In this document: positions 1 through 64,000 of the stretch, piece by piece
How positions within the stretch are numbered: the first letter of the stretch is position 1
How the letters are laid out: every line of letters begins with the position of its first letter
Origin: Candidatus Moraniibacteriota bacterium
GTDB lineage: Bacteria > Patescibacteriota > Minisyncoccia > Moranbacterales > GCA-2747515
Assembly: GCA_942490825.1 (NCBI GenBank)
Contig: CALNYG010000004.1
Coordinates: forward strand, 52,888 to 116,887
Direction: 5' to 3'
Length of the DNA stretch: 64,000 bases
The notes under the pieces: generated by a model
Told to the model about the DNA's origin: nothing
The model's database searches: none
The model's input: the letters and a program-made list of their open reading frames with translations, nothing else
Program-made: the position numbers and the translations under genes

Positions 1-50
1 TAATTTAAAATTTCAACTCTAATTCTAATTATACAACACTCACCAAAATA

Positions 51-83
51 AAAAAGCTCTTTACTTAAAGTAAAGAGCTTTTT
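51..83 (-). terminator. intrinsic terminator after the pilin operon
   Basis: Arms aaaaagctcttta / taaagagcttttt surround a 7-nt loop, 14 nt past the stop of 97..1749. A and T runs on both sides. Confidence 0.6.
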
Positions 84-96
84 AAATTTACCTAGA

Positions 97-1749
97 TTAC
101 CATTCAACACCTTTACATAAATCATCAATATTTTGACTATCAGCTTGCCATCCTTCACCTGCTGCCATATTACACATTTTTTGAGCTTCAAAATTAATCA
201 AATATCGATCAAAAATTTCAACATGATCCATCATTCCACCAAATCCACCTTCAAATTTTTCAATATCAAATTCTTTATCATTATTACCCTCATAAAATCC
301 TCCCATAAATAATGGTATTTTTGAATCATCATTTACTGTTCCAGCAGTTGTTAAGCCAAATTTTTCATTACCAGGTCCTCCACCGTCAATAATTATACCA
401 CTTTTTGAATCTGGATTTTGATCATAACGAGCAACTACATGATGCCATTGACCAGATGCTACATTATCAAGTTTTACATCCTGTCCATTAACTCTAAAAA
501 CTATATTTTCATCTTCAAGATACAATTCATAACCATTATTATCATCTTCAGCTTCTGTCTTTGAAACTAAAATCTGTTTTCCAGTTCCATCTCCATCTTC
601 TCCTCCGGTTTCAGAATTATTATTAAACCAAAGTGAAATCGACATTCCTTCACTGCCATCTAAACTTAAATTTTCTCTATACCCTTCACCAACATAATTA
701 GCATTTGGACTATTACGCGATCCTGGCTCCCAGTCATCAGATCTAGCATTTTCATCAAAGTTAGGAGCTAAATAATGACTATATCCATTAAATTCCAAAG
801 CTTCTGTCCCAATTCTACCAACATTATCCTCCTGACTGTAATATTCTGCATCATCTGGCTCCACATCATAATTTATAGGATTTTTAATGCTTGAACCATC
901 CTTACTTGCTCCCACTGAACCTATATCAAATATTCCTGGAACATATGCACCACAAGAAATAGTAGTAGTACTCCCACAATTACGATTTTCATCAGGATCA
1001 CCTTCTTTTGTAGTATTATATTTAGGGTTATGATTCATGAAAAAACCTTCTTCCACACCTACGTCAGCTATTGCCATTAGTGGACATAAATCATTGTGTG
1101 CTGTATCAGGCAAATCAGCATCCTCATCAATTGGACATAAAGTTAAAATATAATCATTTTTAGATCTATCCTTTGCCATTGGAGCACCCACTGCCCCTTT
1201 TCCATATAAACGAACACTTTCTGAATTCTCCTCAAAAGTCCATCTTCCTTTTAAACCACGTTTTAAAGAATCACTTAGATTAACTTCAATAGAACGAGTT
1301 GCTGTTCCAAAATTACCAGTAACTTTTACTTTCTTAATTCTAGCTATCTCTATTCCGCAACTATCTGCTATACCTAAATCCTTGCCCTCATTATTAGGAT
1401 CAGTGGGATCTACTTCCTTATATGAAATAATTTTAAATTCAGAATTGTCACCTCCTATAACAGCCACACCATCATTATTGTAACAATTATATTCTCCATC
1501 TAAATTTTTATCGATTGACTTAGCTAAATCATTTAAAGTATTAAAAGGCTTGGTATTTTCATACAACTCATACAAAAACAATTCCATACCCTTGTCCGTA
1601 TTTTGAAAAGCACTCGTTGAATTACTACTTATATCCGCGCCTTTTCTAATTAAAATAGAAGATGCGACTAAACCTATTGCAATAACCATCAGAAAAGACA
1701 TTATTATTACTGCAAACGCTAAAATTGAACCTTTTTGTTTCTTTTTCAT
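97..1749 (-). CDS. large minor-pilin-like protein (PilX-type N-terminal anchor) with C-terminal LamG/concanavalin-like domain
   Basis: N-terminus KGSILAFAVIIMSFLMVIAIGL is a pilin-type hydrophobic helix without Glu+5. The C-terminal stretch SISLWFN..GYELYLEDENIVFRVNGQ..GQWHHVVARYD..IIIDGG looks like LamG. It is the last gene of the pilin operon. Confidence 0.6.
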   Translation of the reverse strand: MKKKQKGSILAFAVIIMSFLMVIAIGLVASSILIRKGADISSNSTSAFQNTDKGMELFLYELYENTKPFNTLNDLAKSIDKNLDGEYNCYNNDGVAVIGGDNSEFKIISYKEVDPTDPNNEGKDLGIADSCGIEIARIKKVKVTGNFGTATRSIEVNLSDSLKRGLKGRWTFEENSESVRLYGKGAVGAPMAKDRSKNDYILTLCPIDEDADLPDTAHNDLCPLMAIADVGVEEGFFMNHNPKYNTTKEGDPDENRNCGSTTTISCGAYVPGIFDIGSVGASKDGSSIKNPINYDVEPDDAEYYSQEDNVGRIGTEALEFNGYSHYLAPNFDENARSDDWEPGSRNSPNANYVGEGYRENLSLDGSEGMSISLWFNNNSETGGEDGDGTGKQILVSKTEAEDDNNGYELYLEDENIVFRVNGQDVKLDNVASGQWHHVVARYDQNPDSKSGIIIDGGGPGNEKFGLTTAGTVNDDSKIPLFMGGFYEGNNDKEFDIEKFEGGFGGMMDHVEIFDRYLINFEAQKMCNMAAGEGWQADSQNIDDLCKGVEW

Positions 1750-1794
1750 AAATTTAATTATTTATTATTTTTATTTTTTATTATTTTTATAAAC

Positions 1795-2517
1795 TTAAAA
1801 AGTAATATCACTTGGATAATCTCTTAAAGATACCGACGTTTGAATTACAACCATATTTTGTGCGCCTCCATTTCCATCTTCCCCACCTTGTTCAACTGCT
1901 TCAGTAAACCGATTATCAATTTCTAAAGTAACAGTAACTTTTCCCATTGATTCATGATAAACTTCTGGCTCACCTTCAACTTCATCAGCATCTTCCCTAG
2001 TTGGTGTCATGTAGAAACTACCAGTCACTTTTCCCGAAGTTAATTTCATTCCATCACCTGTATAATTATTATCATAAGCACATACAAATAAATTGCCTCT
2101 ATTAATCTCAACCTTCTCAGTTGCTCCACCAGAATCATACTTTTCTTGAACGACATTTCCCTCCACAGAATAAACTATCAAACTATCATCCTCAAAAGCA
2201 AATTTAAAACATTTTCCCTGTGAGTAGTCATAAGCATACAAGGTTTGAACATAAGCTGTTCCTAAATTTTGATTAGCGCTTCCATCTTCTCCTTCTGGAC
2301 TTGTTGGCAAAGTACTTGTTCTCAATGTTTTAGCTAAATAATTCATCGCAAATTCTGCATCATCAATATTTCTCTGTAAAATTCGAGCATGTCGAGAAAC
2401 TACCACTTGTTTCCCAAAAATTTCAATAACAAGCGCAACGATAATTAAAAAAATAAAAATCGAGACCATCAATTCAATCAGAGTAAAACCTTTTTGTTTT
2501 TTTGCTAAAAATTTCAT
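1795..2517 (-). CDS. type IV pilin-like protein (prepilin cleavage/methylation motif)
   Basis: KKQKGFTLIELMVSIFIFLIIV contains G|FTLIE with Glu+5. Confidence 0.8.
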   Translation of the reverse strand: MKFLAKKQKGFTLIELMVSIFIFLIIVALVIEIFGKQVVVSRHARILQRNIDDAEFAMNYLAKTLRTSTLPTSPEGEDGSANQNLGTAYVQTLYAYDYSQGKCFKFAFEDDSLIVYSVEGNVVQEKYDSGGATEKVEINRGNLFVCAYDNNYTGDGMKLTSGKVTGSFYMTPTREDADEVEGEPEVYHESMGKVTVTLEIDNRFTEAVEQGGEDGNGGAQNMVVIQTSVSLRDYPSDITF

Positions 2518-2523
2518 AATCTT

Positions 2524-3144
2524 TTATTCAATATTTATCCAAGCAGTTAATATAGTCTCTGAATATGTACAATTTTGACCAATTTTACATTTATCTTGAC
2601 TCTCGGGAAATTCTTTGTCATTCCAAACAACCATACTCACAACGCCTTTTTTACCTTCACCCTCGTTACTAATAATAATTCTTCTTTTAAACTTAGTACC
2701 CTCTCCTGAATTTTCATGAGAATAAAATGATTCACCATCAATCTTTTTGAAATATAAATCATAGGAAGATGTTGAACAATCCAAACCATCCAAAAAATCA
2801 AAATCATTTCTAGGCAAATCTGCATCAAAGTTATATTCTACTGTACAATATTTTTTTTCTACTGTTGGAAAACCATTAAAAGCTTCCCCAAAAACACCTT
2901 CTGAACTTTTTTCTGTTACATTGTTATCACGAATATTCCGAATCAATTCCGTTCCCTCCTGAGAAAGCATAGATGCAACTAATAAATCTCGGCTTCTCAT
3001 TGTGTCTTGCATACTTCCTGCCATTAAAGCAATTGAAGCCGTAATTCCAAATGCCAAAACAAACAATGCCAGCATAACTTCTCCAAGTGAAAAGCCTTTC
3101 ATTGTTTTTACTAATCTATTATTTTTTTGTTTTTTTATTTTCAT
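2524..3144 (-). CDS. type IV minor pilin-like protein (PilV-like)
   Basis: TMKGFSLGEVMLALFVLAFGI is a class III signal peptide with Glu+5. Confidence 0.7.
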   Translation of the reverse strand: MKIKKQKNNRLVKTMKGFSLGEVMLALFVLAFGITASIALMAGSMQDTMRSRDLLVASMLSQEGTELIRNIRDNNVTEKSSEGVFGEAFNGFPTVEKKYCTVEYNFDADLPRNDFDFLDGLDCSTSSYDLYFKKIDGESFYSHENSGEGTKFKRRIIISNEGEGKKGVVSMVVWNDKEFPESQDKCKIGQNCTYSETILTAWINIE

Positions 3145-3198
3145 TTTTTATAGTTATAATAGAAAATTTATGTTTTCCTATTATCAGCATTTAGATAA

Positions 3199-3762
3199 CT
3201 ACTCAATTTCATCCACAAAACCAAGCTCTTCAATTCTGCCTGATGCATAAATTACAACTTTATATTTTTTACCCTTTTTTTCTATAATAAATTCTGTTTG
3301 TTCTTCTGCATCTTGATCAATAGGTGTATATGTGGCATGTGGCACAGTAAAAATAATTTCTTTGACACTTACAGACTCCACCCCAACAAATTTAACTGGA
3401 CCCACAAAATCTTCAAAAATATAACCTCCTTCATCTTGACCACACTGTTCATTTATTGATCGTGAAGCATATTTTATATTATAATAAACCCCATCTGCCA
3501 AAGGTTCAACAGAAAATTTAAAAGCACAGGGATAACTACCTTCTTCTTTTTGTTTTCCTGTTAATGCATAGTTTTGAGATTCTCTAAGTGCTCCTGATAA
3601 CTGACGTCCTGCTACTTTTAAAGTATTATTAACACCTCCCTTTGACATACTCACAAGAAGAACCGCAGTCATAATTCCAATAATTGCAATTACTATTAAT
3701 AATTCCACAAGTGTAAATCCTTTTTTGAAATTTTTATTTTTTATATTTTTTTGTTTTATCAT
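3199..3762 (-). CDS. type IV pilin, candidate major subunit
   Basis: FKKGFTLVELLIVIAIIGIMTAVLL. The ATG at 3762 (MIKQKN..) is preferred over the TTG at 3786. First gene of the operon. Confidence 0.75.
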   Translation of the reverse strand: MIKQKNIKNKNFKKGFTLVELLIVIAIIGIMTAVLLVSMSKGGVNNTLKVAGRQLSGALRESQNYALTGKQKEEGSYPCAFKFSVEPLADGVYYNIKYASRSINEQCGQDEGGYIFEDFVGPVKFVGVESVSVKEIIFTVPHATYTPIDQDAEEQTEFIIEKKGKKYKVVIYASGRIEELGFVDEIE

Positions 3763-4083
3763 TTTTTCATTATACCATACAACCAAAGCACCATCAAAAA
3801 ATACATTATTACGTTCAAAAAATAATCACAACACTTAAATTATCCACAGTTAATATTAGCATTTATCACTAAAATAATTAAAATAAATTATATATCATTT
3901 TATTTTTCATAAAAAATTACAAACAAAAATTTATTTATATAATTTTTTAACTAGACATTTAATTTTTCAAATATATAAATATTGCAATCAATCTTAAACT
4001 CAGGTTCAAAATAAAAAAATTGACGAAATCAAACAAAAAAAGTTATTATTGAATTATAAAAGTTTATTATAATATTTGAAAAT

Positions 4084-5859
4084 ATGACGAAATGTTTACA
4101 TAAAAATTGTCACAAAGAAGCTATTTATGAAGACAACTGCATTTTTCATTGTGAAAAAAATGATGAGAGTGGATGGTATATATTAAAAGATAATAAGAAA
4201 AAATGGAATAAAACTTTAGTGAAAAAATTTTGGAAAGAGATCAGAAATAAAATAGAAGATGAAAGTAAAAACGAAGCGTATACTACCCACGATTTTTCTT
4301 TTTATATATTTCCAGAATTTAATAGTTTTTTATATGTTCCTAATTTAGAATCAACAAATAATTTAATTCCGAACGACTTTAAATTTAAAAAAGTTAGTAA
4401 TCTTGAATTTTATGAAACATTAAAAGATTTTAATTTTTGGAAGGCAAATGAACAAATGATCTTTTCAAAAAAAGTAGATTTTTGGGAAGCAAAATTCATG
4501 GGAAATGTATATATACCCTACACAACTTTTTTAAAAGAAATCACATTAAGTAAAGCTAATTTTTTAGAAGAGGTAGATTTTGAGGGATCTCATTTTATTG
4601 AAGAGCTAAAAGTTTGGAACACTAGATTTAATAAAGAGATTAACCTTTCAAATTCAACATTTTCAAATGAAACAAAATTTGATCATTCAACTTTTCATAA
4701 AGAAGTGAGCTTTTTAAATGCATTATTTAAAAAAGATGTTTATTTTTGGAATACTGAATTTTCAAATAATGCTAATTTTGAAAATACCACTTTTTTAAAA
4801 ACTGCTTATTTTAGACGAACTATTTTTTTAGGAAAAACAAAATTTTGGAACACAAATTTTTTCTGGAAAATTTATTTTAGAAGCGTAACATTTTCACCAG
4901 ATCATCAAACATTTTTTAAAAATGTTAAATTTAATGGATTTAGCAAAAACAAAAATGAAATAATCTCAGCTGATTTTCATAACATAATTTTTCCTGAAAC
5001 TGTCTTATTTAGAAAAACAGACTTATCACGAGTTTCATTCTTAGATTCGAATTTAGAAAAAGCTCGATTTGATGAATGTGAGTGGAGTAACTTCAATTAT
5101 TGTTTTAAAAATAAATTAGATGAAAAAGGCAAAATAAAAGAAGTTATAGAATTCAAAAAATCAAAACCTAGAAATGTTTTGTGGGATGAATTTAATATAA
5201 GAGACAACCGTAATACCTGGAAAAGATTCTTCTGGATTTTTTACACAAAGGAAAAAAGAAAATTTAAAGAAATATTTAGGCAAACTGACAAACAAAAATA
5301 CCAACAAGTTGAGAACTTGAATCGTCAATTTAAGAAAAATTTTGATGACAAAAAAGATTATCAAACAGCTGATGACTTTTATATTGGAGAAATGAGCATG
5401 CGTAGAAAAAGCTTTGCTGCAGAAGTCAAAGATATCTCTTTTTGGAGAATAACATTACATAGTTATGGAAAAAGATTTTTTCTCTGGTTTTACAAATGGA
5501 TCTCAAATTACAATTCTAATCCTACTTGGGCTTTAATATGGTTAATTGGAATAATTTTTTCATTCACAATTATTTTTCATATATCTGAATACAAAATTAA
5601 TCCCGTTCAAGAATTTCAATTGTTAAAACAGTCTGCACAAAATAACACTCTCCTAGAATTTACAAAATCAAACTGGCTCAAACCAATTCATTATTCTTTT
5701 ACTTCTTCCATTCCACTTATTAGTTTTCCTGAAGAGTTAGAAAGAGGAACAGATGGAATGAATGGTTGGACAGTATTCTTTCACTATATGCAAGTACTAT
5801 CATCAACGATAGTTTGGGCTCTTTTAATACTTTCTCTTCGTCGCAAATTTAAAAGATAG
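4084..5859 (+). CDS. pentapeptide-repeat protein with N-terminal Cys/His cluster and C-terminal transmembrane region
   Basis: N-terminus is CLHKNCHKEAIYEDNCIFHC. A long run of A(D/N)LxF-like repeats follows (ANFLEEVDFEGSHFIEELKVWNTRFNKEINLSNSTFSNETKFDHSTFHKEVSF...). The last ~130 aa contain hydrophobic helices. Confidence 0.65.
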   Translation: MTKCLHKNCHKEAIYEDNCIFHCEKNDESGWYILKDNKKKWNKTLVKKFWKEIRNKIEDESKNEAYTTHDFSFYIFPEFNSFLYVPNLESTNNLIPNDFKFKKVSNLEFYETLKDFNFWKANEQMIFSKKVDFWEAKFMGNVYIPYTTFLKEITLSKANFLEEVDFEGSHFIEELKVWNTRFNKEINLSNSTFSNETKFDHSTFHKEVSFLNALFKKDVYFWNTEFSNNANFENTTFLKTAYFRRTIFLGKTKFWNTNFFWKIYFRSVTFSPDHQTFFKNVKFNGFSKNKNEIISADFHNIIFPETVLFRKTDLSRVSFLDSNLEKARFDECEWSNFNYCFKNKLDEKGKIKEVIEFKKSKPRNVLWDEFNIRDNRNTWKRFFWIFYTKEKRKFKEIFRQTDKQKYQQVENLNRQFKKNFDDKKDYQTADDFYIGEMSMRRKSFAAEVKDISFWRITLHSYGKRFFLWFYKWISNYNSNPTWALIWLIGIIFSFTIIFHISEYKINPVQEFQLLKQSAQNNTLLEFTKSNWLKPIHYSFTSSIPLISFPEELERGTDGMNGWTVFFHYMQVLSSTIVWALLILSLRRKFKR

Positions 5860-5885
5860 ATATACATAATTGCAAAAAATGATTT

Positions 5886-5917
5886 AAAAAAAGCTAATCC
5901 TAAGATTAGCTTTTTTT
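5886..5917. terminator. bidirectional intrinsic terminator between convergent genes
   Basis: agctaatc-ctaa-gattagct, flanked by an A-run and a T-run. Confidence 0.7.
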
Positions 5918-5941
5918 AAATTAAATTTATATCAATATAAA

Positions 5942-6976
5942 CTAAAACTGTTCTGCAAACCGAACATCACCACTGTGAAACAAACGAATATCATCAATCT
6001 TATATTTCATCATAGCCAATCGCTCCAAACCAAATCCCCAAGCAAATCCTTGATACTTATTTCTTTCATAACCCGCTGCTTCAAAAACATTTTGGTTAGT
6101 CATTCCTGCACCACCAACTTCAATCCAGCCAGTTTGCGAACAAGTACTACATCCATCACCATCACAATTTGTACAAGAAATATCAAATTCAAAACTAGGT
6201 TCTGTAAACGGAAAATAACTCGGTCGCAAACGTACTTCAATTTTTTTTCCAAAAAATTTTTCAAAAAAATTACCTGCTACAGAAAGAAAATTTGCCACAC
6301 TCACATCATCACCAACCACTAAAGCCTCAAACTGGTGAAAAGTATGTTCATGTGAAGCATCAGTCGCCTCACTTCGAAAAACTCTCCCTGGCACAATAAT
6401 TCTAAATGGTGGCTTATGCTCTTGCATATAGCGTATTTCTACAGATGAAGTTTGAGTCCGTAAAACTGTACCAGTCCCCTTCTCGCGACTTTCATCTTTT
6501 GAAATCCAAAAAGTGTCTTGCATATCTCGTCCAGGATGATCATCTGGCATATTAAGTGCATCAAAATTATAAAATTCAGTTTCCACATCTGGACCATCGG
6601 CAATCTCAAATCCCATTGTTGTGAAAATGTCTTCAATATCTCGTTGCACAATTGAAAGTGGATTTAAATGTCCTTGTTTAATTTTTTTTCCCGGAGTAGT
6701 TACATCAATCCATTCTTCTTTTGCATCAAAAGCTTCTTCAATCTCGCCTTTCTTTTTTTCTAAAATTTGCTGAATTTCTTGTTTAGTTTGATTTGCCAAC
6801 GGACCGATTTCTTTTTTTTCTTCTGGTGATAAATCTTTTAATCCTTTTAGAATTTCATTGAAAGCACTTTTTTTGCCGAGATAGTTTACTCGTAAATTTT
6901 CTACTTCTTCTAGGGTTTTTACTTTTTTAAGTCCACCCAACAGTTGGCTTTTGATCTCCTCTATTTTTTTTCGCAT
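5942..6976 (-). CDS. pheS: phenylalanine--tRNA ligase alpha subunit
   Basis: FRIIVPGRVFRSEATDASHEHTFHQFEALVVG, GWIEVGGAGM and GFAWGFGLERLAMMKY class II motifs. Confidence 0.95.
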   Translation of the reverse strand: MRKKIEEIKSQLLGGLKKVKTLEEVENLRVNYLGKKSAFNEILKGLKDLSPEEKKEIGPLANQTKQEIQQILEKKKGEIEEAFDAKEEWIDVTTPGKKIKQGHLNPLSIVQRDIEDIFTTMGFEIADGPDVETEFYNFDALNMPDDHPGRDMQDTFWISKDESREKGTGTVLRTQTSSVEIRYMQEHKPPFRIIVPGRVFRSEATDASHEHTFHQFEALVVGDDVSVANFLSVAGNFFEKFFGKKIEVRLRPSYFPFTEPSFEFDISCTNCDGDGCSTCSQTGWIEVGGAGMTNQNVFEAAGYERNKYQGFAWGFGLERLAMMKYKIDDIRLFHSGDVRFAEQF

Positions 6977-7132
6977 AAACTTATTCTTTTAATGATATTC
7001 TTTAATTCAACTTTTATATCTTGATTATAAAACGGATATCTCAAATATGCAAAATATAAATAAATCAAAAATTCGTAAATTGAAAATTATCTGTTATAAT
7101 TTAATTATAAACACAAAAATGAAAAAACGAAA

Positions 7133-8041
7133 ATGAACACTATTACTCACAATGATATAACTTGGGTCGACATCGAAAAACCGACTTCCGAAGATATTCG
7201 ATTCCTACAAGAAAATTTTGAAGTTCATCCGCTAGCGATTGAAGAATTTACTACGCCAACATATCGTGCTCGTGCCACTCGATACAGCAATTGTCTTTTT
7301 CTTACGATTCATATTCCCCTTTTCGACAAGAAAAAACGAACAACTTATGCGGGCGAAATTGACATTCTTTTGACAAAAACTCACTTAATAACTGGACATC
7401 AAAAACAAATTTTTCAACTTACTAATTTTTTTGACGCTTTACAAAAAAGCGTTGGCAAAAGAAGAATTTACATGGCAGACTCACCTGCACATTTACTTTA
7501 TGAAATTTTTAACTTACTAACTGAATCTTGTTTTCCTCGATTAGATCACGTGACTAAAAATATTGACGATACTCAAGAAGGTATTTTTAGTGGTAATGAA
7601 AAAAAGATGGTACGTGAGATCAGTGTAATTAAAAGGGATGTTTTGAATTTTCGTCGAACTTTAATGCCTCAACGAACTATTGTCGAATCAATTATTTATC
7701 AAGGTAAAGATTTAGTTTCTGAAGATCTCAAACCTTATTTTAAAGATTTAATCAGTACTAATATTCGCCTTTGGAATATGCTAGAAAGTGCGAAAGAAAC
7801 TATTAATTCATTAGAGGAAACTAATAATTCTCTTTTGTCTTATAAAATTAATTCTAAAATGCGTATTATTACGATTTTTTCTGCAACCATAATTCCTGTT
7901 ACGCTTTATATAAATATTTTAGGTATAAATGTTGAAATTCCTTTTGCTCACAATTCTCATGGTTTTTTAATTCACATTTTTATTATGATTTGTATTTCTT
8001 TTATAACTCTCATGTTTTTTAAATTTTCAAAGTGGGAATAA
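7133..8041 (+). CDS. corA: CorA/ZntB-family divalent cation transporter
   Basis: The length and two C-terminal TM helices fit the family. A loop motif YINILGINVEIPF sits where CorA has YGMNF. Confidence 0.75.
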   Translation: MNTITHNDITWVDIEKPTSEDIRFLQENFEVHPLAIEEFTTPTYRARATRYSNCLFLTIHIPLFDKKKRTTYAGEIDILLTKTHLITGHQKQIFQLTNFFDALQKSVGKRRIYMADSPAHLLYEIFNLLTESCFPRLDHVTKNIDDTQEGIFSGNEKKMVREISVIKRDVLNFRRTLMPQRTIVESIIYQGKDLVSEDLKPYFKDLISTNIRLWNMLESAKETINSLEETNNSLLSYKINSKMRIITIFSATIIPVTLYINILGINVEIPFAHNSHGFLIHIFIMICISFITLMFFKFSKWE

Positions 8042-8060
8042 GAATTTGATTTTAAAAAAA

Positions 8061-8085
8061 GAAAACGACCAGCAGGATCGTTTTC
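8061..8085. terminator. hairpin between convergent corA and 8098..8325
   Basis: gaaaacga..tcgttttc stem preceded by an A-run. Confidence 0.5.
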
Positions 8086-8097
8086 CTGTGATCGTAT

Positions 8098-8325
8098 TTA
8101 ACAATCTTTCTTATAAAAAATATTCATACTCTTCCCTGGATTTCCAGATTTTCCCTTAACTTCTTTTACTAAATCTATTCTCTTTCTTAATTTACGAATT
8201 TTTTCTTCTAGCCTTATGGTCATCCTCGTGACTTGCTTTTTGTTTTTTTCTTGAACTTCCAATTTGTATACAACTAAATTTAATTGAGAAATTAAAGATT
8301 TTAACTGCTTTCTATTGTTAGCCAT
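8098..8325 (-). CDS. small basic coiled-coil protein, unknown function
   Basis: ORF only. Its position between a terminator and a leader is consistent with a real gene. Confidence 0.4.
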   Translation of the reverse strand: MANNRKQLKSLISQLNLVVYKLEVQEKNKKQVTRMTIRLEEKIRKLRKRIDLVKEVKGKSGNPGKSMNIFYKKDC

Positions 8326-8410
8326 TTTTAAAACTCCTAAAAATTTTTTAATTTTTAAAGATTGACGAAAAAAAACTACTGTGTAACAATATAATTATAA
8401 ATACAATTAG

Positions 8411-8572
8411 TCAAGCGACGAAATGGTTTGCACCCATCGAGCTTGCGTGAACAGAGTTAACGATACAAACTCAAAAGAGCGCCCAAATAATTTCGGGAAG
8501 CTAAGTGGAACCGCCCTATTCTAGGGTCTTAGCATTATTTATGAAATTATTTAGGCGTTTTTTTGTTTTTTT
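8411..8572 (+). promoter_or_regulatory. T-box leader (Cys specifier UGC) of cysS
   Basis: Stem I is a K-turn: AAGC 8413-8416 pairs with GCUU 8441-8444, with a GAC bulge and tandem G.A pairs. It ends in a terminal loop UU-UGC-AC, with the codon at 8429-8431. The antiterminator is CUAAG-UGGAACC-GCCCUA-UUC-UAGGGU-CUUAG (8501-8532). A 15-bp helix (8480-8494 with 8543-8557) is followed by T7-G-T7. Confidence 0.85.
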
Positions 8573-8588
8573 GAACAAAATACTAATT

Positions 8589-8727
8589 CATGTCATCCCC
8601 GCGAAGGCGGGGATCCAGGAAAGCAATACTTTAAGTTTTAATACAAACAAAAGTTCATTTGCAAACTTTAAGTTTAATTTTCCTGGATTCCCTTCCACTT
8701 CGCTACGCTACGTACGGGAATGACATG
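8589..8727. repeat. family A nested-hairpin element, copy A1
   Basis: catgtcat-[ccccgcgaaggcgggg]-atccaggaaa ... tttcctggat-[tccc..cgctacgct..ggga]-atgacatg. Confidence 0.85.
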
Positions 8728-8745
8728 TACGAGAAGTAATGAAAA

Positions 8746-8762
8746 GCCCGTGCGGCGAGCAC
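8746..8762 (+). repeat. GC-rich 17-mer (gcccgtgcggcgagcac)
   Basis: Exact 17-mer flanked by aaaa/ttttt, 47 nt before the cysS ATG. Confidence 0.9.
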
Positions 8763-8809
8763 TTTTTATTTTTAAAAGTTTTAAATTGAATAATTAATAT
8801 ATAAAAAAT

Positions 8810-10279
8810 ATGTCAGAATTAAAAATCTACAACACACTCACAAATCAAAAAGAAGGATTCAAATCAATCAATGCTGGAAAAGTTGGAATTTACACTTGTG
8901 GACCAACCGTTTACGATTATATTCATATTGGAAATATTCGTTCTTACACTACTCCAGATGTTTTACGACGATATTTACTTTATTTAGGATACGAAGTTAA
9001 ACATATCAAAAATATCACTGATGTTGGACATTTAACTGAGGACGATCTCGCACAAGGTGACAGTGGCGAAGATAAGTTAGTAAAAAAATCTTTAAAAGAA
9101 AAGAAGTCTCCCGAAGAAATCGCTAGATTTTACGAAAATTATTTTAAAGAGACCGAGGAAGAAATGAATATTTTGCCAGCTAATTATTTTCCCCGTGCAA
9201 CAGCTCACATTCCGCAGATGATAAAAATAATTGAAAATTTAATCGAGAAAGGTTTTGCTTACGAAGCAAACGGAAACGTATTTTTCGATATTGAAAAATT
9301 TCCAGAATATGGAAAACTTTCCGGAAACACTTTAGAAAATTTAAAAGAAAATTCTCGTTTTGACGATCCACATCCTGACAAAAAAAATCAATGGGATTTT
9401 GCGTTATGGTTGAAAGCACCTGAAAATCATTTGATGCAGTGGAAAAGTCCATGGTCAATCGGTTATCCTGGATGGCACATTGAATGTTCAGCAATGAGTA
9501 CAGAATATTTAGGCGAGCAAATTGATTTTCATACTGGCGGTGAAGATAATATTTTTCCTCATCACGAAGCGGAAATTGCTCAGACGGAATGTCACACTGG
9601 ACATAAATGGGTAAATTATTGGATGCACACTCGCTACCTTTTAGTTGACGGCGAAAAAATGTCAAAGTCAAAAGGTAATTTTTATAAATTTGAAGATATT
9701 AAAGAAAATGGTTTTTCTGCAATGGATTTGCGAATGTTGATTTTGTCGTCTCATTATCGTTCTCAAATGAATTTTTCTTGGGAAAGTTTAACGCAAGCTC
9801 AAAAGAATATTAAGACTTTAGAGAACTTTTTTACTCGAATAAATAATTTAGAAAATGAAATAGAAAATAATGAAAGTAAAGTTGACGTGAAAGAATTTCA
9901 GAAAGAATTTGAGGATGCAATGAGTGATGATTTAAACACTCCGCAAGCTTTGAGTATCATTTTTGATTTTGTGAAAAATGTAAATTCTGTTTTAGATAAA
10001 AATGAAAATATTAATTTAAACGAAATAAAATCATTTTTTGAAAAAGTTTTAAATGTTTTAGGAATTAAAATTAAATCTAAAACAACCTACGTTAATTCAA
10101 AACTTACAATCAAAAGATCGATTGGAATTTCACAAGAAGTCTTAAATTTAGCAGAGCAACGCAAACAAGCTCGTGATGAAAAAAATTTTGAAAAATCTGA
10201 TCAGCTCCGTGATGAAATTAAAGATTTAGGTTTTGAAATTAAAGATGTCAAAGATGGCTATGAATTGGTGAAAATTTAA
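8810..10279 (+). CDS. cysS: cysteine--tRNA ligase
   Basis: HIGN (YIHIGNIRSY) and KMSKS class I motifs, plus GWHIECS. Confidence 0.95.
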   Translation: MSELKIYNTLTNQKEGFKSINAGKVGIYTCGPTVYDYIHIGNIRSYTTPDVLRRYLLYLGYEVKHIKNITDVGHLTEDDLAQGDSGEDKLVKKSLKEKKSPEEIARFYENYFKETEEEMNILPANYFPRATAHIPQMIKIIENLIEKGFAYEANGNVFFDIEKFPEYGKLSGNTLENLKENSRFDDPHPDKKNQWDFALWLKAPENHLMQWKSPWSIGYPGWHIECSAMSTEYLGEQIDFHTGGEDNIFPHHEAEIAQTECHTGHKWVNYWMHTRYLLVDGEKMSKSKGNFYKFEDIKENGFSAMDLRMLILSSHYRSQMNFSWESLTQAQKNIKTLENFFTRINNLENEIENNESKVDVKEFQKEFEDAMSDDLNTPQALSIIFDFVKNVNSVLDKNENINLNEIKSFFEKVLNVLGIKIKSKTTYVNSKLTIKRSIGISQEVLNLAEQRKQARDEKNFEKSDQLRDEIKDLGFEIKDVKDGYELVKI

Positions 10280-10290
10280 TTTCAACACAA

Positions 10291-10448
10291 CACAGGGTCG
10301 TGTTTCATAACCCCACCCAAAACATTTCTGAAAAAGTTTTGCGAAAAAATCAAAAATTGCACATGAACTTTACAAAAACATTATGGAACCAGTTATAAAA
10401 CTGGTTCCTGCGTAAATAATTACCAGAACAGGTTTTATAACCCGTTCC
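10291..10448. repeat. family B hairpin element, locus 1 (three hairpins)
   Basis: ggaaccagttataaaactggttcctgcg, gaacaggttttataacccgttcc and a degenerate cacagggtcgtgtttcataaccccaccc. Confidence 0.7.
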
Positions 10449-10533
10449 GTATACTTTTTTTCTACATATTTTTATTTAAAATAATTTTGACAAAAAATAT
10501 AAAAAGTGTAAAATTAAAATGTTGAACAATTTG

Positions 10534-10694
10534 TCAAGCGTTGAAATGGTTTACTACCCATTGAGCTTGCGTGAACAGAGTTAACGAAATAAACTCAAAA
10601 GAGCGCCCAAATAATTTCGGGAAGCTAAGTGGAACCGCCCTATTCTAGGGTCTTAGCATTATTTATGAAATTATTTAGGCGTTTTTTGTTTTTT
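10534..10694 (+). promoter_or_regulatory. T-box leader (Thr specifier ACU) of thrS
   Basis: Same architecture as 8411..8572. AAGC 10536-10539 pairs with GCUU 10565-10568. The loop is UUU-ACU-AC, with the codon at 10553-10555. The antiterminator spans 10625-10656 and the helix 3' strand 10667-10681 is followed by T6-G-T6. Confidence 0.85.
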
Positions 10695-10710
10695 GAACAA
10701 AATACTAATT

Positions 10711-10849
10711 CATGTCATCCCCGCGAAGGCGGGGATCCAGGAAAGTAATACTTTAAGTTTTAATATAAACAAAAGTTCATTTGCAAACTTTAAGTTTAAT
10801 TTTCCTGGATTCCCTTCCACTTCGCTACGCTACGTACGGGAATGACATG
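10711..10849. repeat. family A nested-hairpin element, copy A2
   Basis: Near-identical to A1. Confidence 0.85.
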
Positions 10850-10867
10850 TACGAGAAGTAATGAAAA

Positions 10868-10884
10868 GCCCGTGCGGCGAGCAC
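10868..10884 (+). repeat. GC-rich 17-mer
   Basis: Exact copy, 47 nt before the thrS ATG. Confidence 0.9.
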
Positions 10885-10931
10885 TTTTTTATTTATAATT
10901 TAAAAAGAATAATAATTAATATATAAAAAAT

Positions 10932-12749
10932 ATGTCAGAAAAAAAAGAACAAGAAAAAATTGATAAACAAATGATAAAGCGACATTCAACTGCACACGTA
11001 CTTGCAAATGCAGTTTTAGAAATGTTTCCAGAGGCAAAAATTGCCGTTGGACCAGCAACTGAAGATGGATTTTATCATGATTTTGAGTTACCTCGAAATC
11101 TAATTCCTGAAGATTTAGAAATTCTTGAAGAAAAAATGCGAGAAATTATTAAAGCAAATAATCCTTTTGAAAAATCTTCTATTTCAATTGAAGATGCAAT
11201 TGAGAAATATGAAAAATTAGGTCAAAAATATAAAGTGGAATTAATTAAAGATTTGGCTGAAAATGGTGAAACTGAAGTTTCTATTTATAAATCTGGAAAT
11301 TATGTTGATCTTTGTGCCGGACCACATTTAGATTCAACTGGAGAAATTAATAAACAAGCTTTTAAACTGACTAAATTTTCTGGAGCTTATTGGAAAGGAG
11401 ATGAAAAACGTGAGCAACTTCAAAGAATTTATGGTGTTGTTTTCAATGATAAAAAGCAATTGAAACAATATTTATTTCAACAGGAAGAGGCTAAAAAACG
11501 TGATCATCGGAAACTCGGAAAAGAATTAAAATTGTTTACAATCGATCCGAATGTTGGACTTGGCTTACCACTTTACAAACCAAATGGTGCAATGGTATTT
11601 AATCTTTTGAAAAGATGGTTTGAAGATGAACAATTGAAGCGTGGCTATGTTCCTGTTATTACTCCACATATTGGACGAAAAAGTCTTTGGGAAACTTCTG
11701 GTCACTGGGGATTTTACAATGAATCAATGTATCCTCCGTTAGAATTAGGTCAAACTCTTGAAGATTATCAAGACAGTCGAAAACCAAATGAAAATGAGAC
11801 TTATCTTTTGAAACCGATGAATTGTCCTTTTCATGTTGCTATTTTTAATGATGATCAATTTTCTTACCGAGATTTGCCGATTAAATATTATGAATTTGGA
11901 ACTGTTTATCGATTTGAGCAAAAAGGTGAATTGAGCGGACTTACTCGCGTGCGTGGATTTACTCAAGATGACGCTCATATCGTTTGCACTAAAGATCAAT
12001 TGGAAGAGGAAATGAAAAAGATGATCGATTTCGCTTCCTATGTTTTACGAGATACTTTTGGTTTTGAAATTGAAATTTATGCTTCTTTCCGTGATCCTAA
12101 AAAAGAAAAATATTTAGGAAATGATGAAAAATGGAATGTTGCTGAAAGTACTATTATTAAAATTTTAGAAGATAAAAAAATTGATTATAAAAAAGAGATT
12201 GGTGAAGCTGCTTTCTACGGACCAAAGATGGATTTTAAAGTTAAGGACTCCCTTGGTCGTCAGTGGCAACTTTCAACAATTCAATTTGATTTTAATCTTC
12301 CTGAAAGATTTGATATGACTTTTGTGAATAATGAAGGTGAGAAAGAACAACCTTACATGATTCACCGAGCATTGTTTGGGTCAGTTGATCGTTTCATGGG
12401 AATTATAATTGAACATTTTGCTGGTGCCTTCCCCACTTGGTTAGCTCCAAAGCAAGTTGTGATTGTTCCTGTTTCTGAAAAGTTTAATGATTATGCTGAA
12501 GAAGTTCGCGTAAAACTTTTTGAAAAAAATATTCGTGTGGAAGCTGATACTCGAGATGAGAGCTTAGGTAAAAGAATTCGTGAATCGGAAAAAATGAAAG
12601 TTCCTTATATTTTGGTTGTTGGTGAAAAGGAGATGAATGATAAAACTGTGGCTGTTCGTGCTAGGGATAACAAGGAAAATAAACAGGAAGTTGTTAAGTT
12701 TGATGATTTTGTTATGAATATTTTAGAAGAGATTTTGGAGAGGAAATAG
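10932..12749 (+). CDS. thrS: threonine--tRNA ligase (no N-terminal TGS domain)
   Basis: HSTAHVLANAV editing-domain HxxxH motif, class II core (FRFEQKGELSGLTRVRGFTQDDAH) and a C-terminal anticodon-binding domain. Confidence 0.95.
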   Translation: MSEKKEQEKIDKQMIKRHSTAHVLANAVLEMFPEAKIAVGPATEDGFYHDFELPRNLIPEDLEILEEKMREIIKANNPFEKSSISIEDAIEKYEKLGQKYKVELIKDLAENGETEVSIYKSGNYVDLCAGPHLDSTGEINKQAFKLTKFSGAYWKGDEKREQLQRIYGVVFNDKKQLKQYLFQQEEAKKRDHRKLGKELKLFTIDPNVGLGLPLYKPNGAMVFNLLKRWFEDEQLKRGYVPVITPHIGRKSLWETSGHWGFYNESMYPPLELGQTLEDYQDSRKPNENETYLLKPMNCPFHVAIFNDDQFSYRDLPIKYYEFGTVYRFEQKGELSGLTRVRGFTQDDAHIVCTKDQLEEEMKKMIDFASYVLRDTFGFEIEIYASFRDPKKEKYLGNDEKWNVAESTIIKILEDKKIDYKKEIGEAAFYGPKMDFKVKDSLGRQWQLSTIQFDFNLPERFDMTFVNNEGEKEQPYMIHRALFGSVDRFMGIIIEHFAGAFPTWLAPKQVVIVPVSEKFNDYAEEVRVKLFEKNIRVEADTRDESLGKRIRESEKMKVPYILVVGEKEMNDKTVAVRARDNKENKQEVVKFDDFVMNILEEILERK

Positions 12750-12765
12750 GTTTAAAATGAATAAA

Positions 12766-12793
12766 GGCATGTAGATTTGTTGATCTACATGCC
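12766..12793. terminator. 11-bp hairpin between convergent thrS and 12811..13269
   Basis: ggcatgtagat-ttgttg-atctacatgcc. The T-rich tract follows only on the minus strand. Confidence 0.55.
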
Positions 12794-12810
12794 CCTCCCT
12801 CCAAAGACAA

Positions 12811-13269
12811 TCAGTCTTTTGGCACTATAAGTAGAGTCTCCTCTGGATCTTCTGGGTCATTATATGCGATCCACTTTGGAGCATCTAGCTCATCATTCCA
12901 AAAAGTAACAATCTTACCATCGTCTTTACTTCCCCCAATATAAGATATCTTTGTTCTTAATAATTTTTTAGTAGTCAGCTTCACACAATCAGGCTTTATT
13001 CTAGACAAAAATTTTCTAAACTTTGCCCTAACTGCATATTCTACTCCTTCTTCATAAAAACTAATATCTCCTTCTTCCGTCCAAGCACTTATAGTACTGT
13101 ACTTAGACTTATGATTGCAGATATATTTTCCTTTATTATGTGATGGTATTATTTCATTACATCCATCGCTCTGATGAGCGATTATAGTCTTATCTGTTAT
13201 TGCAAAGACTGATGAATATGAGAGCAATGAAAATATCACCAAAAAACCAAATGATCTTACAGAACACAT
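12811..13269 (-). CDS. small secreted protein, unknown function
   Basis: GGAGGA lies 4 nt upstream of the ATG at 13269. Signal-peptide-like FGFLVIFSLLSYSSVFA. Confidence 0.55.
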   Translation of the reverse strand: MCSVRSFGFLVIFSLLSYSSVFAITDKTIIAHQSDGCNEIIPSHNKGKYICNHKSKYSTISAWTEEGDISFYEEGVEYAVRAKFRKFLSRIKPDCVKLTTKKLLRTKISYIGGSKDDGKIVTFWNDELDAPKWIAYNDPEDPEETLLIVPKD

Positions 13270-13385
13270 AATATCCTCCTCGGATATAAAATTTCTCGAT
13301 TCCGTCGAGTACGGTATCAAAGCTAAATAAACGATTTATCAAATTATCAAACTTTGATATATAAATATATCACACAATCAAAACT

Positions 13386-14429
13386 ATGTCAACCCCCAAA
13401 TCTCCAAACAAACAAATAACCATAATCGGACCAACAGCCTCAGGAAAATCCAACATCGCCATAGCTTTAGCCAAAAAAAATAAAGGCGAAGTCATCAGCT
13501 CAGACTCACGTCAGATTTATCGTGAATTAAATATCGGGTCGGGCAAAGAACCAGGAAAATTAGAAACCATTTACTATGCAAAAAATGGCGATTTTAAAAT
13601 TGTAAAAAACACTAACCAAAGATTCGACCTTCGGATACCCGAAGGTCGAACCTTGAAAAAGGTTTACATCTGCGAAAAAATCCCCCACTACATGATCGAC
13701 ATCGTCCATCCCAACACAATTTACAACGTCGAAAAATTCGTAAAGAAATCAAAAAAAATACGAAAAGAAATTTGGCAACGAAACAACTTACCAATAATTT
13801 GCGGTGGCACAATGTTTTGGGCTCAAGCTTTAGTCGAAGAACAACAATTCCCCAAAGTATTACCCAACGAAAAACTCCGTCAAGAATTATCAAAAAAATC
13901 CAAAGAAGAAATTTTTAATATTTTAAAAAATTTAGACCCAGAAAGGGCTGAAGATATTATTAAAAAAAATGAAATCAATAATTTAGTCCGTATAGTTCGT
14001 GCCATTGAAATCGCCACAGAATTAGGTAAAGTTCCCAAAATTAAAAAAAATGGAAATAAACAAAATGAAAATAATCTAATTATTTCCGTCACTCATCCAA
14101 AAGAATTTTTACACCAAAAAATAGAAAAACGCATGGACAAATGGTTTGACGAAGGAATTTTTGAAGAAATAAAAAAACTTCATTTTGAAATGAAAGTGCC
14201 TTGGGTTAGATTAGAAAGCTTCGGCTTAGAATATAAATGGTGCACTCGCTACGTCCGCGGTCAAATTGATTTTAACGAAATGCGAGAAAACACCATTCGA
14301 GATTTAAAAAAATATGCCAAACGACAAATGACTTGGATTCGCCGTTGGGAAAAATCTAGCACAAAAATTCATCACGTAACTTCCGCAAAAGAAGCTGAAA
14401 AATTAGTTAGTGATTTTCTAAAAAAATAG
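13386..14429 (+). CDS. miaA: tRNA dimethylallyltransferase
   Basis: GPTASGKS P-loop, DSRQIYRELNIGSGK and IPHYMIDIV. It carries an extra segment between these motifs. Confidence 0.9.
   Translation: MSTPKSPNKQITIIGPTASGKSNIAIALAKKNKGEVISSDSRQIYRELNIGSGKEPGKLETIYYAKNGDFKIVKNTNQRFDLRIPEGRTLKKVYICEKIPHYMIDIVHPNTIYNVEKFVKKSKKIRKEIWQRNNLPIICGGTMFWAQALVEEQQFPKVLPNEKLRQELSKKSKEEIFNILKNLDPERAEDIIKKNEINNLVRIVRAIEIATELGKVPKIKKNGNKQNENNLIISVTHPKEFLHQKIEKRMDKWFDEGIFEEIKKLHFEMKVPWVRLESFGLEYKWCTRYVRGQIDFNEMRENTIRDLKKYAKRQMTWIRRWEKSSTKIHHVTSAKEAEKLVSDFLKK
13619..13654. repeat. family C palindrome inside the miaA coding sequence
   Basis: ttcgaccttcgg-atac-ccgaaggtcgaa has perfect 12-bp arms. It is translated as RFDLRIPEGRTL. 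Confidence 0.9.
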
Positions 14430-14463
14430 TTTTAAACTTTTAAAATTTGTGTACTAAAAACCT

Positions 14464-14480
14464 GTGCTCGCCGCACGGGC
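14464..14480 (-). repeat. GC-rich 17-mer (reverse orientation)
   Basis: gtgctcgccgcacgggc followed by ttttt, 34 nt after the miaA stop. Confidence 0.9.
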
Positions 14481-14574
14481 TTTTTGATTTTTTAGTGAAA
14501 AATCATTACAATTTTTTATCATTAAAAGTTTAGCATAAAAAACTCCCCATAAAATCACAAATTTTCAATAGGTT

Positions 14575-15693
14575 CTATCCCGCCCAATAATGATTCACAA
14601 AAAGAATTGTATACAATGTAAACAACATGCACGAACAAAGCAACCACGCAAATTTTATATAAATATTTTTCACTGAAGCCGCAATCATATAAATTGGAAA
14701 AAGTACCAAAATATAACGACCAATACTCATCAAAGTTCCCGTCCCAATCGCCACGCCAATCGTCGCCAACATGTATAACGCCAAACCTCGATCTAATTTT
14801 TTCCAAGTCAAAAAAGTCATAATAAAAGCAAAAATCGCAAAAGCAAAATCTAAAATTAAATTAACTTTAGCCGTCGGATTATTCGCAATAAAATGATCAC
14901 CATTGATTTCAAAAGCTCTTCCCCACGCACTTTCCACATCGAAAAATAATAAAAAATTATCAAACTTTAAATAATGAAAAATAAAAAAAGAAAATAATCC
15001 TAAAGGAATTGCAAAAACGTAAATATTTTTCCAAGTAATTATTTTTTTAAAATTAAAATTATTTTTTTCTAGCAAATACCAAACAACTGGAATAAAAAGT
15101 AAAACTCCAGTTACTCGAGTTAGTGCCGCTAAAAACCCTAAAAGTACTACGAAATATTTTTTATCTTTTTTAGCATAATAAATTGTCGCTACAGAAAGAA
15201 ACAAAAAAAGAGATTCGGTATAAACTGAGTTTAAAAAGTAAGCTGTTGGAAATATTAGTAAAAAAATAATTGTTTCTAAATAATCTACTTCTGGAAAAAA
15301 TTCTTTGATTAGTTTTTTTAGAAAAATTAAAGCTAAAAGTAAACTGAAAATACTTATTAACCAGCCAACAAAAATATCATCGTTAATTATAAAAGTTCCT
15401 ACTTTAATTAAAAATGGATAGACTGGAAAAAATACTATGTTTGCGATACCTTCTGCTTCTCGTAAATAATATCCTTTTTGAACTATATCTAAAATCCAAA
15501 ATGAATCCCACTGTGCGTGAATTACATTAAAGCTTAATCCTTGTTCTTGATAGTAATTTTGCGGTATCCAAGAATAGGCTGTGTCGGCTTTTAGATTTAA
15601 TCGGTTTAATGATATTAGGGCAAATGTATTTATTGCAATAATCCAAATTAGAAATGTGATTATTATTTTTTTGTGTTTTTTTAGGTAGTTCAT
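14575..15693 (-). CDS. polytopic membrane glycosyltransferase-like protein (PIG-V/GT-C-like)
   Basis: Multiple TM helices. HAQWDSFWILDIVQKGY..FFPVYPF resembles the PIG-V mannosyltransferase signature. Confidence 0.5.
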   Translation of the reverse strand: MNYLKKHKKIIITFLIWIIAINTFALISLNRLNLKADTAYSWIPQNYYQEQGLSFNVIHAQWDSFWILDIVQKGYYLREAEGIANIVFFPVYPFLIKVGTFIINDDIFVGWLISIFSLLLALIFLKKLIKEFFPEVDYLETIIFLLIFPTAYFLNSVYTESLFLFLSVATIYYAKKDKKYFVVLLGFLAALTRVTGVLLFIPVVWYLLEKNNFNFKKIITWKNIYVFAIPLGLFSFFIFHYLKFDNFLLFFDVESAWGRAFEINGDHFIANNPTAKVNLILDFAFAIFAFIMTFLTWKKLDRGLALYMLATIGVAIGTGTLMSIGRYILVLFPIYMIAASVKNIYIKFAWLLCSCMLFTLYTILFVNHYWAG

Positions 15694-16301
15694 TTTTTAT
15701 TTTTTGGTTTTTCAATAATTTCTATTTCATGAATTAATTTTCTAATTATCCCTCTAATTTCTCTATAATTATTTCCTAAAATCTTTTCAAATTCCAATAA
15801 ATCATCACTACCTTCACAATCAGCCCAATCAATCATGCTTTTATCTAAGTAATCAAGTAGACAACTTATTTTTTCTTCATCTGCAAAATCAAAATAAATA
15901 AAAGACCAAATATCCGCAAAAATTATAGTCGCCTCAAAATTAAGATTATCAACTTTATTTGTAAATTGTTTTTTATCTGTCTTAGTAAGATTTTTATTAG
16001 GGTTATTTGAAATATTAATTACTTTTTTGCACTCTATAAAAATCACTCTTATTTTAGAATCTAAAGAAATTAGCATCTTTCTAACTTCATCTTGCTTTAC
16101 ATGCAATCGATCAATCTCTTTCTGTTTTATATATTGTCTAATCGCAAAAAATATACCAATAGCAAAAATTAAAATTGAAAAAAATATTGAAAAAAAAGAT
16201 CCAATCAAAACTGAAACTGTTGCATTATTAAAAAACTGATAAATCAAAGTTTCAGAAATATCCACCTTCTCTATTCCATTAATAATCAAAACAAAATCCA
16301 T
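15690..16301 (-). CDS. membrane-anchored hypothetical protein
   Basis: One N-terminal TM helix. Its stop overlaps the downstream start by 4 nt (ATGA). Confidence 0.5.
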   Translation of the reverse strand: MDFVLIINGIEKVDISETLIYQFFNNATVSVLIGSFFSIFFSILIFAIGIFFAIRQYIKQKEIDRLHVKQDEVRKMLISLDSKIRVIFIECKKVINISNNPNKNLTKTDKKQFTNKVDNLNFEATIIFADIWSFIYFDFADEEKISCLLDYLDKSMIDWADCEGSDDLLEFEKILGNNYREIRGIIRKLIHEIEIIEKPKNKK

Positions 16302-16321
16302 AAAAAAATTATATTATATTT

Positions 16322-16456
16322 ATGTTATCCCCGCGTAGGCGGGGATCCAGGAAAATAAAACTTTAAGATTTAACGTAAACAAAAATTAATTACAAAACTT
16401 TTAATTTAATTTTCCTAGATTCCCTTCCCTTACGCTACGCTCCAGCCGGGAATGAC
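16322..16456. repeat. family A nested-hairpin element, copy A3
   Basis: atgttat-[ccccgcgtaggcgggg]-atccaggaaa ... tttcctagat-[tccc..cgctacgct..ggga]-atgac. Confidence 0.8.
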
Positions 16457-16498
16457 AACTGTGATTGATAAATATTATAAAAAAATATTATAACACAC

Positions 16499-16523
16499 AA
16501 AAACGCAGCCAGCACTGCGTTTT
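16499..16523 (-). terminator. intrinsic terminator of the 19027..16537 operon
   Basis: cgcag-ccagca-ctgcg with A/T runs, 14 nt past the stop. Confidence 0.65.
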
Positions 16524-16536
16524 ACTATTTTATATT

Positions 16537-17214
16537 CTAACTAAAAAACCATCCCAAAGAATTGCATAAATAAACATTTGAATTTTTCTCCTTCTGCCAT
16601 TCAGATTTCAATGAAGAATCAATTTCCATACCCGATCCTTCACTTAAAAAATTATCACTCTTAGTAACCAAAAAAAGGTCTTCACCTTCAGGCACTTCAT
16701 CCAACAACAATTCCCAATTAATAGCATCACCATGCTTTCCAATTTCCCCAGGAGGATTTCCTGCCTGAATTCTGCTCATGGCTTTTTCTAGATAAATATA
16801 AGATTCAATAATACCTGCCTCGTTAAATATACTTCTAATCACCGAATCAGCTATCAAATTATTGCTCTCAATATCATCTTGAGCTTTTTGAATTAAATCT
16901 GATCTCGTTTTCGAAAGTTTGACATATTCAGGATAATTTTTTAAAACGGCATTTTCATTAAAAATATTTTCGAATTCATCTTTTCCTTTTAACTTTTCCA
17001 GCTTATCAAAAACATTCTTAAATTTATTTTTCCGATTTTCTTTAAATTCATTATGAACCTGTTTAGATATATAAAACTTCAATTCTTCATTAATAATTCC
17101 CTCAACTACTTTTCTCATTTTATCTAAGCCTTTTTGATTTAAATCGTAAATATCAAGAAGAATATTCGTGTCTATAAAAATATGCTTTTGTTTTTTATTT
17201 TCTGATTTTACCAT
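16537..17214 (-). CDS. PIN-like nuclease-domain protein (DUF4935-like)
   Basis: HIFIDTNILLDIY at the N-terminus and GNPPGEIGKHGDAINWELLL near the C-terminus. Confidence 0.55.
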   Translation of the reverse strand: MVKSENKKQKHIFIDTNILLDIYDLNQKGLDKMRKVVEGIINEELKFYISKQVHNEFKENRKNKFKNVFDKLEKLKGKDEFENIFNENAVLKNYPEYVKLSKTRSDLIQKAQDDIESNNLIADSVIRSIFNEAGIIESYIYLEKAMSRIQAGNPPGEIGKHGDAINWELLLDEVPEGEDLFLVTKSDNFLSEGSGMEIDSSLKSEWQKEKNSNVYLCNSLGWFFS

Positions 17215-17245
17215 GTTAAATTTTTATAATTCAAATATATCAATA

Positions 17246-18739
17246 TTATTCTTCCTTAGCCTCTTGTCTAGCTTTAGCCATTGCCACTTCATTAATTACA
17301 ACGCCCTTATTAGGCGTAAATGAAAAATGAATATTTTCTTCTTTTATTGATGCTAGGTCATAATTTCTAACTTCAATCGCATCTATTGTATTTTTCGGAC
17401 TCTTATATTTAAGATTCATTCTTTCTTTACTTCCACCGTTAACCCTTCCTCTTATAATGATTCCTATTCTAAAATCATCAATATTTAATTTTTCTTTTGA
17501 ATCTGCTGAAAAGCCCATTTCCTCATTATATAAATCACAAGCATTTATGAAAATACTAGTAGCTTCATGATATTCCTTCACTATCATATCTTTTAGTCTT
17601 TGTGCTTGTTCAGGATTATCTAATTGCTCTTGCTCTTGAATTGAACCTTTTTGAACTTCCTGTTGCCCTTCTGGCTGTTGTTCTAGTTTTTGTTGTTCTT
17701 CTAATAGTTCTTCTAATGGAATTTTCTCCACTGTTGTTTCTTCTTGAAAATTACCATCATGACTAGTGATCGATTCTACTTGGATATGACAACTACTAAA
17801 ATCTAAAGTTAACCCAGCCTTTCCATTTAATTTTTCTGTCAATTCATTTAATAGCTCATTAAATTCATCAACAAAATCATTCACTTTCACTTCACCTCTT
17901 TTATTATTATTTAACAATCTTTGTAAACCTTCCTCAAATTTATTTGATTCAGCTCTTATAGTCTTATCTAATGCATCCTTAACTTTAAGTTCGCCAAAAT
18001 AATTTTCTAATCCACTTTCAATTACTTTTAAGACAGGCACGGTAAATGCCTCCCTGATACGATTTACTAAATCTTTATCTAATAATTTACCTCTTCCAAT
18101 TTCCTCTTCTAATATATCATTAATTTTTTCCTTAATTTTATTTGCATTATTATCAATACTCTCTGGATCAATGTATTGTTTATTACCATTTTCCTTTATA
18201 TTATGAAAATACTTAAACTTAGCAAAGGCATCTTCTTTTCCAATAGCATAATTTGAACGCATTTGAACCAAGTCTCCACTTGTAATATTTCCATCATGAT
18301 CCTCTCCAGTTGCAGTTTCTAACAACACTACTAAAAATGGATTGTTTTCCTCTAATGGAAATTTTTCATTAAGTAATTTTTTATTTTCTATTGCATCATC
18401 TTCATTTTGTTTGCCAAAATAATCACCATTATCAATTTCTTCAATAAGCTCTTGTCTTTGTTTTAGTGCTCCGTTTGTATTTTTTTCTATTGGTTTTATC
18501 AAAGGGCATATAGCACCTGACTCCCTCTTAGCATGAGCATCTCCATCTCCAAAATTAAGCAAATCTGCCTTTACAAATAAAGAAGCTCCTGAAAAAATTG
18601 CTACTAGAGTTCTTAATATCTTATTTTGTCCAAACTCACTTAAAAATTGAGCTTCTTTTTTTAATATTTCAGCAGCCATCTCTTCTTTTTTTTTACACCC
18701 TACTTCATTTGATGGTAAAAATTGTTTTTCCGTTTCCAT
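17246..18739 (-). CDS. acidic 497-aa protein, unknown function
   Basis: Long ORF with no motif I recognise. Contains a Glu/Gln-rich linker. Confidence 0.6.
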   Translation of the reverse strand: METEKQFLPSNEVGCKKKEEMAAEILKKEAQFLSEFGQNKILRTLVAIFSGASLFVKADLLNFGDGDAHAKRESGAICPLIKPIEKNTNGALKQRQELIEEIDNGDYFGKQNEDDAIENKKLLNEKFPLEENNPFLVVLLETATGEDHDGNITSGDLVQMRSNYAIGKEDAFAKFKYFHNIKENGNKQYIDPESIDNNANKIKEKINDILEEEIGRGKLLDKDLVNRIREAFTVPVLKVIESGLENYFGELKVKDALDKTIRAESNKFEEGLQRLLNNNKRGEVKVNDFVDEFNELLNELTEKLNGKAGLTLDFSSCHIQVESITSHDGNFQEETTVEKIPLEELLEEQQKLEQQPEGQQEVQKGSIQEQEQLDNPEQAQRLKDMIVKEYHEATSIFINACDLYNEEMGFSADSKEKLNIDDFRIGIIIRGRVNGGSKERMNLKYKSPKNTIDAIEVRNYDLASIKEENIHFSFTPNKGVVINEVAMAKARQEAKEE

Positions 18740-18751
18740 AGTTATAAAATT

Positions 18752-19027
18752 TTATTTTTTTATTTTTTCTGCAATTTTTTCAATAAATCTCCTTTCTTTA
18801 TCTAAAAGTTCTTCCATCTTCTCTTCATCCCCACTAGCAATTATCTCTTTTTTCGCATAATAATTATCCAAGAGAAACTTAGCATAATTATTATCCTTAT
18901 TTATCAAATCATACAAAAAAATCAAAAGTTCTTCTGTAAATGAATTCAATATATTTGAAAAAACAATCCTATCATTATCCACAATATTAGATATTTCCAC
19001 TATTTTTTTTATTTTTTCTTCTTTCAT
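18752..19027 (-). CDS. small helical protein, unknown function
   Basis: ORF tightly spaced with the two downstream genes. Confidence 0.45.
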   Translation of the reverse strand: MKEEKIKKIVEISNIVDNDRIVFSNILNSFTEELLIFLYDLINKDNNYAKFLLDNYYAKKEIIASGDEEKMEELLDKERRFIEKIAEKIKK

Positions 19028-19071
19028 AATTCTTTTTTAATTATTTTTATTTTTTTACGGGCATGAACCGA

Positions 19072-20544
19072 CTATCCCAATTTCCCCTTTAAAATCTCCA
19101 TCACCATCTGCGGATTAGCCTTTCCCTGAGACTCTTTCATAACCTGCCCCATCAAAAACTTAATCGCATTTTCCTTGCCAGCCTTATAATCCTCAACAGA
19201 TTTTTCATTTTCAGCAATAATTTTATCAACACTAACCTCCAATTCACCTGTATCAGAAACCTGTGCCAAGTTTTTAGCATCAATAATATGCGAAGGATCG
19301 TCATCATCACCAAAAAACATTTCATTCAAAACAGTTTGAGCTGCTGATGAATTAATAACACCATCCGCCACAAAACCAATTAACTCCGCAAAATTCTCTG
19401 CTGAAATTTTCATCTCTGAAATATTTTTCTTTTCTTTAAAAAGTAACTTTTGCAATTCACTTACTAAATAGTTTGCTGAAAGTTTAATTGCTTTTTCAAC
19501 ATTAGATTTCAATTCACCTGAATTCTTTTTACTCAAAATTTCACTCACCACATTTTCAAAAAAATCTGCCGTTTCTCTATCTGCTGTAATTACATCAAGA
19601 TTTTCATCGTTAATTTTATATTCCTCTTCAAAACGGTTCCACTTTTGCTGTGGTAATTCTGGCAAAGTTCTTCGTAAACCTTCAATGTATTCATCGTTAA
19701 ATTGCATTGGAGGAATATCTGGTTCCGGAAAATAACGATAATCATTTGCATCCTCTTTCTTTCTTTGCGAAACCGTTTTATTTTTATTATCATCCCAACC
19801 ACGCGTTTCCTGTGCAATCTTCTCTCCATTATCCAAAGCTTTTGTTTGACGAATAATTTCATAATCAACTGCTTTTTCAACAACTTTAAAAGAATTCAAG
19901 TTTTTAATCTCGACTTTTTGACCGCTTAGTTTTTCCTCGCCATCTTTATAAAGTGAAATGTTCACTTCGCAACGCATTTGTCCTTTTTCCATATTTGCAT
20001 CAGCAATTTTTAAGTAACGAAAAACTTGCTGAATTTTCTGACAAAATAATCGAGCCTCCTTGCCATTTTCAATATCTGGCTCTGTAACTAATTCCATTAA
20101 AGGCAATCCTGATCGATTTAAATCCACTAAAGAATATTTAGTTCCTTTAGGGTGAGTTGATTTTCCAGTGTCTTCTTCCATGTGAATTCGAGTAATTCCG
20201 ATTTCTCTTTCGCCAATTAAAATTTTTCCATTTTCACAAAGTGGCATATCAAACTGAGAAATTTGATAACCTTTTGGCAAATCTGGATAAAAATAATTTT
20301 TTCGATCAAATTTACTTTTTCGAGCCAAATCACAATTCAAAGCTAATCCAGCTTTCTGCACAAATTCAATTGCTGTTCGATTTGGCACCGGCAAAGCTCC
20401 AGGTTGTGCTGTACAAACTGGGCAAATATTTTTATTAGGTGTTTTTTCTTCTCCCATTCCATTCGCACAACCGCAAAACATTTTTGATTTTGTTTTGAGT
20501 TCTACGTGAATTTCCATTCCGATTACTGGTGTATATTTTGACAT
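19072..20544 (-). CDS. gatB: Asp/Glu-tRNA amidotransferase subunit B
   Basis: PVIGMEIHVELKTKSKMFCGC and a C-terminal GatB/YqeY domain. Confidence 0.95.
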   Translation of the reverse strand: MSKYTPVIGMEIHVELKTKSKMFCGCANGMGEEKTPNKNICPVCTAQPGALPVPNRTAIEFVQKAGLALNCDLARKSKFDRKNYFYPDLPKGYQISQFDMPLCENGKILIGEREIGITRIHMEEDTGKSTHPKGTKYSLVDLNRSGLPLMELVTEPDIENGKEARLFCQKIQQVFRYLKIADANMEKGQMRCEVNISLYKDGEEKLSGQKVEIKNLNSFKVVEKAVDYEIIRQTKALDNGEKIAQETRGWDDNKNKTVSQRKKEDANDYRYFPEPDIPPMQFNDEYIEGLRRTLPELPQQKWNRFEEEYKINDENLDVITADRETADFFENVVSEILSKKNSGELKSNVEKAIKLSANYLVSELQKLLFKEKKNISEMKISAENFAELIGFVADGVINSSAAQTVLNEMFFGDDDDPSHIIDAKNLAQVSDTGELEVSVDKIIAENEKSVEDYKAGKENAIKFLMGQVMKESQGKANPQMVMEILKGKLG

Positions 20545-20575
20545 ATTTTTTTATTTAAAGTTTTAAAAATAAATT

Positions 20576-20592
20576 GTGCTCGCCGCACGGGC
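20576..20592 (-). repeat. GC-rich 17-mer
   Basis: Exact copy 31 nt upstream of the gatB start. It reads gcccgtg..gcac toward the gene. Confidence 0.9.
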
Positions 20593-20703
20593 TTTTATAA
20601 TTTATATGCATACAATTTTTTTCACTATCATTTTGAATTAATAAAAATATATAAAGTCTTTAATAAAATTTGTATTTATTTTATCTATTATAAATTAACC
20701 ATT

Positions 20704-20799
20704 TCAGCCACTATTCCCAAAAACTCCAACCCCTTGATTCATTTTATCTAATCCATTTATTTTTTCTACTGTAGAACATTTTACTTTTAAGATTAACAT
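20704..20799 (-). pseudogene. decayed dUTPase C-terminal relic (copy 2)
   Basis: Translates to MLILKVKCSTVEKINGLDKMNQGVGVFGNSG*. It is alignable with the relic at 21304..21405. Confidence 0.5.
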
Positions 20800-20850
20800 T
20801 TTAACAATTTCATTGCTCTTTTTAATTTATTTTTAATCATAAATGTAAGT

Positions 20851-21267
20851 TTAAACTTTCATCTTTTCAATTTTATTAAACCTATTTTCTAAATTAAAAA
20901 TCCTCTTTTCTAAAACACCAAAAGCTTCTCCAGTTGGTCTTTTTTCCAACTCCTTTTTTATTTCATCAAGTTCTTTTTTAATTAAAATCATTTCATCATC
21001 AAAACTATCAGAAAAATTACTTTGATAATCAAATATTACCTTAAAATTATCCGATGTTTTTTGTTTAAAATTATCTAAATTATTTCTCAAACCTTCAAAA
21101 TTTTCCCTAGTTTCTTCTTTAAATTCGTTTAAATCTTTTTGAACAATAGAAACACCCTCAGCCACTACTTGAATATCACCCCTCAATTCTTCTAAAATAA
21201 CTTGATTTTTATCATTAAATTTTTCCAAAATATTTTCCAATTGTTTAGTGGTAATATTTTCACCCAT
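20851..21267 (-). CDS. coiled-coil protein, unknown function
   Basis: ORF with heptad-like charged repeats. Confidence 0.5.
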   Translation of the reverse strand: MGENITTKQLENILEKFNDKNQVILEELRGDIQVVAEGVSIVQKDLNEFKEETRENFEGLRNNLDNFKQKTSDNFKVIFDYQSNFSDSFDDEMILIKKELDEIKKELEKRPTGEAFGVLEKRIFNLENRFNKIEKMKV

Positions 21268-21303
21268 ACTTTTGTAATAATTATTTTTAATTTAAAAATT
21301 TAT

Positions 21304-21405
21304 TTACTTCAATCCCGTACTCCCAAAACCTCCCTTTCCCCGCTCTGTTTCATCTAATTCATCCACTTCCTCTATTGTAGGACATTCCACCTTTTGAATC
21401 AACAT
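21304..21405 (-). pseudogene. dut: trimeric dUTPase C-terminal relic (motif V only)
   Basis: Translates to MLIQKVECPTIEEVDELDETERGKGGFGSTGLK*. R-G-x-G-GFGSTG is dUTPase motif V. Only 33 codons remain, 6 nt after the MazG stop. Confidence 0.65.
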
Positions 21406-21411
21406 TGACAA

Positions 21412-21765
21412 TTATCGATTATCACCTTTTCCATTTAAAACACTCCGATCTTTTCGACTGGAAAGTTTTTCTATATTAATAGCTGCAACATCATCTAATG
21501 AAACATCTAAATAACGAGCTATTACACTCAAATACCATAAAACATCCCCTAATTCTTTGGTCACTTCTTTTTTATCATCATCAGACAATATTCCGTCTTT
21601 ATCTCTTAAAATTTTTTTAAATTTTTCTGCAACCTCTCCTGATTCACCAACTAAACCAAGTAATTTCGTCATAAATGCACTATCAGAGACATTTATTGTT
21701 TTCAAATCATTTTCTTCAAAAACATCAAATGTTATTGCTTTTTTTTGGTATTCGTTAAAATTCAT
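21412..21765 (-). CDS. MazG-type nucleoside triphosphate pyrophosphohydrolase
   Basis: LVGESGEVAEKF and ELGDVLWYL EExxE/D motifs. Confidence 0.8.
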   Translation of the reverse strand: MNFNEYQKKAITFDVFEENDLKTINVSDSAFMTKLLGLVGESGEVAEKFKKILRDKDGILSDDDKKEVTKELGDVLWYLSVIARYLDVSLDDVAAINIEKLSSRKDRSVLNGKGDNR

Positions 21766-21797
21766 AATTTTATAAATTAATATTTATTTAAATTTAA

Positions 21798-22487
21798 TTA
21801 CCTTATACTTTCCCTTACTTCTTCCCAAACCAATTCACTAATTTGCCCTTTCGATAACAACTCATCCCCAATCACACACTTAACATCAATCCAATTACCA
21901 CTTTCCTTAACTAAATTCAAAGCACTCCTTTTAGCATTCTGTAAATGCTTCAAATCACTCTCATGAGCATCTTTCTTGCCATTCAAATATTTTTTCTTCT
22001 CCTTTGCACTTTTCTTTTCTAAAAGTTTTAATGAAAAACTTAAAGGCACATTCAAAAAAATAATCACATCAGGTCGAGGAATCTTAAAAACCTCAAACTC
22101 CAGCTTATCCAACCATTTCAAAAACTCTCGCCTTTTTTTCGCATCCAAAATTTTACCACCTTGATGAATTTGATTAGAATTGGCATAACGATCACCGATC
22201 ACAATATATCCTTTTTCTAACCATTTTTTAATCTGCTCACTCGACTCGAATCTATCCACCGCATATAAAACCGACGCAATCTTTGGATCCAATTTTGCAA
22301 AATCTCCATATTCACCAGATAAACATTCACCAATAAACTTTCCAAAAAAATTATTTTCATACTGTGGAAAATCAATTGTCTTTACTTTTTTTCCTTCACT
22401 TTTTATTTTTTTAATTAACAAATCTGTCTGAGTTTTCTTCCCACAACCATCAGTTCCTTCGAAAACAATAAATTTTCCTTTTTTCAT
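21798..22487 (-). CDS. tmk: thymidylate kinase
   Basis: FIVFEGTDGCGKKTQ P-loop and a DRY-like GDRYANS motif. Confidence 0.9.
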   Translation of the reverse strand: MKKGKFIVFEGTDGCGKKTQTDLLIKKIKSEGKKVKTIDFPQYENNFFGKFIGECLSGEYGDFAKLDPKIASVLYAVDRFESSEQIKKWLEKGYIVIGDRYANSNQIHQGGKILDAKKRREFLKWLDKLEFEVFKIPRPDVIIFLNVPLSFSLKLLEKKSAKEKKKYLNGKKDAHESDLKHLQNAKRSALNLVKESGNWIDVKCVIGDELLSKGQISELVWEEVRESIR

Positions 22488-22516
22488 ATTTGATACAAAT
22501 TTACAAATTACACACT

Positions 22517-22930
22517 TTACAAAACCTTTTTAAAAAATCCCGTATCACAAATCTCAAAACCCAAACTTTGATACAATTTTCTAGCAGATGTTCGTGATGA
22601 ATTACTAGTCAATGTAATTTGCCGTAAATTATTTTCCTCAGCAACTTCAATAAGTTTATTCATAATCATTCTGCCCAAGCCCTGTCCTCGATAATTTTCA
22701 TCAATAATAACATCCTCAACAACCCCTGTTAACCCTTTAACTGGACCCTGATAAAATGCCAGAGTTGCAGAACCAATAATCTCACCTTTGTCATTTTCCA
22801 AAACATGACAATGACATCTTTCGTCATCTATTATTGCATTAGAATTAATCAAAATTTTTCTACCTGCAAGATCCTGAAAAAGTTTATTCAAAACATTTTT
22901 ATCTTTAATTTCAAATGGTCTAATTTTCAT
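22517..22930 (-). CDS. GNAT family N-acetyltransferase
   Basis: YRGQGLGRMIMNKLIE acetyl-CoA binding motif. Confidence 0.8.
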   Translation of the reverse strand: MKIRPFEIKDKNVLNKLFQDLAGRKILINSNAIIDDERCHCHVLENDKGEIIGSATLAFYQGPVKGLTGVVEDVIIDENYRGQGLGRMIMNKLIEVAEENNLRQITLTSNSSRTSARKLYQSLGFEICDTGFFKKVL

Positions 22931-22960
22931 CTTGTTATTTCTAAAAATTTATATTCAAAA

Positions 22961-24313
22961 TTATTTTTTCTCAACAATATCATGTTCACCTCTTTTAACA
23001 TCAAATTGATTTGGCTCATCATCCTGATGAATAACCAATCCATCTTTTTCAAAAAGTTCTTTCAAACTATCAATCATCTTTAACGCCTGTTCAACTAAAG
23101 TCGGATGAACAAAACGAGTCGATCGCAACTCCGCCAAATAAACCAAAGCCTTCAAATCACCAACAACTCGACATGGAACTCTATAACCCATCGCAATATA
23201 ATATTGTTTAACTTCCTTAGAAATATCCAAATTTTTAATTTTATCTTCCTGACTTGCAATTAATTTTTCCGCTTTTTTTCTAACATCTTCTGGCAATTCA
23301 TCTAAATACCATTCATGAAATCCGTGATCAAAAGTTAGCAAAGGCATTCTCTGAATTACCGCTCGATGACGTTGTAAATCACGATATGAACCAAAGTCTA
23401 AAAGAAATTCATAACCAACAACACCACATTCACCAATTGTTTGAGGCAATTCAGTTTTAAATGGTCGAGTCTTCAAAAATTCTTCATAATCTTTCAAAAT
23501 ATTTCTTTCAACATTATCATATAAAAGCTCAAAATCTTTCGCTTTATCATTTTCATAATAATAACTTTCTTGCATCCACTTTTTATTATAATTTTCAGTA
23601 TTTGGAAAACGCTCATGACCAAAAGATTCCGGAAGAGCTTTTTCTAAAGCCTTTTCAGTTTTTTCAGCAATTTCTTTAACTTCTTCTAATGGATGATGTC
23701 GTAAAAGCATCATTTCATCAGCAAACTGACGCAAATTCATTCGCCAAGCTAAATTAGTCGTAGCTCCTGCTGGCAAAAAAGATCGAGTAATATCAAAAGC
23801 TCGAGCCGCAATCGCCTTTTCGTAAATTTTTTCGTTTTCATTTTCACCGCAAGAAAACTGTTTTTTCAAATGTTCTTTTACAGGCTCTTGAGCTTCTAAA
23901 TAAAATTTCCGCCAGTTTTCTAAAATCTCTTCTCCTTCCTTATTTTCCAAAGGATTTGAAAACTTTTGCTTAGAAAAATCAATATATCGAGTTGATGCTT
24001 CCTGTCCAGAATAAAGACGCCAATCCTGAATTGCCTTCGCCGCCAACATAGAAACACCTTCAACAAAAACTGTCACACTTCCGCAATCTCCAATCGACTT
24101 ATGTCCATAACCCACGTAAAATTGCTCCATGAAATTTTTTGCTCCTCTTTTTTTTAAAACTTCTAAATGATGCTTTATTCCTCCTGTTGAACGTGAATGT
24201 AATGCCTGTAACATCGCCTCCGCCTGTGAATCAATCTTCGCTTCATTGTTTAAAACCAAAACAAAACCCCCTTGAGATAATTTTTCAACAGAGTGTTTTT
24301 CTAAAATGCTCAT
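22961..24313 (-). CDS. thyX: long-form ThyX-like FAD-dependent thymidylate synthase homolog
   Basis: QEASTRYIDF (SxRY-like) in the N-terminal half and LQRHRAVIQ (RHR) in the C-terminal half. At 450 aa it is about twice a canonical ThyX. Confidence 0.65.
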   Translation of the reverse strand: MSILEKHSVEKLSQGGFVLVLNNEAKIDSQAEAMLQALHSRSTGGIKHHLEVLKKRGAKNFMEQFYVGYGHKSIGDCGSVTVFVEGVSMLAAKAIQDWRLYSGQEASTRYIDFSKQKFSNPLENKEGEEILENWRKFYLEAQEPVKEHLKKQFSCGENENEKIYEKAIAARAFDITRSFLPAGATTNLAWRMNLRQFADEMMLLRHHPLEEVKEIAEKTEKALEKALPESFGHERFPNTENYNKKWMQESYYYENDKAKDFELLYDNVERNILKDYEEFLKTRPFKTELPQTIGECGVVGYEFLLDFGSYRDLQRHRAVIQRMPLLTFDHGFHEWYLDELPEDVRKKAEKLIASQEDKIKNLDISKEVKQYYIAMGYRVPCRVVGDLKALVYLAELRSTRFVHPTLVEQALKMIDSLKELFEKDGLVIHQDDEPNQFDVKRGEHDIVEKK

Positions 24314-24441
24314 TTATGTAAATTTTAATAAATTAAAATCCCCTTTATTTTTACATTTTACCATAATATCTTAAAAGTTAAAAAACAAAAAAACGTAATA
24401 AATTACGTTTTTCTTTATAGTTTCTAAAAAATTAAGTATTA

Positions 24442-24999
24442 TTAATCAATAATTTTTTCTACTACTCTATCAACATTTTCATACAATTTTTTAATCGTTC
24501 CGTGATTAATAATTGTGTGATCTGCAATAGCAATCGGACCACCTTGTTCTAAATTCTCTATCTGCCGTCTATCTCTAATTTCCAATTCCTCTTTAGTCAA
24601 AGGACGATCTTTCCTTTCTCCAATTCTCCTAATTCTTTCATCAGGTGAAACATAAATAGCAATCGTATGCAAATCCTCTCCAAAAGCCTCCCGCAGAATT
24701 AAATACTCAGTCCACATATACAAACTCTCCACCAAGATAAACTCGTTATTTTCTTTAAGTTTATTTAATTTTTTAACAACTTCCTTTGCGTAATGATCTT
24801 TACCAAATCTCACCCGTAAATCTTCACGAACTTCCTGCTCATTTTTTGGATTTACTTCCAAACCTCTCTTTTTAATTTCATCAAAAGTAACTTCACCAAA
24901 ATAAACCTTTGGCCAATTATGTTCTTCTATTAAATAATCTATAACCGCTGTTTTACCACTTCCCGGCATTCCCAACAAAGCAATTATTTTATTTTTCAT
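24442..24999 (-). CDS. P-loop nucleotide/nucleoside kinase-like protein
   Basis: LLGMPGSGKTAVIDYL Walker A, with the size and layout of small NMP kinases. Confidence 0.6.
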   Translation of the reverse strand: MKNKIIALLGMPGSGKTAVIDYLIEEHNWPKVYFGEVTFDEIKKRGLEVNPKNEQEVREDLRVRFGKDHYAKEVVKKLNKLKENNEFILVESLYMWTEYLILREAFGEDLHTIAIYVSPDERIRRIGERKDRPLTKEELEIRDRRQIENLEQGGPIAIADHTIINHGTIKKLYENVDRVVEKIID

Positions 25000-25010
25000 A
25001 TAATATAAAA

Positions 25011-25571
25011 TTAAAAATTTTTATGCATTAAAGATTCTTGTACTCCCTTGTCTCCATAATACTTGCTATTTAACTTTTTGTCACCATAAGATCGCTCACA
25101 AGGTGAAGATAAATATTCAAAAGCCATCTGTGCAATTGGCATTTTGTAATAAAGTTTAATCGGCAATGCTCCTGCGTTAAATAATTCTAAAGTCATTTTC
25201 AAAGAATTTCCAGGATCGAGATATCCTGCTGTCGTATGAATAATTAAACCTAATCGACCTAATGAACTTTTGCCCTCCAGTCGTCCAACCATTTTTTCTG
25301 AAACCCCAGTTTCTTCGTGAACTAAAGCTAAAGCAAAATCTCCAGGATGTAAAATAAACGATCCATTATTTTTGATAATAATTTTTTTCATCAAATCTTT
25401 AGCAGGTTTTTTAACATCAATAATATGATGTGCGTTTTTATCAAAAATCATAAATTCTTTATCCAAACGCAAATCAACACTTGCCGGTTGCAGTGCTTTT
25501 TTGCTGAATGGTTTTACAATAATGTTTTTGTTTCGAATTTCTTTTTGAATGTCTTTATCTGATAATGCCAT
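25011..25571 (-). CDS. dcd: dCTP deaminase (dUTPase superfamily)
   Basis: SSLGRLGLIIHTTAGYLDPGNSLKMTLELFN and a C-terminal YYGDKG. Confidence 0.85.
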   Translation of the reverse strand: MALSDKDIQKEIRNKNIIVKPFSKKALQPASVDLRLDKEFMIFDKNAHHIIDVKKPAKDLMKKIIIKNNGSFILHPGDFALALVHEETGVSEKMVGRLEGKSSLGRLGLIIHTTAGYLDPGNSLKMTLELFNAGALPIKLYYKMPIAQMAFEYLSSPCERSYGDKKLNSKYYGDKGVQESLMHKNF

Positions 25572-25638
25572 AAATTTAAACTAGGAATTAATTATATACC
25601 ACTCTTATTATGCTTTATTTTTTTGTTTTTGAAAAGGC

Positions 25639-25667
25639 TTGACAAGATGATGATGATGTAGGATATA
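25639..25667 (+). promoter_or_regulatory. sigma70-type promoter candidate
   Basis: TTGACA, a 17-nt spacer, then GATATA. It lies ~125 nt upstream of the 25793 ATG. Confidence 0.45.
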
Positions 25668-25792
25668 GAGTCATAGTTAGAAATCTGATTGTGATTAGTT
25701 TCTTAAAAAAATTAAGAAAAATGTAGTTTTCAAGCATTTAATTTGAAAAATAATTAAATCAATGTCCGCAAATTCAATCAAGGAGCAAAAAA

Positions 25793-26095
25793 ATGGAAGC
25801 GAACAATGAAAAATTTCACTGGTTTTATATACCTTATGAAATTTTAGTGAATAACCAGCCTTATAGTGCTGGAAACATCGAACTTGGTTTTAAAAACTTT
25901 AAACCAACAATGAAAGAGGGCATTTGGGCAAAAAAAGTGATTATAGATGGCATATATCGAGATATGCTCAAAGGAAAAATCGCAGACCCAAAAGTCAGCA
26001 AAAACCAAATTGATATAAAGTTTGGAATTACCAAGTACATCGGACATCAAGCAAAAAGCGAGTACGAACAAGAATTACTTACTACGCAACCTTGA
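25793..26095 (+). CDS. 100-aa protein, unknown function
   Basis: AAGGAG lies 8 nt upstream of the ATG. Flanked by a candidate promoter and a terminator. Confidence 0.6.
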   Translation: MEANNEKFHWFYIPYEILVNNQPYSAGNIELGFKNFKPTMKEGIWAKKVIIDGIYRDMLKGKIADPKVSKNQIDIKFGITKYIGHQAKSEYEQELLTTQP

Positions 26096-26186
26096 AAACT
26101 GTTGGACTTCTCAAGTAACACTCGAGAAGTCCCAGCAACTAAAAATTTCAAACTTCAAGCTTTAGAATTTTTTGAGCTGGAATTTT

Positions 26187-26217
26187 AAAAAGCTATCTTT
26201 TTGTAGATAGCTTTTTT
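26187..26217. terminator. bidirectional intrinsic terminator
   Basis: aaaaagctatct-ttttgt-agatagcttttt. Confidence 0.7.
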
Positions 26218-26228
26218 ATTTTCCAAAT

Positions 26229-26789
26229 TTAATCTTTCAAAATTTCTTCCATTGCTTTATCAACCTCAGTCAAAAGATGATCCATAGTTGTTTCATTCTT
26301 AATAGCAAAGTCAGCTTTAGAACCAATTTCAGGAACCGCTCTTTCAGTTTCAGCAGTTGACTCAAAGTTTTGAAAATCTTCAAAACTTTGTTGATCATCT
26401 GCTTTTTCTCCTCGATTATATGCCCTCTGCCAACGCAACTTCTGATCAGCTGTAATATAAATTACATAACTATGCTCAAAAGATCTAACAAATTCATAAT
26501 CACTAGGCATTCTTAATCCATTAATACACATCACACCTTCATCATGCTGATCAATAAATCTTCTAATTCCTAAATGTAAAATATCTTCACCAAAACGCTC
26601 TTTAAGAACTTGATAAAACCAATTTTGATCAGACTTTTTAGGATTTTCAAAGAAAAACTTCAAGGCTCTCTTCATTGGCAAACTAAATCGAAGATCATGA
26701 GTACCATATTTTCTTTTAAGATAATGAGCCACAGTATCCTTTCCGCTACCAGTTTCTCCCACTAAACCAATAACAATTTTTTTATTCAT
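26229..26789 (-). CDS. dNMP kinase-like P-loop protein
   Basis: GLVGETGSGKDTVAHYL (GxxGSGKDT, as in phage-type dNMP kinases). Confidence 0.55.
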   Translation of the reverse strand: MNKKIVIGLVGETGSGKDTVAHYLKRKYGTHDLRFSLPMKRALKFFFENPKKSDQNWFYQVLKERFGEDILHLGIRRFIDQHDEGVMCINGLRMPSDYEFVRSFEHSYVIYITADQKLRWQRAYNRGEKADDQQSFEDFQNFESTAETERAVPEIGSKADFAIKNETTMDHLLTEVDKAMEEILKD

Positions 26790-26827
26790 TTTTATAATTT
26801 AAAAATAAAATTATTTCTATTCACGCC

Positions 26828-26851
26828 AACAAGGGGCCATGACCCCTTGTT
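26828..26851. other. GC-rich hairpin downstream of rplA
   Basis: aacaagggg-ccatga-ccccttgtt. No clear U-run follows. Confidence 0.4.
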
Positions 26852-26882
26852 ATAGTGTAATAAATTTTATAAAAGTAATCTA

Positions 26883-27560
26883 TTAAGCCTCAATCTTAAC
26901 TGATGGACCCATAGTTGAACAAACTGAAACATTAGTAATCAATTTACCTTTATGAGCATCTGTTTTACATTTATTAACAGCCTCAATAAAAGCATTGTAA
27001 TTCTCTTCAAGTTTTTCTGCGTCAAAACTAGCTTTTCCAATAATTTGATGAACGTTAGCAGTATTATCATTTTTAAAGCTCTCCTTACCCTTTTTAAGCT
27101 CTCCAACTGCTTTTTCTACATCAACAGTAACTGTATCAGTCTTTGGGCTAGGCATCATCCCTCGTGGCCCTAGAACTCTAGCTGCTTGAGCTAATTTAGG
27201 CATAATATCTGGAGTAGCCACTAAAACGTCTACTTCAGGCAATTTCCCTGTTTTAATTTTATCAATCAATTCTTGTCCACCAACTAAATCTGCCCCAGCC
27301 TTTTTAGCCTCGTCTTGTTTGCTTTCTGTAATTACACCAACTTTAACTTCTTTTCCAGTTCCTTGTGGTAAAGTAACTGTCCCACGAATTTGTTGATCTC
27401 CTTTTTTTGGATCCACGTTTAATCGAATATGAACCTCAATAGATTCATCAAACTTTGCCTTTGCATTATCTCTCACTAAAACAAAAGCTTCCTTTGATGA
27501 ATAAACTTTTTCTTTGTCTACCGCTTCTGCAGCGACATCATATCTTTTTCCTTTTTTCAT
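26883..27560 (-). CDS. rplA: 50S ribosomal protein L1
   Basis: Full-length L1 signature (GTVTLPQGTGK, ATPDIMPKL, LGPRGMMP). Confidence 0.95.
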   Translation of the reverse strand: MKKGKRYDVAAEAVDKEKVYSSKEAFVLVRDNAKAKFDESIEVHIRLNVDPKKGDQQIRGTVTLPQGTGKEVKVGVITESKQDEAKKAGADLVGGQELIDKIKTGKLPEVDVLVATPDIMPKLAQAARVLGPRGMMPSPKTDTVTVDVEKAVGELKKGKESFKNDNTANVHQIIGKASFDAEKLEENYNAFIEAVNKCKTDAHKGKLITNVSVCSTMGPSVKIEA

Positions 27561-27691
27561 AATATTTTTTTACGTGGTTCAAGCGAAATAATTTCAAAAA
27601 ATTACTTTTCTCCCACATTAATTAATTATTTAAATATTGTTATTCTCACAATCAAAACTTCTTTCAAATTTATCCGTATCTCTTCAAAAAA

Positions 27692-28222
27692 TTATTTTTT
27701 CAAATTAATTAACTTAACTCTATTTAAAATAATTTCTTTTAATTTTTCAGCATTTTTTTTACTGTCATACAAACTACTAATACCTATCAAATACACTCTT
27801 CCATTTATCATAATAATTTCTAAATAATCACCAGAGCCATCAGAAATGTCAAAAATTAAACGGAATGGAAATAAAGCTATTTTAATACCCCACAATGATC
27901 TAGCGTAAAAGCGATAAATCCCATAATTTTCTTCTTTATTCAAAATCCTAACAGACTTTATAGAATCAAATTTAATATTCTTTTTTAAAATTCCACCAAA
28001 AACTATACACAAATAATTTTTATCTGTAAATATCTTCATAGTCATAAATGGAAGAAGCGATATAAACAAAAAACAAAGAAAACCCAATATGATAAAATCA
28101 TCGAAATTCCTAACCAAAAAAACAATTCCTACTAAAATAACTATCAAAATCTTAAATAAAGATTGATAGCTAAACTTAAAATAAGAAAAATTATTTTTTA
28201 AATTATCGATGTTCATAATCAT
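27692..28222 (-). CDS. two-TM membrane protein with PH-like C-terminal half, unknown function
   Basis: ORF lies 5 nt after the rplK stop, between rplK and rplA. Confidence 0.5.
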   Translation of the reverse strand: MIMNIDNLKNNFSYFKFSYQSLFKILIVILVGIVFLVRNFDDFIILGFLCFLFISLLPFMTMKIFTDKNYLCIVFGGILKKNIKFDSIKSVRILNKEENYGIYRFYARSLWGIKIALFPFRLIFDISDGSGDYLEIIMINGRVYLIGISSLYDSKKNAEKLKEIILNRVKLINLKK

Positions 28223-28227
28223 TTACC

Positions 28228-28653
28228 TTACTCAACCGTAATCCCCATTGATCTTGCAGTACCTTCAACAATCTTCTCAGCAGACTCTAAATTAGCAGCA
28301 TTCAAATCAGACATCTTAATTTCAGCAATCTCACGAATCTGATCTTTAGTAACTTTACCAATCTTATCCGCTAAAGGATTTCCAGCACCTTTTTTAACAC
28401 CAGCAGCTTTTTTCAATAATTCAGCAGCAGGAGGAGTTTTCATTATAAAACTAAAACTTCTGTCCTCATGCACTGAAATTTCTACAGGCACAACATCTCC
28501 CATTTTATCCTTTGTCTTTTCATTAAACTGAGTACAAAAATCCTGGATATTAACACCGTGTTGACCTAAAGCAGGACCAACAGGAGGAGCTGGATTAGCT
28601 TTTCCAGCTGGAATTTGTAACTTAATAATTGCACTTACTTTTTTTTCACTCAT
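28228..28653 (-). CDS. rplK: 50S ribosomal protein L11
   Basis: [26 protein letters not shown]. Confidence 0.95.
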
Positions 28654-28683
28654 ATATTTAGATTATAATTAACTTCAATAATA

Positions 28684-29229
28684 TTATATTTTCTTAATCT
28701 GAACAAAATCTAACTCAATTGGAGTTTCTCGTCCAAATACCATAACCAAAACTTTTACCTTACCACGACCTTCATCAATTTCTTGAACTTCACCATCCAT
28801 TTCTTTAAACGGACCATCGATAATTTTAACTCTCTCACCTTTTTGAACATCAATCTTATATTTTGGTTCTTCTTGACCCATCTGTTTTTTTAAAGTAAAA
28901 ATCTCATCAGGATTAACAGGAGTTGGAGTTGTTCCTAAACCAATAAATCCAGTCACATTTGGAGTATTTCGCACCACATACCAAGAAGCATCTGTTACTA
29001 TCATCTGTACTAAAATATAGCCAGGATAAATCTTTTCTTCAACCGTAACTCTTTTTCCATTCTTAATTTTAATTTTTTTCTCTGTTGGCACAATCACATC
29101 AAAAATAAATTCTTCCATATTCATAGAATCTATACGTTGACGTAAATTTCGAGCTACATTATCTTCATATCCAGAGTATGTATGTAAAACATACCAAGCT
29201 TTACCATGATGTTGAGTTTGCTTTGCCAT
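28684..29229 (-). CDS. nusG: transcription termination/antitermination factor NusG
   Basis: WYVLHTYSGYE NGN domain and a C-terminal KOW (GERVKIIDGPFKEMDGEV). Confidence 0.95.
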   Translation of the reverse strand: MAKQTQHHGKAWYVLHTYSGYEDNVARNLRQRIDSMNMEEFIFDVIVPTEKKIKIKNGKRVTVEEKIYPGYILVQMIVTDASWYVVRNTPNVTGFIGLGTTPTPVNPDEIFTLKKQMGQEEPKYKIDVQKGERVKIIDGPFKEMDGEVQEIDEGRGKVKVLVMVFGRETPIELDFVQIKKI

Positions 29230-29233
29230 ATAT

Positions 29234-29422
29234 TTACTTATTTAAAATAAAATTCTTAAGAAGACTACTAAATGTATTATCTAACAACCCTAAAACAACC
29301 GCCACAATCAAACTAATAGCAATCACTAATACTGTATAGTGCATAGCTTGTTCCTTAGTTGGCCAAGAAACCTTATTTAGCTCAGCATAGGCTTCCTTTA
29401 AAAATTGAGTAATTTTTTGCAT
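29234..29422 (-). CDS. secE: preprotein translocase subunit SecE
   Basis: Size, ELNKVSWPTKEQ and a single TM helix. It sits upstream of nusG. Confidence 0.9.
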   Translation of the reverse strand: MQKITQFLKEAYAELNKVSWPTKEQAMHYTVLVIAISLIVAVVLGLLDNTFSSLLKNFILNK

Positions 29423-29655
29423 ATTTTTTCCGATTTTAAAAAGCCCTTTATGGGCTATAATATACCTTAAGAATATATAATATTTTCAATATTGTCAAAT
29501 CAAATTTAATAATCAGTAACAATTCTAACAACCATCTCTCCAAAATTACAATTTTAATATACCCTTAACCTAGTGAAAATTAAAATAAAATCCTTAAAAT
29601 CTAATGAGATATTAAATTTTTTAGTTACTATTTACAAATTAATAGTTTTTAACCT

Positions 29656-30761
29656 CTAATCATAATCCACAATAAGCTTTCCCAAAGTCAATTCTCTTTT
29701 CACATAAATATTCATCACAATTCCCGCTACAATCAAAACACTAATCAAAGAACTCCCACCAAAACTAACAAATGGTAACGGAATTCCTGTAACTGGCATA
29801 ACGCCCATATTCATGCCAATATTTACCAAAATATGGATAAAAAACATTATCATTACACCAGAAATAACAAAGTACCCAAAAGAGTCACGTGAACACCGTG
29901 CTATGCAACGAAATCTAAAAAAAATCATTCCGAATAAACCCAAAACAAATACTGCCCCAATAAAACCTGTTGCTTCGACAATCGTAGCAAAAATAAAATC
30001 AGTATGCTTCTCTGGAAGAAAATTAAGTTGAGATTGAGAGCCATAACCAATTCCCTGACCACTTAAGCCCCCATTTCCAATAGCAACAATTGATTGCTGC
30101 ACATTATAACCACTCCCCTGTGGATCTAATTCAGAATTAAGAAAAGTTTTAATTCTATTTTGCTGAAAAGTATCTAAAAGTGGCCAAATTGAAACTGAAG
30201 CTAGAACTCCAAAAATTAAAAAAGTAATTAAATATTTTTTGCTAATTCCTGACACAAAAATCATTCCAAACCAAATTCCATAAACTACTAAGGCAGATCC
30301 AAAATCTGGTTGTTGTAAAATTAAAAAAGTAACAATACTAACAATAATAAAAGAAGCAATGATCGTAGTTAATTCTCCTAAAAAAATTCTTTTATCTTCA
30401 ATAAAATGTGCTAAAAAAATAATAACAACGATCTTTACAAATTCAACTGGCTGAATAAGTGTGAATCCTAAATTTAACCAACCAGCTGTTCCTCGAACAG
30501 TCACACCTAATGGTGTAACTAAAATTAAAACTAGAATTGCAATACTAAAAAAATAAAGTGGTGTGCTGTACGTTCTAAAAATACTATAATCAGTTACTCC
30601 TAAAATTACAAACAACCCAACACCTATTCCTGCAAAGGTAAATTGTCGCCAAAAATTACTAGAATCTGGAGATATACTATATAAAGCAATAACCCCACCG
30701 CCAAAAGTAATAATACTCCAGCAAAATAGATAAAATCAAAATTTAAAAATTTTTTTAGCAT
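29656..30761 (-). pseudogene. SEDS-family FtsW/RodA gene with an apparent frameshift near the 5' end
   Basis: ATG at 30761 opens MLKKFLNFDFIYFAGVLLLLAVGLL.., which stops at 30624. The main frame reads ..ALYSISPDSSNFWRQFTFAGIGVGLFVILG and continues to 29656. The total span is not a multiple of 3. Confidence 0.7.
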
Positions 30762-30774
30762 TATTACTAATTTA

Positions 30775-31407
30775 TCAAGAATTTAAATTATCACATTTAT
30801 TCATTCCAACTTTTTTACCTTCTTCATAACAATTATTCTTATCTTTAGAGAAAACAGGATTAATTAAACGAAAAGAATCAATGTCAACATTCTCAATGAT
30901 ATTCTCATGATAAAAAATATTATTCAAGTCTCTAGCATAACCACCTTCCATCGCCATAAAAGATTTATAATCAACATTTTTTAATTTTTCATCTAAATAA
31001 AAAATATTTTCATTATCCCTTACATATCCAGATCCCAATGTTTTAAAAGACTTTGCATCAACACCTCTCATCTTATTGTAACCATAATAAACATCTTCAG
31101 AATCCTTGATATAATTTCCTAAAACTTTATAACTACTCATCTCTAGCCCTCTCATCTTTTTATTTTTAAAATAAACATTATTTTCATCTTTACTGTAAAC
31201 AGTATTCAAAGTCTTGAAAGAATCTTTATCAATTCCCCATAATCTTTTGTAAAAAATACTATTTTTTTCATTATAATAAATCCCTCTTTCATTTTCAAAA
31301 TAGTTACTATGTATTTTAACTTTCTGACCTCCTGTAAAAATATAAATTAAAAAACCGATTACTAAAACACCGATTACAACACCAATAGTAAATTTATAAT
31401 TTTTCAT
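30775..31407 (-). CDS. DKNYY-repeat membrane-anchored protein
   Basis: N-terminal TM helix and five repeats such as SKDENNVYFKNKKM and RDNENIFYLDEKL. Confidence 0.7.
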   Translation of the reverse strand: MKNYKFTIGVVIGVLVIGFLIYIFTGGQKVKIHSNYFENERGIYYNEKNSIFYKRLWGIDKDSFKTLNTVYSKDENNVYFKNKKMRGLEMSSYKVLGNYIKDSEDVYYGYNKMRGVDAKSFKTLGSGYVRDNENIFYLDEKLKNVDYKSFMAMEGGYARDLNNIFYHENIIENVDIDSFRLINPVFSKDKNNCYEEGKKVGMNKCDNLNS

Positions 31408-31495
31408 ATTATTCCAAAATAATTTTTTATTTTAATTATTCACTAAATCGTAGAGACGTAACAATACCCCATCTCTACTATCAAAAAATAATAAA

Positions 31496-32206
31496 CTAAG
31501 CGCCTAATCTTCTTACTCTTCTACTATATTCATCAATCGATTCAGAAAATTTTTCTGCTGTAAAATCTGGAAATAATCCTTCTGAAAAATAAAGTTGAAC
31601 ATTGGCTGTATCCCACATCATAAAACCTGTGCTTAAATGTGGCTCACCACCTGTGCGAATCATGTAATCAACTGCAGGCAAATCTTTAGTCATTAAATTT
31701 TTTTTGATAACTTCTTTAGTTATGTCTTTGGCGTCTTGAAATTTTTCTACCATTTTTTGAACTGTTTGCACTATTTCATCATCACCACTATATGCAATAA
31801 AAAAAGTAAGCAAATGTTTTTTATTGTTTTTCGTTTTTTCAATTCCTTTTTTAATAACGCTTTTAATTCCTTCTGGCAATTGTTCTTCCCAACGACCAAT
31901 TACTCGCACACAGACTTCGTTTTTTTCTATTTCATCACTTTCGAAAAGTCTTTTGAAATATCTATCATAAACTGCGAGGAGTTCTTTTTTTTCTCTGAGT
32001 GGTCGTTTGGTTAAATTTTCTACTGATGATCCCCAAATTGATAGGCATTTTATTCCTAAATCTCGTGATTTTTTTACGATGTCTTCGATTCTTTCTGCTC
32101 CTTCTTCATGTCCTATCCATGGGTCTAAGTCTTTTTCTTTTGCCCAACGTCGGTTTCCGTCTGGGATGATGGCTACGTGAGTTGGGATTTGGTTTTCTTT
32201 GTTCAT
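31496..32206 (-). CDS. uppS: isoprenyl transferase (undecaprenyl diphosphate synthase)
   Basis: HVAIIPDGNRRWA and the RTGGE-like IRTGGEPHLS. Confidence 0.9.
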   Translation of the reverse strand: MNKENQIPTHVAIIPDGNRRWAKEKDLDPWIGHEEGAERIEDIVKKSRDLGIKCLSIWGSSVENLTKRPLREKKELLAVYDRYFKRLFESDEIEKNEVCVRVIGRWEEQLPEGIKSVIKKGIEKTKNNKKHLLTFFIAYSGDDEIVQTVQKMVEKFQDAKDITKEVIKKNLMTKDLPAVDYMIRTGGEPHLSTGFMMWDTANVQLYFSEGLFPDFTAEKFSESIDEYSRRVRRLGA

Positions 32207-32241
32207 AAAATATTATTATTGATTTCTCATGATTCTTAAAT

Positions 32242-32802
32242 TTAACCTAAAATTTCATCTTCATTTTCTATATAATTATATTCTTCCATATAAACAAAAT
32301 TTTTAGATTTTGGGTCATAAATAACTTTTCCACATTTATTTCCAACATTATTTAAATAATCTTCGACATTTTTTAAATTACTCATGTCTGTCTTAGGTGG
32401 AATAATAATCTCCAAACTTTGCCTATGCTTTCTTTCTATAATTAATTTTGTAGGCATTTCTTTATCAAAAAGAACACTTAATGACTTTCTGTAAAGATCT
32501 TTTCCTAATTCTCCAAAAAAGCCACTCGAAGTTGCAGTAAAAATTACAGTCATTCCTATGTAAAAAAATGATTCTAAATGCTGCATTAAATCACAAATAT
32601 CACCCCCTCCCCCTTTATCTCCTGGCGGATCGATTTCATTTATTATAGCAACATTATTATTATCTTTAAAAATGCCCTCTTCTAATTCACTAGTTTTTCC
32701 GTTAACTATTTTTATATCAAAATTTTCAAATTCAAGTTCATCTTCAAAATTGACTGGCTCAGCTTTCGTTTGATAAATATGAAAATTATAAATTTTAGCC
32801 AT
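32242..32802 (-). CDS. hypothetical protein
   Basis: ORF between uppS and the polyprenyl synthase, with no recognised motif. Confidence 0.5.
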   Translation of the reverse strand: MAKIYNFHIYQTKAEPVNFEDELEFENFDIKIVNGKTSELEEGIFKDNNNVAIINEIDPPGDKGGGGDICDLMQHLESFFYIGMTVIFTATSSGFFGELGKDLYRKSLSVLFDKEMPTKLIIERKHRQSLEIIIPPKTDMSNLKNVEDYLNNVGNKCGKVIYDPKSKNFVYMEEYNYIENEDEILG

Positions 32803-32837
32803 AATTTTATAAATTGTTTTTTAAAAAATTTTTAATC

Positions 32838-33905
32838 TTAAACCTCCCGCTTATCCAAATAATCCACCAAACCCAACAAAAAATCCCTCGGTTCATCCAA
32901 TAATTCAACTTTCTCAATCGTCATTTTTGCCTCCTGCAATAAATCAAAAGACATACTATTAGCATATTCCAATGCTCCCGTATCCACCAAAACCTTTCTA
33001 AAATCCTCCAATTCATCTTCCATCAAACCCTCCTTACCCAAAGCATTATCAAGAATTTCCCTTTGATCCTTATTAGCCTGCTTATATGCCTCTAAAGTCA
33101 AGATTGTGATCTTACCCTCACTCACATCAGAACCAACCGGTTTACCCGTTTTTTTACTATCACCAAAAACACCAATAATATCATCCTGAATCTGAAAAGC
33201 AATCCCCAATGGAATCGAAAATTCACTCAGCTGAGCACAAAAATCATCATCCGCTCCCGCCAAAATCGCCCCCAAATGCAGAGGGCCTTCAAAAGTATAC
33301 CGAGCCGTCTTATTTTCATACATCGATAAAATTTCCTCTTCGGTTGCCTTTCCTCTATATTCCATAACCACATCTTGAGTTTCCCCCACAAGAGTTCTCC
33401 CAACAACATTTTGCAATTTACTCAAAGCTTTAATCAAATTTTCTGGTTCAAAATCAGAATTAAAAAGAGCCTTCATTCCCAAAGAATAAAGTAAATCTCC
33501 CAAAACGATTCCAGTCGAAACACCAAAATGAGCATTGTCTTTAGAAATAAAATACTGCTCACTGTATTTTCGATATTTTGCATGAATCGTATCATTACCA
33601 TGACGAATGTCATCCTTATCAATAATATCATCGTGCGCCAAAAGAAAAGAATGAACTAATTCAATACTCACTGAAGTTTTAATAATTTCCTCCCGATTTT
33701 TACCTCCCGCCGCTAAATAACCATAAAACATCATTGCTGGTCGCACTCGCTTACCGCCTGCTAAAATATTTTCTTTACAATCATGTAAAACCAAAGAAGA
33801 AAATTTATCAATATTTTCAGTTTCCGCAATAACTTTATCTAAATAAATTTCTAATTCTTTGTCTACTACTTTTTTAAATTCTGATAATTTTTCTTTTACA
33901 TCCAT
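32838..33905 (-). CDS. polyprenyl diphosphate synthase (trans-IPPS)
   Basis: LAHDDIIDKDDIRHG (first Asp-rich motif, FARM) and FQIQDDIIGVFGD (second Asp-rich motif, SARM). Confidence 0.9.
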   Translation of the reverse strand: MDVKEKLSEFKKVVDKELEIYLDKVIAETENIDKFSSLVLHDCKENILAGGKRVRPAMMFYGYLAAGGKNREEIIKTSVSIELVHSFLLAHDDIIDKDDIRHGNDTIHAKYRKYSEQYFISKDNAHFGVSTGIVLGDLLYSLGMKALFNSDFEPENLIKALSKLQNVVGRTLVGETQDVVMEYRGKATEEEILSMYENKTARYTFEGPLHLGAILAGADDDFCAQLSEFSIPLGIAFQIQDDIIGVFGDSKKTGKPVGSDVSEGKITILTLEAYKQANKDQREILDNALGKEGLMEDELEDFRKVLVDTGALEYANSMSFDLLQEAKMTIEKVELLDEPRDFLLGLVDYLDKREV

Positions 33906-33982
33906 AAAATTAAAAATTTCAATTATTACTTAAATACTTAATAAATTTCAGTAAAAAACTATTTTCGTAAATCGAATATAGC

Positions 33983-34246
33983 TTATTTTTTTACTTTAAT
34001 GCCCTGAATTATATCACGAAGAGCAATAAACGACCATGTTAAATTTAAAATTAAAAAAGGAATACTGTTAATATAAAAAGCATAAAAACTCAATAATCCA
34101 GCTCCTAATAAATTACCTAGATCGTAATAAAAACTTTTTTGACTTATTTTTCCAGCATTATTTAGAAAGAAAAACACTAAAATCAACGTCATTCCCACAA
34201 TTCCAATTATTTCTACTATGTTCATAAATAATTTCAAAAAATACAA
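33983..34246 (-). CDS. small three-TM membrane protein
   Basis: ORF with hydrophobic helices. Confidence 0.45.
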   Translation of the reverse strand: MYFLKLFMNIVEIIGIVGMTLILVFFFLNNAGKISQKSFYYDLGNLLGAGLLSFYAFYINSIPFLILNLTWSFIALRDIIQGIKVKK

Positions 34247-34311
34247 TAAAATCTCATTTCTTAATTATTATAGCAAATTTTAATATTTAAATCATTTTTT
34301 AAAAAATACAA

Positions 34312-34328
34312 GTGCTCGCCGCACGGGC
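34312..34328 (-). repeat. GC-rich 17-mer
   Basis: Exact copy, 65 nt upstream of the 34246 start. Confidence 0.9.
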
Positions 34329-34431
34329 TTTTTGCAACTAAAGCACGCGTCATTCTTAAAAATATATTTTCCTTTTAAAGGTTATGGTATTATAATAAAA
34401 ATATCAGATACCTTAAAAGACCTCTAATTTT

Positions 34432-34583
34432 ATCATCTCGAGCGTAGCAATAGTGAAATCAAGACCTATCCGCCGAAACACGACAGACAAAAATCTTAAA
34501 ACTTTGTAATTTTTTTAAACTTTGAGATTTATCCGTTCCGCTACGCCTGTCTGCCGACAGGTAGGCTCCAGTCGAAATGACAT
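34432..34583. repeat. family A-related element, divergent copy A4
   Basis: The left arm contains gagcgtagca. The right arm contains cgctacgc plus the hairpin cctgtctgccgacagg, and ends ctccagtcgaaatgacat. Confidence 0.6.
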
Positions 34584-34630
34584 AATATAGTCTTTTTAAG
34601 AATTGCATTAATTAATTTAAAATAAAAGCC

Positions 34631-35131
34631 ATGAATTCTGAACAAAAACTTTATGATATTTTAAAAGAATTAAAAATAGAATTTGAAAAAATTGAGCATC
34701 CTGCTTTTGATACTTGCGAAAAGTCTGGCGATTTTTATCAAGAAAATAATCTAGGCGTGAATTGTAAAAATATTTTTCTCCAAAACAGACGAGGCAAAAA
34801 ACATTATTTAGTTACTATATTAGCTGAAAATCAATTGGATATTCCGAAATTAGCGGAATTTTTAGACGAGCATCGGAAAATGGGATTCGCTTCTGCTGAA
34901 AGACTAGATAAATATTTAGGTTTACAGCCTGGATCGGTTACACCTTTTTCTATCGTTAATGAAAGTGCTAAAGATATTCCTGTGATTGTTGATAAAGAGA
35001 TTTTTAAAAGTGAGTTTGTTCATTTTCATCCCTTGCGGAATACGGCAACTTTGAAAATTTCCACAAAAGATTTTTGTAAATTTTTAGATAATTTTTCTGA
35101 TTCGAATGAGTTTTTGGAGTTTGAGTTTTAA
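34631..35131 (+). CDS. YbaK/ProX-type aminoacyl-tRNA editing domain protein
   Basis: Size, KNIFLQNRRGK, PGSVTPF and HFHPLRNTATL. Confidence 0.75.
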   Translation: MNSEQKLYDILKELKIEFEKIEHPAFDTCEKSGDFYQENNLGVNCKNIFLQNRRGKKHYLVTILAENQLDIPKLAEFLDEHRKMGFASAERLDKYLGLQPGSVTPFSIVNESAKDIPVIVDKEIFKSEFVHFHPLRNTATLKISTKDFCKFLDNFSDSNEFLEFEF

Positions 35132-35141
35132 AAAGAAAAAA

Positions 35142-35158
35142 GTGCTCGCCGCACGGGC
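35142..35158 (-). repeat. GC-rich 17-mer
   Basis: Exact copy, 10 nt after the stop of 34631..35131. Confidence 0.9.
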
Positions 35159-35223
35159 TTTTTAAACGTAAAGAAATTTTATTCTACAAATAATTTATTT
35201 TTAACTTTTTTAAAACTCCCAGG

Positions 35224-35376
35224 CATGTCATTCCGGAAAATAATTTTGTAACGTAGTGGAGAAATTATTTTCCGGAATCTAGGAAATTTTAAGATAAATA
35301 ATAAGCTTTGAATTTTCAACTTTCTTTTATTTTCCTAGATTCTCTTCTTCTCCGCCACGCTCCAGCCGGGAATGAC
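35224..35376. repeat. family A nested-hairpin element, copy A5 (long-arm form)
   Basis: catgtcat-[tccggaaaataatttt..aaattattttccgga]-atctaggaaa ... tttcctagat-[tctc..ccacgctccagccggga]-atgac. Confidence 0.8.
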
Positions 35377-35444
35377 AAAGTAAAATAATTGTAATTTTGT
35401 AATCTAATTAATTTTCGATGATGAGTTTTTGGGTTGTAATTATT

Positions 35445-35520
35445 TCCGGAATAGGTGTGTAGCCAGACCACCTATTTCGAAACGTTTCGGAAGCAGTGGT
35501 CTTCGACACACTACTTCCGG
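35445..35520. repeat. solo 76-nt imperfect hairpin with family A-like tccggaa/ttccgg base
   Basis: Pairings are ccggaa/ttccgg, gtgtg/cacac, cagaccac/gtggtct and cgaaac/gtttcg. Confidence 0.6.
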
Positions 35521-35535
35521 CTGAGTTATAATTTC

Positions 35536-36174
35536 TCATGTTAACTCCTCTTCTTTATTTTTATTTAAAAAAATATTTCCATTATTAACCGCTAAAATAA
35601 ATTGATAAATATCATTATTTAATTTATCCTCAATAATAAATATTTTTTCATAAGTAGATTCTTTTTTTCTACGTTTCTTTAAAATATAATCATTTTCTAA
35701 ATTTTTACAAACATAAAAATCAAAAGCTATATCATTAACCTTTTTAGGAATTTCAACATTTATAACTTCTCTATATTTTTTACAAGACTTACCCGAAATA
35801 GAAAATAGATCAAAAATACGCCTATCTTTATTATAAAAATCAGTCAACTCAAAATGAATAACACTCTCAATATTCCTAGAATTATTTTTAAATAAAAAAT
35901 GTTTATTCTTATACATATCGATATCTTTTAATTTTCCATCTTCATATTTCGTAACATCAAAATGCTCATTTTTCTCAGCCTCATTTAAATAATGTTCAAA
36001 ATTTCTATTTGAATCATTTATATCTGTCACTTTCCAAGTAACTCTATTATTTTCAGTATGAAGAGTACAATGTGTATTACATTGAGCATTCTTTTCTAAA
36101 TCAGTTAATTTAGGCATGCCTAAAATGTAATCCTTTTCATTCATACAAATCAAACTAAACAGGCTCTTTAACAT
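35536..36174 (-). CDS. hypothetical protein whose first codons now come from the ISL3 inverted repeat
   Basis: MLKSL is encoded by the IS end. The pre-insertion N-terminus reconstructs as MFSLICMNEK. Confidence 0.5.
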   Translation of the reverse strand: MLKSLFSLICMNEKDYILGMPKLTDLEKNAQCNTHCTLHTENNRVTWKVTDINDSNRNFEHYLNEAEKNEHFDVTKYEDGKLKDIDMYKNKHFLFKNNSRNIESVIHFELTDFYNKDRRIFDLFSISGKSCKKYREVINVEIPKKVNDIAFDFYVCKNLENDYILKKRRKKESTYEKIFIIEDKLNNDIYQFILAVNNGNIFLNKNKEEELT

Positions 36175-37454
36175 CTTTGGGCAAAGCTAAGTATTGAAAT
36201 TTGTTAAATTCTATGCTTAAATATTAAGTTATTTTAATAATTTAATATTTTAAAAATGCAAAAAAAAGAGATTAAAAAAATATTCAATTTAGAAGGATAT
36301 ATTTTAGATAAATTTGAAGAAAAAAATGATAAAATAATTTTACATTGTCATTTACAAAAGAATTCATTTAAATTAAAAAATGAGGTAAGTAAAAAAATTA
36401 ATCAAAAAAGAAATAGAATAATTGCTCATTCTATGTTTGAAAATAAAAAAGTTTTTATAGCTATTACTCAAAGAAGATTTTATTTTTCTAAACATAAAAA
36501 GAAACTTTGGGAATCTTTACCTCAAGTTAAAAAAGGGCAACAAATGAGCACAGCTTTTAAAAAAACTCTGTCATAGAATTAAGAGAAACCACATATAGCG
36601 GACTAGCTAGATCTAGACAGATAAGCATTATGTCGGCTCTGAGAATGATTGATGAAATGGTAAATACTTCATTAATTTGGGATAAATCTATTCAAAGAAT
36701 TGGAATGGATGGCAAAGGAGTTAGCAAAAGAAAACAAGTTTTTAACATTACTAATTTAATTGATAATGAGGTGATAGGTGTTCTACCAAATTTATCACAA
36801 AAAGAATTGCTGAAAGAATTATTAAAAATTGATTTAAAATTTAGATTAGCAGTTAAAGAAGTATGTATTGATATGGACTCTTTTTTTCCAGCTATTATTA
36901 AAGAATGTTTTCCTAATGCGGTTATTGTGATTGATCATTTTCATGTAATTCAGTGGGCTGTCTTTTTATTAAAAGAACAAAAAGTTTTCCAAGATATCAA
37001 CAATGAATCTTATAAAATAAATCAATTACTGATGATACCTACACACAAATTAACAATTGAAGAATTTAATAAATTAGAAAAAGTTTTTGTTAAAGTTCCT
37101 AAGTTAAAACAAAGTTGGAAAATAATTCATCAACTCAGAAAAGTATATTGGAAAAATAACAGAAAAGAAGCTCAAAAACAATTAAAATATGTCATCAGTC
37201 TTTGTAAAACTTCAGAATCAAAATATATGAAAGATTTGGCTAATACATTAACAAGATGGTTTGATGAAATATTAAATTATTATTTATCTAAAACAACTAA
37301 TGCTTATACTGAAGGAATTCATAATCATTTTGAAAGAATTAAAAGGAATCATTTTGGGATTAGGAATGTTGAACGTTTTTGTAAAAGATTATTATTTTGT
37401 ATTCTTCCGATGACAATTTTCTTAAATTTAGTTGCCCAAAGATGTTAAAGAGCC
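36162..37454 (+). mobile_element. ISL3-family insertion sequence
   Basis: Perfect 23-bp terminal inverted repeats ggctctttaacatctttgggcaa. Flanking repeats are actaaaca and gctaaaca. Length 1293 bp. Confidence 0.85.
36256..37448 (+). CDS. ISL3-family transposase, read through a -1 shift at an A7 run
   Basis: ORF1 is 36256..36576 and ORF2 is open from 36561 in the -1 frame. The A7 run is at 36559-36565. DMDSFFPAIIKECFPNAVIVIDHFHV is an ISL3 DDE signature. Confidence 0.7.
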
Positions 37455-37516
37455 GCTAAACATTGGCTTATTTTCTATTTTTATTTTGGCAATATGGCGT
37501 CTCATACTTTTATATT

Positions 37517-37554
37517 TAAAAAAACAAAACCTCCAACAAAAAGTCAGAGGTTTT
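37517..37554 (-). terminator. intrinsic terminator after serS
   Basis: aaaacctc..gaggtttt followed by a T-run on the minus strand. Confidence 0.6.
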
Positions 37555-37564
37555 CAATAAAAAT

Positions 37565-38890
37565 CTATTTAATTTTCTCAATCACACTCTTATTATTCGG
37601 CATAAACGGTCGCAAAACCTCCGGCACAACCACACTACCATCCTCCTGCTGAAAGTTCTCCAGAATCGCAATAAAAATCCTTGGTGACGGCAACGCAGTA
37701 TTATTCAACATATAAACATACTTTTTCTTACCATCCTTATCTTTATATTTAACATTCAACCGACGAGACTGCCAATCAAGAAAATTACTCGCACTCCCCG
37801 TCTCACCCCAACGATCCAATCCAGGCAACCATGCTTCAGAATCAAACATTCGATATTTCCCCGCACTCATATCACCCGTACAAATTTCTAATTTACGATA
37901 AGGAATCCCTAAGTCCATATGCATCTCCTCAGAAACACCAATCATTTCTTCCTGCAACTTCTCCGTCGCCTCAACGTCCGCTGGAGCTAAAACAACCTGC
38001 TCAATTTTCATAAACTCATGCACTCGATACATTCCAACAGTATCTTTTCCATAACTACCAATCTCACTTCGATAACATTGACTGTAACCACACATCTTCA
38101 TCGGCAACTGACTCTCATCTAAAGTTTCACCAGAATAATATGCCAAAAGTGAAGGCTCAGCCGTTCCAACCAAAAATTTATTCTCCTTTTTAGCTTTACC
38201 ATCAGCCTCAACCTCATCATTAGCCACTCGATAAATTTCATCTTCTTCTGTAAATTCCGTACCTTTAAAATATCCGCTTCCAAACAAAGGAAATTCTTTA
38301 ATTAAAGTTGGTGGAATCATCGGAGAAAAACCTTTTGAAATCATTTTTTGCATACCGTACATCATAATTGCCATCGTCAAAGCCGCTCCGTCATTTTTCA
38401 AATAGTATCCACGAAAACCGGCAACCTTAACACCACGTTCAAAATCAATCAAATCTAAATCTTTTCCAATCTCAATGTGAGTTTTTGGCGTAAAATCAAA
38501 TTCCCGTTTTTCACCTTTTTCGTAAACCACTCGATTATCGTTTTCATTTTTTCCCACAGGAACATCTGACGCAGTAACTGTTGGCACTTTTACCATCAAT
38601 TCCTCAAACTTTTCTTTAATCTCTTTCAAAGCTGGCTCTTTCGCCTCAAATTTAGCTTTAATTTCTTTTCCTTCTGCGATAATCACTTGTCGTTCTTCAT
38701 TATTCTGAGCTGTTTTCATTTTTTGATTCAACTCATTTTTCGCCGCTTGCAACTCTTCCAATTCCTGCATTATTGCAACACGCTCTTTATCGATTTTTAA
38801 AAGTTCTTGAATATCAACTTTAATATTTTTATTTTCTGCAGCTTCCTGAATCGCCTCAGCATTTTCTCGTATAAATTTTATATCTAACAT
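37565..38890 (-). CDS. serS: serine--tRNA ligase
   Basis: N-terminal coiled coil and class II motifs (CYRSEIGSYGKDTVGMYRVHEF, TALPSPRIFIAILEN). Confidence 0.95.
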   Translation of the reverse strand: MLDIKFIRENAEAIQEAAENKNIKVDIQELLKIDKERVAIMQELEELQAAKNELNQKMKTAQNNEERQVIIAEGKEIKAKFEAKEPALKEIKEKFEELMVKVPTVTASDVPVGKNENDNRVVYEKGEKREFDFTPKTHIEIGKDLDLIDFERGVKVAGFRGYYLKNDGAALTMAIMMYGMQKMISKGFSPMIPPTLIKEFPLFGSGYFKGTEFTEEDEIYRVANDEVEADGKAKKENKFLVGTAEPSLLAYYSGETLDESQLPMKMCGYSQCYRSEIGSYGKDTVGMYRVHEFMKIEQVVLAPADVEATEKLQEEMIGVSEEMHMDLGIPYRKLEICTGDMSAGKYRMFDSEAWLPGLDRWGETGSASNFLDWQSRRLNVKYKDKDGKKKYVYMLNNTALPSPRIFIAILENFQQEDGSVVVPEVLRPFMPNNKSVIEKIK

Positions 38891-38988
38891 AGTTTTAAAG
38901 ATTTATTAATAATATTTAAGATTTGTGAAATAATTTTAAATTTCAAATTTTAATTGAATTTTCTAATTTTTAAGTTGATCTCTATTTA

Positions 38989-39056
38989 TGTCATTCCAGA
39001 AAATATAATTTGTTCAAGAACGAAGTGATTGAATACAAATTAATTTATCTGGAATC
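38989..39056. repeat. family A element, left-arm hairpin only (copy A6)
   Basis: gtcat-tccagaaaatataatttgt..acaaattaatttatctgga-atc matches the left arm of A7. No right end was found. Confidence 0.6.
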
Positions 39057-39240
39057 TTAAACTTTAAATTTTCTCAAATCTTCAAGTCCACAACAAACCA
39101 AAGATACCCGAAGATAAATTATTGCCGTAAATAAGTAAGGGTTTTTTGTTATTTTTTTGATAAGTTATTTTATTCATTTCTTTTAAAAAATTGAGTTTAT
39201 TTCATTTTTAATAGTATCAAATGTATTCTGCTTTGGCAAT

Positions 39241-39277
39241 AAAAAAACCTCAATCACAATAAAAAAGAGGTTTTTAA
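39241..39277 (-). terminator. intrinsic terminator after the lipoprotein locus
   Basis: aaaaacctc..gaggttttt. Confidence 0.55.
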
Positions 39278-39295
39278 AAATTGAATTGAATTGAA

Positions 39296-39425
39296 TTATT
39301 TTTCTATAACTATACTGTCTATAACTTTCATTAATTCAGGATCAATATTTCTCTTATCATCTAATTGCTTAATATTTATAGTATAATCAAACCTTGTAAC
39401 TCTGAACCTCATATACTTTGTTATA
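39296..39425 (-). pseudogene. relic duplicate of the pre-Cys-rich C-terminus of the 39447..40403 gene
   Basis: TKYMRFRVTRFDYTINIKQLDDKRNIDPELMKVIDSIVIEK* aligns with TRIYARKNGYDYEIIVQQLDDKGNIDLELMKVINSFEFIE of the upstream gene. Confidence 0.6.
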
Positions 39426-39446
39426 TGATTTATGACGCAGGATAAT

Positions 39447-40403
39447 TTACGGTTGTTTTTCACAAACTTTTTTACATTCATCAACGCTTTCAAAAGGGGG
39501 ATCATCACACCCCCACGAAATTGATTCACATTTATTTGTTTTTTTATTAAATTCTGCACCAAGATATACTCCGTCGCAATTATCTTCAGGATCTTGCTGA
39601 ATACTGCAAAGAGATGATAATTTATTTTTATCAACCACCTGCTTATCTTCAATAAATTCAAAACTATTTATAACTTTCATTAACTCTAGATCTATATTTC
39701 CTTTATCATCCAACTGCTGAACAATAATTTCATAATCATAACCATTTTTTCTAGCATAAATTCTAGTCACATCCCACCTAGGATATTCTGTATTTTCTAA
39801 AACTGGGATTATTTTACCTTTAATACCTCCAATTTCATAATCCCCCACCCCAAAATCTTTTCTAAAATCATCTGCATATGGAAAATCATTAGAACCAATT
39901 TTCTCAGTTTTAGTAACATCAATAAGAATATCTCCTCCCATAAAGCCATATCCTATTAAGATTCCCACCTCATCGGAATTTAGCTTTTTTTTACTTAAAA
40001 CAACTGCATTTTCATTAACTATCTCACCCCCATATTCACTAAATTTGCCTATATCTTCATAAATATACCAATCTTTAGGATACTTAAAACTATAGTTATA
40101 TTTTTCGTTTTTATAAATAGCTAAGTCGTTTTCTTTATTAAAATTATTATTTAAAGACTTATCCTCTACCTGATCTTTAACGACAGTATTTTTATTTTCC
40201 TCTTTAGTTGTTGCTTCTTCATTTTCGATAACAACTTCTCCTCCATTTTTATTTTCTTCAATTCCTTCTTTTATTAATTGCTTTAATTCTTGTTCATTTA
40301 AAACAATTTCTTCAGATTTTTGTCCACATCCCGTCAAAATAACTGCAAGTACAAATAAAATTAATATTTTTTTCATAATATTTTTTTTAATTTTTAAACT
40401 CAT
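39447..40403 (-). CDS. lipoprotein with C-terminal six-Cys Kunitz/BPTI-like module
   Basis: Lipobox LAVILTGCGQ. The C-terminus has Cys spacing C-x9-C-x15-C-x6-C-x10-C-x3-C, with FNKKTNKCESISWGCDDPPFESVDECKKVC. Confidence 0.7.
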   Translation of the reverse strand: MSLKIKKNIMKKILILFVLAVILTGCGQKSEEIVLNEQELKQLIKEGIEENKNGGEVVIENEEATTKEENKNTVVKDQVEDKSLNNNFNKENDLAIYKNEKYNYSFKYPKDWYIYEDIGKFSEYGGEIVNENAVVLSKKKLNSDEVGILIGYGFMGGDILIDVTKTEKIGSNDFPYADDFRKDFGVGDYEIGGIKGKIIPVLENTEYPRWDVTRIYARKNGYDYEIIVQQLDDKGNIDLELMKVINSFEFIEDKQVVDKNKLSSLCSIQQDPEDNCDGVYLGAEFNKKTNKCESISWGCDDPPFESVDECKKVCEKQP

Positions 40404-40450
40404 TTAAGCGTATCATAAAAATTATACTTAGTAAACATAATAATCCAAAA

Positions 40451-41903
40451 TGTCAACTACCAATAGAAATGTCATACCTTTGTTTTCTTTAGAAATGTCA
40501 TACCTTTAGAATTTAATTAATTTTTGAGCTTTTAATTTTTCTTTTTTAAATTGGTAGCTTCTCCAAGGATGATCTGCTGGTGGAGTGTAATCTGATTTTC
40601 TTTTAGTGATAGCTGGTAATTTTAGTTCATTTTCTTTTTTGGGTTTATGTGGTAATTCTTTAAAACTTAAATATTTATCTTTTTTAGAAATATGAATTGA
40701 ATCATCTAAATGTTCTTCTATAATTACTTCATCCTTTTTGTAAACTGTAGTTGGTTGTATTTCATTTAATTGAAAATATCTATTTTTATATTGAACTACA
40801 AAATCATTCCTTATTTTTCTAGTGCTTTTAATTGAGAAAATATTATTTAATTTATCTTTTTCTTGCTTAGTTAGTTTTCTGTGTAGGTCTCCTTTTTTCT
40901 TTGCGGGAACATTGAATTTTTTATTAAATTCTGGAGTAAATTTTTCTTTAATAAATTCATCGGCTTGTTCGATACTATTTTATTTTAGCTAGTCGCATTT
41001 CTTTGATCATTCTGTCTTGTAAAGTTTCGTTCATTCTTTCTACTCTTCCCTTGGCTTGAGGCGTATTAGCAAAAATTACTTGTATATCTAATTCTTTCAT
41101 AGCTCTTTGAAATTGTGTCTTGAATTCTTGATTGTCCGTTGCATTTTTGTGATTTACTTTGTAAGTACTGAATTTATCTAGATAAATAGCTAATGGTCTT
41201 CCTTTTTCTTGTACGTATTCTTTCCAAAAATTAAATACTGCTTGTATACCTTCATTTTTATCAAGTTCTGGAGTTATCTCGCTAGTAGCATCGTCTACTG
41301 CAAGTAACAGGCATTGCTCTTCTTCATTTTCAAGCCAATCATGATATGAACCATCGAATTGAACTAATTCTCCATAATGTTCTTTTCTTTCTCTTTGTGA
41401 GAAGTATTTTTTATTTTGTTTTCTTTTTTGACTGTACTTAAACCTTCGTTTATTCTAATTCTTCTCGTCGAAGTGTAACTTATTTTAATTTCATGAACTT
41501 CATTTAATTTTTCATAAGTTAATTGTGATGAAAAATCTGAATAGTTTTCTTTGATTGTTTTTATGATTTTCTTTTTTAATTTTTCATCTAATTTTCTATT
41601 ACTTTCTTTCCCCCTGCTTTTATGAATTATTCCTTGTATTCCTTTTCTGTTTACTTTAGCTTTTAACCTTTTAGTTTGTCTGACTGATAAATTTAATTGT
41701 CTAGATGCTTGTGTTCCGTTTATCTTATTGTTTATTAAATTATTTATGATTTCATACCTTTGAGATTCCTTATTTGTCATGATTATTGTATCTTGCATAG
41801 TTTTTCATGTTTTTTAAATGTTAACATGTAAAACTAACATAATTTTAATAGGTATGACATTTCTATTGGTAACCTGGTATGACATTATCATTGGTAAGTG
41901 ACA
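40451..41903 (-). mobile_element. IS1202-group (ISNCY-like) insertion sequence, decayed
   Basis: Terminal inverted repeats are tgtcaactaccaatagaaatgtcatacc and ggtatgacattatcattggtaagtgaca, with extra internal gaaatgtcatacc copies. A 15-bp direct repeat cataataatccaaaa lies at 40436-40450 and 41904-41918. Confidence 0.8.
40506..41798 (-). pseudogene. DDE (rve-type) transposase broken by at least two frameshifts
   Basis: The helix-turn-helix ORF is 41364..41798. The next frame gives QFDGSYHDW..LLLAVDDATS..GRVERMN. A third frame gives SIEQADEFIKEKF..LIKF*. Confidence 0.8.
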
Positions 41904-41977
41904 CATAATAATCCAAAACAAAAATCCAACCTGATCTCTCAGATTGGATTCAAAACTTTAAAACAAATTTCCAAAAA

Positions 41978-44155
41978 CTATTTCTTACCACCAATCACTC
42001 TAACCTTAATCACATCCCCCTCATTCAAATCCTCACTCTTTTTATCTTTCGCAACAAGCTCAATCTTCTTATCTTCAACTTTTCCAACTTCTTTCTTTGT
42101 AGTTTTTTTACTTTCATTTTTTCGTTTTTTACTCTCATCAGAAGATTTAACTGATTTTTTAGCAGTTTTTTTCTTCGCAGTTTTTCTAGCCTTTTTCCTC
42201 GGTTTTCTCTTTTTCTCAATCTTTTTCTTCTCAACTTTTTTAGTAACAATCTTAGCACCAATAAAAGTCAAAACTGCACCAATAATAATTAAAATAGTTA
42301 CCTTTTCATTTAAAACAACAAGTCCAATAATCATACCTAAAGTCGCTTGCAAATAAGCATAAACAGAAGCCACTAAAATTCCTTCTCGTTTTACAATAAA
42401 CTGAAAGAGAACAAAGAAAACCACCGTACTTATCAAACCTAACCAAATAATCGCTCCAATTTGTGCAAAACCAAGATTCACTCTTTCAACTCCCCGAAGC
42501 ATTGGAACAAATGAAATTACCATCGCCACAATTGAAGAATAAAAAACTAAAGAATATGGAGAAGCTAACTTTTTAGCCTGTTGCTTTCCAGCGAAAATTG
42601 TATATGAAACAAAAAATAGAGTTGAAACTATAACCATTGAATTACCAATAACAGTTCCTACTCCGCCCTTAGCAATCGGCTGGAATAAAATTAAAGCCAC
42701 GCCCACAAAACCAACGCCCAATCCGATCAATTGATTTTGAGTCAATTTATTTTTAATGAAAAATTTATTATACAAAGCCATGAATAACGGACCTGCTGCA
42801 TAAATTAAAATTGCCACTGAAGCTGTTGTATATCCTAAAGCGTAAAATAAAACTATTGGATTCATTACTGCCAAGAAAGATGGTAAAAAATTATTTTTAA
42901 GATCTTTCCAACTTAATTCATTTCGTTTCACTATTATCGGCAACATAAAAGCAAAAGCAATCACATATCTAAAGAATAATAAAGCCAATGGAGAAAGTCC
43001 TGTTTGCATAGCAATTTTACCCGCAGTTGGAATTGAACCTGCTGTTGCACCAGCAATAACCAACAGTAAAAAGACGCCCAACTTATTAATTCCGCCCTCA
43101 ACTCCTGTAGTTTTTACACTTAACTTATCACTTTTGCGTTTTGCACTTACAGTTTTAGTTTTTTTATTTTCATCCTCTCCTCTTGATTTACGTTTAATCT
43201 TCTCTGCAGTCATCTTTCCGCCAATTATCATCATAACTGCACCAACAATCACCAACCAAGGCAACACACCACCTAAAACAATACTAGCTATAACTACCCC
43301 ACAAATCGGCAATAGGTAATAATAAATAGAAAGAATAAACTTGTCCCTAATAAAAAATTGGTACATTAAATTAAATAAGAAGACACCCACAATACTCAAC
43401 CACATTACCATGCCCGCATGTTCAAACTTAATTTTTGAAACAAAATCAAGATCCTGAAACTCAACAAATAACATCGGAACAACTGAAATCAGCATCGCCA
43501 TCAATGAAGCATAAAAAACTATTGAAACTGGATTTACACTTTTTTTTGTATGTTTCTGTCGATTTAAAATATAGAATGCAGAAAAAGACGCTGAAATTAA
43601 AGCTAATAGATTTCCTTTGATAGCATTTAAAGTAAAATCAAAACCGATACCTATACGCGACTGAATAATCGGTTGAAGCACCACCAAACACAATCCTATA
43701 CCACCAAGCAATAATCCCATTTTCTGATCACAAACTAATCTACGATTATTAAAAATTTTAAGATATGAAATTAAAATTAAAGGAACTGCCGCACAAATCA
43801 CCGCCACCATCACAGCACTTGTATATTTTAAAGCAAGAAATAAAGTAAATAAATTAGCTACAATAAAAAAAGCGGGAAAAAAATTATCGTTGAAATCTCT
43901 TGATCCAACTCGACTTTTTTTACCAATAGCAATTGAGGCAGTTATTATATAAGTTATTAAAAATATAAAAAAAGTCAAAGTAAAAGGAGGAATTACTTCT
44001 AATGAAATTTTTGCAGAAGTTATGACTGACCCACCGACAAACATTACCAAGATCATAACTAAAAATAAATCCAAAGTGCCCAATTGTTGTTTTGTGGATC
44101 GTCGTTTTGAACGTTTATTAGTCTTTTTTCCACCTGCTCTTTTTGCTTTTGTCAT
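41978..44155 (-). CDS. tandem-fused double EamA/DMT transporter with Lys-rich C-terminal tail
   Basis: Two ~300-aa ten-TM units are joined by a KRKSRGEDENKKTKT linker. The last ~100 aa are a polybasic KKxKK tail. Confidence 0.7.
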   Translation of the reverse strand: MTKAKRAGGKKTNKRSKRRSTKQQLGTLDLFLVMILVMFVGGSVITSAKISLEVIPPFTLTFFIFLITYIITASIAIGKKSRVGSRDFNDNFFPAFFIVANLFTLFLALKYTSAVMVAVICAAVPLILISYLKIFNNRRLVCDQKMGLLLGGIGLCLVVLQPIIQSRIGIGFDFTLNAIKGNLLALISASFSAFYILNRQKHTKKSVNPVSIVFYASLMAMLISVVPMLFVEFQDLDFVSKIKFEHAGMVMWLSIVGVFLFNLMYQFFIRDKFILSIYYYLLPICGVVIASIVLGGVLPWLVIVGAVMMIIGGKMTAEKIKRKSRGEDENKKTKTVSAKRKSDKLSVKTTGVEGGINKLGVFLLLVIAGATAGSIPTAGKIAMQTGLSPLALLFFRYVIAFAFMLPIIVKRNELSWKDLKNNFLPSFLAVMNPIVLFYALGYTTASVAILIYAAGPLFMALYNKFFIKNKLTQNQLIGLGVGFVGVALILFQPIAKGGVGTVIGNSMVIVSTLFFVSYTIFAGKQQAKKLASPYSLVFYSSIVAMVISFVPMLRGVERVNLGFAQIGAIIWLGLISTVVFFVLFQFIVKREGILVASVYAYLQATLGMIIGLVVLNEKVTILIIIGAVLTFIGAKIVTKKVEKKKIEKKRKPRKKARKTAKKKTAKKSVKSSDESKKRKNESKKTTKKEVGKVEDKKIELVAKDKKSEDLNEGDVIKVRVIGGKK

Positions 44156-44313
44156 AAAGAAAATTATATTTAAAATTGATTCTTAAACGTAACATTTTCC
44201 AACATTTTTGTCAAAAAAAGTTTAAAGTTTGTGAATTACTCTAAATGAGGCAATGTGCAGTGAAAAATCTTTCAAAGATAATCGCAAACTTCCAAATTTT
44301 CAAAATACAAAAA

Positions 44314-44350
44314 GTGCCTGTCTGCCGATAGGCAGGCTCGGCGCACGGGC
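44314..44350 (-). repeat. GC-rich 17-mer variant split by a 19-20 nt hairpin insert
   Basis: gtgc-[ctgtctgccgataggcagg]-ctcggcgcacgggc, 53 nt downstream of the Y1 transposase stop. Confidence 0.7.
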
Positions 44351-44402
44351 TATGATACATAATTTTAAAAAAATTATTTCCAAATTTACCCAAAATAAAA
44401 TC

Positions 44403-45110
44403 CTATTCCAAAATAAATTTCTCCAATTCTTTCTTCTCCTTCAAATACAAGGCATTTTTTTCAATAAAATCTTTATAATCCTTTAGATCATAATCAAACT
44501 GCTCTAAAATAACATCTTTATCACATAACATTCCATTTCTTTTTCCAAGATAATCTAAAAGACTAGAATATTTCCAATCTTCATTTTTATTTCCATGAAT
44601 GAAATGATTTTGATTTACATAAGCAGATAGATACAAAAGATATTCATTTGAATCAATGTGAATTGACTTGAATTTTCCTTGAAAAAGTGAGCCTGAACGT
44701 TTGTGTTTTTTGTTAAAATACATCGTGTAAGAAGTTCCTAATTTCTGCATAAATCTTTCTACACCCTTATCTGCGTTTTGTTTCAAAATAAAATGATAAT
44801 GATTTGGATTTAAACAATATGCAACAAATTCAACAAGTTTATTCCTATTCTTAAGTTGTTCTTTGAAATTATTTTCAAACACTCCAAGGTTCGACCTTCG
44901 GGGATCCGAAGGTCGAACCTTTTCACGTTGATAATCTCTATAAAGTTGCATCAATCCATTGCTTTCATCATTCAACAAATTCATATTCAAGATAAATCTC
45001 TTATAATCATCCTCATCCATAAAAACGTTCTTTTTATCAACGCCTCGATTATAAATATGATAAAATTCATAGTTTGCGAATTGCGTTTTTCTCATAAAAA
45101 AATTAAACAA
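44403..45110 (-). CDS. Y1 HUH transposase (IS200-like / REP-associated RAYT-like)
   Basis: YHIYNRGVDKKNVF, the HUH motif NPNHYHFIL and the C-terminal Tyr region LSAYVNQNHF. Confidence 0.75.
   Translation of the reverse strand: MFNFFMRKTQFANYEFYHIYNRGVDKKNVFMDEDDYKRFILNMNLLNDESNGLMQLYRDYQREKVRPSDPRRSNLGVFENNFKEQLKNRNKLVEFVAYCLNPNHYHFILKQNADKGVERFMQKLGTSYTMYFNKKHKRSGSLFQGKFKSIHIDSNEYLLYLSAYVNQNHFIHGNKNEDWKYSSLLDYLGKRNGMLCDKDVILEQFDYDLKDYKDFIEKNALYLKEKKELEKFILE
44886..44921. repeat. family C 36-nt perfect palindrome inside the Y1 transposase gene
   Basis: aaggttcgaccttcgg-ggat-ccgaaggtcgaacctt, translated as KVRPSDPRRSNL. Confidence 0.9.
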
Positions 45111-45115
45111 TAATC

Positions 45116-48097
45116 TTAGCTCTGCAAAATCCTCAACAACTCTACATATTCCTTCGTCCGCTGATCAACTTTAATATCCCTTTCTAAAAAATCCCCAGAA
45201 AGAATATCCTTCGCAAATAAATTAATTTCACCCTTCAAAATATCCACATCATCCTGCGTAACCTCAATAATTTCCTGCTCATACTCCCCACTCTTTTTAC
45301 TTCGCTCCACAAAATCCAAAACACCACAATTCATTTTATATTTACCATCCTGATAACTATCCAATAACAATTTATAAAAAACAACCTGACGCTTTAACGA
45401 CTCTTTCTCGCTTTTACTTTTTTCACTCCACGACTTTCCCGTCTTATAATCAATAACTCGAACGCCATCATTTTCTTCAAATTCAATTTTATCAATATTA
45501 CCCGTTAAAAAAATTTCCTCTCCGGAATCCAATTTAAAAGGGATCTCTTTAATGGACTTTTCAGTTTCTACATTCAAAACAAAATCCTGAGAATAATTAT
45601 CATAATAATCAATTAAGTTTTTTTCACCTTGCGTCAAAATTGAATCATAATCTTCCTTGGGAATGTAAGCCGCTTCCACTGACTCATGAAAAATATTAAT
45701 CAAATCTTCCTTTGATAAAAATTCTTTTTTCTTAGCTGATTGAGAAAAATATTGTTCCAAAGAACCATGAACAACATTTCCATAAATAAGCGGTTTCCTC
45801 TGAACACTTGGCAAACAAACTATTTTTCTAAAAAAATAAAGTAAAGATGAATCAAAGTAATTATTTAAAGCACTAACTGACAATGGCGTATTTAAAAACT
45901 TTTCACGAATATAATCAATTTTTTTGAAAGATTTTACATTACTAATTCTCTGCACAAAACTAACATCAACCTTTTCTTCTTCGGGTTTTAATTTAATAGA
46001 TTGATTGTCAATTATATTTTCATCCAATTCAGAAATAAAAAGCGAAGGAGATTTCTCCCGACCGTTCAAATCAAACCCAGAATAAGTAATTGTAATATTT
46101 TTCTTTGCTCGAGTTAATGCCACATAAAAAAGTCGTCGTTCATCCTCAACATCTCCCTGCACCGAATTAACTGGCAATTGAAAAGAAGAACGTTTCCGTT
46201 TTCCGCCCCATAATCCATGAACTGCGTTTGTAATATAAACATCATCAAATTCTAAACCTTTTGAACTATGTGCTGACATTAAATTAACACCACTTACTTC
46301 CAACGGAACTGTAGTTTCCAAAGATAAATTATAAGTAGCACTCAAATCTAAATAATCAATAAAGTCTTCCAAGGAATAATCATTATCATTTCCAACTTGA
46401 GACTTAACTTCACCAAAAATTCTTTCCAATTTAGCTATCAAAAAAACATGGTCTTTTTTATCTAGAATATGTTTTAAAAAGTTACTTTCTCTTACTGAAT
46501 TTTCAAAAAATTCCATAAAAGAAATATTCTCACTTTTTTCTTTTTGTTTTAATAAGAAATTTGAAAAATTGATCAAACTTTCCAAATCTTTAAAATTCTT
46601 TTTTTTCAATAATTCTTTGTTAGAAATTAAATCAAACAATACAGTCTTTCTCGAAGAATGATTAAATAAATCTAAAAGTAAAATTGCATCGCTACTATTT
46701 AAATTCAAAAAATCAAAAAAGATAACTTTTCCTAACACTTCCGAATTTCGCGGATTATAAATCGCTCTAATTAATAATAAAAGTTTTTTAATTTCTTTAT
46801 CTTCCAAAACATTCAATTTTGAAGCAACAATAAAAGGTATTTGCATTTTTTCAAAAACTTCTTGAACAAATGGTAAATTATTATGCTCACGATACATCAC
46901 CGCAATATCAGAAGGTTCAGTTCCCTTCTCAATTTTTTTCAAAATATCTTGAGCAATAAAAATTAATTCATCTTTATACGTCGGCAATTCTCGCACTCGA
47001 TTTTCTGTATTTTTTAAATCAAAAAAAGCCGTCAATTTTTTATGATCATCACCATTTTCACTTTTTTCAATTAAGCTCTGGGAAATATCCAAAATAGCTT
47101 GCGTACTCCGATAATTATCAATCAAGTTAATTATTTTAACATTTGCAAACTTATTTTTAAAATGAAGAAAATTTTCAACATTTGCCCCTTGAAAACGATA
47201 GATTGCCTGCTTGTCGTCTCCCACTGTAAAAAGATTTGGCGTATCAATTAAATCAATCAAAGCCGAAATAATTCGATTCTGCCCCTCATTCGTGTCTTGG
47301 TGTTCATCCACTAAAATATATTGATATTGTTCCTGCAAAATTGATAAAAGTTCATCATTATTTTCCATAGCTTCCACCACAGATAAAATCATATCAGAAT
47401 AATCATATAATTTTCCCTCTTTCATTTTTTCCTGATATTCTGCATAAACAACTTGCAATTCCAAATTTTTCTCAATCGGTTTTAAAACTTGTGGCTTCAG
47501 GTCTCCTTTTTTAAATTTTTTCGTCGCTCGTTTATAATAAGAATCTTCATCGGCAATAATATTTTTTTTCTGCTCGTCTATTTTTTTAATGAAAATTTCT
47601 GGATTTATTCCTTCTCGCTTTAATTCATCGATTGCTCCACGAATTCCCCGAACGTAATGCGATTCACTAGCAAAAGTTTTTAAATGTGAAAAATCATTTT
47701 CTCTTAAAATTTCTTCGATAATTTGTAAGCATTCAACATCAGTCGCCACTGAGGAATAGGCTAAATCTGGAAAATAATCGGGATAATTTTTAATTTGTTC
47801 CTCGGCAAAACTGTGGAATGTAAAGATATTTACTCGATAAGCTAATTCACTTCCGATAAATTCGGCAAGTCTTTTTTTCATGGCGTGAACTCCGGCATTG
47901 GTAAAAGTTAAAGCTAAAATGTTTTCTGGCTCGATTTCTGGTTCGGCTTTTTTTAGGATGTTGGCAATGCGTAAAGTTAGAATTTGGGTTTTTCCTGTTC
48001 CGGGACCTGCTACTACAACTACTGGACCTTCGATGGTATCGACTGCTTCTTTTTGTGCAGGATTTAGCATGTCATATTTTTCTTGAAATTCATTCAT
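45116..48097 (-). CDS. UvrD/PcrA-type helicase fused to a C-terminal PD-(D/E)xK nuclease
   Basis: AGPGTGKTQ Walker A and VDEHQDTN. The C-terminus has GNIDKIEF..VIDYKTGK and RQVVFYKLL (RecB-nuclease-like). Confidence 0.85.
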   Translation of the reverse strand: MNEFQEKYDMLNPAQKEAVDTIEGPVVVVAGPGTGKTQILTLRIANILKKAEPEIEPENILALTFTNAGVHAMKKRLAEFIGSELAYRVNIFTFHSFAEEQIKNYPDYFPDLAYSSVATDVECLQIIEEILRENDFSHLKTFASESHYVRGIRGAIDELKREGINPEIFIKKIDEQKKNIIADEDSYYKRATKKFKKGDLKPQVLKPIEKNLELQVVYAEYQEKMKEGKLYDYSDMILSVVEAMENNDELLSILQEQYQYILVDEHQDTNEGQNRIISALIDLIDTPNLFTVGDDKQAIYRFQGANVENFLHFKNKFANVKIINLIDNYRSTQAILDISQSLIEKSENGDDHKKLTAFFDLKNTENRVRELPTYKDELIFIAQDILKKIEKGTEPSDIAVMYREHNNLPFVQEVFEKMQIPFIVASKLNVLEDKEIKKLLLLIRAIYNPRNSEVLGKVIFFDFLNLNSSDAILLLDLFNHSSRKTVLFDLISNKELLKKKNFKDLESLINFSNFLLKQKEKSENISFMEFFENSVRESNFLKHILDKKDHVFLIAKLERIFGEVKSQVGNDNDYSLEDFIDYLDLSATYNLSLETTVPLEVSGVNLMSAHSSKGLEFDDVYITNAVHGLWGGKRKRSSFQLPVNSVQGDVEDERRLFYVALTRAKKNITITYSGFDLNGREKSPSLFISELDENIIDNQSIKLKPEEEKVDVSFVQRISNVKSFKKIDYIREKFLNTPLSVSALNNYFDSSLLYFFRKIVCLPSVQRKPLIYGNVVHGSLEQYFSQSAKKKEFLSKEDLINIFHESVEAAYIPKEDYDSILTQGEKNLIDYYDNYSQDFVLNVETEKSIKEIPFKLDSGEEIFLTGNIDKIEFEENDGVRVIDYKTGKSWSEKSKSEKESLKRQVVFYKLLLDSYQDGKYKMNCGVLDFVERSKKSGEYEQEIIEVTQDDVDILKGEINLFAKDILSGDFLERDIKVDQRTKEYVELLRILQS

Positions 48098-48149
48098 AAT
48101 TTGTTTTTTTAAAATTTGATTTCTTTTTTTATTTTACCATAGAAAAAAA

Positions 48150-48166
48150 GTGCTCGCCGCACGGGC
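48150..48166 (-). repeat. GC-rich 17-mer
   Basis: Exact copy, 52 nt upstream of the helicase start. Confidence 0.9.
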
Positions 48167-48175
48167 TTTTTGGGG

Positions 48176-48204
48176 TTGACATAGTTTTGTTTATGGTGTA
48201 TACT
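48176..48204 (+). promoter_or_regulatory. near-consensus sigma70-type promoter
   Basis: TTGACA, a 17-nt spacer, then TATACT. About 120 nt of leader precede the GTG at 48327. Confidence 0.6.
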
Positions 48205-48515
48205 TATGAATCAGTCGTTGAGAAGTTAGTTTAATTCTTGCGATTGCATTGTGAAAGTTTGTTGTTCTTGTTGTTCTTTGGGTAAAACATTTCCCGTAAA
48301 TCAATTTTATCAAAAAAGGAGAAAAAGTGTCTGTAAAAAATAAAACCATTATTTTTACCACTCTTCTAGTTATCTTCATCAAACCTGCACTGAGACCCTT
48401 CACAAAATTGTGTCTGATAGTAAAATTAAATTAATAAATTTAATAATAAAATCATGTCAGACAAGAAAAATAGAACCGAAGAATTATTAGAAAAAAACAT
48501 AAAAAACTGGTATTG

Positions 48516-48959
48516 CTACTCAAATATAGAAATAGCAATTTCTCTGTGCATGAATAGCAAGATTGTATATTCAACCATTTCAATACTTTTAGAATAACAA
48601 TGAGTTTTCCTATGAAATCTTGCTATATAATGTCTTAATTGATTATTCATTTCTTCAACTGTAAAAGTCTCTGCTTTTGTTTGAATGTGCTTATCTTTTG
48701 GTAAAAATTTTTTATAAACATCCCAATGATCTGAACAGTATTTATCGCAATCAATTTTTTGATTTTGTCCCATAATTTTCTTCCAGTTTTTTCACCTCTT
48801 GTCCCTATCACGAAATCAATTATTATTTTACTAGATCTATCAACTGCAAGCCAAATCCAGTGCTTTTTTCTTTTTTAACACAAAAATGCCACATTTCATC
48901 TAATTCCATTTTTTCTATTTTCCAATATTTTACTTCTTTTTTACTTTTTAAAATATTCC
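48516..48959 (-). pseudogene. insB: IS1 InsB-like DDE region with extra frameshifts (copy A)
   Basis: DEMWHF, ..WIWLAVD.. and ..CDKYCSDHWDVYKKF..RKTHCYSKS lie in three different frames. Confidence 0.7.
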
Positions 48960-49214
48960 TTAATTTTTTAGTTGCTTTTTTACCCATCTTAATATACTAA
49001 CGTTACTAACTTTCAGTATTCTTCCTATTGATCTAAATCCTAGTCCCTCTAAATACATTTCAATTGCTTTTTTCTTAATTTCTTTAGGTTTTCCTCTTTT
49101 TGTAAATCTAGAAAAGTTATAGCTACATTCTTTACATAGATATCTTTGTTTTTTATTTACTTTACCATTTTTAACATAATTCTTATTATTGCAATGAGGG
49201 CATTTAATTTTCAT
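48960..49214 (-). CDS. insA: IS1 InsA-like Zn-finger/HTH protein
   Basis: CPHCNNKNYVKNGKVNKKQRYLCKEC plus the helix-turn-helix GFRSIGRILKVSNVSILRW. It ends just after an A AAA AAG heptamer. Confidence 0.75.
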   Translation of the reverse strand: MKIKCPHCNNKNYVKNGKVNKKQRYLCKECSYNFSRFTKRGKPKEIKKKAIEMYLEGLGFRSIGRILKVSNVSILRWVKKQLKN

Positions 49215-50710
49215 TTTTTTGTTTTTAGGTATTTAATTACCTATTCATTTTACATTATCTATAGTTTGGTAGCAATACCAAAAAACTTAAGAGAAAATCT
49301 AGATGATTTATCCATGGATAAATTCATAGGAAAAACAATAGAAACCTTAATGCTAATAGAAAGAGATGAGTATTTAGAAGATATTAATAAAACTAAAAAA
49401 GATAAAGGAAATGGATCATACGGAAGAGCTATGAATTCATTATCAAAAAACTCATTACTTGTTCATATTCCAAGAACTAGAACAGGATTATTCTCTCCAG
49501 CAACACTAGAACTTTTAAAAATTAACAGAGAAAAAGTAGATGAAATAGCTTTATCTTTATATAAAAAAGGAATGACTTCCAATGACATTAATGAATTTTT
49601 AAATGAAATTTTTGAAGAAAACATGTCTCCTGCTAAGATATCTAATTTAGCAAAAGTATTTAATAAATTTAGAATAGCTTGGCAAAATTCCAAATTAGAA
49701 AAACATTACAAAGTTGTTTATGGAGATGTAATTTTCATTACTGTGCGAAGAGGTGATGAATACGCTAAGGAAGGTGTATTTATTGCTTTTGGAGTAAGAG
49801 AAGATAATAGACGAGAATTGCTTTGTTTAAGTCAAAATCCAACCGAATCAGCAGAATTTTGGAAAGAATTATTGCAAGATTTAAGAGAAGAAAGAGGTGT
49901 TCAACAAATAGATTTATTTGTAGCTGATGGATTAAAAAATTTAGAAAATGTATTTTTAGAAATATATCCCCAAGGAGAATTTCAAAAGTGCGTAGTTCAT
50001 AAACAAAGAAATATTTTAAACAAAACAAGACCGAAAGATAAAAAAGAAATAGGAGAAGATTTAAAAGAAATATTTAATAATTTTGAAGAAAATGATACAA
50101 TTGAAAAAGCCTTGAAAAAAGTAAATAATTTTTTAGAAAAATGGAAAACAAAATATCCAAATTTTAAAAATCATTTTACAGAAATTGAATATTATTTTAC
50201 ATATATTAAATTCAATCCTCGAGTAAGAAGAATGATTTATACAACTAATTCAATTGAAAATTTGAATAGGCAAATTAGAAAAACTACAAAGAATAAATTA
50301 TCATTTGAATCTCCCGAAAGATTATTGGACTATGTATTTATGGTTATTAAGGAGTTTGAAGAAAAAAATTATATGAAATATCCTGTTTCTAATTTTAAAT
50401 ATTTTAATAAAATTAAGAAAGGTTAAATGGGCGATGGACACACTTTGTTGAAGGGTCCCCCTGCACTCGCAGATGAAAGGATCGAGGTGCCCAATGAAGA
50501 TCTTGCATCTACTATCAGCGATGTCTTAAATACTGCGCAGGGTAATACTGGAGTGGTTACAGTCAATTATGCGTATGGAGATGGAGAATCTGAAACTTCT
50601 GTCATACGGATAAAACCAACCATCAGGGGAACGGCTGTGAGTGTCACACCAAGTAGTTCCACACTAACTCCTAGCCTAGATGATTGATTAACAACTCGTC
50701 ACATTGTGGC

Positions 50711-50755
50711 AAAAAAGGCATTCCAGCAGAACTATATTGTTGGAACGCCTTTTTT
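50711..50755 (+). terminator. intrinsic terminator after the split secreted-protein gene
   Basis: aaaaaaggcattccag..ttggaacgccttttttaa. Confidence 0.55.
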
Positions 50756-50810
50756 AATTCTCAAAAAAATTTCAAAAAACTTCTTTATTAAATTCTACCT
50801 CAAACCACTT

Positions 50811-50931
50811 TGCAGGATCGGGTTTTATAACCCGATCCACACGTTTTTGAATAAGTCTTGCAAAAAAAATTAAACACAACACCAAACCGAAACAAAAACG
50901 TTTAAAACCAGTTGTAAAACTGGTTCCTGCA
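50811..50931. repeat. family B hairpin element, locus 2
   Basis: tgcaggatcgggttttataacccgatcc, a ~60-nt spacer, then ccagttgtaaaactggttcctgca in inverted orientation. Confidence 0.7.
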
Positions 50932-50945
50932 TATTATTTTATAAA

Positions 50946-51203
50946 TCACTTCACATCCTCACTTTTCTTTTCATCAGCCTTTCTCTTCCCCAAAAACCCC
51001 TTCACATCAATCCCAAAATAACCCAAAGACGAAATCAAAAGAGCAGTTGCTCCCGCCTCATCCAAATTCCCCACAAAAGGTAAATTATCCGGCAAAAATT
51101 CAAATAAACCCGCTGTAGGATTAATCAAATAAACAACACAAATAAATCCCAAAATCGCCACAGAAAAACTTTTCATAAATTTATAATTAAAATTACTTAG
51201 CAC
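50946..51203 (-). CDS. DUF1232/YkvA-like small membrane protein
   Basis: FEFLPDNLPFVGNLDEAGATALLI. The start may be the internal Met at 51176. Confidence 0.6.
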   Translation of the reverse strand: MLSNFNYKFMKSFSVAILGFICVVYLINPTAGLFEFLPDNLPFVGNLDEAGATALLISSLGYFGIDVKGFLGKRKADEKKSEDVK

Positions 51204-51272
51204 TTTTATGATAACATAAAAATTAATTAAGTCGCCACCTTAAAAAAAATATTTTTAAAAAACTCTCCTATT

Positions 51273-51461
51273 ATGTCATTCCGGAAGACATAATTTGTTC
51301 AAGAGCGTAGCGATTGAATACAAATTAGTCTATCCGGAATCTGCACCTTAAGATTGAAGAAAACTCAGAGTACAAGATTCCAGATAAATTATTTTCTAGT
51401 TTTGAAACGCGATAAATCGACGTTTCTACAAAGGAAAATATATTTTCCGGAATGACACATG
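51273..51461. repeat. family A nested-hairpin element, copy A7 (long form)
   Basis: atgtcat-[tccggaagacataatttgt..agcgtagcg..acaaattagtctatccgga]-atc ... [ggaaaatatattttccgga]-atgacacatg. Confidence 0.75.
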
Positions 51462-51509
51462 TCTGGGGATTTTTTATTTTGCGAGAATTGAAGTTCTATA
51501 GTCTTGAAA

Positions 51510-51526
51510 GCCCGTGCGGCGAGCAC
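51510..51526 (+). repeat. GC-rich 17-mer
   Basis: Exact copy, 43 nt before the priA ATG. Confidence 0.9.
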
Positions 51527-51569
51527 AAAAAATATATCAATAAATAAATAAATCTGCTACAATAAATCC

Positions 51570-53552
51570 ATGCAACAAGAACCCCAAAAATACCTAATTT
51601 CACTAATACCACTAACCAGAATCTCTCTAACCAGAGATCCATTTTTTTATTACCTTTCAGAAAGTCCGATACCAACAGGATCATTGTGTGAAGCACCTTT
51701 TGGTCGTAGAAAAATAAAAGGAATAGTATTAGAAAGTAAAACAGATTTTCAAAGAGCTGGCGGAATGAGATTAAAAAAAATTAGCAAAATTTTAAATGAA
51801 AAATTTTTAACCGAAGAACAATTGCGACTAGCACAATTTATTTCAGAATATTATCTATGCCCTCTGGGAATTGTTTTAAAACACTTTATACCTACTCAAG
51901 CCAAATCCAGAAAAAAAGAAATAGAATCTGAACAATTATTCACAAAAATACAAAAAACCAATCTATCAAATCAAGAAAATATCGATAAAATTATCGATTC
52001 ACAAAACACTTCTAAATCATTTGTTCTACAAGTTGAACCAAATTCTGACAAAGAAAATTTTGTTTTAAATTTAATTAATGATTTTGCAAATAAAAAAGAA
52101 GATGAACAAATCTTATATCTATTTCCCGAAGTTTCCCAAACGCTAAAAATAGAACAAGACTTACTCAATCACTTTCCAAAAGAAAATGTAGCCTTACTTC
52201 ACAGTAAAATAACCAAAGGAAAATTCTTTGAAAATTGGGAAAAAATTAGAAGTGGTCAAGCTAAAATAATTATTGGAACACGAACAGCTGTTTTTGCACC
52301 ATTTAAAAATTTATCTTTAATAATCACTGATAATCACACTGACATTTCTTACAAGCAATGGGATATGAATCCTCGATATAACGCTCGCACTCTAGTTTAT
52401 AAATTAAGCGAATTATTCAATTGTCCCAATTTAAATATTTCTACCTTTCCTCGAACTTCTGATTATCATCACTCAATTAAAAATACAGATGGTTTAACTT
52501 TTTTAACTTTAAAAAATAAAAGTAGATCTCCGATAAAAATACATATCATCGACATGAAAAAAGAACGTTGGAATAAACGTTATTCTCCCATATCTCAAGA
52601 TCTCGAATTTAAATTACGCAACGTTTTAAATAAAAAACAACAGTCCCTACTATTTATAAATCGACAAGGATTGTCATCTTTTTCAATTTGTTTAAAATGC
52701 AAGTTACCTTTAAAATGTCCACAATGTCAAAGAGCTTTGGTTGCAAAGAAAGATAAAGCTTTTCATTGTTTACACTGTAATTATTCAACTGAGAAATCTC
52801 CAAAATGTAAAAATTGTTCATCAACAAAATTTAAAAATATTGGAATTGGCACAGAAAAAATTGAATATATTTTACAAAAAACTTTTCCCAAAGCTAGAAT
52901 CGCACGAGTAGATCAATCAATTGCTAAAAAATTTAGCGAAATAAAAAAAATTCATACTCGTTTTTCTCAAGGAAAAATTGATATTTTAATCGGAACTCAA
53001 ATGATAATGGAAGGTTGGAATAGTCCGAATCTAAAACTCACCTCAATTCTTGATATGGATAATTTAACTAGTCTGCCTGAATACGACGCTCAGGAAAAAT
53101 CTGTAAATTTTCTACTAAATCTTTATAATAAAGTCGCGAAAAATAATGGCGAAATACTAATTCAAACATTTAACGAATTCAATCCAATCTTCGAAGCTGT
53201 TAAAAAATCAGATGTAAAAGAAATATACACCGATGAATTAGAGAATAGAAAAGCACTTTCCTATCCTCCTTTTGCACGATTGATTAAACTTATATATCGA
53301 TCTTCAAATCAAGAAGAAAATAAAAATATAACTCAAAGTTTATACAAAAAAATAAAAGAGACTACTAAAGAAAACAAAAATATAATTATCACTCCCCCAC
53401 ACACCCCTCTTTTAAATAAAATCCGAACTCAATATCGTGAACAAATTATTATCAAATGCAAAAAAAATGATCTCCCTAAAGAATTAAAAAGTGAGCTAAA
53501 AAAACTAGATCACAAATGGATTATAGACATTGATCCTATCAATTTAACTTAA
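51570..53552 (+). CDS. priA: PriA-like primosomal protein with degenerate ATPase motifs
   Basis: Colinear with PriA, including the Cys-rich insertion CLKCKLPLKCPQC..CLHCNY..CKNC and ILIGTQMIMEGWN. Walker A, DEEH and motif VI positions are not conserved. Confidence 0.8.
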   Translation: MQQEPQKYLISLIPLTRISLTRDPFFYYLSESPIPTGSLCEAPFGRRKIKGIVLESKTDFQRAGGMRLKKISKILNEKFLTEEQLRLAQFISEYYLCPLGIVLKHFIPTQAKSRKKEIESEQLFTKIQKTNLSNQENIDKIIDSQNTSKSFVLQVEPNSDKENFVLNLINDFANKKEDEQILYLFPEVSQTLKIEQDLLNHFPKENVALLHSKITKGKFFENWEKIRSGQAKIIIGTRTAVFAPFKNLSLIITDNHTDISYKQWDMNPRYNARTLVYKLSELFNCPNLNISTFPRTSDYHHSIKNTDGLTFLTLKNKSRSPIKIHIIDMKKERWNKRYSPISQDLEFKLRNVLNKKQQSLLFINRQGLSSFSICLKCKLPLKCPQCQRALVAKKDKAFHCLHCNYSTEKSPKCKNCSSTKFKNIGIGTEKIEYILQKTFPKARIARVDQSIAKKFSEIKKIHTRFSQGKIDILIGTQMIMEGWNSPNLKLTSILDMDNLTSLPEYDAQEKSVNFLLNLYNKVAKNNGEILIQTFNEFNPIFEAVKKSDVKEIYTDELENRKALSYPPFARLIKLIYRSSNQEENKNITQSLYKKIKETTKENKNIIITPPHTPLLNKIRTQYREQIIIKCKKNDLPKELKSELKKLDHKWIIDIDPINLT

Positions 53553-53587
53553 AAACATTATTCTAATTTTACTTTTAAAAAAATAAA

Positions 53588-53604
53588 GTGCTCGCCGCAC
53601 GGGC
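53588..53604 (-). repeat. GC-rich 17-mer
   Basis: Exact copy, 35 nt after the priA stop. Confidence 0.9.
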
Positions 53605-53673
53605 TTTTAATTTTTTAAATAAAAAATTATTAAACTTTAGTTAGACTTCTCAAAAAAATATTATTCAATAATC

Positions 53674-53705
53674 AAAAAAAGACTTTCTTTAGAAAGTCTT
53701 TTTTA
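53674..53705. terminator. bidirectional intrinsic terminator
   Basis: aaaaagactttc-ttta-gaaagtcttttt. Confidence 0.7.
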
Positions 53706-53730
53706 TTAATATCTCACCACTATCAAAATA

Positions 53731-54669
53731 TTATTCACATCTATAAAGAGCAACCCAACTTTTCAAAGATCCTGAGCTCTTCTCCTTATTATTCCATAGT
53801 AAACAAGTTTGACCAATTCTGCATGAAGAAGTACATTTATCCTCACCTAATTCATCCTCATCAAAATCATCATCTAACTTAGAAGTTTTTTTACAATAAC
53901 TTACAACATTCTTATTTTCACTACACACATCTCTTAACTTAAGTTTTGTAATATCATCATCTTTATAATCATCAATGTCAAAGTATTCCTCATTAGTATA
54001 CATATGAGACCATTCACCTCTACTGCTAGAAGTTGAAGAATTACTTGAAGAAGAGTTTGAGGAAGAACTTGAAGAGGTAGAAGTTGTTGTAGACGTCTCT
54101 TTTTTAATTACAACTTTTAACACACCACTCTTACCCATATCATTACTCAATAAAATAGAAAATGACTTATCTCCGTCACCCCCAGCCGTATTTAAAACAA
54201 TCTCCTTTTTACCGTTTTCATCTATCTTACCAACACTCCATTCATTAACAAAAATTTCAGCGCCCGATTCACCATTAACTTCAACCTTTTCCTCATCTTT
54301 ATCAGTTTTAGAAGGTATGCTTGTTAATGTTGGAGCTTCAGGAGATTTAGGGACATCAGGAGTAACAACAACTTCCTTTTCTTCTTCCTTAGTTTCTCGT
54401 TCAACATTAATTGATGTAGACTCATCACTTTTAGCATCTGAAATATCTTCAGTAGCAACAGTAGTAGCAACCTCTTTTGATGTGCTTGGTGCAACATAAG
54501 GTGTAACCTCCTTTTCAGCTATTACCCCCGCCTGCCTATCATCTTCAAGTACAACATCATCAATATTTTCTGGTTCTTGATTTTTATTTCGAACAAAAAA
54601 GAATATCGAAGCAATTATTGCAAATATTGACACAATAATTAAAATAACTAAAAACCTTGAATCTCGCAT
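53731..54669 (-). CDS. membrane-anchored surface protein with Ser-rich linker and Cys-rich C-terminal domain
   Basis: N-terminal TM helix, a TSTTTSTSSSSSSNSSSSNSSTSSS tract and six C-terminal Cys. Confidence 0.55.
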   Translation of the reverse strand: MRDSRFLVILIIVSIFAIIASIFFFVRNKNQEPENIDDVVLEDDRQAGVIAEKEVTPYVAPSTSKEVATTVATEDISDAKSDESTSINVERETKEEEKEVVVTPDVPKSPEAPTLTSIPSKTDKDEEKVEVNGESGAEIFVNEWSVGKIDENGKKEIVLNTAGGDGDKSFSILLSNDMGKSGVLKVVIKKETSTTTSTSSSSSSNSSSSNSSTSSSRGEWSHMYTNEEYFDIDDYKDDDITKLKLRDVCSENKNVVSYCKKTSKLDDDFDEDELGEDKCTSSCRIGQTCLLWNNKEKSSGSLKSWVALYRCE

Positions 54670-54761
54670 ATTTTTGTTTTTAAAATTTATTTTATATTTA
54701 TACTTATATAATACAACCTTTCAACAAATTCAGCAATAAAAGCGTCCTCTTTAAAGATAGT

Positions 54762-55937
54762 TTAGAAATTTACATCAAGTTCGATTTCTTCCCCGTTTCG
54801 TAATAACTTCAATTTAGCCACATCACCTTTTTTATAATTTAATAAAACTTTAGATAATGGATTTTTAACATCAACTTTATATTCATCAACTTGAATAATT
54901 ATATCTTTATCCTTAACACCCATTTCCTTCGCCAAATTTTTCAATGTATTTTTGACTTCAGTATCATCAATAAAATAATTTACTTGAACTCCAGTGCCAG
55001 TATCACTCTTATTTTTAAATAAAGATTTACAAGAAAATCCTAATTTAATTCTTTCATTATTTTCCTCTTTGACATTTTCAATACCCTCAATATTCATCTC
55101 TTCACTTTCTATTTTCTGATCACCTTTTTCTAAAAATCTTTCAAAAGAATCTTTAACATCATTGGAAGCAATCAAAAAATACTCGTCCTTATAATTTTTT
55201 GCGAGCATCCCAACCATCTCACCATTAAAATCTATCATTGGACCGCCTAATCCATATTCTAAAGCCTCTCCATTAAAATCAACTCGAAATGCACCTTCTA
55301 AATAATCGCAACTTGGTTGTTTATATTGAGAAGAATAATCACGTCCAGAAAGAATTCCTAAAGTGAAAAAGGCTTGCTCTGACATTTCTTCTCTATAAAT
55401 ACTGATCAATTTTCTTCCAGAAATTGCATCCGAAGAATTAGCAAATGATACAACAGTTAAGTCATCTTTTCCTTCAACACGTAAAAAAATGATTCCACTA
55501 AAGTCATCTTTATAAACTTGTTTAGCCTCATGAACTGAACCATCAAAAAAACTTATTTTATATCCCTCTACACTTTTATTTTTGAAAATACTTTCATGAA
55601 TAGCAATAATTCCATCACTGCTTATTACAATCCCATTCCCCTTATTTGTATTTAATAACTTATCAGAAGAAACTGGTAAATTTTCTTCAACATAAACCAC
55701 TCCCGCAGACTCTTGAGCAGAGATCGTTGAAATAGATTCATTATCTTTTATGATTGTCTCTTTTGTGTGTTCTGTAACAACCACTTTACTTGATAAAGCT
55801 TTAATAGTTTCATTGTCTGAAAAAACAGGATTTGTAACTAGCTTCGAATATACTATGTAGTTAACAAACAAAGAGCCGAGACCTCCGATACAAAAAAGTC
55901 CCAAAACAACTAAAAATATCCTGATTGATTTTTTCAT
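54762..55937 (-). CDS. HtrA/DegP-like trypsin-fold plus PDZ protein lacking the catalytic Ser
   Basis: GNGIVISSDGIIAIHESIF (His region) and YGLGGPMIDFNGEMVGM where GNSGGP is expected. C-terminal PDZ-like GVKDKDIIIQVDEYKV. Confidence 0.6.
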   Translation of the reverse strand: MKKSIRIFLVVLGLFCIGGLGSLFVNYIVYSKLVTNPVFSDNETIKALSSKVVVTEHTKETIIKDNESISTISAQESAGVVYVEENLPVSSDKLLNTNKGNGIVISSDGIIAIHESIFKNKSVEGYKISFFDGSVHEAKQVYKDDFSGIIFLRVEGKDDLTVVSFANSSDAISGRKLISIYREEMSEQAFFTLGILSGRDYSSQYKQPSCDYLEGAFRVDFNGEALEYGLGGPMIDFNGEMVGMLAKNYKDEYFLIASNDVKDSFERFLEKGDQKIESEEMNIEGIENVKEENNERIKLGFSCKSLFKNKSDTGTGVQVNYFIDDTEVKNTLKNLAKEMGVKDKDIIIQVDEYKVDVKNPLSKVLLNYKKGDVAKLKLLRNGEEIELDVNF

Positions 55938-56099
55938 AAGACGTTGATATATTATTTAAATTTGATAATTTTTCATTATATATATTTTAACATATGCAAA
56001 AACTTTATACCACCCCCATTTAAAACTTAAACATATTAAAATTATATATATCTAAAATTAGTTGAAATAAAACACGACCAACAAAAAATAATTTAGCTA

Positions 56100-56128
56100 T
56101 TGACTTTAATTTAAATTTGGTGTAGTAT
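56100..56128 (+). promoter_or_regulatory. sigma70-type promoter candidate for the RRM gene
   Basis: TTGACT, a 17-nt spacer, then TAGTAT with an upstream TG. About 150 nt of leader follow. Confidence 0.5.
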
Positions 56129-56280
56129 TAAAAAAGTAAGAATAAGTGTTCTCAGGGTATCAAATGTTTCTCAAGTAAGTATTTAACGTGTTTTATGCAT
56201 TGTTTAAACGCTAAGTGTGAAATTAAGTTATTAGAGAAGGTCGCCTTATTACTGCACAAGTAATTAGTTTAAATAAATGT

Positions 56281-56550
56281 ATGGCACAAAAATTATACGT
56301 AGGTGGATTACCTTATACTACAACAGAAGAAGATCTTACAGATGCTTTTTCTAAAGCAGGAACAGTTGAGTCAGCTATTATCATCATGGATAGAGCTACT
56401 GGACGTTCAAAAGGTTTTGGTTTTGTTGAGATGTCTTCTGAAGACGAAGCTCAAGCTGCAATCGAAATGTACAATGAAAAAGATTTCGGTGGTAGAAACT
56501 TGACTGTTAACGAAGCTCGTCCACTTGAGGAACGACCTCGAAGAGACTAG
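56281..56550 (+). CDS. RRM-type RNA-binding protein
   Basis: RNP2 motif KLYVGGL and RNP1 motif KGFGFVEM. Confidence 0.9.
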   Translation: MAQKLYVGGLPYTTTEEDLTDAFSKAGTVESAIIIMDRATGRSKGFGFVEMSSEDEAQAAIEMYNEKDFGGRNLTVNEARPLEERPRRD

Positions 56551-56572
56551 TCTTTTAGTTTTCTGAAAATTT

Positions 56573-56603
56573 AAAAAGCAACATCGAAAGATGTTGCTTT
56601 TTT
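56573..56603 (+). terminator. intrinsic terminator
   Basis: aaaaagcaacatc-gaaa-gatgttgctttttt. Confidence 0.75.
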
Positions 56604-56645
56604 GTTTTCAAAACCTAAAGTTTATTTTAAAAAAATAAACTTTCA

Positions 56646-59102
56646 TTAACCCATATCCTCTTTCATAAAATAAATACGATCCCCTCGATGAATATTACCT
56701 GCAATAATCTTTTTAGCTAAAGAGTCAGAAATATTTTTTTGAATATAATGAATCAATGATCTCGCTCCAAAATCCTGATCAAAACCACAATTAATAATTT
56801 TTTTAACAACAGCCTTATCAAAAGAAATTTCTATATGTTTTTCTTTTTTAAATTGTTCAGTAAATTTATTTAACATAATTTCAACAATTTGAGGAAGTTC
56901 TTTTTCTGTCAAAGGATGGAAAATTACTACCTCATCAAAACGTCCAATAAATTCTGGACGGAAATCATTCTGTTCAACAATGTTATCAATAATCTCTTTC
57001 TTAGCGTTATTTAGATTAACGCCCTGATCAACTAACCTCTTAATATGCAAAGCACCGGAGTTAGATGTGGCAATAATAATCATAGTATTAAAATTAACTC
57101 GCCTACCAAAAGCATCATGTACAAAACCCTCATCTAAAATTTGCAAGAAGATGTCTAAGACTTTTGAATTAGCTTTTTCAATTTCATCAAGTAGCAGTAA
57201 AGTATATGGGTGTTCTTTAGCTGCCTTAATCAAACTTCCCTGTTGATTATTCTCTTTAGACCCTATTAATCTATCTAAAGCATCTTCGCCTTGAAATTCG
57301 CTCATATCCATTCTGATCATCTTATTTTCATCTCCAAAATACTGATCAGCTAATACTTTAGCTGTCTCAGTTTTACCGACACCAGTCGGACCTAAAAATA
57401 AAAAACTTCCCGCTGGCTTTTTCGGATTACCCACCCCACTTCTCATTCTTCTCACTGCTGAAACCACGGCATTAACCGCCATCTCTTGACCAATAACGCG
57501 TTGACGAAAATAATCTTCAAGCGAAAGTAATTTCTCCCGCTCCTCATTAGATACTCTTCCAACTGGCACTCCTGTTTTTTGACTGGTAAAAATATTAACT
57601 GTTTCAGCTGTAATAAATCTTTGCGAACCACTTTTCTTCCAAAAACTTAAAACTTCATTAGCTAAATTAATAGCTCGTAAAGGAAGTGGTGAATCATTTG
57701 TATAACGCTCTGAATTAATAATAATCTGTCGTAAGGCTTGAAAGGTAAAAGGAGTGTGTTTATCGCCATAAAAATAATTAAATAAAACTTTTATTGTTTC
57801 ATCTTCATTCATCTCATCAACATGAATTACTTCAAAATTTCTCATTAAAGATTTATTCACTTCAATTTTTTCACCAAAAGAATATTCAGTTGTTACACCA
57901 ATAATTCTAACAGTTGGCAGTGGCGCGTATTTATTAATAAAACTAGCAAATGAAAAATTATCTTTTCCCCTTTCCAAATACTTATCAATATTATCAATAA
58001 TCAAAATCACATTACCAGCATAAGCCGCTTCATGAAAGAGATTATGTACAAAATTTTCTGGATCGATACCTAAATCTCTAGCCTGAGAAATTGCTTCACT
58101 AAAATCACATTTAAGAACTCGACTATTCATAAAATTGGATCCATCATATTCACCATTGCGAATTCGACGTGCAAATTCATGCATTAACATATGACGACCT
58201 GATCCTGGTACACCTGTAATAACCACGTTATTCTCTTGCATTCGACTTAAAACAGTTTCTAAAATACTGATTTCTTCCTTATATCCAACAAAAGGAAATT
58301 TAGAATAAGGGCTATTATCAAATTTTGAAAAATCATGAGCTAATTTATTTAATTGACTAGTGAAACCAAACTGCCAATATAAACCGATCGGTCTAATTTT
58401 CATCAATTCTTTTTTTAAGAAAGTTCTTTTCTTGTCTTCACGTTCTAATTGTCTATCAATTTCCCAAGCGATAATTTTTTCACACTCCTCCACTGTTACA
58501 TCTAGTTCTATTAAGAACTTTTTAAATTCATTAAAGTTGCCCAAAACATTCTTTGGAACTTCATCTCTTTGCACACCTAGCCGCTCATATATTCGATAAA
58601 ACCATTTTAGCTTATTGAGTTGTGCAATATTCATTCGACGATATCGAATATGATTGAAAGTCTTAAATTTACTATAAATTATAATTAAAAATACTAATTG
58701 AAAAAATAAAATACTTAATCCAATATAAATCAAATTAGAGAAACAGAAAACCGTCGCTACAATAAAGATGCCTGTAAAAGTAAAATAAACAAAAATGATT
58801 AACAAACTAAAAATAAAAATTATAACAAAAAAAACCACTCCAACAGCTAAAACAATTAATCTCACAATCATCCCAACAAATCTTGAAAAAAGATTCCAAA
58901 TCAAGCGTTGCGCAGTTCGAGAAAAACTAAATCCTTGCCAATTTTTTAATGAAACATCTTTATGCCAAGAATAGAAAAGCGTCTTCAACAAAGTTTTCAT
59001 TGAAAAAAAGTGTGGAATAAATTCAAGCAAATTCATAAGTGCCTGAAAAAGATTTTTTAAACCATTAGAATAATACCAAGTAAAAAAAGTTTTTTTATGC
59101 AT
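56646..59102 (-). CDS. membrane-anchored Clp/Hsp100-like AAA+ protein (degenerate D1, intact D2)
   Basis: About 150 aa of N-terminal TM helices. D1 has GVPGSGRH and IIDNID. D2 has GPTGVGKTE and LLLDEIEKA. Confidence 0.75.
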   Translation of the reverse strand: MHKKTFFTWYYSNGLKNLFQALMNLLEFIPHFFSMKTLLKTLFYSWHKDVSLKNWQGFSFSRTAQRLIWNLFSRFVGMIVRLIVLAVGVVFFVIIFIFSLLIIFVYFTFTGIFIVATVFCFSNLIYIGLSILFFQLVFLIIIYSKFKTFNHIRYRRMNIAQLNKLKWFYRIYERLGVQRDEVPKNVLGNFNEFKKFLIELDVTVEECEKIIAWEIDRQLEREDKKRTFLKKELMKIRPIGLYWQFGFTSQLNKLAHDFSKFDNSPYSKFPFVGYKEEISILETVLSRMQENNVVITGVPGSGRHMLMHEFARRIRNGEYDGSNFMNSRVLKCDFSEAISQARDLGIDPENFVHNLFHEAAYAGNVILIIDNIDKYLERGKDNFSFASFINKYAPLPTVRIIGVTTEYSFGEKIEVNKSLMRNFEVIHVDEMNEDETIKVLFNYFYGDKHTPFTFQALRQIIINSERYTNDSPLPLRAINLANEVLSFWKKSGSQRFITAETVNIFTSQKTGVPVGRVSNEEREKLLSLEDYFRQRVIGQEMAVNAVVSAVRRMRSGVGNPKKPAGSFLFLGPTGVGKTETAKVLADQYFGDENKMIRMDMSEFQGEDALDRLIGSKENNQQGSLIKAAKEHPYTLLLLDEIEKANSKVLDIFLQILDEGFVHDAFGRRVNFNTMIIIATSNSGALHIKRLVDQGVNLNNAKKEIIDNIVEQNDFRPEFIGRFDEVVIFHPLTEKELPQIVEIMLNKFTEQFKKEKHIEISFDKAVVKKIINCGFDQDFGARSLIHYIQKNISDSLAKKIIAGNIHRGDRIYFMKEDMG

Positions 59103-59152
59103 TTTATTTTAATTTTATTTTTAAATCTATTTTATTTTAACATAAAAATATC

Positions 59153-60739
59153 TTAACCTCTCATCACATCTTCTACAAACATTCTATGCTCTTTAAAGTT
59201 TTGATACGATATATTAATTTTCTTTTTAGTAAATTTATCTACCATCTCAGCAGTGACAAAACCCCTCGATCCATCCTTCTCCCAAAAATCCAAAACCTCT
59301 TTAGCTAAATTAATAGCTCTCAATGGTAATGGTGTGTTCACCATATATTTGCCTGAATTAATAATAATCTGTCGTAAAGCTTGAAAAGTAAAAGGTGTAT
59401 GCTTATCGCCATAAAAATAATTAAATAAAACTTGTAAAGTCTCGTCCTCATTCATCGTACCAACATTAAGCAATTCAAAATAGTCCGATAATTCATTTGT
59501 TAAATTGATATTTTTTTCTAAAAATAAATCATCTGTAACTATTATAATTCTAAAAAAAGGAAGTGATGCGTATTTATTAATTAATTTCGTCAAAGAAAAA
59601 TTGTAATCTGGATTATCAAAATACATCTCAAATTTTCTAATAACCAAAATAATATTTCCCGCACAAGCTGTCTCATAAAAAATTTGTTCTAAAAAATTTT
59701 CTACATCAAAACCTTTATTTTCTGCCTTGATCACAGCCTCATTTAAATAAAATGTTATTATTCTACTTTTTATAAAATTACTAGAGTCATACTCACCCTC
59801 TCTAATTCTACGAGCAAATTCATGCGTTAACATTCTACGTCCAGAACCAGATTCACCCGAAATAATAACATTATTTTTATTTTTCCTAATTAAAACATTT
59901 TCCAATACATCCATTTCTTCCTGATAACCAACAAAAGGATATCTTGAATAAGAACTATCATCAGTCTTTGTCAGTTCTTTAGAGAAATTGTTTATTTTAA
60001 AAGTTTTACCAAAGGCCCAATTCAAACCTATTGGTCTAATTTTCATTAATCTATTTTTTGAGAAAAATTTCTTTTTTTCTTCTCTTTCTAATTGTCTGTC
60101 AATTTCCCAAAAGATAGTTTTTTCACATTCGTCCAGTGTAACGCCTAAACCATCTATAAACTTTAAAAATTCTTGATAATTTCCCAATACCCTTTTAGGC
60201 ACTGAGTTTTTTCTAACTCCCAACCTATTATAGATTCTATAAAACCAATCTAATTTATTCAACTCAACTATATTTACCTTTTGATAGTCAACATGATCAA
60301 ATTTTTTAAATCTATTAATCGAAATAATCAAAAAAATTATTTGAAAAAATAAAATTATTAAACCTACATAAAAAAGATTGGAAAATAAAAAAGCAATCAT
60401 CACCAACAAAATGCCTGGAAAAGCAAAATAAAAAAAGATAATCAATATGCCTAACACAAATACAATAATCCAAGATAATAATCCCAGAAATAAAGTGGCA
60501 GATCTAACAAAAAATCCAAATATTCTTAAAAAAAATCTACCACTAGTTTTAAGACAACTTACAGCAAAAGATTTTTTACCCTCCAAAACAACCTTTCCTC
60601 GCCACGGATAAAATAAAGTTTGAATTAATAAACTTATTGAAAAAAATCTAGGTAAAAAATGTAACAAATTAGCAAATGTTCTAAAAAGAGCTTTTAAGCC
60701 ATTCGAGTAATACCAAGTTATAAAATTTTCTTTATGCAT
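59153..60739 (-). CDS. truncated paralog of 56646..59102 (TM region plus degenerate D1 only)
   Basis: Colinear with the downstream gene through MNEDET..VLFNYFYGDKHTPFTFQALRQIIINS. It ends at the D1-D2 linker. Walker A is GESGSGRR. Confidence 0.7.
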   Translation of the reverse strand: MHKENFITWYYSNGLKALFRTFANLLHFLPRFFSISLLIQTLFYPWRGKVVLEGKKSFAVSCLKTSGRFFLRIFGFFVRSATLFLGLLSWIIVFVLGILIIFFYFAFPGILLVMIAFLFSNLFYVGLIILFFQIIFLIISINRFKKFDHVDYQKVNIVELNKLDWFYRIYNRLGVRKNSVPKRVLGNYQEFLKFIDGLGVTLDECEKTIFWEIDRQLEREEKKKFFSKNRLMKIRPIGLNWAFGKTFKINNFSKELTKTDDSSYSRYPFVGYQEEMDVLENVLIRKNKNNVIISGESGSGRRMLTHEFARRIREGEYDSSNFIKSRIITFYLNEAVIKAENKGFDVENFLEQIFYETACAGNIILVIRKFEMYFDNPDYNFSLTKLINKYASLPFFRIIIVTDDLFLEKNINLTNELSDYFELLNVGTMNEDETLQVLFNYFYGDKHTPFTFQALRQIIINSGKYMVNTPLPLRAINLAKEVLDFWEKDGSRGFVTAEMVDKFTKKKINISYQNFKEHRMFVEDVMRG

Positions 60740-60865
60740 AATTTAAAGTATTACATATATCTTAACACAAAAATAAAATGTCAGATATAATAAAAAGAGC
60801 TGACATCTTTGGCAACTCCTAAAAACCAGTGTAGAATTAAATCATTATCAATTTAAATTTAAAAT

Positions 60866-61435
60866 ATGATTGGCTTTTTAAAAGGTAAAGTTATAATGAA
60901 AAAAAATAATAGTATAATTATTAACGTAAATAATGTTGGTTACAAAATTAACGTGAATGATTATATTTTTGAAAAAATTAATATCGAGCAAGAAATTTCA
61001 CTATATATTTACACTCATGTTCGTGAACAAGAAATTTCACTCTATGGTTTTTTAACTGAAAAAGATCAACAAATGTTTGAATTATTAATTTCTGTTTCTG
61101 GAATTGGACCGAAAGCTGCTTTGAAGTTATTATCAATTGCTGACATCAAATCAATTAAGACTGCTATTGTTAATAGAGATATTTCTATACTAACTCAAGT
61201 TTCTGGAGTTGGAAAGAAGACAGCTGAAAAAGTTGTAATTGAACTATCCGGAAAAGTAGATAGTATAGACATTGAAACTGATCCTGGTAATTCTGATGTT
61301 GACGTAATTAACGCTTTAAAATCAATGGGTTATTCCATTTCTGAATCTCGAGATGCGCTTGGTGAAGTTCCAAAAGATATCACTGACACTAGTGAACGAG
61401 TTCGATTAGCTTTAAAATTTATTGGAAAAAAATAA
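60866..61435 (+). CDS. ruvA: Holliday junction branch migration complex subunit RuvA
   Basis: MIGFLKGKV, the helix-hairpin-helix motifs VSGIGPKAALKLL and VSGVGKKTAEKV, and a C-terminal domain III. Confidence 0.9.
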   Translation: MIGFLKGKVIMKKNNSIIINVNNVGYKINVNDYIFEKINIEQEISLYIYTHVREQEISLYGFLTEKDQQMFELLISVSGIGPKAALKLLSIADIKSIKTAIVNRDISILTQVSGVGKKTAEKVVIELSGKVDSIDIETDPGNSDVDVINALKSMGYSISESRDALGEVPKDITDTSERVRLALKFIGKK

Positions 61436-61487
61436 AATTAATTTATTTTGTTGAAAATAAATGTTAACCCTGCTTTTAAATATATAT

Positions 61488-63221
61488 TTAATTATCCAAC
61501 TGAACCCAAGAAGTTCCGTTATATCCGTAAAAATGGTTATCGGTTGAATTGTAATAAATACCGCCTTCGATTCCAGTTGGAGCGGAAGAAGAAGTTCCTT
61601 GGACAACAACTCCTTTTAGGTGTGTTTCTGTTATTGAGTTATTTCCTAAAGTAGCTGTATTATCACCATTACCTTCAGCATCATACCCAATAACAATTTC
61701 ATTTGTTACAATTGAAGATTCACCAGTTGTATATGCACCTAAATATAAAGAGTCAGAAGTATTACTTAAAGATCCGCCTGCATTAGTATTTCTCCCAGCA
61801 ATTGTGCCCAAAAAAGTAGAATTTGCAGCATCTGAATATCTTCCAGCACTATAACCAATAGCTGTTACATCTGCAGCACTGGCATTTTGAGCTGCCTGAG
61901 CACCAATAATAGTTGCATGAGGGTTAGAACCTATATATCTACCAGCACCTAATCCACCAATTATCACACCTCCGTAACCAGTTGAGCCTATTGCACTAGA
62001 ATCTCCGATAAGGATAGTGGCTGATGACGGGCGTCCAATGTAGGTATTATCAATATAAATATGATTTAATGCTGTTAAACTTTCTGTATCAATTTGAGAA
62101 GCACCATTAACGCTAATCCAACCGTCATTTCGAATACTAAATAAATTACTATCAGAGCTATTATCAACTTTTAAAGCATAAGCTGTGTCATCAGAAGTAG
62201 AGCCTTTAACATGAATTCGAGCATTTGGAGTTGATTGCCCTATTCCCAACCTATTTTCACCATCATCCCAAAACAAATTACCATTATCCTCAGTAACCCC
62301 TGAACTTGAAGTAAACAAAAGTGAACCTTCTGTATATGAATTAATCGTATCTGTTAAATTTAGAAAATTAGTTGAATGAGGATTAGCTGTATCTGAAGTA
62401 TGTGTGCTTATTGTAGTTGAATCATCTAAATCATCTAAATTTATAGTGTTTCCATCTGAAATTGAAAGTTCATTATTAATTAAATTGTAAGATAGCTCTT
62501 GTTTTAAATCATCTAAATCTACAGTATTTCCATTCGAAATTGAAAGTTCGCCATTACTTTCATTAAAATCTAAATCTTGTTTTAAATCTGATAAGTCTAC
62601 ATCATTACCATTCGAAATAGATAATGTATCATTATTAAAACTTAAAGTTTGTTCATCATCATCAATATCTTCTTCACAAATAAATTCATTACCATTCCAG
62701 ATTAATTTTTCTATTGAACTGCAAGTTGGTGATTCTATTGAAAGTTTGTCATTACTATCTATTTCTAATCCATTTTCTGTTGTTATGCTCTTCCCCGCAT
62801 CTCCACAAGCCCATTGATCATCATCCCAAATTAGAGTTTTGTTATCTTCTTTACATTCCAAACTTCCCGAACTATTTACTTTTACGTTGTTTTTATCTAG
62901 TTCTCCAAAAACTGCACTTGTTGGCTTTTTACATTCCCACATTTTTAATCCTCCATGCCATTGTAAAATTCTATCATCTTCAATACATTCTATTTTTCCG
63001 TCTTGTTGTTTAATTGTGTTGGTATCAAAATTTAAAGATATATTACTAGCTGTTCCCACGCCTGTGCTGGCGAAAGTTTTATAAAGCAAAATTAAAACTA
63101 CAATAACTGCAATAGTTAATGTTATTTTGAAAAATTTGGATTTTTTGGGTTCCGGAGTTTTTTGAGAGAAAAGTTTTTGAGCATTTCTGCTTGATTGGCT
63201 TTGTGAAGATGCCTGATTCAT
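61488..63221 (-). CDS. secreted repeat-containing adhesin/tail-fiber-like protein
   Basis: N-terminal TM helix; three C..L.W.g..W.C modules; three LSISNGN(D/T)VDL(S/D)DLKQ(D/E)L repeats; Gly/Ala-rich AIGYSAGR-type repeats; C-terminal FYGYNGTSWVQL. Confidence 0.6.
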   Translation of the reverse strand: MNQASSQSQSSRNAQKLFSQKTPEPKKSKFFKITLTIAVIVVLILLYKTFASTGVGTASNISLNFDTNTIKQQDGKIECIEDDRILQWHGGLKMWECKKPTSAVFGELDKNNVKVNSSGSLECKEDNKTLIWDDDQWACGDAGKSITTENGLEIDSNDKLSIESPTCSSIEKLIWNGNEFICEEDIDDDEQTLSFNNDTLSISNGNDVDLSDLKQDLDFNESNGELSISNGNTVDLDDLKQELSYNLINNELSISDGNTINLDDLDDSTTISTHTSDTANPHSTNFLNLTDTINSYTEGSLLFTSSSGVTEDNGNLFWDDGENRLGIGQSTPNARIHVKGSTSDDTAYALKVDNSSDSNLFSIRNDGWISVNGASQIDTESLTALNHIYIDNTYIGRPSSATILIGDSSAIGSTGYGGVIIGGLGAGRYIGSNPHATIIGAQAAQNASAADVTAIGYSAGRYSDAANSTFLGTIAGRNTNAGGSLSNTSDSLYLGAYTTGESSIVTNEIVIGYDAEGNGDNTATLGNNSITETHLKGVVVQGTSSSAPTGIEGGIYYNSTDNHFYGYNGTSWVQLDN

Positions 63222-63264
63222 AGCATTTTTATTTTAAAATAAGAACTGATTTTTATATTTTTTT

Positions 63265-64000
63265 GGTATTGCTACTCAAATATAGAAATAGCAATTTCTC
63301 TGTGCATGAATAGCAAGATTGTATATTCAACCATTTCAATACTTTTAGAATAACAATGAGTTTTCCTATGAAATCTTGCTATATAATGTCTTAATTGATT
63401 ATTCATTCCTTCAACTGTAAAAGTCTCTGCTTTTGTTTGAATGTGCTTATCTTTTGGTAAAAATTTTTTATAAACATCCCAATGATCTGAACAGTATTTA
63501 TCGCAATCAATTTTTTTGATTTTGTCCCATAATTTTCTTCCAGTTTTTTCACCTCTTGTCCCTATCACGAAATCAATTATTATTTTACTAGATCTATCAA
63601 CTGCAAGCCAAATCCAGGCTTTTTTCTTTTTTTTAACACAAAATGCCACATTTCATCTAATTCCATTTTTTCTATTTTCCAATATTTTACTTCTTTTTTA
63701 CTTTTTAAAATATTCCTTAATTTTTTAGTTGCTTTTTTTACCCATCTTAATATACTAACGTTACTAACTTTCAGTATTCTTCCTATTGATCTAAATCCTA
63801 GTCCCTCTAAATACATTTCAATTGCTTTTTTTTCTTAATTTCTTTAGGTTTTCCTCTTTTTGTAAATCTAGAAAAGTTATAGCTACATTCTTTACATAGA
63901 TATCTTTGTTTTTTATTTACTTTACCATTTTTAACATAATTCTTATTATTGCAATGAGGGCATTTAATTTTCATTTTTTTGTTTTTAGGTATTTAATTAC
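63265..64000 (-). mobile_element. IS1-family insertion sequence, copy B (runs off the window)
   Basis: Same end ggtattgctactc as copy A, and colinear with it to the window edge. It begins 43 nt upstream of the adhesin start. Confidence 0.85.
63272..63974 (-). pseudogene. IS1 InsA/InsB reading frames of copy B, with frame changes at homopolymer runs
   Basis: ATG at 63974. A T8 run (versus T6 in copy A) breaks InsA. An A AAA AAG heptamer lies in frame before AWIWLAVDRSS. Confidence 0.7.

Follow-up and report, generated by a model that had tools for sequence, protein, structure and literature searches.

The window, by which we mean the whole 64-kb stretch of DNA that was analysed, carries on its minus strand an intact gene for a Y1/HUH single-strand DNA transposase (44403..45095, 230 aa, ATG start), and this gene holds in frame a 36-nt palindrome, referred to here as family C. 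We consider it probable that the two belong together, as a RAYT-like enzyme and its cognate palindrome, with a resident copy of the palindrome inside the enzyme's own ORF. The same degree of confidence extends to the protein's membership of an extensive clade, centred on Patescibacteria (Moranbacteria/Parcubacteria), with a RAYT-like mode of working; by sequence clustering, the family comprises at least 1,146 clusters at 50% identity.

The Y1/HUH gene and its product

The start of the gene was placed at the ATG at 45095 because homologs, when aligned, all begin with MRKT-. An ORF running to 45110 had been described at first; that ORF exists, but 45110 marks an upstream TTG in the same frame. 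The protein aligns over its full length with more than 100 homologs, a relative with 95% identity (P0001) among its kin, and matches Pfam PF01797 (Y1_Tnp) over residues 84-163 with 35.2 bits against a cut-off of 23 (E 1.5e-8). Both catalytic elements named in the initial annotation, the HUH motif and the C-terminal Tyr, hold up on closer reading. The minus-strand codons CAT TAT CAT at 44793..44801 encode H99-Y100-H101 within NPNHYHFIL, and the catalytic tyrosine codon Y159, within SAYVNQNHF (AYVNQN in the earlier description), lies at 44619..44621 on the same strand; residues H99, H101 and Y159 are invariant across 60 aligned homologs. In the AF2 model (pLDDT 89.7), H99-Y-H101 starts a predicted strand spanning residues 100-106 and Y159 sits on a predicted helix spanning residues 150-161. 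By analogy with known members of the superfamily, the gene would encode a catalytically intact HUH/Y1 single-strand DNA endonuclease/transposase.

A position nearer to RAYTs than to IS200 TnpA, as had been proposed from the outset, is supported by both fold and profile comparisons. The top PDB fold match by Foldseek is 4ER8, a RAYT bound to a REP hairpin (E 3.6e-6, TM 0.68), with the IS608 and ISDra2 TnpA structures ranking next, and the top 22 PDB matches are all Y1 transposases (4ER8, 2A6M, 2VJV, 2XO6 and others; E 3.6e-6 to 2.6e-3); a PDB sequence search with the family profile gave no match at E up to 1. Among NCBIfam models, all 60 family members examined match the RAYT model only, every one below its cut-off, and none matches the IS200 model; the window protein scores 29.6 bits on the RAYT equivalog NF047646, below the cut-off of 80. 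The Tyr motif reads Y159-V-N-Q-N163-H, with an invariant N at +4 and N or H, never P, at +5 in the 60 homologs. Following the catalytic region, members of the family have a C-terminal tail of ~60 aa that contains W-YSS.

The gene lies between genes for a UvrD/PD-(D/E)XK helicase and an EamA transporter. No TnpB gene adjoins it in the window, which agrees with the original statement that a tnpB partner is missing, and there are no IS200-style identical copies. Neither Rfam nor a tRNA scan gave any match in the window, and a terminator scan downstream of the gene called nothing.

Family C and the other hairpin repeats of the window

The family C palindrome in the Y1 gene (44886..44921, 36 nt) occupies codons 59-70 exactly and in phase. 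Its sequence, AAGGTTCGACCTTCGG/GGAT/CCGAAGGTCGAACCTT, fills 12 codons that encode KVRPSDPRRSNL, and its architecture is that of two 13-nt mini-hairpins (AAGGT-TCG-ACCTT) arranged as an inverted pair around CGGGGATCCG. On folding, it forms a 16-bp stem with a 4-nt loop, with a dG of -20 kcal/mol as DNA (z -6.4) and -31 kcal/mol as RNA (z -6.2). Residues 61-70 have the lowest pLDDT of the AF2 model (60) and form a loop between helices 48-57 and 65-83. The earlier suggestion of a tolerated insertion in a variable loop fits this model, in which the encoded peptide is predicted to lie in the loop of lowest confidence.

A second family C copy lies within MiaA (13619..13654). It is identical at 34 of 36 positions, the other two being mismatches, and is again in frame, encoding RFDLRIPEGRTL in a different reading frame from that of the Y1 copy. 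These are the two family C copies of the 64-kb window, where shuffled sequences give an expectation of 0. The MiaA copy sits in the hypervariable part of a clade-specific MiaA insert, a site at which some orthologs have other palindrome-like peptides and others have none. Close MiaA orthologs (72-83% identity) differ by more than a plain 36-nt indel, and neither these orthologs nor an all-vs-all blastn comparison yielded a clean pair of filled and empty sites for family C; in the latter search, clean 21-nt filled and empty sites were found only for another palindrome family. No family C unit occurs outside the ORF near the window Y1 gene. Given this lack of a flanking cognate copy and the presence of only two family C copies in 64 kb, transposition activity at this locus may be low or extinct.

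The window is indeed crowded with hairpin repeats, as first noted, and those other than family C are all intergenic. The proposal that the Y1 enzyme mobilises them is supported for family C, on the strength of the cognate excess described below, but not for family A, the RPE-like elements or the GC 17-mer, to which nothing links the gene and sequences of which are carried by none of 78 homologs. A co-occurrence check on repeat and gene went against the 17-mer, no copy of which occurs in 1.33 Mb of related loci holding Y1 homologs. One 17-mer terminator-like repeat copy (44317..44352), 50 nt downstream of the Y1 stop codon, has a 20-nt mini-palindrome of a different repeat family, CCTGTCTGCC..., inserted in it (44317-44336); this family showed no positional link with Y1 genes in related loci. 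The 17-mer, the RPE-like elements and the 20-nt hairpin were accordingly rejected as Y1 substrates, having no tie to Y1 genes, and family C is the only one of the window's hairpin repeats that is tied to the Y1 gene.

Palindromes within and around related Y1 genes

The strongest hairpin in the gene occupies one and the same position, just 5' of the HUH codons, in 66 of 78 relatives. The best stem within 100 nt upstream of these codons has a median length of 17 bp (n = 78), with at least 10 bp in 66 of the 78 genes, at least 20 bp in 28, and 26 perfect base pairs in the longest, whereas control windows in the same genes give a median of 7 bp and reach at least 14 bp in 2 of 234 cases. The centres of 47 of 63 strong hairpins lie 31-90 nt upstream of the HUH codons, which is to say within a 60-nt interval of a ~670-nt gene. 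The window gene had been described as itself hit by the palindrome; the in-frame palindrome is real, but that description understated a feature that is family-wide and at a conserved position, and no chance self-hit.

The sequences of the internal palindromes differ between paralogs, and their two arms covary. In the hairpin alignment 88.9% of cells are paired, compared with 62.6% in shuffles, the loci having been picked for having a hairpin, which inflates this percentage but not the diversity of pair types. Two-sided changes occur in 24 of 24 pairs, and 233 cells are compensatory against 85 in shuffles, a value reached by none of 500 shuffles; with one arm slid, pairing falls to 24-51%. G-U pairs are nearly absent, and RNA structure was rejected on this ground as the main explanation of the palindromes.

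Such a conserved position could also arise if the internal palindrome had no role, the enzyme preferring to act in cis and the loop 5' of the HUH strand serving as a permissive hot spot for repeated insertion and tolerance. Secondary palindrome sites after the Tyr motif and in the C-terminal tail (L045, L060, L065, L067 and P0050) fit this account, as do the internal site of L062, where a half unit of a second palindrome family stands beside the gene's own palindrome, the likewise hypervariable MiaA site with its different palindromes per ortholog, and the low-confidence loop that holds the encoded peptide. We nevertheless regard it as unlikely, since one 60-nt interval takes most of the strong hairpins, the site is filled in paralogs that are only ~50% identical, and the arms stay perfectly complementary despite sequence change, for which selection or continual renewal is needed. 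This account departs from the enzyme-plus-resident-palindrome explanation only on the role of the resident copy; the link between enzyme and substrate stands either way.

The link itself is drawn from copies outside the genes. A gene's own 12-mer probe finds 0.086 sites/kb outside the gene, compared with 0.0066/kb for the probes of other genes, and this 13-fold excess of cognate over non-cognate palindromes around Y1 paralogs, which also holds between paralogs of one genome, is a count in MAG fragments rather than a whole-genome co-occurrence. Among 47 genes, 21 have a downstream cognate copy 4-47 nt past the stop codon, and 15 have an upstream copy 15-81 nt ahead of the start, many at ~25 nt before the ATG. 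On a 92-kb contig (L084/L085), the Y1-internal copy and a dispersed copy match exactly over 48 nt. Relatives commonly have solo palindromes that lie far from any Y1 gene. Long ORFs house about 26 of the 33 metagenomic copies of the family C palindrome, and the Pfam-confirmed host genes in relatives encode UvrA, UvrC, ValRS, CysRS and FolD, these five with the palindrome in frame, and an aminotransferase. The hairpin feet read AAAAGG, CCTAAGG, CGAAGG, CTTAGGG and similar; a GT[AG]G or CGTC tag was absent from them, save for GTGG in the downstream copy of L059. Because the gene-internal palindrome in relatives matches both flanking and nearby scattered palindromes, family C is the likely substrate of the Y1 enzyme.

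The flanking copies bear on the initial statement that the gene is without IS200/IS605-type ends, which is true of the window copy and does not extend to the family, many relatives having cognate units on both sides. They also raise the possibility that hairpin, gene and hairpin together form an autonomous IS200-like insertion sequence, with the flanking hairpins as its left and right ends and the window copy as an immobilised relic whose ends were lost. The regular distances of the cognate hairpins on both sides in many relatives, the several Y1 copies per genome and the many loci near contig ends are compatible with this, as is the absence of synteny: of 13 neighbouring window proteins compared with 80 Y1-homolog loci, none adjoins a homolog, bar a weak SerRS match in L061. 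Mobility of the whole unit nonetheless seems quite improbable to us. Within-genome Y1 paralogs are 47-78% identical (median 59%, 32 pairs), never near-identical, in MAG assemblies that can collapse identical repeats, and this divergence argues that the gene is not a recently copied insertion sequence. Moreover, each paralog has its own palindrome, the solo palindromes are common, and the lack of any IS200 model match is accompanied by the lack of a Y---Q motif.

The palindromes could, finally, be unrelated to the Y1 enzyme, arising from template switching at quasi-palindromes, from the action of some other enzyme or as RNA- or protein-binding structures, with the Y1 gene as one carrier among many. 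Most copies of the GGTTCRACC family do lie in unrelated housekeeping genes, and a different palindrome family of 20-21 nt, present in the same genomes, has clean insertion polymorphisms that are not positionally tied to Y1 genes, so that hairpin mobility there need not always point to the Y1 gene. We judge this highly improbable: the cognate excess is found around each Y1 paralog and within single genomes, cognate units stand at fixed distances from start and stop codons, the near absence of G-U pairs is at odds with an RNA-structure constraint, and local template switching cannot put the same 40-50-nt sequence at many loci.

Under the explanation that we favour, of a RAYT-like enzyme with its cognate palindrome, the Y1 gene would stay in place and diverge while its product mobilises the short palindrome, here family C, a REPIN-like inverted pair of mini-hairpins. 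If it works as IS608 TnpA and E. coli TnpA-REP do, the enzyme would attach to the hairpins in single-stranded DNA, cleave at their feet and insert the element at another site. Copies landing in coding DNA would persist only if they keep the frame and bring no stop codon, which would account for the in-frame copies in MiaA and, elsewhere, in UvrA, UvrC, tRNA synthetases and FolD. The transposase-internal copy is a conserved family-wide feature of a surface loop upstream of the HUH strand, where it remains a near-perfect Watson-Crick palindrome that matches the gene-flanking copies. From its position, its Watson-Crick perfection and this match, the best reading is that the enzyme's own substrate has a resident copy here, comparable to the flanking REPs of a REPtron; the protein would tolerate it, and its DNA sequence would be maintained or renewed. 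The copy may, in addition, throttle Y1 expression.

We speculate further, and with considerable doubt, that the ORF palindrome is more than tolerated, serving as an obligatory and heritable 'master copy' of the enzyme's substrate that also sets its expression level, and that the Patescibacteria clade is a distinct RAYT-like class whose repeats are specialised in the coding DNA of essential genes. Since a change in the hairpin also alters the enzyme's peptide, enzyme and substrate would then be inherited and diversify as one locus, and the repeats would colonise essential coding sequences within genomes that are reduced and densely packed with genes.

The main case of a transposase that was domesticated along with a population of mini-repeats is that of the REP/RAYT systems, whose study has, to our knowledge, been confined almost entirely to Proteobacteria and a handful of other phyla. 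The present family would add a very large RAYT-like clade from ultra-small Patescibacteria genomes, with three peculiarities: the cognate palindrome has a fixed in-frame position within the transposase gene, the palindromes diverge yet remain perfectly Watson-Crick, and they are housed for the most part in essential genes (tRNA synthetases, UvrABC, MiaA). The clade offers a clean comparative system for the co-evolution of enzyme and hairpin, and bears on how coding DNA accommodates selfish palindromes when intergenic space is scarce. Palindrome-encoded inserts of 12-17 residues account for some unexplained insertions in proteins of the CPR, and the palindromes are a probable cause of breaks in MAG assemblies.

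Comparison with known systems

The family is a variant of the known REP/RAYT systems of a domesticated transposase plus mini-repeat, and its closest precedent is TnpA-Y1 subclass 2.4 (RAYT group 4), in which REPs are found in frame inside tnpAREP, in a peripheral variable region (Quentin, Siguier, Chandler & Fichant 2018, PMC6006769). Common to both are a class-2 Y1 transposase flanked by cognate REPs, frame-keeping REP copies inside the gene, and a low copy number with divergent paralogs. The insertion site differs, lying between the HuH strand (β3) and αC in subclass 2.4 and upstream of the HuH strand, between two extra helices, in the present family; the few secondary sites found here lie after the Tyr, whereas subclass 2.4 insertions fall between HuH and Y. 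Judged by published motifs, the two are also set apart by NH[IFV]H, WQ and YIxNNP in subclass 2.4 against NHYH, FQ and YVNxN[NH]F here, and the GT[AG]G-tagged 'double foot' of subclass 2.4 REPs has no counterpart here, where no GTAG tag was seen. The reported hosts of subclass 2.4 are Cyanobacteria and Bacteroidetes, Patescibacteria not being named in the main text (PMC6006769).

The classical RAYT/REP-REPIN systems (E. coli TnpA-REP, 4ER8; Pseudomonas RAYTs) provide the best structural match and the only NCBIfam match. As in these systems, there is one enzyme per cognate hairpin family, the hairpins form inverted doublets, the flanks in relatives are REPtron-like and the genes are divergent and non-duplicating; a paralog-specific hairpin is also repeated elsewhere, as seen in the MiaA copy and in the cognate excess around relatives. 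Unlike classical RAYTs, the window protein falls well short of the NF047646 cut-off, lacks the NP after the Tyr (class-2 Y---NP) and has the ~60-aa C-terminal tail. The repeats here are largely intragenic rather than extragenic, with a resident copy inside the ORF, and REPtron flanking is absent for the window copy and partial in the family (21/47 downstream, 15/47 upstream).

Subclass 2.1, or TIRYT (RAYT group 1), resembles the family in its NH[YF]H motif, FQ in place of WQ, an 'SS' serine motif in the tail and a length of ~220-240 aa, as compared by published description, and is reported to be without associated REP-like sequences (PMC6006769, Table 1). The present family differs in clearly having them.

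With IS200/IS605 TnpA (IS608, ISDra2), the family shares the HUH/Y1 fold and presumably the chemistry. That chemistry involves the recognition of hairpins in single-stranded DNA and does not duplicate the target. The family differs in having N at +4 after the Tyr (no Y---Q), no TnpB and paralogs at most 78% identical, where IS200 copies average 99% identity (PMC6006769, Table 1). The hairpin here is a symmetric palindrome, in contrast to the distinct left and right ends of IS200/IS605.

Lastly, intragenic REPs and Rickettsia palindromic elements (RPEs) are palindromic repeats inserted into functional genes with the frame kept, uvrA and other DNA-repair genes being notable hosts (Di Nocera 2013, PMC3733652; Ogata 2000 cited therein). 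The in-frame palindromes described here similarly occur in DNA-repair genes, those for UvrA and UvrC. We know of no cognate enzyme for RPEs, whereas in the present family the same palindrome is found both inside and beside a Y1 transposase gene.

A lone Y1 transposase with a predicted RAYT-like fold

The Y1/HUH transposase ORF spans 44403..45110 on the minus strand by ORF call; the ATG at 45095 is its likely start, as close homologs all begin MRKT-, giving a protein of 230 aa. The HUH codons CAT-TAT-CAT (H99-Y-H101, 44793-44801) and the catalytic tyrosine Y159 of SAYVNQN (44619-44621) were read from the sequence, and the protein scores 35.2 bits against Pfam Y1_Tnp (cut-off 23). ORF, codons and Pfam match thus agree with the initial annotation of an HUH enzyme with a C-terminal Tyr. 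Only residues 84-163 are matched, since an insert lies between the HUH strand and the preceding N-terminal strand and helix. The gene was also described as lacking a tnpB partner; its neighbors are indeed a UvrD/PD-(D/E)XK helicase gene, with a stop 20 nt ahead of the ATG, and an EamA transporter gene, with no TnpB among them. These neighbors were not found beside the homologs in any of 80 loci, indicating that the position of the gene is not conserved at this evolutionary distance. Elsewhere in the window, which has a G+C content of 30%, lies an IS256/Mutator-family transposase gene (49146-50426; Pfam Transposase_mut, 3.3e-71). The window end (63264-64000) repeats the 5' part of this gene and the region upstream of it (48508-49240), so a second IS copy is probable.

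A protein search returned 4,724 relatives, most of them 219-226 aa long, with named members from Moranbacteria, Parcubacteria or Patescibacteria. Searched against 1.84 billion cluster representatives, a profile of the family recovered 1,146 clusters at E<=1e-30, a number that rises to 11,398 at E<=1e-10. Residues H99, H101, Y159 and N163 are invariant across 60 family sequences. An AlphaFold model built from a 60-sequence alignment was confident (pLDDT 89.7, pTM 0.86), with 4ER8, the E. coli REP-associated tyrosine transposase with a bound REP hairpin, as its top PDB neighbor (E 3.6e-6, target TM 0.68), followed by IS608, ISDra2 and IS200 TnpA structures. The sequence profile alone found no match in the PDB. 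In NCBIfam, the RAYT model was the sole match in all 60 members tested, every one under the curated cut-off (29.6 bits against 80 for the window protein), and the IS200 model matched none of the 60. The enzyme is intact and conserved, and its modeled fold is RAYT-like.

The family motifs are NHYH, FQ rather than WQ, Y-V-N-x-N-[NH]-F rather than Y---NP, and W-YSS in the tail. By motif, under the scheme of Quentin et al. 2018 (PMC6006769, Table 1), the family is class-2-like, nearest in flavor to subclass 2.1 and a clean member of no described subclass. In four related loci (L014, L033, L063 and L009), the codons of the conserved Tyr motif, YVNKNNFIH, themselves form a 12-bp quasi-palindrome, GTGAATAAAAATAATTTTATTCAC, ~200 nt past the HUH codons; this may be a coincidence of AT-rich codons. 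Many genomes hold 2-4 Y1 paralogs, and within-genome pairs (n=32) share a median amino-acid identity of 59%, with a maximum of 78%. Copies of IS200 average 99% identity (PMC6006769, Table 1), which argues against an ordinary IS; the divergence of the Y1 paralogs is like that of class-2 TnpA-REP.

A palindrome conserved in position within the Y1 gene

The 36-nt family C palindrome (44886-44921) lies in frame in the gene, as first noted, and fills exactly codons 59-70 (KVRPSDPRRSNL). It folds into a stem of 16 bp and a loop of 4 nt (DNA dG -20 kcal/mol, z = -6.4; RNA dG -31 kcal/mol, z = -6.2), and the window holds two copies at <=3 mismatches, against zero in shuffles. Each arm is a mini-hairpin by itself, for example AAGGT-TCG-ACCTT; the element is therefore an inverted doublet of a short hairpin unit, that is, of REPIN architecture.

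Self-targeting had been one reading of this palindrome, but it is a feature of the whole family and not a single self-hit. Homologs of 58-70% identity carry palindrome-back-translating peptides in the same alignment columns, among them KVRPSEFRRSNL, KVRPSDIRRSDL, KVQPWASPRLNL and KSSLKDFLKLGF. In the 80 genomic loci retrieved for Y1 homologs, the best hairpin of most genes lies 40-86 nt upstream of the YCLNPNHYH codons. Within 100 nt upstream of the HUH codons, the best stem has a median of 17 bp across 78 genes, with 10 bp or more in 66 of them, 14 bp or more in 42 and 20 bp or more in 28, whereas control windows from the same genes (n=234) have a median of 7 bp and reach at least 14 bp only twice. 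A second count took in every hairpin of 12 bp or longer across the full stop-to-stop ORFs (n=63): 47 have their centers 31-90 nt ahead of the HUH codons, eight fall shortly before the ATG and eight occupy secondary sites past the Tyr motif or in the tail. The longest stems have 26 perfect base pairs, forming 52-nt perfect palindromes, and the sequences differ widely between genes (GGTTCGACC..., GGGACTAAGTCCC..., TGGACATCGAATGTCCA..., GGAGTTGAGCTCC...).

The two arms covary. In an alignment of 30 Y1 genes anchored on the palindrome center, 88.9% of cells are paired against 62.6% in column shuffles. Because loci with a hairpin were picked, this percentage is partly built in; the same does not apply to the diversity of pair types. 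All 24 of the 24 pairs changed on both sides, compensatory cells numbered 233 against 85 in shuffles (equaled in 0 of 500), and sliding one arm by 1-3 columns reduced pairing to 24-51%. One-sided (G-U) states are nearly missing from the internal palindromes, which disfavors RNA structure as the source of the covariation and points to a DNA-level constraint or a copying process. At the protein level, the encoded residues 59-70 lie in the least confident part of the model, with residues 61-70 (mean pLDDT 60) flanked by helices 48-57 and 65-83 and preceding the strand that enters the HUH motif. The alternative first proposed, a tolerated insertion in a variable loop, fits such a surface insertion.

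Cognate, dispersed and unrelated repeats

Each gene's palindrome supplied a probe, its inner 12 nt, for which 1 mismatch was allowed; sites outside the gene occurred at 0.086 per kb for cognate probes and 0.0066 per kb for those of other genes. The internal palindrome thus matches those around the gene. A cognate copy lies 4-47 nt past the stop codon in 21 of 47 genes and 15-81 nt ahead of the start codon in 15 of 47; the window gene has no flanking cognate unit. The copy ahead of the start is often a single unit, and the internal copy, often with the downstream one, is a doublet. The layout is that of a REPtron, with a further copy resident within the ORF. In one related locus (L081, reverse strand 2442-4619), tandem paralogs ~1.4 kb apart, with a 174-aa ORF between them, carry distinct internal palindromes, each with a matching single unit ~15-25 nt ahead of its ATG. 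The pair offers a natural test case for enzyme-hairpin specificity.

The gene, its flanks and dispersed sites thus share the same palindrome, and in related loci the distant copies are often in frame within long ORFs. Scanning metagenome contigs for GGTTCRACCTTYGG-N4-CCRAAGGTYGAACC gave 33 copies at 32 loci, ~26 in long ORFs and three in Y1 genes; the hosts identified by Pfam are UvrA, UvrC, ValRS, CysRS, FolD and an aminotransferase, and many dispersed copies are in frame in housekeeping genes. REPs within genes, those for excision repair in particular, were already known (Di Nocera 2013, PMC3733652). Orthologous insertions from separate samples vary by compensatory pairs, as in CysRS (TTCGACC/GGTCGAA in L091, TTCAACC/GGTTGAA in L101), and on a 92-kb contig (L084/L085) the Y1-internal and a dispersed copy are identical across 48 nt. 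Metagenomic copies use only two reading frames (KVQP..RLNL and GSTFG.PKVEP); the third frame is interrupted by TGA in the A-variant and open only in the G-variant. The second window copy (13619-13654), inside MiaA and in another reading frame than the Y1 copy (RFDLRIPEGRTL), sits in that third frame. The MiaA gene (13386-14429) has a clade-specific insert of ~30 aa at residues about 58-100 (LETIYYAKNGDFKIVKN...YIC) that orthologs of ~60% identity lack. Its hypervariable center holds the family C copy, other palindrome-like peptides in some orthologs (IRSNLRISEGWTL) and no such peptide in the closest ones, so the site is recurrent or fast-evolving, and no clean empty site was definable among the orthologs compared. 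These data suggest that whole protein inserts in CPR genes may grow from palindrome insertions.

The initial annotation cast the enzyme as candidate mobilizer of the window's hairpin repeats generally; family C alone among them is linked to the gene. The GC 17-mer (GTGCTCGCCGCACGGGC) has nine exact copies (17 nt each, starting at 8746, 10868, 14464, 20576, 34312, 35142, 48150, 51510 and 53588), all intergenic and each set between a preceding A-run and a following T-run, and a degenerate copy at 44337-44352. No copy occurs in 1.33 Mb of related Moranbacteria loci carrying Y1 homologs, so the repeat is lineage-specific. Its layout resembles a bidirectional terminator; plain terminators would not usually have copies that are all exactly identical. 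MITE-like elements of ~140 nt (8586-8725, 10708-10847, 16318-16457 and about 35226-35378; also 38989 and 51274-51457), which resemble Rickettsia-type palindromic elements (RPEs), have ends TGTCAT(C/T)CCCGCG(A/T)AGGCGGGGATCCAGGAAA ... GGGAATGACA that recur in several related loci, including L002, L039 and L054. Hairpins of the type GGAAC(N2)GTTWTAAAAC(N2)GTTCC (10385-10448 and 50815-50838), possibly the annotated family A, are paired in long intergenic regions. Both kinds are intergenic, and no relation to Y1 genes was seen. A 20-nt mini-palindrome, CCTGTCTGCCGAYAGGYAGG, lies 50 nt downstream of the Y1 stop (44317-44336), cleanly inserted in a 17-mer (GTG^CTCGgCGCACGGGC), and at 34546-34565, where it interrupts an RPE-like element in its right end (CGCTACG^CTCCAG). 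These 20-21-nt insertions fall between G and CTC without target duplication, and relatives (CCTGCCTGCCGGCAGGCAGG) form exact, clean 21-nt filled/empty polymorphisms among related genomes (L006, L063, L107 and L009 against L019, L077, L014, L104 and L041). No Y1 gene carries the 20-nt palindrome inside it, and its positions have no tie to Y1 genes.

Proposed mechanism and comparison with known systems

If it acts as IS608 TnpA and E. coli TnpA-REP do, the enzyme would bind mini-hairpins on single-stranded DNA, cut at the hairpin feet and move the doublet without target duplication; in coding DNA, selection would then spare only frame-preserving, stop-free copies. The copy resident inside the ORF may serve as a source or 'master', may act as a brake on expression, or may be no more than a tolerated hit at a hot spot. 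One related locus (L062) holds, at its internal site, part of a second palindrome family; together with the secondary sites, this indicates that recurrent hits do happen.

Each ingredient of this system has a published precedent. The family appears to work like a RAYT/REPIN system, but differs from RAYTs in falling below the NCBIfam cut-off and in lacking the NP motif, the GTAG tag and, for the window copy, flanking REPs. The nearest precedent comes from subclass 2.4 of Quentin et al. 2018, in which REPs flank tnpAREP and also occur in frame within it, between HuH and Y (PMC6006769); the main text of that study makes no mention of Patescibacteria. In the Y1 family, by contrast, the insertion lies upstream of HuH, the motifs and host phylum are different, the GTAG tag is missing, the internal copy is near-universal, and the repeats strongly favor coding DNA. 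A fixed in-ORF copy of the putative substrate, and a coding-DNA lifestyle, would be notable to mobile-DNA specialists.

What the first reader, a model, noticed from the sequence alone, without database searches (positions are those of the whole stretch)
48150..48166. A GC-rich 17-mer (GTGCTCGCCGCACGGGC) is strictly conserved at ten intergenic sites
There are nine exact copies: 8746, 10868, 14464, 20576, 34312, 35142, 48150, 51510 and 53588. One split variant lies at 44314. All are flanked by A and T runs.

In six cases the motif reads gcccgtgcggcgagcac toward a start codon 31-65 nt away (cysS, thrS, gatB, the 34246 gene, the helicase and priA). In three cases it lies 10-35 nt after a stop codon in a convergent gap (miaA, ybaK-like and priA).

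The only obvious fold is a 4-bp GUGC/GCAC stem with a 5-nt loop, which is weak for a terminator. Ordinary terminators in this window (for example 5886, 26187, 53674 and 56573) are each unique in sequence. Exact conservation of both loop and flanks points to a mobile REP-like unit or a protein or RNA recognition site.
Basis: seen in the sequence. Interest (0 to 1): 0.65.

Follow-up and report, generated by a model that had tools for sequence, protein, structure and literature searches.

The report
Lineage-specific short intergenic repeat family
The GC-rich 17-mer is real and far beyond chance, but it is best read as the invariant core of a young REP-like intergenic repeat family confined to a few related Moranbacteria (candidate phyla radiation), not as a conserved regulatory site.

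Summary
There are nine exact copies plus one split copy, all intergenic, against 0.01 expected by chance.

The same 17-mer plus TTT occurs at least 67 times exactly in a related MAG (Candidatus Moraniibacteriota JAGLWU01). Elsewhere it appears only as chance hits in GC-rich DNA.

Orthologous comparisons show turnover. Only two of the five window sites comparable with JAGLWU are occupied there, and old shared copies have decayed in relatives. At thrS and cysS the copy lies in the 5' leader, after a T-box-like riboswitch.

The conserved unit is about 21 nt: the 17-mer plus T3-4. It is usually the outermost module of mosaic blocks built from other short palindromic repeats.

Its polarity follows transcription: 45 to 6 in tandem gene pairs. 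The GTGC end lies 20-150 nt before a start codon or 4-35 nt after a stop codon.

Its hairpins are weak (about -6 kcal/mol, no better than shuffles) and much shorter than this genome's real terminators.

A link to the neighbouring Y1 (RAYT-like) gene is not supported. Best reading: a REP/BIME-like selfish repeat that carries a weak polar terminator-like hairpin. Its copying mechanism is unknown.

The parts
8746..8762 (-). Exact copy. On the + (sense) strand it reads AAAAGCCCGTGCGGCGAGCACTTTTT, 47 nt before the cysS ATG (8810). It is the last module of a mosaic block (about 8566-8762) inserted between the T-box-like leader and the start codon.
10868..10884 (-). Exact copy 47 nt before the thrS ATG (10932). 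The block 10708-10847 is 99% identical to 8586-8725. The orthologous site is empty in JAGLWU, carries a 1-mismatch copy in L090 and carries a decayed 18-mer in L088.
14464..14480 (+). Exact copy 34 nt after the miaA stop, in a convergent gap. The local flank CCT extends the stem to 7 pairs. No match within 4 mismatches was found anywhere in the syntenic loci of JAGLWU, L088 or L090.
20576..20592 (+). Exact copy 31 nt upstream of the gatB ATG (20544, - strand). It is absent upstream of gatB in JAGLWU, L088, L089 and L090.
34312..34328 (+). Exact copy 65 nt upstream of the 33983-34246 ORF. A TGCTATAAT promoter-like element lies between the copy and that ORF.
35142..35158 (+). Exact copy 10 nt after the stop of the YbaK-like editing-domain gene (34631-35131), in a convergent gap.
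44314..44350 (+). Split copy. The 17-mer (one substitution, C8 to G) carries a nested 20-nt hairpin, CTGTCTGCCGATAGGCAGGC, inserted at GC^TC. It is followed by TATGATACATAA instead of a T-run and lies 52 nt beyond the stop of the Y1 gene.
48150..48166 (+). Exact copy 52 nt upstream of the ATG of the UvrD/PD-(D/E)XK helicase-nuclease gene (48097, - strand). Its T-run is followed by a strong promoter-like site (48176-48204).
51510..51526 (-). Exact copy 43 nt upstream of the priA ATG, just upstream of a conserved TGCTACAAT promoter-like element. JAGLWU has an exact copy at the orthologous place. The site is empty in L083, L084 and L085.
53588..53604 (+). Exact copy 35 nt after the priA stop. A 13-bp bidirectional terminator follows at 53675-53704. 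L083 and L084 have only a unique long-stem terminator in this convergent gap and no copy.
44403..45110 (-). It is listed as a candidate only; no link was shown.

Best explanation
The 17-mer plus its 3' T-tract (about 21 nt) is the invariant core of a lineage-restricted family of short interspersed extragenic repeats in a small clade of Candidatus Moranbacteria. In kind it resembles REP/BIME elements.

Shown here:
- Copies are gained, lost and decay on the time scale that separates close relatives.
- Within a genome the copies are nearly all identical.
- A copy is usually the outermost module of mosaic blocks built from other short palindromic repeats.
- Copies sit only between genes, with a polarity that follows transcription. 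The GTGC end faces a nearby gene boundary. The GGGC-TTTT end faces the 3' end of the upstream gene.

Inferred: within-genome identity reflects recent spread or homogenisation, not selection on each copy. The unit's GCUCG/CGGGC hairpin plus U-tract acts at most as a weak terminator in the GTGC-to-T-run direction. That would explain why copies survive in the opposite orientation upstream of genes and inside the cysS and thrS leaders, and in the co-oriented sense only right after stop codons.

Not shown: how copies are made. Candidates are a trans-acting single-strand HUH enzyme, or gene conversion or templated insertion at short homologies. The one cleanly alignable empty site, AAAGCC|ATATCA, became AAAGCC-CGTGCGGCGAGCACAAAAAAT-ATATCA.
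For: Copy number and distribution:
- 10 copies against 0.01 expected.
- viral and metagenome hits are only single hits in GC-rich DNA.
- no copy in the more distant Moranbacteria loci L061, L062, L083, L084 and L085; no match within 4 mismatches in L088 or L089, which are as close to the window as JAGLWU by GatB; L088 does carry a decayed indel copy.

Turnover at orthologous sites:
- gatB-upstream, miaA-downstream and priA-downstream copies are in the window only.
- The corA-upstream copy is in JAGLWU only.
- The thrS site is empty in JAGLWU.
- The shared cysS copy has 2 mismatches in JAGLWU. The thrS copy has 1 mismatch in L090, and a substitution plus an indel in L088.

Context:
- the cysS and thrS copies lie between a T-box-like leader and the ATG, so they are insertions into a 5' UTR.
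- recurrent fixed junctions to other modules. All 12 copies of module C, 18 hairpin-A hits and 10 of 23 hairpin-B hits adjoin a copy.
- polarity is 45 to 6 in tandem pairs (p = 2e-8). In most convergent gaps (about 9 of 11) the copy lies 4-35 nt after one stop codon.
- unbiased non-seed copies still have TTTT in 16 of 21 cases.
- the window contains no intermediate decayed copies.
Against: - No terminal inverted repeats, target duplications or excision products were seen.
- A mobile unit of about 21-30 nt has no demonstrated mechanism.
- No cognate enzyme was identified.
- Two genomes whose proteins differ by 10-23% keep the identical consensus, and the shared priA-upstream copy is 17/17 identical while the alignable flank is 31/36. 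That could indicate sequence-level constraint.
- Most upstream-type copies lie before the downstream gene's promoter. There a sense terminator would be harmless, so the 45:6 polarity is not fully explained by avoidance of polar effects.
- ORF calls in the relatives were crude (longest ORFs of 90 aa or more).
Confidence: 0.55

Rival explanations
1. The copies are a family of functional intrinsic terminators or insulators at transcription-unit borders. GCUCG-CCGCA-CGGGC plus U4 stops RNA polymerase moving in the GTGC-to-T direction. This ends convergent genes and blocks upstream-directed (divergent or antisense) transcription from the next gene's promoter into the 3' end of the previous gene.
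For: - The simple scan calls the unit terminator-like in that direction at eight of the nine exact window copies (51510, followed by TTTC, is not called). The flanking A-tract and U-tract can extend the helix.
- Seventeen copies lie after a stop codon in the co-oriented sense, most of them within 35 nt.
- In 56 of 72 classified copies the T-run end faces a gene's 3' end.
- The copy at 14464 has a 7-pair stem.
- Copies bracket the large gene cluster 20851-34246, with none inside it.
Against: - The hairpin is only about -6 kcal/mol, no better than shuffled sequence (z about -0.3). The long-stem terminator-like hairpins flagged in this genome have 9-20 pairs.
- At the priA end a long-stem bidirectional terminator sits 70 nt further on, and relatives have only a long-stem terminator in that gap, so the copy is redundant.
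- The corA unit already ends at a terminator at 8059-8087.
- Copies come and go between close relatives.
- Function does not explain an invariant loop.
Confidence: 0.2
2. The copies are strict REP elements mobilised by the Y1 (RAYT) transposase encoded at 44403-45110.
For: - The gene has an HUH/Y1 domain (PF01797, 35 bits; HYH and a Y motif in the sequence).
- It weakly resembles the RAYT model, and some JGI entries name homologues RayT.
- A copy variant lies 52 nt after its stop.
- The unit has the form tetranucleotide (GCCC) plus short hairpin.
- REPs are about 20 nt, extragenic and often flanked by A and T runs (PMC3337134).
Against: - The RAYT model score of 29.6 is far below the cut-off of 80.
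- The gene is not flanked on both sides, because its 5' end abuts the helicase gene.
- The adjacent copy is an atypical one with a nested insertion.
- All copies are singlets; the closest spacing is 260 nt and otherwise 830 nt or more. No inverted doublets were seen.
- The Y1 family is widespread in CPR (4723 hits), yet in the two other Moranbacteria examined the 16.5-20.7 kb around the Y1 gene contains no copy.
- No Y1 homologue was found in the 389 kb of JAGLWU loci, and no hit above 68% identity apart from the window's own gene was returned.
- The repeats clustered in and around Y1 genes are a different palindrome family. GTAG...CTAC hairpins also exist in JAGLWU.
Confidence: 0.1
3. The 17-mer is a sequence-specific protein recognition site on duplex DNA. 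Possibilities are a global regulator, a polar roadblock terminator or a DNA uptake signal.
For: - All 17 positions are invariant, including loop and unpaired bases, in two genomes.
- Structure alone does not explain the conservation.
- The distribution is lineage-specific, like dialects of uptake sequences.
Against: - No occurrences within credible coding sequence. The three 'inside ORF' cases come from crude ORF calling and were not checked.
- Strong transcription-linked polarity.
- Variable distance to promoters.
- Presence or absence differs at orthologous genes, including essential ones.
- Physical fusion to other mobile-looking modules.
- Absent from the loci fetched from L089 (7.2 kb) and present only as a decayed indel copy in L088 (15.1 kb), which by GatB identity are as close to the window as JAGLWU.
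Confidence: 0.08
4. The 17-mer is a promoter element (UP-like, -35-like or an activator site) for the downstream gene.
For: Fifty-five of 72 copies lie mostly 20-150 nt upstream of a start codon in one orientation. TGnTATAAT-type elements often follow.
Against: - Spacing to the -10-like elements varies from about 20 to more than 100 nt.
- Seventeen copies lie after stop codons.
- The cysS and thrS promoters lie upstream of the T-box-like leader, far from the copy.
- Orthologous promoters work without the copy in relatives.
Confidence: 0.03

Closest known systems
REP sequences and BIME mosaics of Enterobacteria, and REP/REPIN families of Pseudomonas
   Same: - Short (about 16-20 nt) invariant core with a small GC-rich palindrome.
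- Tens to hundreds of copies, strictly extragenic and species- or lineage-specific.
- Often flanked by A and T runs.
- Combined with other short motifs in recurrent mosaic orders.
- Located between transcription units or in UTRs.
   Different: - Copies are singlets, not inverted doublets.
- The palindrome is only 4-5 bp and there is no GTAG head.
- The singlets are the best-conserved form.
- There is a strong polarity relative to transcription.
- No flanked RAYT gene was found.
Modular intergenic repeats such as BOX (Streptococcus pneumoniae) and Correia/dRS3 elements (Neisseria)
   Same: - Intergenic blocks assembled from a few short modules in fixed relative order.
- Variable module content between sites and strains.
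- Potential to add hairpins, terminators or promoters next to genes.
   Different: - There is no sequence relation.
- The unit here is much shorter.
- No terminal inverted repeats or target duplications were seen.
DNA uptake sequences (Neisseria DUS, Pasteurellaceae USS)
   Same: An exact short motif, highly over-represented, lineage-specific, and often found at terminators.
   Different: According to general knowledge, DUS and USS also occur inside genes and lack polarity relative to transcription. Here no copy is in credible coding sequence and polarity is 45:6.
IS200/IS605-derived non-autonomous elements (PATEs) moved by Y1 HUH transposases
   Same: - Hairpin-bearing ends.
- No target duplication.
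- In the one clean empty site, the insertion appears next to a fixed short sequence (AAAGCC).
   Different: - No second end was defined.
- Orientation follows local transcription, not a single replication direction.
- No cognate TnpA was shown.

Membership tests
REP / REPIN-RAYT system | Short (about 20 nt) repeated sequence, many copies, predominantly extragenic (PMC3337134) | tested here: met
   10 of 10 window copies lie outside ORFs. There are at least 88 copies in the JAGLWU/JAGLUC loci; 3 of the 87 exact or 1-mismatch copies classified (window included) fell inside crude ORF calls and were not checked.
REP / REPIN-RAYT system | Imperfect palindromic core able to form a hairpin | tested here: inconclusive
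   Only 4-bp (GUGC/GCAC) or 5-bp (GCUCG/CGGGC) stems, at -5.7 and -6.2 kcal/mol, with z about -0.2 to -0.3 against shuffles.
REP / REPIN-RAYT system | Copies organised as inverted doublets (REPINs), with doublets better conserved than singlets | tested here: not met
   The closest two copies are 260 nt apart, and otherwise 830 nt or more. All copies are singlets, yet 67 of 88 are exact in JAGLWU and 9 of 10 in the window.
REP / REPIN-RAYT system | A single-copy RAYT gene flanked by its cognate REPs | tested here: not met
   One atypical split copy lies 52 nt after the stop of the Y1 gene. None lies upstream, because the gene abuts the helicase gene. The NCBIfam REP_Tyr_transpos score is 29.6 against a cut-off of 80. 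No second Y1 copy is in the window.
REP / REPIN-RAYT system | RAYT binds and cleaves the REP single strand | not testable with these tools
   This needs purified protein and oligonucleotides.
Intrinsic (factor-independent) terminator | GC-rich hairpin immediately followed by a U-tract | tested here: met
   The 5-pair stem GCUCG/CGGGC is followed by T3-5 in 9 of 9 exact window copies, and by TTTT in 16 of 21 unbiased variant copies. This only just reaches the scan's minimum criteria.
Intrinsic (factor-independent) terminator | Lies downstream of, and co-oriented with, the gene it ends | tested here: not met
   This holds for 17 of 72 classified copies. In 45 of 51 tandem pairs the hairpin and U-tract point against the flanking genes.
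Intrinsic (factor-independent) terminator | Stability in the range of the genome's other terminators | tested here: not met
   The long-stem terminator-like hairpins flagged in the window (about 5880, 8059, 12763, 16500, 50815, 53675, 56573) have 9-20 pairs. The unit has 5.
Intrinsic (factor-independent) terminator | Transcript 3' ends map in the U-tract | not testable with these tools
   No transcript data are available.
DNA uptake sequence | An over-represented exact motif distributed through the genome without transcription polarity, including in genes | tested here: not met
   The motif is over-represented, but no copy lies in credible coding sequence and polarity is 45:6.
MITE | Terminal inverted repeats and target-site duplication | tested here: not met
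   Flanks outside about 21-30 nt are unrelated between copies. No inverted partner lies nearby. No consistent duplication was seen at the one alignable filled or empty site.
BIME-like mosaic element | The repeat occurs joined to a limited set of other conserved motifs at fixed junctions | tested here: met
   The T-run is followed by hairpin A, hairpin B, module C, hairpin D or TATGATACATAA in most JAGLWU copies. Module C adjoins a copy in 12 of 12 cases.

The most novel reading that the evidence does not exclude
The exact 17-bp sequence might be read by a dedicated sequence-specific factor in this Moranbacteria lineage. One possibility is a polar roadblock or termination protein that insulates transcription units in a very AT-rich genome with weak hairpins, analogous to mitochondrial mTERF. 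Another is the receptor of a DNA-uptake system. In either case copies would be kept identical by function rather than by recent copying.
Probability: 0.07. Interest if true: 0.75.

Novelty: new member of a known kind. Interest (0 to 1): 0.35.

Why it matters
Repeat families of the REP/BIME type have been studied mainly in Proteobacteria. Two literature searches here found no description of them in candidate-phyla-radiation genomes.

This family shows that tiny, streamlined CPR genomes can carry dense, fast-turning-over mosaics of short repeats. These sit at gene borders and even inside riboswitch-controlled leaders of essential aminoacyl-tRNA synthetase genes.

The strict polarity and the invariant singlet core are unusual for REPs. 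They make the family a usable marker for strain-level evolution and a test case for how very short sequences multiply.

In practice, such repeats can break MAG assemblies and seed mis-binning.

Tried and rejected
- **Rfam.** At gathering threshold on the whole window there were no hits. At E up to 1 on 8350-8830 there were only weak, sub-threshold hits to FtrB and WsnRNA46, caused by a neighbouring GTCAT...GGGGATC module.
- **tRNA/tmRNA scan.** Nothing found.
- **Structure as the explanation.** Both strands fold no better than shuffles.
- **Viral and metagenome scans.** Only chance hits in GC-rich DNA.
- **Y1 protein.** No sequence match in the PDB. There was no close homologue in the JAGLWU loci. 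One context look-up (P0001) was not on record.
- **Fixed promoter spacing.** Rejected, because distances to -10-like elements vary widely.
- **Orientation set by replication.** Rejected. GC skew keeps one sign across the window, while copy orientation flips with local gene strand.
- **Split copy as an ancestral long hairpin.** Rejected. The same 20-nt insert interrupts an unrelated module at 34547-34566.
- **Base-level insertion boundaries.** This failed at the corA, gatB and thrS sites because the flanks are too diverged.
- **Literature.** Searches found no description of such repeats, or of T-box leaders, in CPR.

Full report
**1. The observation**

The exact 17-mer GTGCTCGCCGCACGGGC occurs nine times, at 8746-, 10868-, 14464+, 20576+, 34312+, 35142+, 48150+, 51510- and 53588+. 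A tenth hit with three mismatches lies at 44334+. Shuffles give 0.01 expected. The window is 30% G+C.

The distribution of mismatches is bimodal: nine copies at 0, none at 1-2, one at 3, and from 5 upward only chance-level hits.

The tenth copy is a true split copy. Positions 44314-44350 read GTGC[CTGTCTGCCGATAGGCAGGC]TCGGCGCACGGGC.

All ten lie between ORFs. Pfam confirms the neighbours as CorA, CysS, ThrS, MiaA, GatB, a YbaK-type editing domain, a UvrD/PD-(D/E)XK helicase-nuclease, PriA and a Y1_Tnp protein.

Every exact copy is followed by TTT and usually preceded by an A-rich stretch.

**2. Where else it occurs**

Of these, 53 come from one MAG, Candidatus Moraniibacteriota RS_12_31 (JAGLWU01). 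Two come from a 30%-GC contig binned as Methylococcales in the same study. Five are single hits in unrelated GC-rich genomes.

In about 389 kb of those AT-rich loci there are 67 exact copies and 21 with 1-3 mismatches.

The window is not that MAG. Only one stretch exceeds 90% DNA identity. It is a relative, however. L034 is syntenic with window 7133-14429 at 80-89% protein identity. PriA is 77% identical and GatB 90%.

Proteins 100% identical to the window's PriA and GatB sit on a 182,390-nt NCBI contig, which I take to be the source.

Viral and metagenome scans gave only hits inside GC-rich sequence.

Loci from other Moranbacteria carry no match within 4 mismatches: L061, L062, L083, L084, L085, L088 and L089, about 93 kb of distinct sequence. 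L088 nevertheless holds a decayed copy with an indel. L090 has one copy with one mismatch.

**3. Anatomy of the unit**

Across 82 copies only the 17-mer and the following TTT(T) are informative. The 5' side is A-rich (positions -12 to -3) but not fixed. Because the scan pattern required TTT, the unbiased evidence comes from elsewhere: 9 of 9 exact window copies, and TTTT after 16 of 21 variant copies.

Two folds are possible. One is GUGC/GCAC (4 bp). The other is GCUCG/CGGGC (5 bp, one G-U pair), which abuts the T-run. Their energies are -5.7 and -6.2 kcal/mol with flanks, no better than shuffled sequence, with z about -0.3.

The simple scan calls the second register terminator-like, but at its minimum criteria. 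The long-stem terminator-like hairpins flagged in this window have 9-20 pairs.

**4. Context and polarity**

I classified 87 exact or 1-mismatch copies against crude ORF calls:
- In tandem gene pairs, 45 have the GTGC end toward the downstream start and 6 have the reverse (p = 2e-8).
- Eleven are in convergent gaps, most with the GTGC end 4-35 nt after one stop codon.
- Ten are in apparently divergent gaps.
- Three fell inside crude ORF calls and were not checked.
- Twelve are at locus edges.

So there are two geometries. In the first, a stop codon is followed within 4-35 nt by GTGC...GGGC-TTTT. In the second, AAAA-GCCCG...CAC is followed within 20-150 nt by an ATG.

In the window the orientation flips with the local gene strand, while GC skew keeps one sign. 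The polarity therefore follows transcription, not replication.

Downstream of upstream-type copies, TGnTATAAT-like promoters appear at variable distances. The copy is therefore not a fixed promoter element.

**5. The copies are insertions that turn over**

Upstream of both cysS and thrS, in both genomes, lies a conserved promoter (TTGACA-16/17-TAAAAT) and a leader of about 160 nt. The leader has a stem whose terminal loop holds UGC-A (cysS) or ACU-A (thrS). It also has a hairpin with a 7-nt UGGAACC bulge, as in T-box antiterminators, and a long helix followed by a U-run. Rfam does not detect it.

In the window, a mosaic of roughly 200-250 nt ending in the 17-mer separates this leader from the ATG of both genes. 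In JAGLWU the thrS leader runs straight into the ATG.

At thrS, L090 has the same mosaic, with a copy carrying one mismatch. L088 has GCCCGTGTGGGCGAGCAC, which carries a substitution and an indel.

At cysS, JAGLWU has a copy with two mismatches, joined to different modules.

At priA-upstream, the window and JAGLWU both have exact copies and L083, L084 and L085 have none. There the flanks align: AAAGCC|ATATCA in L083 against AAAGCC-CGTGCGGCGAGCACAAAAAAT-ATATCA in the window.

At priA-downstream only the window has a copy. A 13-bp terminator follows it at 53675-53704. L083 and L084 have only a unique long-stem terminator in that gap.

The gatB-upstream and miaA-downstream copies are window-only. 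The corA-upstream copy is JAGLWU-only.

So only 2 of the 5 window sites comparable with JAGLWU are shared, and old shared copies drift.

Within-genome identity is therefore best explained by recent copying or homogenisation. The 99% identical blocks at cysS and thrS show that homogenisation does occur.

**6. Mosaic partners**

In JAGLWU the T-run is joined at fixed junctions to a small set of modules:
- AACAAGGGGTCATGACCCCTTGTT
- GGGTTTGCCAGTGGCAAACCC-CTACAA, which carries a GTAG head when it stands alone
- CACCATTCAACATTTTTCGAAATTCTAAAA, which adjoins a copy in 12 of 12 cases
- GGGTTTAAAATTTTAAACCC
- TATGATACATAA

These modules vary by about 6-10% from their consensus while the 17-mer does not. 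However, the loci were chosen on exact copies, so I do not use this as evidence of selection.

**7. The Y1 gene**

The ORF at 44403-45110 has an HUH/Y1 domain and the motifs HYH and Y. It scores only 29.6 bits, against a cut-off of 80, on the RAYT model. It has no sequence match in the PDB.

It belongs to a very large CPR family of 4723 hits, typically 222 aa and about 60% identical.

Only the split copy lies beside it, on one side. The copies are never in inverted doublets.

The 20-nt insert in the split copy is an independent mini-hairpin. It also interrupts another module, at 34547-34566, at the same GC^TC context.

The repeats actually clustered in and around Y1 genes are other palindromes. 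GGTTCGACCTTCGG...CCGAAGGTCGAACC lies inside this gene and inside miaA. AAGGCTCAACCTT hairpins occur five times around and inside the Y1 gene of L062.

By the defining features of REP/REPIN-RAYT systems (PMC3337134), membership is not met for the doublet criterion or the flanked-RAYT criterion.

**8. Interpretation**

Shown:
- This is a lineage-restricted, extragenic, high-copy repeat of about 21 nt.
- It turns over between relatives, has a mosaic context and has a transcription-linked polarity.

Inferred:
- It is a REP/BIME-like selfish repeat.
- Its hairpin and U-tract are at most a weak polar terminator. This would account for survival in the reverse sense inside the cysS and thrS leaders and before genes, and in the forward sense only right after stops.

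Unresolved:
- The copying mechanism is unknown.
- It is unclear why two diverged genomes keep the same consensus.
- It is unclear why polarity is so strong for copies that lie upstream of promoters.

These open points leave room for a functional insulator or terminator role (about 0.2) or a factor-recognition site (about 0.08).

**9. Verdict**

This is a new member of a known kind, of moderate to low interest.

Noticed in passing
window 8403-8565 (cysS) and 10526-10688 (thrS); promoter-like sites at 8362-8390 and 10487-10514: T-box-like leaders are conserved in two genomes. The terminal loop of the first stem carries UGC-A before cysS and ACU-A before thrS. A hairpin has a 7-nt UGGAACC bulge within AAGUGGAACCGCC. 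A long outer helix is followed by a U-run. Rfam does not detect them even at E up to 1. A literature search for T-box riboswitches in the candidate phyla radiation found nothing.
   Followed up: partly
window 13618-13655 (inside miaA) and 44885-44922 (inside the Y1 gene); L062 9949-13561: A 38-nt near-perfect palindrome (GGTTCGACCTTCGG..CCGAAGGTCGAACC) sits in-frame inside two protein-coding genes. In another Moranbacteria locus, five AAGGCTCAACCTT hairpins cluster around the Y1 gene and two lie inside it. This recalls Rickettsia palindromic elements and suggests these palindromes, not the 17-mer, may be tied to the Y1 protein.
   Followed up: partly
window 44318-44337 and 34547-34566: The same 20-nt mini-hairpin, CTGTCTGCCGAYAGGYAGGC, is inserted at a GC^TC junction inside two unrelated repeats: the 17-mer and a GTCAT...GAATC-type module. 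JAGLWU has 39-40-nt versions inside two 17-mer copies (L014, L024).
   Followed up: partly
window 8586-8726, 10708-10848, 16318-16458, 35325-35378 and about 51437-51470: There is a family of modules of the form GTCATYCC...GGRATC(C), for example GTCATCCCCGCGAAGGCGGGGATCC. It gives weak sub-threshold Rfam hits to Francisella FtrB and Wolbachia WsnRNA46. Related modules occur in most Moranbacteria loci fetched.
   Followed up: no
window 48508-49240 and 63264-64000; 49146-50426: Two near-identical copies (88-100%) of an IS1-like element carry fragmented InsA/InsB ORFs. In the first copy an IS256-type (Transposase_mut) gene overlaps its end.
   Followed up: no
window 48176-48204 (+) and 13364-13392 (-): Two related strong promoter-like sites (GGGGTTGACATAGTTTTG...; TTGACA-17-TATACT or TATATT) share 60 nt at 75%. 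The first starts right after the T-run of the 48150 copy and has no obvious gene downstream.
   Followed up: no
window 51540-51569 and orthologues in L082-L085: A conserved TGCTA(C/A)AAT element ends 6-8 nt before the priA ATG in five genomes. Similar spacing is seen before gatB, cysS and thrS, with no Shine-Dalgarno sequence. This suggests leaderless or near-leaderless mRNAs.
   Followed up: no
window 62427-62660: Three tandem 78-nt repeats (62-100% identical) lie inside the ORF 61488-63221.
   Followed up: no
L037 and L058 (JAGLUC010000165.1): A contig binned as Methylococcales has 26-30% G+C and carries the 17-mer with typical Moranbacteria modules. It is probably mis-binned.
   Followed up: no

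Follow-up and report, generated by a model that had tools for sequence, protein, structure and literature searches.

PriA is the near-universal initiator of bacterial replication restart. The window, the whole 64-kb stretch of DNA analysed here, comes from Moranbacteria, ultrasmall bacteria of the Patescibacteria or candidate phyla radiation (CPR), and the subject here is its open reading frame (ORF) 51570-53552. The initial annotation described the product as colinear with PriA but with all ATPase motifs degenerate, probably able to bind forks and unlikely to hydrolyse ATP, which would imply a scaffold-only role in replication restart.

Identity of the gene product

The colinearity with PriA was confirmed by profile, sequence, and structure comparisons. 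The product scored 372.1 bits against the TIGR00595 priA equivalog model (cut-off 230.35 bits), and it matched the Pfam domains PF17764 (PriA_3primeBD; 61.4 bits against a cut-off of 22.7, E = 7e-17) and PF18074 (PriA_C; 50.2 bits against 26.9, E = 5e-13). Helicase_C also exceeded its Pfam cut-off, DEAD stayed under its own, and a weak Zn_ribbon_6 match was found at the cysteine-rich region (CRR). The top PDB sequence matches obtained with phmmer were the PriA proteins of K. pneumoniae and E. coli (E~1e-54). The AF2 model of the 660-aa protein (pLDDT 90.9, pTM 0.89) had as its best Foldseek match 8fak_H, the fork-bound E. coli PriA (TM 0.82/0.84), and it contains two RecA-like SF2 lobes, with the cysteine-rich insertion (4 x CxxC) in lobe 2. 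Domain order and fold are the same as in canonical PriA (E. coli and K. pneumoniae; 4nl4, 6dgd, 8fak); with 660 aa against 732 aa, the protein falls short of the canonical length by about 70 residues, a feature common to other Patescibacteria PriAs. The GC content of the gene (0.28) agrees with that of the window. The ORF is a genuine, full-length PriA; the features of the locus are reported in Table 1. Terminator-like sites were found eight times in the region against 1.5 expected, and one of them follows priA.

Table 1. Features of the priA locus in window coordinates (Ec, E. coli PriA numbering)
Feature	Residues	Position	Strand	Basis and remarks
priA ORF, ATPase-degenerate PriA (putative pseudohelicase)	660 aa + stop	51570..53552	+	ATG start; TIGR00595, PDB matches, AF2 model, dN/dS
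3'-end-binding domain, conserved	21-108	51630..51893	+	PF17764; equivalents of Ec F16, Y18, G29, K61 kept
Q-motif remnant TNLSN	130-134	51957..51971	+	Column analysis; Asn at Ec Q203 position
Walker A / P-loop remnant VEPNSDKE	155-162	52032..52055	+	Alignments, AF2 geometry; = Ec G224-T231
Motif Ia region	186-197	52125..52160	+	Column analysis; PE present; T, Q, R (Ec G256/Q260/R264 positions) gone in groups A and B
Motif II / Walker B remnant DNHT	254-257	52329..52340	+	Residue map, phmmer alignment; = Ec D320-H323
Aromatic-rich loop region DISYKQWDMNPRYNAR, conserved	258-273	52341..52388	+	Column analysis
Motif III remnant ISTFP	290-294	52437..52451	+	Alignments; = Ec GSATP; group B retains SATP
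Motif IV FINRQG	362-367	52653..52670	+	Residue map; ssDNA-contacting Arg (Ec R427) kept
Cysteine-rich region, intact	374-416	52689..52817	+	Alignment; four CxxC pairs (C374, C377, C383, C386, C400, C403, C413, C416)
Motif V GTQM, intact	475-478	52992..53003	+	Alignments
Motif VI remnant NLYNKVAK	517-524	53118..53141	+	Alignments, residue map; = Ec Q580-R587
PriA C-terminal domain, conserved	567-656	53268..53537	+	PF18074
Terminator-like hairpin + T-run		53590..53614	+	Consensus match only; 38 nt past the priA stop codon

The former ATP site

Three independent MAFFT alignments and the phmmer alignment agree on the state of the ATPase motifs, and the destruction of motifs Q, I, II, III, and VI is real. 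The survey of the relatives revealed further degenerate PriAs and, in about 109 of the best 120 homologs, the canonical GxxSGKT / DEEQ(H) / SATP / GRxxR set; since these nearest homologs keep the motifs, the degeneration in the window protein is not a matter of chance. Below, we call group A the group to which the window PriA belongs, and group B its sister group.

The P-loop, read as QVEPNSDKENF where PriA has GVTGSGKTEVY, is indeed degenerate, but the initial annotation had placed an Asp at the position of the P-loop Lys, and this register was off by one: K161 corresponds to E. coli K230. The surrounding residues are changed (G224V, G227N, G229D at Asp160, and T231E at Glu162). The alignment is free of indels here, and the AF2 model has a strand at 150-155, a loop at 156-160, and a helix starting from K161, which is invariant in all ten proteins of groups A and B. 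The same shift of one residue affected motif II, described as TDNH in place of DEEH: the motif is degenerate, but it spans D254-T257 and not T253-H256, so that the Walker B Asp is retained (D254), while the catalytic Glu (E321) is replaced by Asn (N255). The reading of GSATP as ISTFP was correct, and so was the lack of a QxxGRxGR motif. In motif VI, the Gln is replaced by Asn, G583 by Asn, and R584 by Lys (Lys521), R587 is deleted or Lys, and the loop is shortened; both arginine fingers are gone. The Gln at E. coli position 203 is gone in group A, whereas group B and all of the 109 canonical relatives have it. The claim that all ATPase motifs are degenerate therefore holds for motifs I, II, III, and VI, with the Q-motif Gln in addition, but not for motifs IV and V and the aromatic-rich loop, which are intact.

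An intact GxGKT and DExH elsewhere in the sequence would have told against a dead site. A search with the regular expressions GK[ST], [AG]x4GK[ST], DE.[HDQ], and G[RK]xx[RK] gave no match anywhere in the 660-aa protein. Compared with canonical PriA, the window protein would have no functional motif Q, I, II, III, or VI, and it lacks the intact motifs I, II, III, and VI of an active SF2 DNA helicase.

Retained DNA-binding elements

The residue losses cluster at the ATP site. Taking as reference the positions conserved in the canonical relatives, 15/21 are lost in the ATP site vs 19/152 elsewhere (Fisher p=3e-8). Group A keeps 27/28 of these positions in the N-terminal 3'-end-binding domain (3'BD)/WH, 20/23 in the CRR, 15/16 in the C-terminal domain (CTD), and 31/36 in the DNA-contact motifs. 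A total of 40 positions are invariant over 119 homologs, including all eight zinc cysteines. In the aromatic-rich loop, which in PriA has a role in DNA binding and coupling (PMC5175346), D258, S260, K262, Q263, W264, and P268 show no variation across groups A and B and the canonical relatives. N364, R365, Q366, and G367 of motif IV are invariant across groups A and B (for the role of E. coli R427/R428, see PMC13594977). From the residues lost and the DNA-contact elements conserved, we infer a protein that would neither hydrolyse ATP nor unwind DNA and would still bind ssDNA and forks.

Selection on the gene

The dN/dS values between the window priA and its relatives P0002-P0005 were 0.13-0.19, which are approximate values because dS is about 1-2, near saturation. 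Lobe 1, which holds the dead motifs, had an omega of 0.12-0.14, and every region of the window/P0002 and window/P0003 pairs was below 0.25, with the exception of a 35-codon linker in window/P0002 (0.35). The only unsaturated pair, P0003/P0004, has 15 substitutions, too few for per-domain inference; T253I and D254A are among the differences. The ORF is intact in five of the five group A genes. Purifying selection acts on all regions of the window priA, and neutral drift is rejected by these dN/dS values.

A decaying pseudogene, or an assembly or annotation artefact, is effectively refuted as an explanation of the broken motifs. The branches of this lineage are longer than those of its canonical relatives and a transposase gene lies nearby (see below), as could be expected of a decaying copy; however, the 660-aa frame is intact and under selection, the motif remnants recur in five relatives assembled independently from different samples, and the invariant positions, the confident fold prediction, and a GC content in line with that of the window all point to a maintained gene.

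Phylogeny and order of the losses

On NJ trees built from vectorised Kimura distances with the motif columns removed, group A, group B, and A+B were each monophyletic (100/100 bootstraps). The A+B clade, from Moranbacteria, is nested among canonical PriAs and its sister group is canonical; its branches are longer (2.0 vs 1.71+-0.05 in the canonical relatives). Group B has a dead P-loop and keeps DEAH, SATP, Q203, Q580, and R584; DEAH and SATP are kept despite an internal divergence of 54-74%. Judging from these residues, group B appears to be an intermediate stage of decay, and because the sister group stands at this stage the order of the losses can be read. The earliest losses, in the A+B ancestor, would be those of the P-loop, the second Arg finger, and the conserved residues of motif Ia; SAT, the catalytic Glu, the first Arg finger, and the Q motif would have gone later, in group A.

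The sequence LYNKV at the former motif VI of group A might have been acquired by recombination with a Pacebacteria-type clade of degenerate PriAs. On the tree of the motif VI region, group A joined this clade with 88/100 bootstraps, which fell to 42/100 after removal of the motif columns; mean identities in the region were 0.33-0.34 between group A and the Pacebacteria type and 0.38-0.42 between groups A and B. The bootstraps without the motif columns and the identities are both unfavourable to recombination with Pacebacteria-type pseudohelicases, which we reject, although not rigorously, and with the same reservation we prefer convergence.

Genomic context and copy number

The priA-def-fmt locus holds the PriAs of group B, of lineage L021, and of other degenerate lineages, as well as canonical Moranbacteria PriAs. 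No def or fmt gene was found in the 64-kb window, nor near the priA genes of the other group A members. Group A does not share the orthologous position, and its orthology rests on phylogeny. Upstream of the window priA, at a distance of 1.1 kb, is a gene for a Mutator-family transposase.

This context could suit a neofunctionalised or redundant paralog: a canonical priA would be located elsewhere, e.g., at the def-fmt locus, and the window copy would bind DNA in some other capacity, for instance as a regulator or competitor at forks. Both the position away from def-fmt, unlike the canonical and group B loci, and the transposase count in its favour, as do the 64-kb reach of the second-copy search in the source genome and the low power of the wider scan. 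Nevertheless, we consider a paralog unlikely. Groups A and B form one clade, and the B branch sits at the orthologous priA-def-fmt site. The initial annotation had named a second canonical priA, with this copy evolving neutrally, as the outcome that would overturn its reading; the copy is under selection, and no second PriA-like ORF was found among the 205 six-frame ORFs of the window using phmmer with two canonical Moranbacteria PriAs as queries. A scan of species representatives (the source genome not included) with one generic peptide pattern, YKQWDMNP, which has low power, gave no genome with two matches among 36 loci, the group A genome GCA_023133275.1 included. The top-120 lists contained no further match on contigs sized like the 1.18 Mb and 1.29 Mb ones of group B. 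Furthermore, the fork-recognition elements are all under purifying selection, as expected of a working PriA, and CPR genomes of about 1 Mb carry little redundancy.

Recurrence in Patescibacteria

At least five degenerate clades were found among 237 sampled PriAs, and the P-loop is missing in 54 of the best 150 cluster representatives at 50% identity. With taxonomy taken from named GTDB loci, the degenerate PriAs other than group A comprise group B, a Pacebacteria type ("HNLQSERH/SSPAPS"), a Falkowbacteria type ("TER/SER"), the L018/19 group, L021, and P0013. Like the window PriA, they have the short architecture and a broken P-loop, and many lie at priA-def-fmt. Unlike it, they belong to separate clades with their own remnants, and the decay varies, many of them keeping D[DE]EH/Q. 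In 45/50 bootstraps, the A+B clade grouped with the canonical Moranbacteria PriAs and the Pacebacteria type fell outside.

Although the remnants of the ATP site differ widely among the degenerate lineages, some states recur. A basic residue at E. coli position 230 is found in 99/100 sequences and Asp at position 320 in 94/100; Gly229 is usually replaced by an acidic residue next to the kept Lys/Arg; the Arg fingers are gone, and the first is Lys in group A and in the Pacebacteria-type clade. These regularities bear on the possibility of an active ATPase/helicase with a non-canonical site, in which Lys161 and Asp254, together with a Lys (Lys521) where the Arg finger used to be, would suffice to hydrolyse ATP slowly. 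The near-universal K/R and Asp, the non-random change from Arg to Lys in motif VI, and the apparent constraint on DEAH and SATP of group B are what such an enzyme would leave, and we also counted in its favour the second, weaker nucleotide site proposed for E. coli PriA by older biochemistry (PMC5778457). We consider it very unlikely, though, given the extent of the damage: three P-loop glycines gone, an acidic residue at the phosphate-binding Gly, Glu in place of Thr231, which coordinates Mg2+, Asn in place of Glu321, and the Q-motif Gln and motif III lost. In E. coli, a single K230R, K230A, or K230D change is enough to abolish activity (PMC5778457), and the milder changes of the Deinococcus protein have the same effect (PMC4504706). 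Besides, a conserved alternative active site is not expected to vary between lineages as these remnants do.

We lean slightly towards the view that Patescibacteria have lost the PriA motor repeatedly, possibly by convergence, and that this loss is not an oddity of Deinococcus-Thermus; if so, much of Patescibacteria would restart replication by an ATP-independent PriA. The kept Lys/Asp pair may indicate that selection favours a "locked-empty" conformation in which the RecA lobes are fixed, as opposed to simple decay. In the open-access literature searched, we found no paper that joins PriA with CPR, Patescibacteria, Parcubacteria, Saccharibacteria, or Moranbacteria, and the repeated origin of PriA pseudohelicases in CPR bacteria has apparently not been described so far.

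Proposed function and comparison with known PriA proteins

The protein descends from PriA, the loss of the catalytic Walker A/B residues is fixed in its clade, and the gene is maintained by selection. The window priA product is thus quite probably a pseudohelicase, with the full PriA architecture and the fork-recognition surfaces, that would neither bind nor hydrolyse ATP, translocate, or unwind. Comparative evidence supports the scaffold reading of the initial annotation, and an ATPase-dead, scaffold-only PriA in Moranbacteria is well supported by it.

In the mechanism that we propose, sequence and structure prediction show a PriA fold with 3'BD, aromatic-rich loop, motifs IV and V, two-zinc CRR, and CTD, around a nucleotide site that the sequence indicates to be dismantled (P-loop glycines, Mg-coordinating Thr, catalytic Glu, SAT, adenine-reading Gln, and Arg fingers absent; Asp at the Gly of GK). 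By analogy with the E. coli structures and ATPase-dead mutants, the three fork arms would be bound without ATP, the CRR would close round a lagging-strand template present as ssDNA beforehand (in E. coli, at least about 9 nt of it), and the closed CRR would mark the site of DnaB reloading. More speculatively, PriA could recruit DnaB itself, which is the proposal made for D. radiodurans, or do so via an adaptor; no DnaB, DciA, or SSB gene was seen within the window, which gives this step no local support. Forks with a duplex lagging arm might be opened by another enzyme or left without restart, and K161, D160, and D254 might form an internal ion-pair network holding the empty site shut.

Proteins of this kind are known. 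The PriA of D. radiodurans naturally has neither ATPase nor helicase activity, and it binds ssDNA (Kd ~215 nM), forks (~109 nM), and DnaB (PMC4504706); it was described as the "pseudohelicase" of the Deinococcus-Thermus phylum by Lopper et al. 2015 (PMC4504706). The window PriA is likewise a natural ortholog in which Walker A and B are degenerate and the PriA architecture is kept, its loss is clade-wide, and its inferred role is the same, ATP-independent fork recognition and helicase recruitment. It differs in phylum and in its independent origin. In Deinococcus, the P-loop Lys is Arg and the matches to motifs I and II are poor, whereas the window PriA keeps the Lys; elsewhere its decay has gone further, and nothing is left of the P-loop Gly and Thr, the catalytic Glu, the Q motif, motif III, or either Arg finger. 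The Deinococcus protein is known from assays, and the window protein is known here from its sequence and predicted structure.

The E. coli K230R, K230A, and K230D proteins are ATPase-dead, yet primosome assembly and PriA/PriB-dependent restart proceed (PMC5778457, PMC13594977). These mutants (K230R/K230A/K230D; priA300) likewise separate the scaffold from the motor function, but they are engineered single substitutions in an otherwise canonical enzyme and they need PriB and DnaT; their defects concern the PriA/PriC pathway and forks with a duplex lagging arm. PriB and DnaT are not known to occur outside some Proteobacteria.

Since E. coli was known before to restart with an ATPase-dead PriA, the basic view of restart is unchanged. 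The window PriA would add a second natural pseudohelicase, of independent origin and in a more advanced state of decay, and what is new may be the frequency of the kind. Our data suggest that motor loss is common in ultrasmall, host-dependent Patescibacteria; in that case, the essential job of PriA would be structure-specific fork recognition and helicase recruitment, with unwinding dispensable in some life-styles. Such natural sequences could be useful for parting the scaffold from the motor functions of PriA. They also call for caution in annotation, as equivalog models name these proteins "replication restart helicase PriA".

A further observation concerns the former ATP site itself. With the Lys and the Walker B Asp retained almost universally, and DEAH and SATP present in group B, the site could still do something, which would tell against a plainly dead pocket; weak nucleotide or phosphate binding and inter-lobe coupling are candidate residual roles.

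The protein is PriA

The product of the ORF, identical to database protein P0001, is unambiguously PriA. It passes the Pfam cut-offs for PriA_3primeBD (residues 21-108), Helicase_C and PriA_C (567-656), with the DEAD domain scoring below its own cut-off, and reaches 372 bits on the NCBIfam equivalog TIGR00595 (cut-off 230). The top PDB sequence matches are PriA of K. pneumoniae and E. coli (E~1e-54). A high-confidence AlphaFold2 model (mean pLDDT 90.9, pTM 0.89) was obtained from 119 homologs; its closest structure is fork-bound E. coli PriA (8fak_H, TM 0.82/0.84), followed by other PriA entries only. The identity and colinearity proposed in the initial annotation are thus borne out. The gene lies in chromosomal surroundings of 28-31% GC, rich in housekeeping genes (aminoacyl-tRNA synthetases, GatB, L1, NusG, RodA/FtsW, RuvA, and a UvrD-type helicase-nuclease), and the nearest named relatives of its product come from "Candidatus Moranbacteria/Moraniibacteriota" MAGs, which places the organism in the Patescibacteria (CPR).

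The ATPase motifs are degenerate, with motif V intact

We aligned the protein with its 120 best homologs and E. coli PriA (Ec, from NC_000913), and redid the alignment on two further sequence sets. The canonical motifs (G-P-x-x-S-G-K-T, D-E-E-Q/H, G-S-A-T-P, G-T-Q-M, and Q-x-x-G-R-x-x-R) are present in about 109 of the 120 homologs. The initial annotation had considered all ATPase motifs of the window PriA degenerate: this holds for motifs Q, I, II, III, and VI, but motif V is intact. As it had noted, GSATP is replaced by ISTFP and the arginine-finger motif is missing from motif VI. Both arginine fingers are lost (R584 is Lys, R587 is deleted or Lys), and Asn replaces the Gln of the Q motif (Ec Q203).

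Walker A and motif II are degenerate as claimed, but both had been read one residue out of register. In the model, no indel separates the beta-strand 150-155 from the helix starting at K161; thus K161, and not an Asp, is the P-loop lysine (Ec K230), which is retained, with Asp160 in place of Gly229 and Glu162 in place of Thr231. Similarly, the motif II previously read as TDNH is DNHT, in which the Walker B aspartate is retained (D254) and the catalytic Glu321 is Asn255. Besides the arginine fingers, the losses are therefore all three glycines of the P-loop, the Thr that coordinates Mg2+, the catalytic Glu, SAT, and the adenine-reading Gln. A pattern search of the whole protein for GK[ST], Walker A, DE.[HDQ], and a G[RK]xx[RK] motif VI gave no match elsewhere, so no intact GxGKT or DExH lies at another site. 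The earlier observation is right in substance, and the two one-residue shifts alter the list of lost catalytic residues.

Features of the window PriA, of related loci, and of the rest of the window (residues are those of the window protein; Ec, E. coli PriA numbering)
Feature	Position	Strand	Details
priA ORF	51570..53552	+	660 aa, ATG start
Motif I (Walker A)	residues 155-162		VEPNSDKE; Ec G224-T231
Motif II (Walker B)	residues 254-257		DNHT; Ec D320-H323
Motif III	residues 290-294		ISTFP; Ec G355-P359
Motif V	residues 475-478		GTQM, intact; Ec G538-M541
Motif VI	residues 517-524; 53118-53141		NLYNKVAK; Ec Q580-R587
Group B priA	L006:10001-11965; L007:678-2642		proteins P0006, P0007, P0008, P0010, P0012
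Degenerate PriA loci			L018, L019, L021, L023-L035, L037, L038, L040, L041, L043
Degenerate PriA proteins			P0121-P0199; subset of P0222-P0361
ThyX-like ORF	22961-24313	-	450 aa; Thy1 domain at residues 41-228 only
Transposase, ISL3 (DDE_Tnp_ISL3)	36630-37448	+	
Transposase, IS200-like Y1	44403-45110	-	
Helicase-nuclease ORF	45116-48097	-	993 aa; UvrD/Rep-type SF1 helicase and C-terminal PD-(D/E)XK nuclease (AddA/PcrA-like)
Transposase, Mutator/IS256	49146-50426	+	1.1 kb upstream of priA
86-aa ORF	50427-50687	+	Gly/Thr/Ser-rich, no family match
Clp/Hsp100-type ATPase	56646-59102	-	818 aa; only D2 (AAA_2, ClpB_D2-small) strong
RuvA	60866-61435		

Selection and pattern of loss

The DNA of four close relatives from independent assemblies was available (P0002, 77% identical; P0003, 74%; P0004, 72%; P0005, 54%), which form group A together with the window protein. 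All four ORFs are intact and carry the same motif remnants. The dN/dS against the window gene was 0.13-0.19 (Nei-Gojobori), approximate values because dS (~1-2) is close to saturation, and RecA lobe 1, which bears the dead motifs I-III, had an omega of 0.12-0.14. Only the pair P0003/P0004 (dS 0.037) is unsaturated; three of its 15 amino-acid differences, P157L, T253I, and D254A, affect the former Walker A and motif II, a hint that sites 157, 253, and 254 are now free to vary.

A conservation of 90% or more across the 109 canonical relatives marks 173 alignment columns. Of these, group A lost 15/21 in the ATP site (motifs Q, I, II, III, and VI) versus 19/152 elsewhere (Fisher p=3e-8). Losses were 1/28 in the N-terminal 3'-end-binding domain/WH, 1/16 in the C-terminal domain, 3/23 in the cysteine-rich region (CRR; all eight Cys kept), and 5/36 in the DNA-contact motifs (Ia, Ib, the aromatic-rich loop, IV, and V). 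This pattern reads as the signature of a protein that abandoned ATP, not DNA or partners.

An intermediate sister lineage

With all motif columns removed, group A, a second lineage (group B), and their union were each monophyletic in 100/100 NJ bootstraps, with the canonical PriAs P0016/P0030/P0035/P0040/P0059 as sister group. The root-to-tip distance of A+B is longer (2.0 vs 1.71+-0.05). The group B P-loop, "ITNxSDKF", keeps the Lys and lacks the glycines and Thr; the group has also lost residues of motif Ia along with its second Arg finger, while Q203, DEAH, SATP, Q580, and R584 are intact. These sequences make group B an intermediate state. The simplest history is that the P-loop was inactivated once in the A+B ancestor, and that group A then eroded the other ATP-site residues. 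Despite an internal divergence of 54-74%, group B retains DEAH and SATP as well as the Gln of the Q motif and its first Arg finger, a constraint for which the dead-ATPase reading does not account.

In group B, def-fmt follows priA at a distance of 1.3 kb. By tblastn, the same linkage occurs in canonical Moranbacteria loci and in degenerate ones (L021, L018/19, Falkowbacteria, and L035/37), so the genes of group B and of these other degenerate lineages sit at the orthologous priA site. In group A this linkage is gone; here the window and loci L003 and L005 share the order 85-aa ORF, priA, 312-aa ORF, HtrA-like protease. This detachment would fit a canonical second priA elsewhere in the source genome, but the 64-kb window contains no second PriA-like ORF, and a low-power scan of species representatives, a collection that does not include the window's own genome, found none matched twice. 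We consider such a copy quite improbable.

Degenerate PriAs across Patescibacteria

Of 36 PriA loci taken from species representatives of Patescibacteria, more than half have a broken P-loop. The remnants read "TER/SER/QER" (K->R) in Falkowbacteria and "HNLQSERH", "SSPAPS", and "xYNKAxx" in a Paceibacterota-type clade; L018/19, L021, L035/37, and L043 are further cases. A homolog search with a Paceibacterota-type query returned 79 clusters, all degenerate (79/79). When 237 sequences were placed in one NJ tree, the 100 P-loop-less proteins fell into at least five all-degenerate clades; since the samples are skewed to query relatives and the NJ trees are simple, this count of independent losses is a rough lower bound and our frequencies do not represent prevalence. 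A+B grouped with canonical Moranbacteria, with the Paceibacterota type outside, in 45/50 bootstraps. A profile search run exhaustively against 1.84 billion cluster representatives (50% identity) gave 23,728 relatives; among the best 150, G-K-[ST] is absent in 54 and all four motifs in 39, and every one of these proteins is of a short form (620-720 aa).

At Ec230, 99 of the 100 degenerate sequences have K or R; Ec320 is D in 94, and 70 have D or E at Ec229. One large clade dominates these counts; the pattern nonetheless recurs in separate clades (SDK, SER, and TER remnants; same columns in L023-L034 and P0121-P0199). Basic Ec230, acidic Ec229, and the Walker B Asp (52047-52052 and 52329-52331 in the window) may form a self-plugged, ion-paired empty site; speculatively, the D160-K161 pair and D254 could build an internal ion-pair network filling the phosphate site.

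The former motif VI of group A, "LYNKVAKN", is almost identical to the "LYNKVSKN" of distant Pacebacteria-type pseudohelicases (P0145/P0125/P0121). Since the likeness is restricted to the motif columns, convergence seems likelier than an old recombination tract. P0013, a separate Moranbacteria-like PriA that shares 43% identity with the window protein, is partly degenerate, with Walker A "SSERT", AEEEQ, ASTTP, and GRTGC; its Lys->Arg is the change found in Deinococcus-Thermus and in E. coli priA300.

Proposed mechanism and known precedents

The E. coli PriA variants K230R/A/D have no ATPase, helicase, or translocase activity, yet they assemble the primosome in vitro and, in vivo, support the PriA/PriB pathway and not PriA/PriC (PMC5778457, PMC13594977). 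Cryo-EM shows that contacts with all three fork arms give recognition. Once the single-stranded part of the lagging-strand template reaches at least ~9 nt, the CRR rotates and encircles that strand; a duplex lagging arm needs prior unwinding (PMC10175261, PMC13594977). The best-supported reading, from the comparative evidence and these experimental precedents, is that the window PriA would be an ATP-independent, scaffold-only PriA. It would recognise forks, capture a lagging-strand template already single-stranded, and then nucleate DnaB reloading, while forks with a duplex lagging arm would be beyond its ability to prepare. For DnaB recruitment, direct binding, as in D. radiodurans PriA (PMC4504706), would be the obvious candidate. 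The 993-aa helicase-nuclease, with intact AAA_19/UvrD domains, is a candidate fork/DNA-end processing enzyme and could make up for a PriA without a motor.

A natural PriA pseudohelicase is already known: that of D. radiodurans was demonstrated biochemically, and motifs I and II are degenerate throughout Deinococcus-Thermus (PMC4504706). A 2017 review described PriA helicase activity as conserved "except in Deinococcus" (PMC5778457). Both the D. radiodurans protein and the window PriA are natural PriAs with degenerate ATPase motifs. The window PriA, however, belongs to a different phylum, is of independent origin, shows more extensive decay, and keeps the P-loop Lys, which is Arg in Deinococcus. 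In open-access full text we found no paper that mentions both PriA and any of Patescibacteria, CPR, Parcubacteria, Saccharibacteria, or Moranbacteria, and recurrent loss across CPR bacteria is apparently undescribed; this recurrence and the intermediate sister lineage add to the interest of the case.

Other features of the window

The 64-kb window, part of a small CPR genome, carries three transposases, each from a different family, with the Mutator/IS256 element nearest to priA, whose def-fmt linkage is lost. The 86-aa ORF begins one base past the Mutator transposase stop codon and may belong to the mobile element. The ThyX-like ORF, whose C-terminal half has no family match, lies within a nucleotide-salvage cluster (Tmk, Dcd, kinases; 21798-26789), and the D1 region of the Clp/Hsp100-type ATPase gave weak generic P-loop matches only. 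No tRNA gene was found in the 64-kb window. GC skew is negative in nearly all 2-kb bins, which fits the location of most genes on the minus strand; priA is among the minority on the plus strand.
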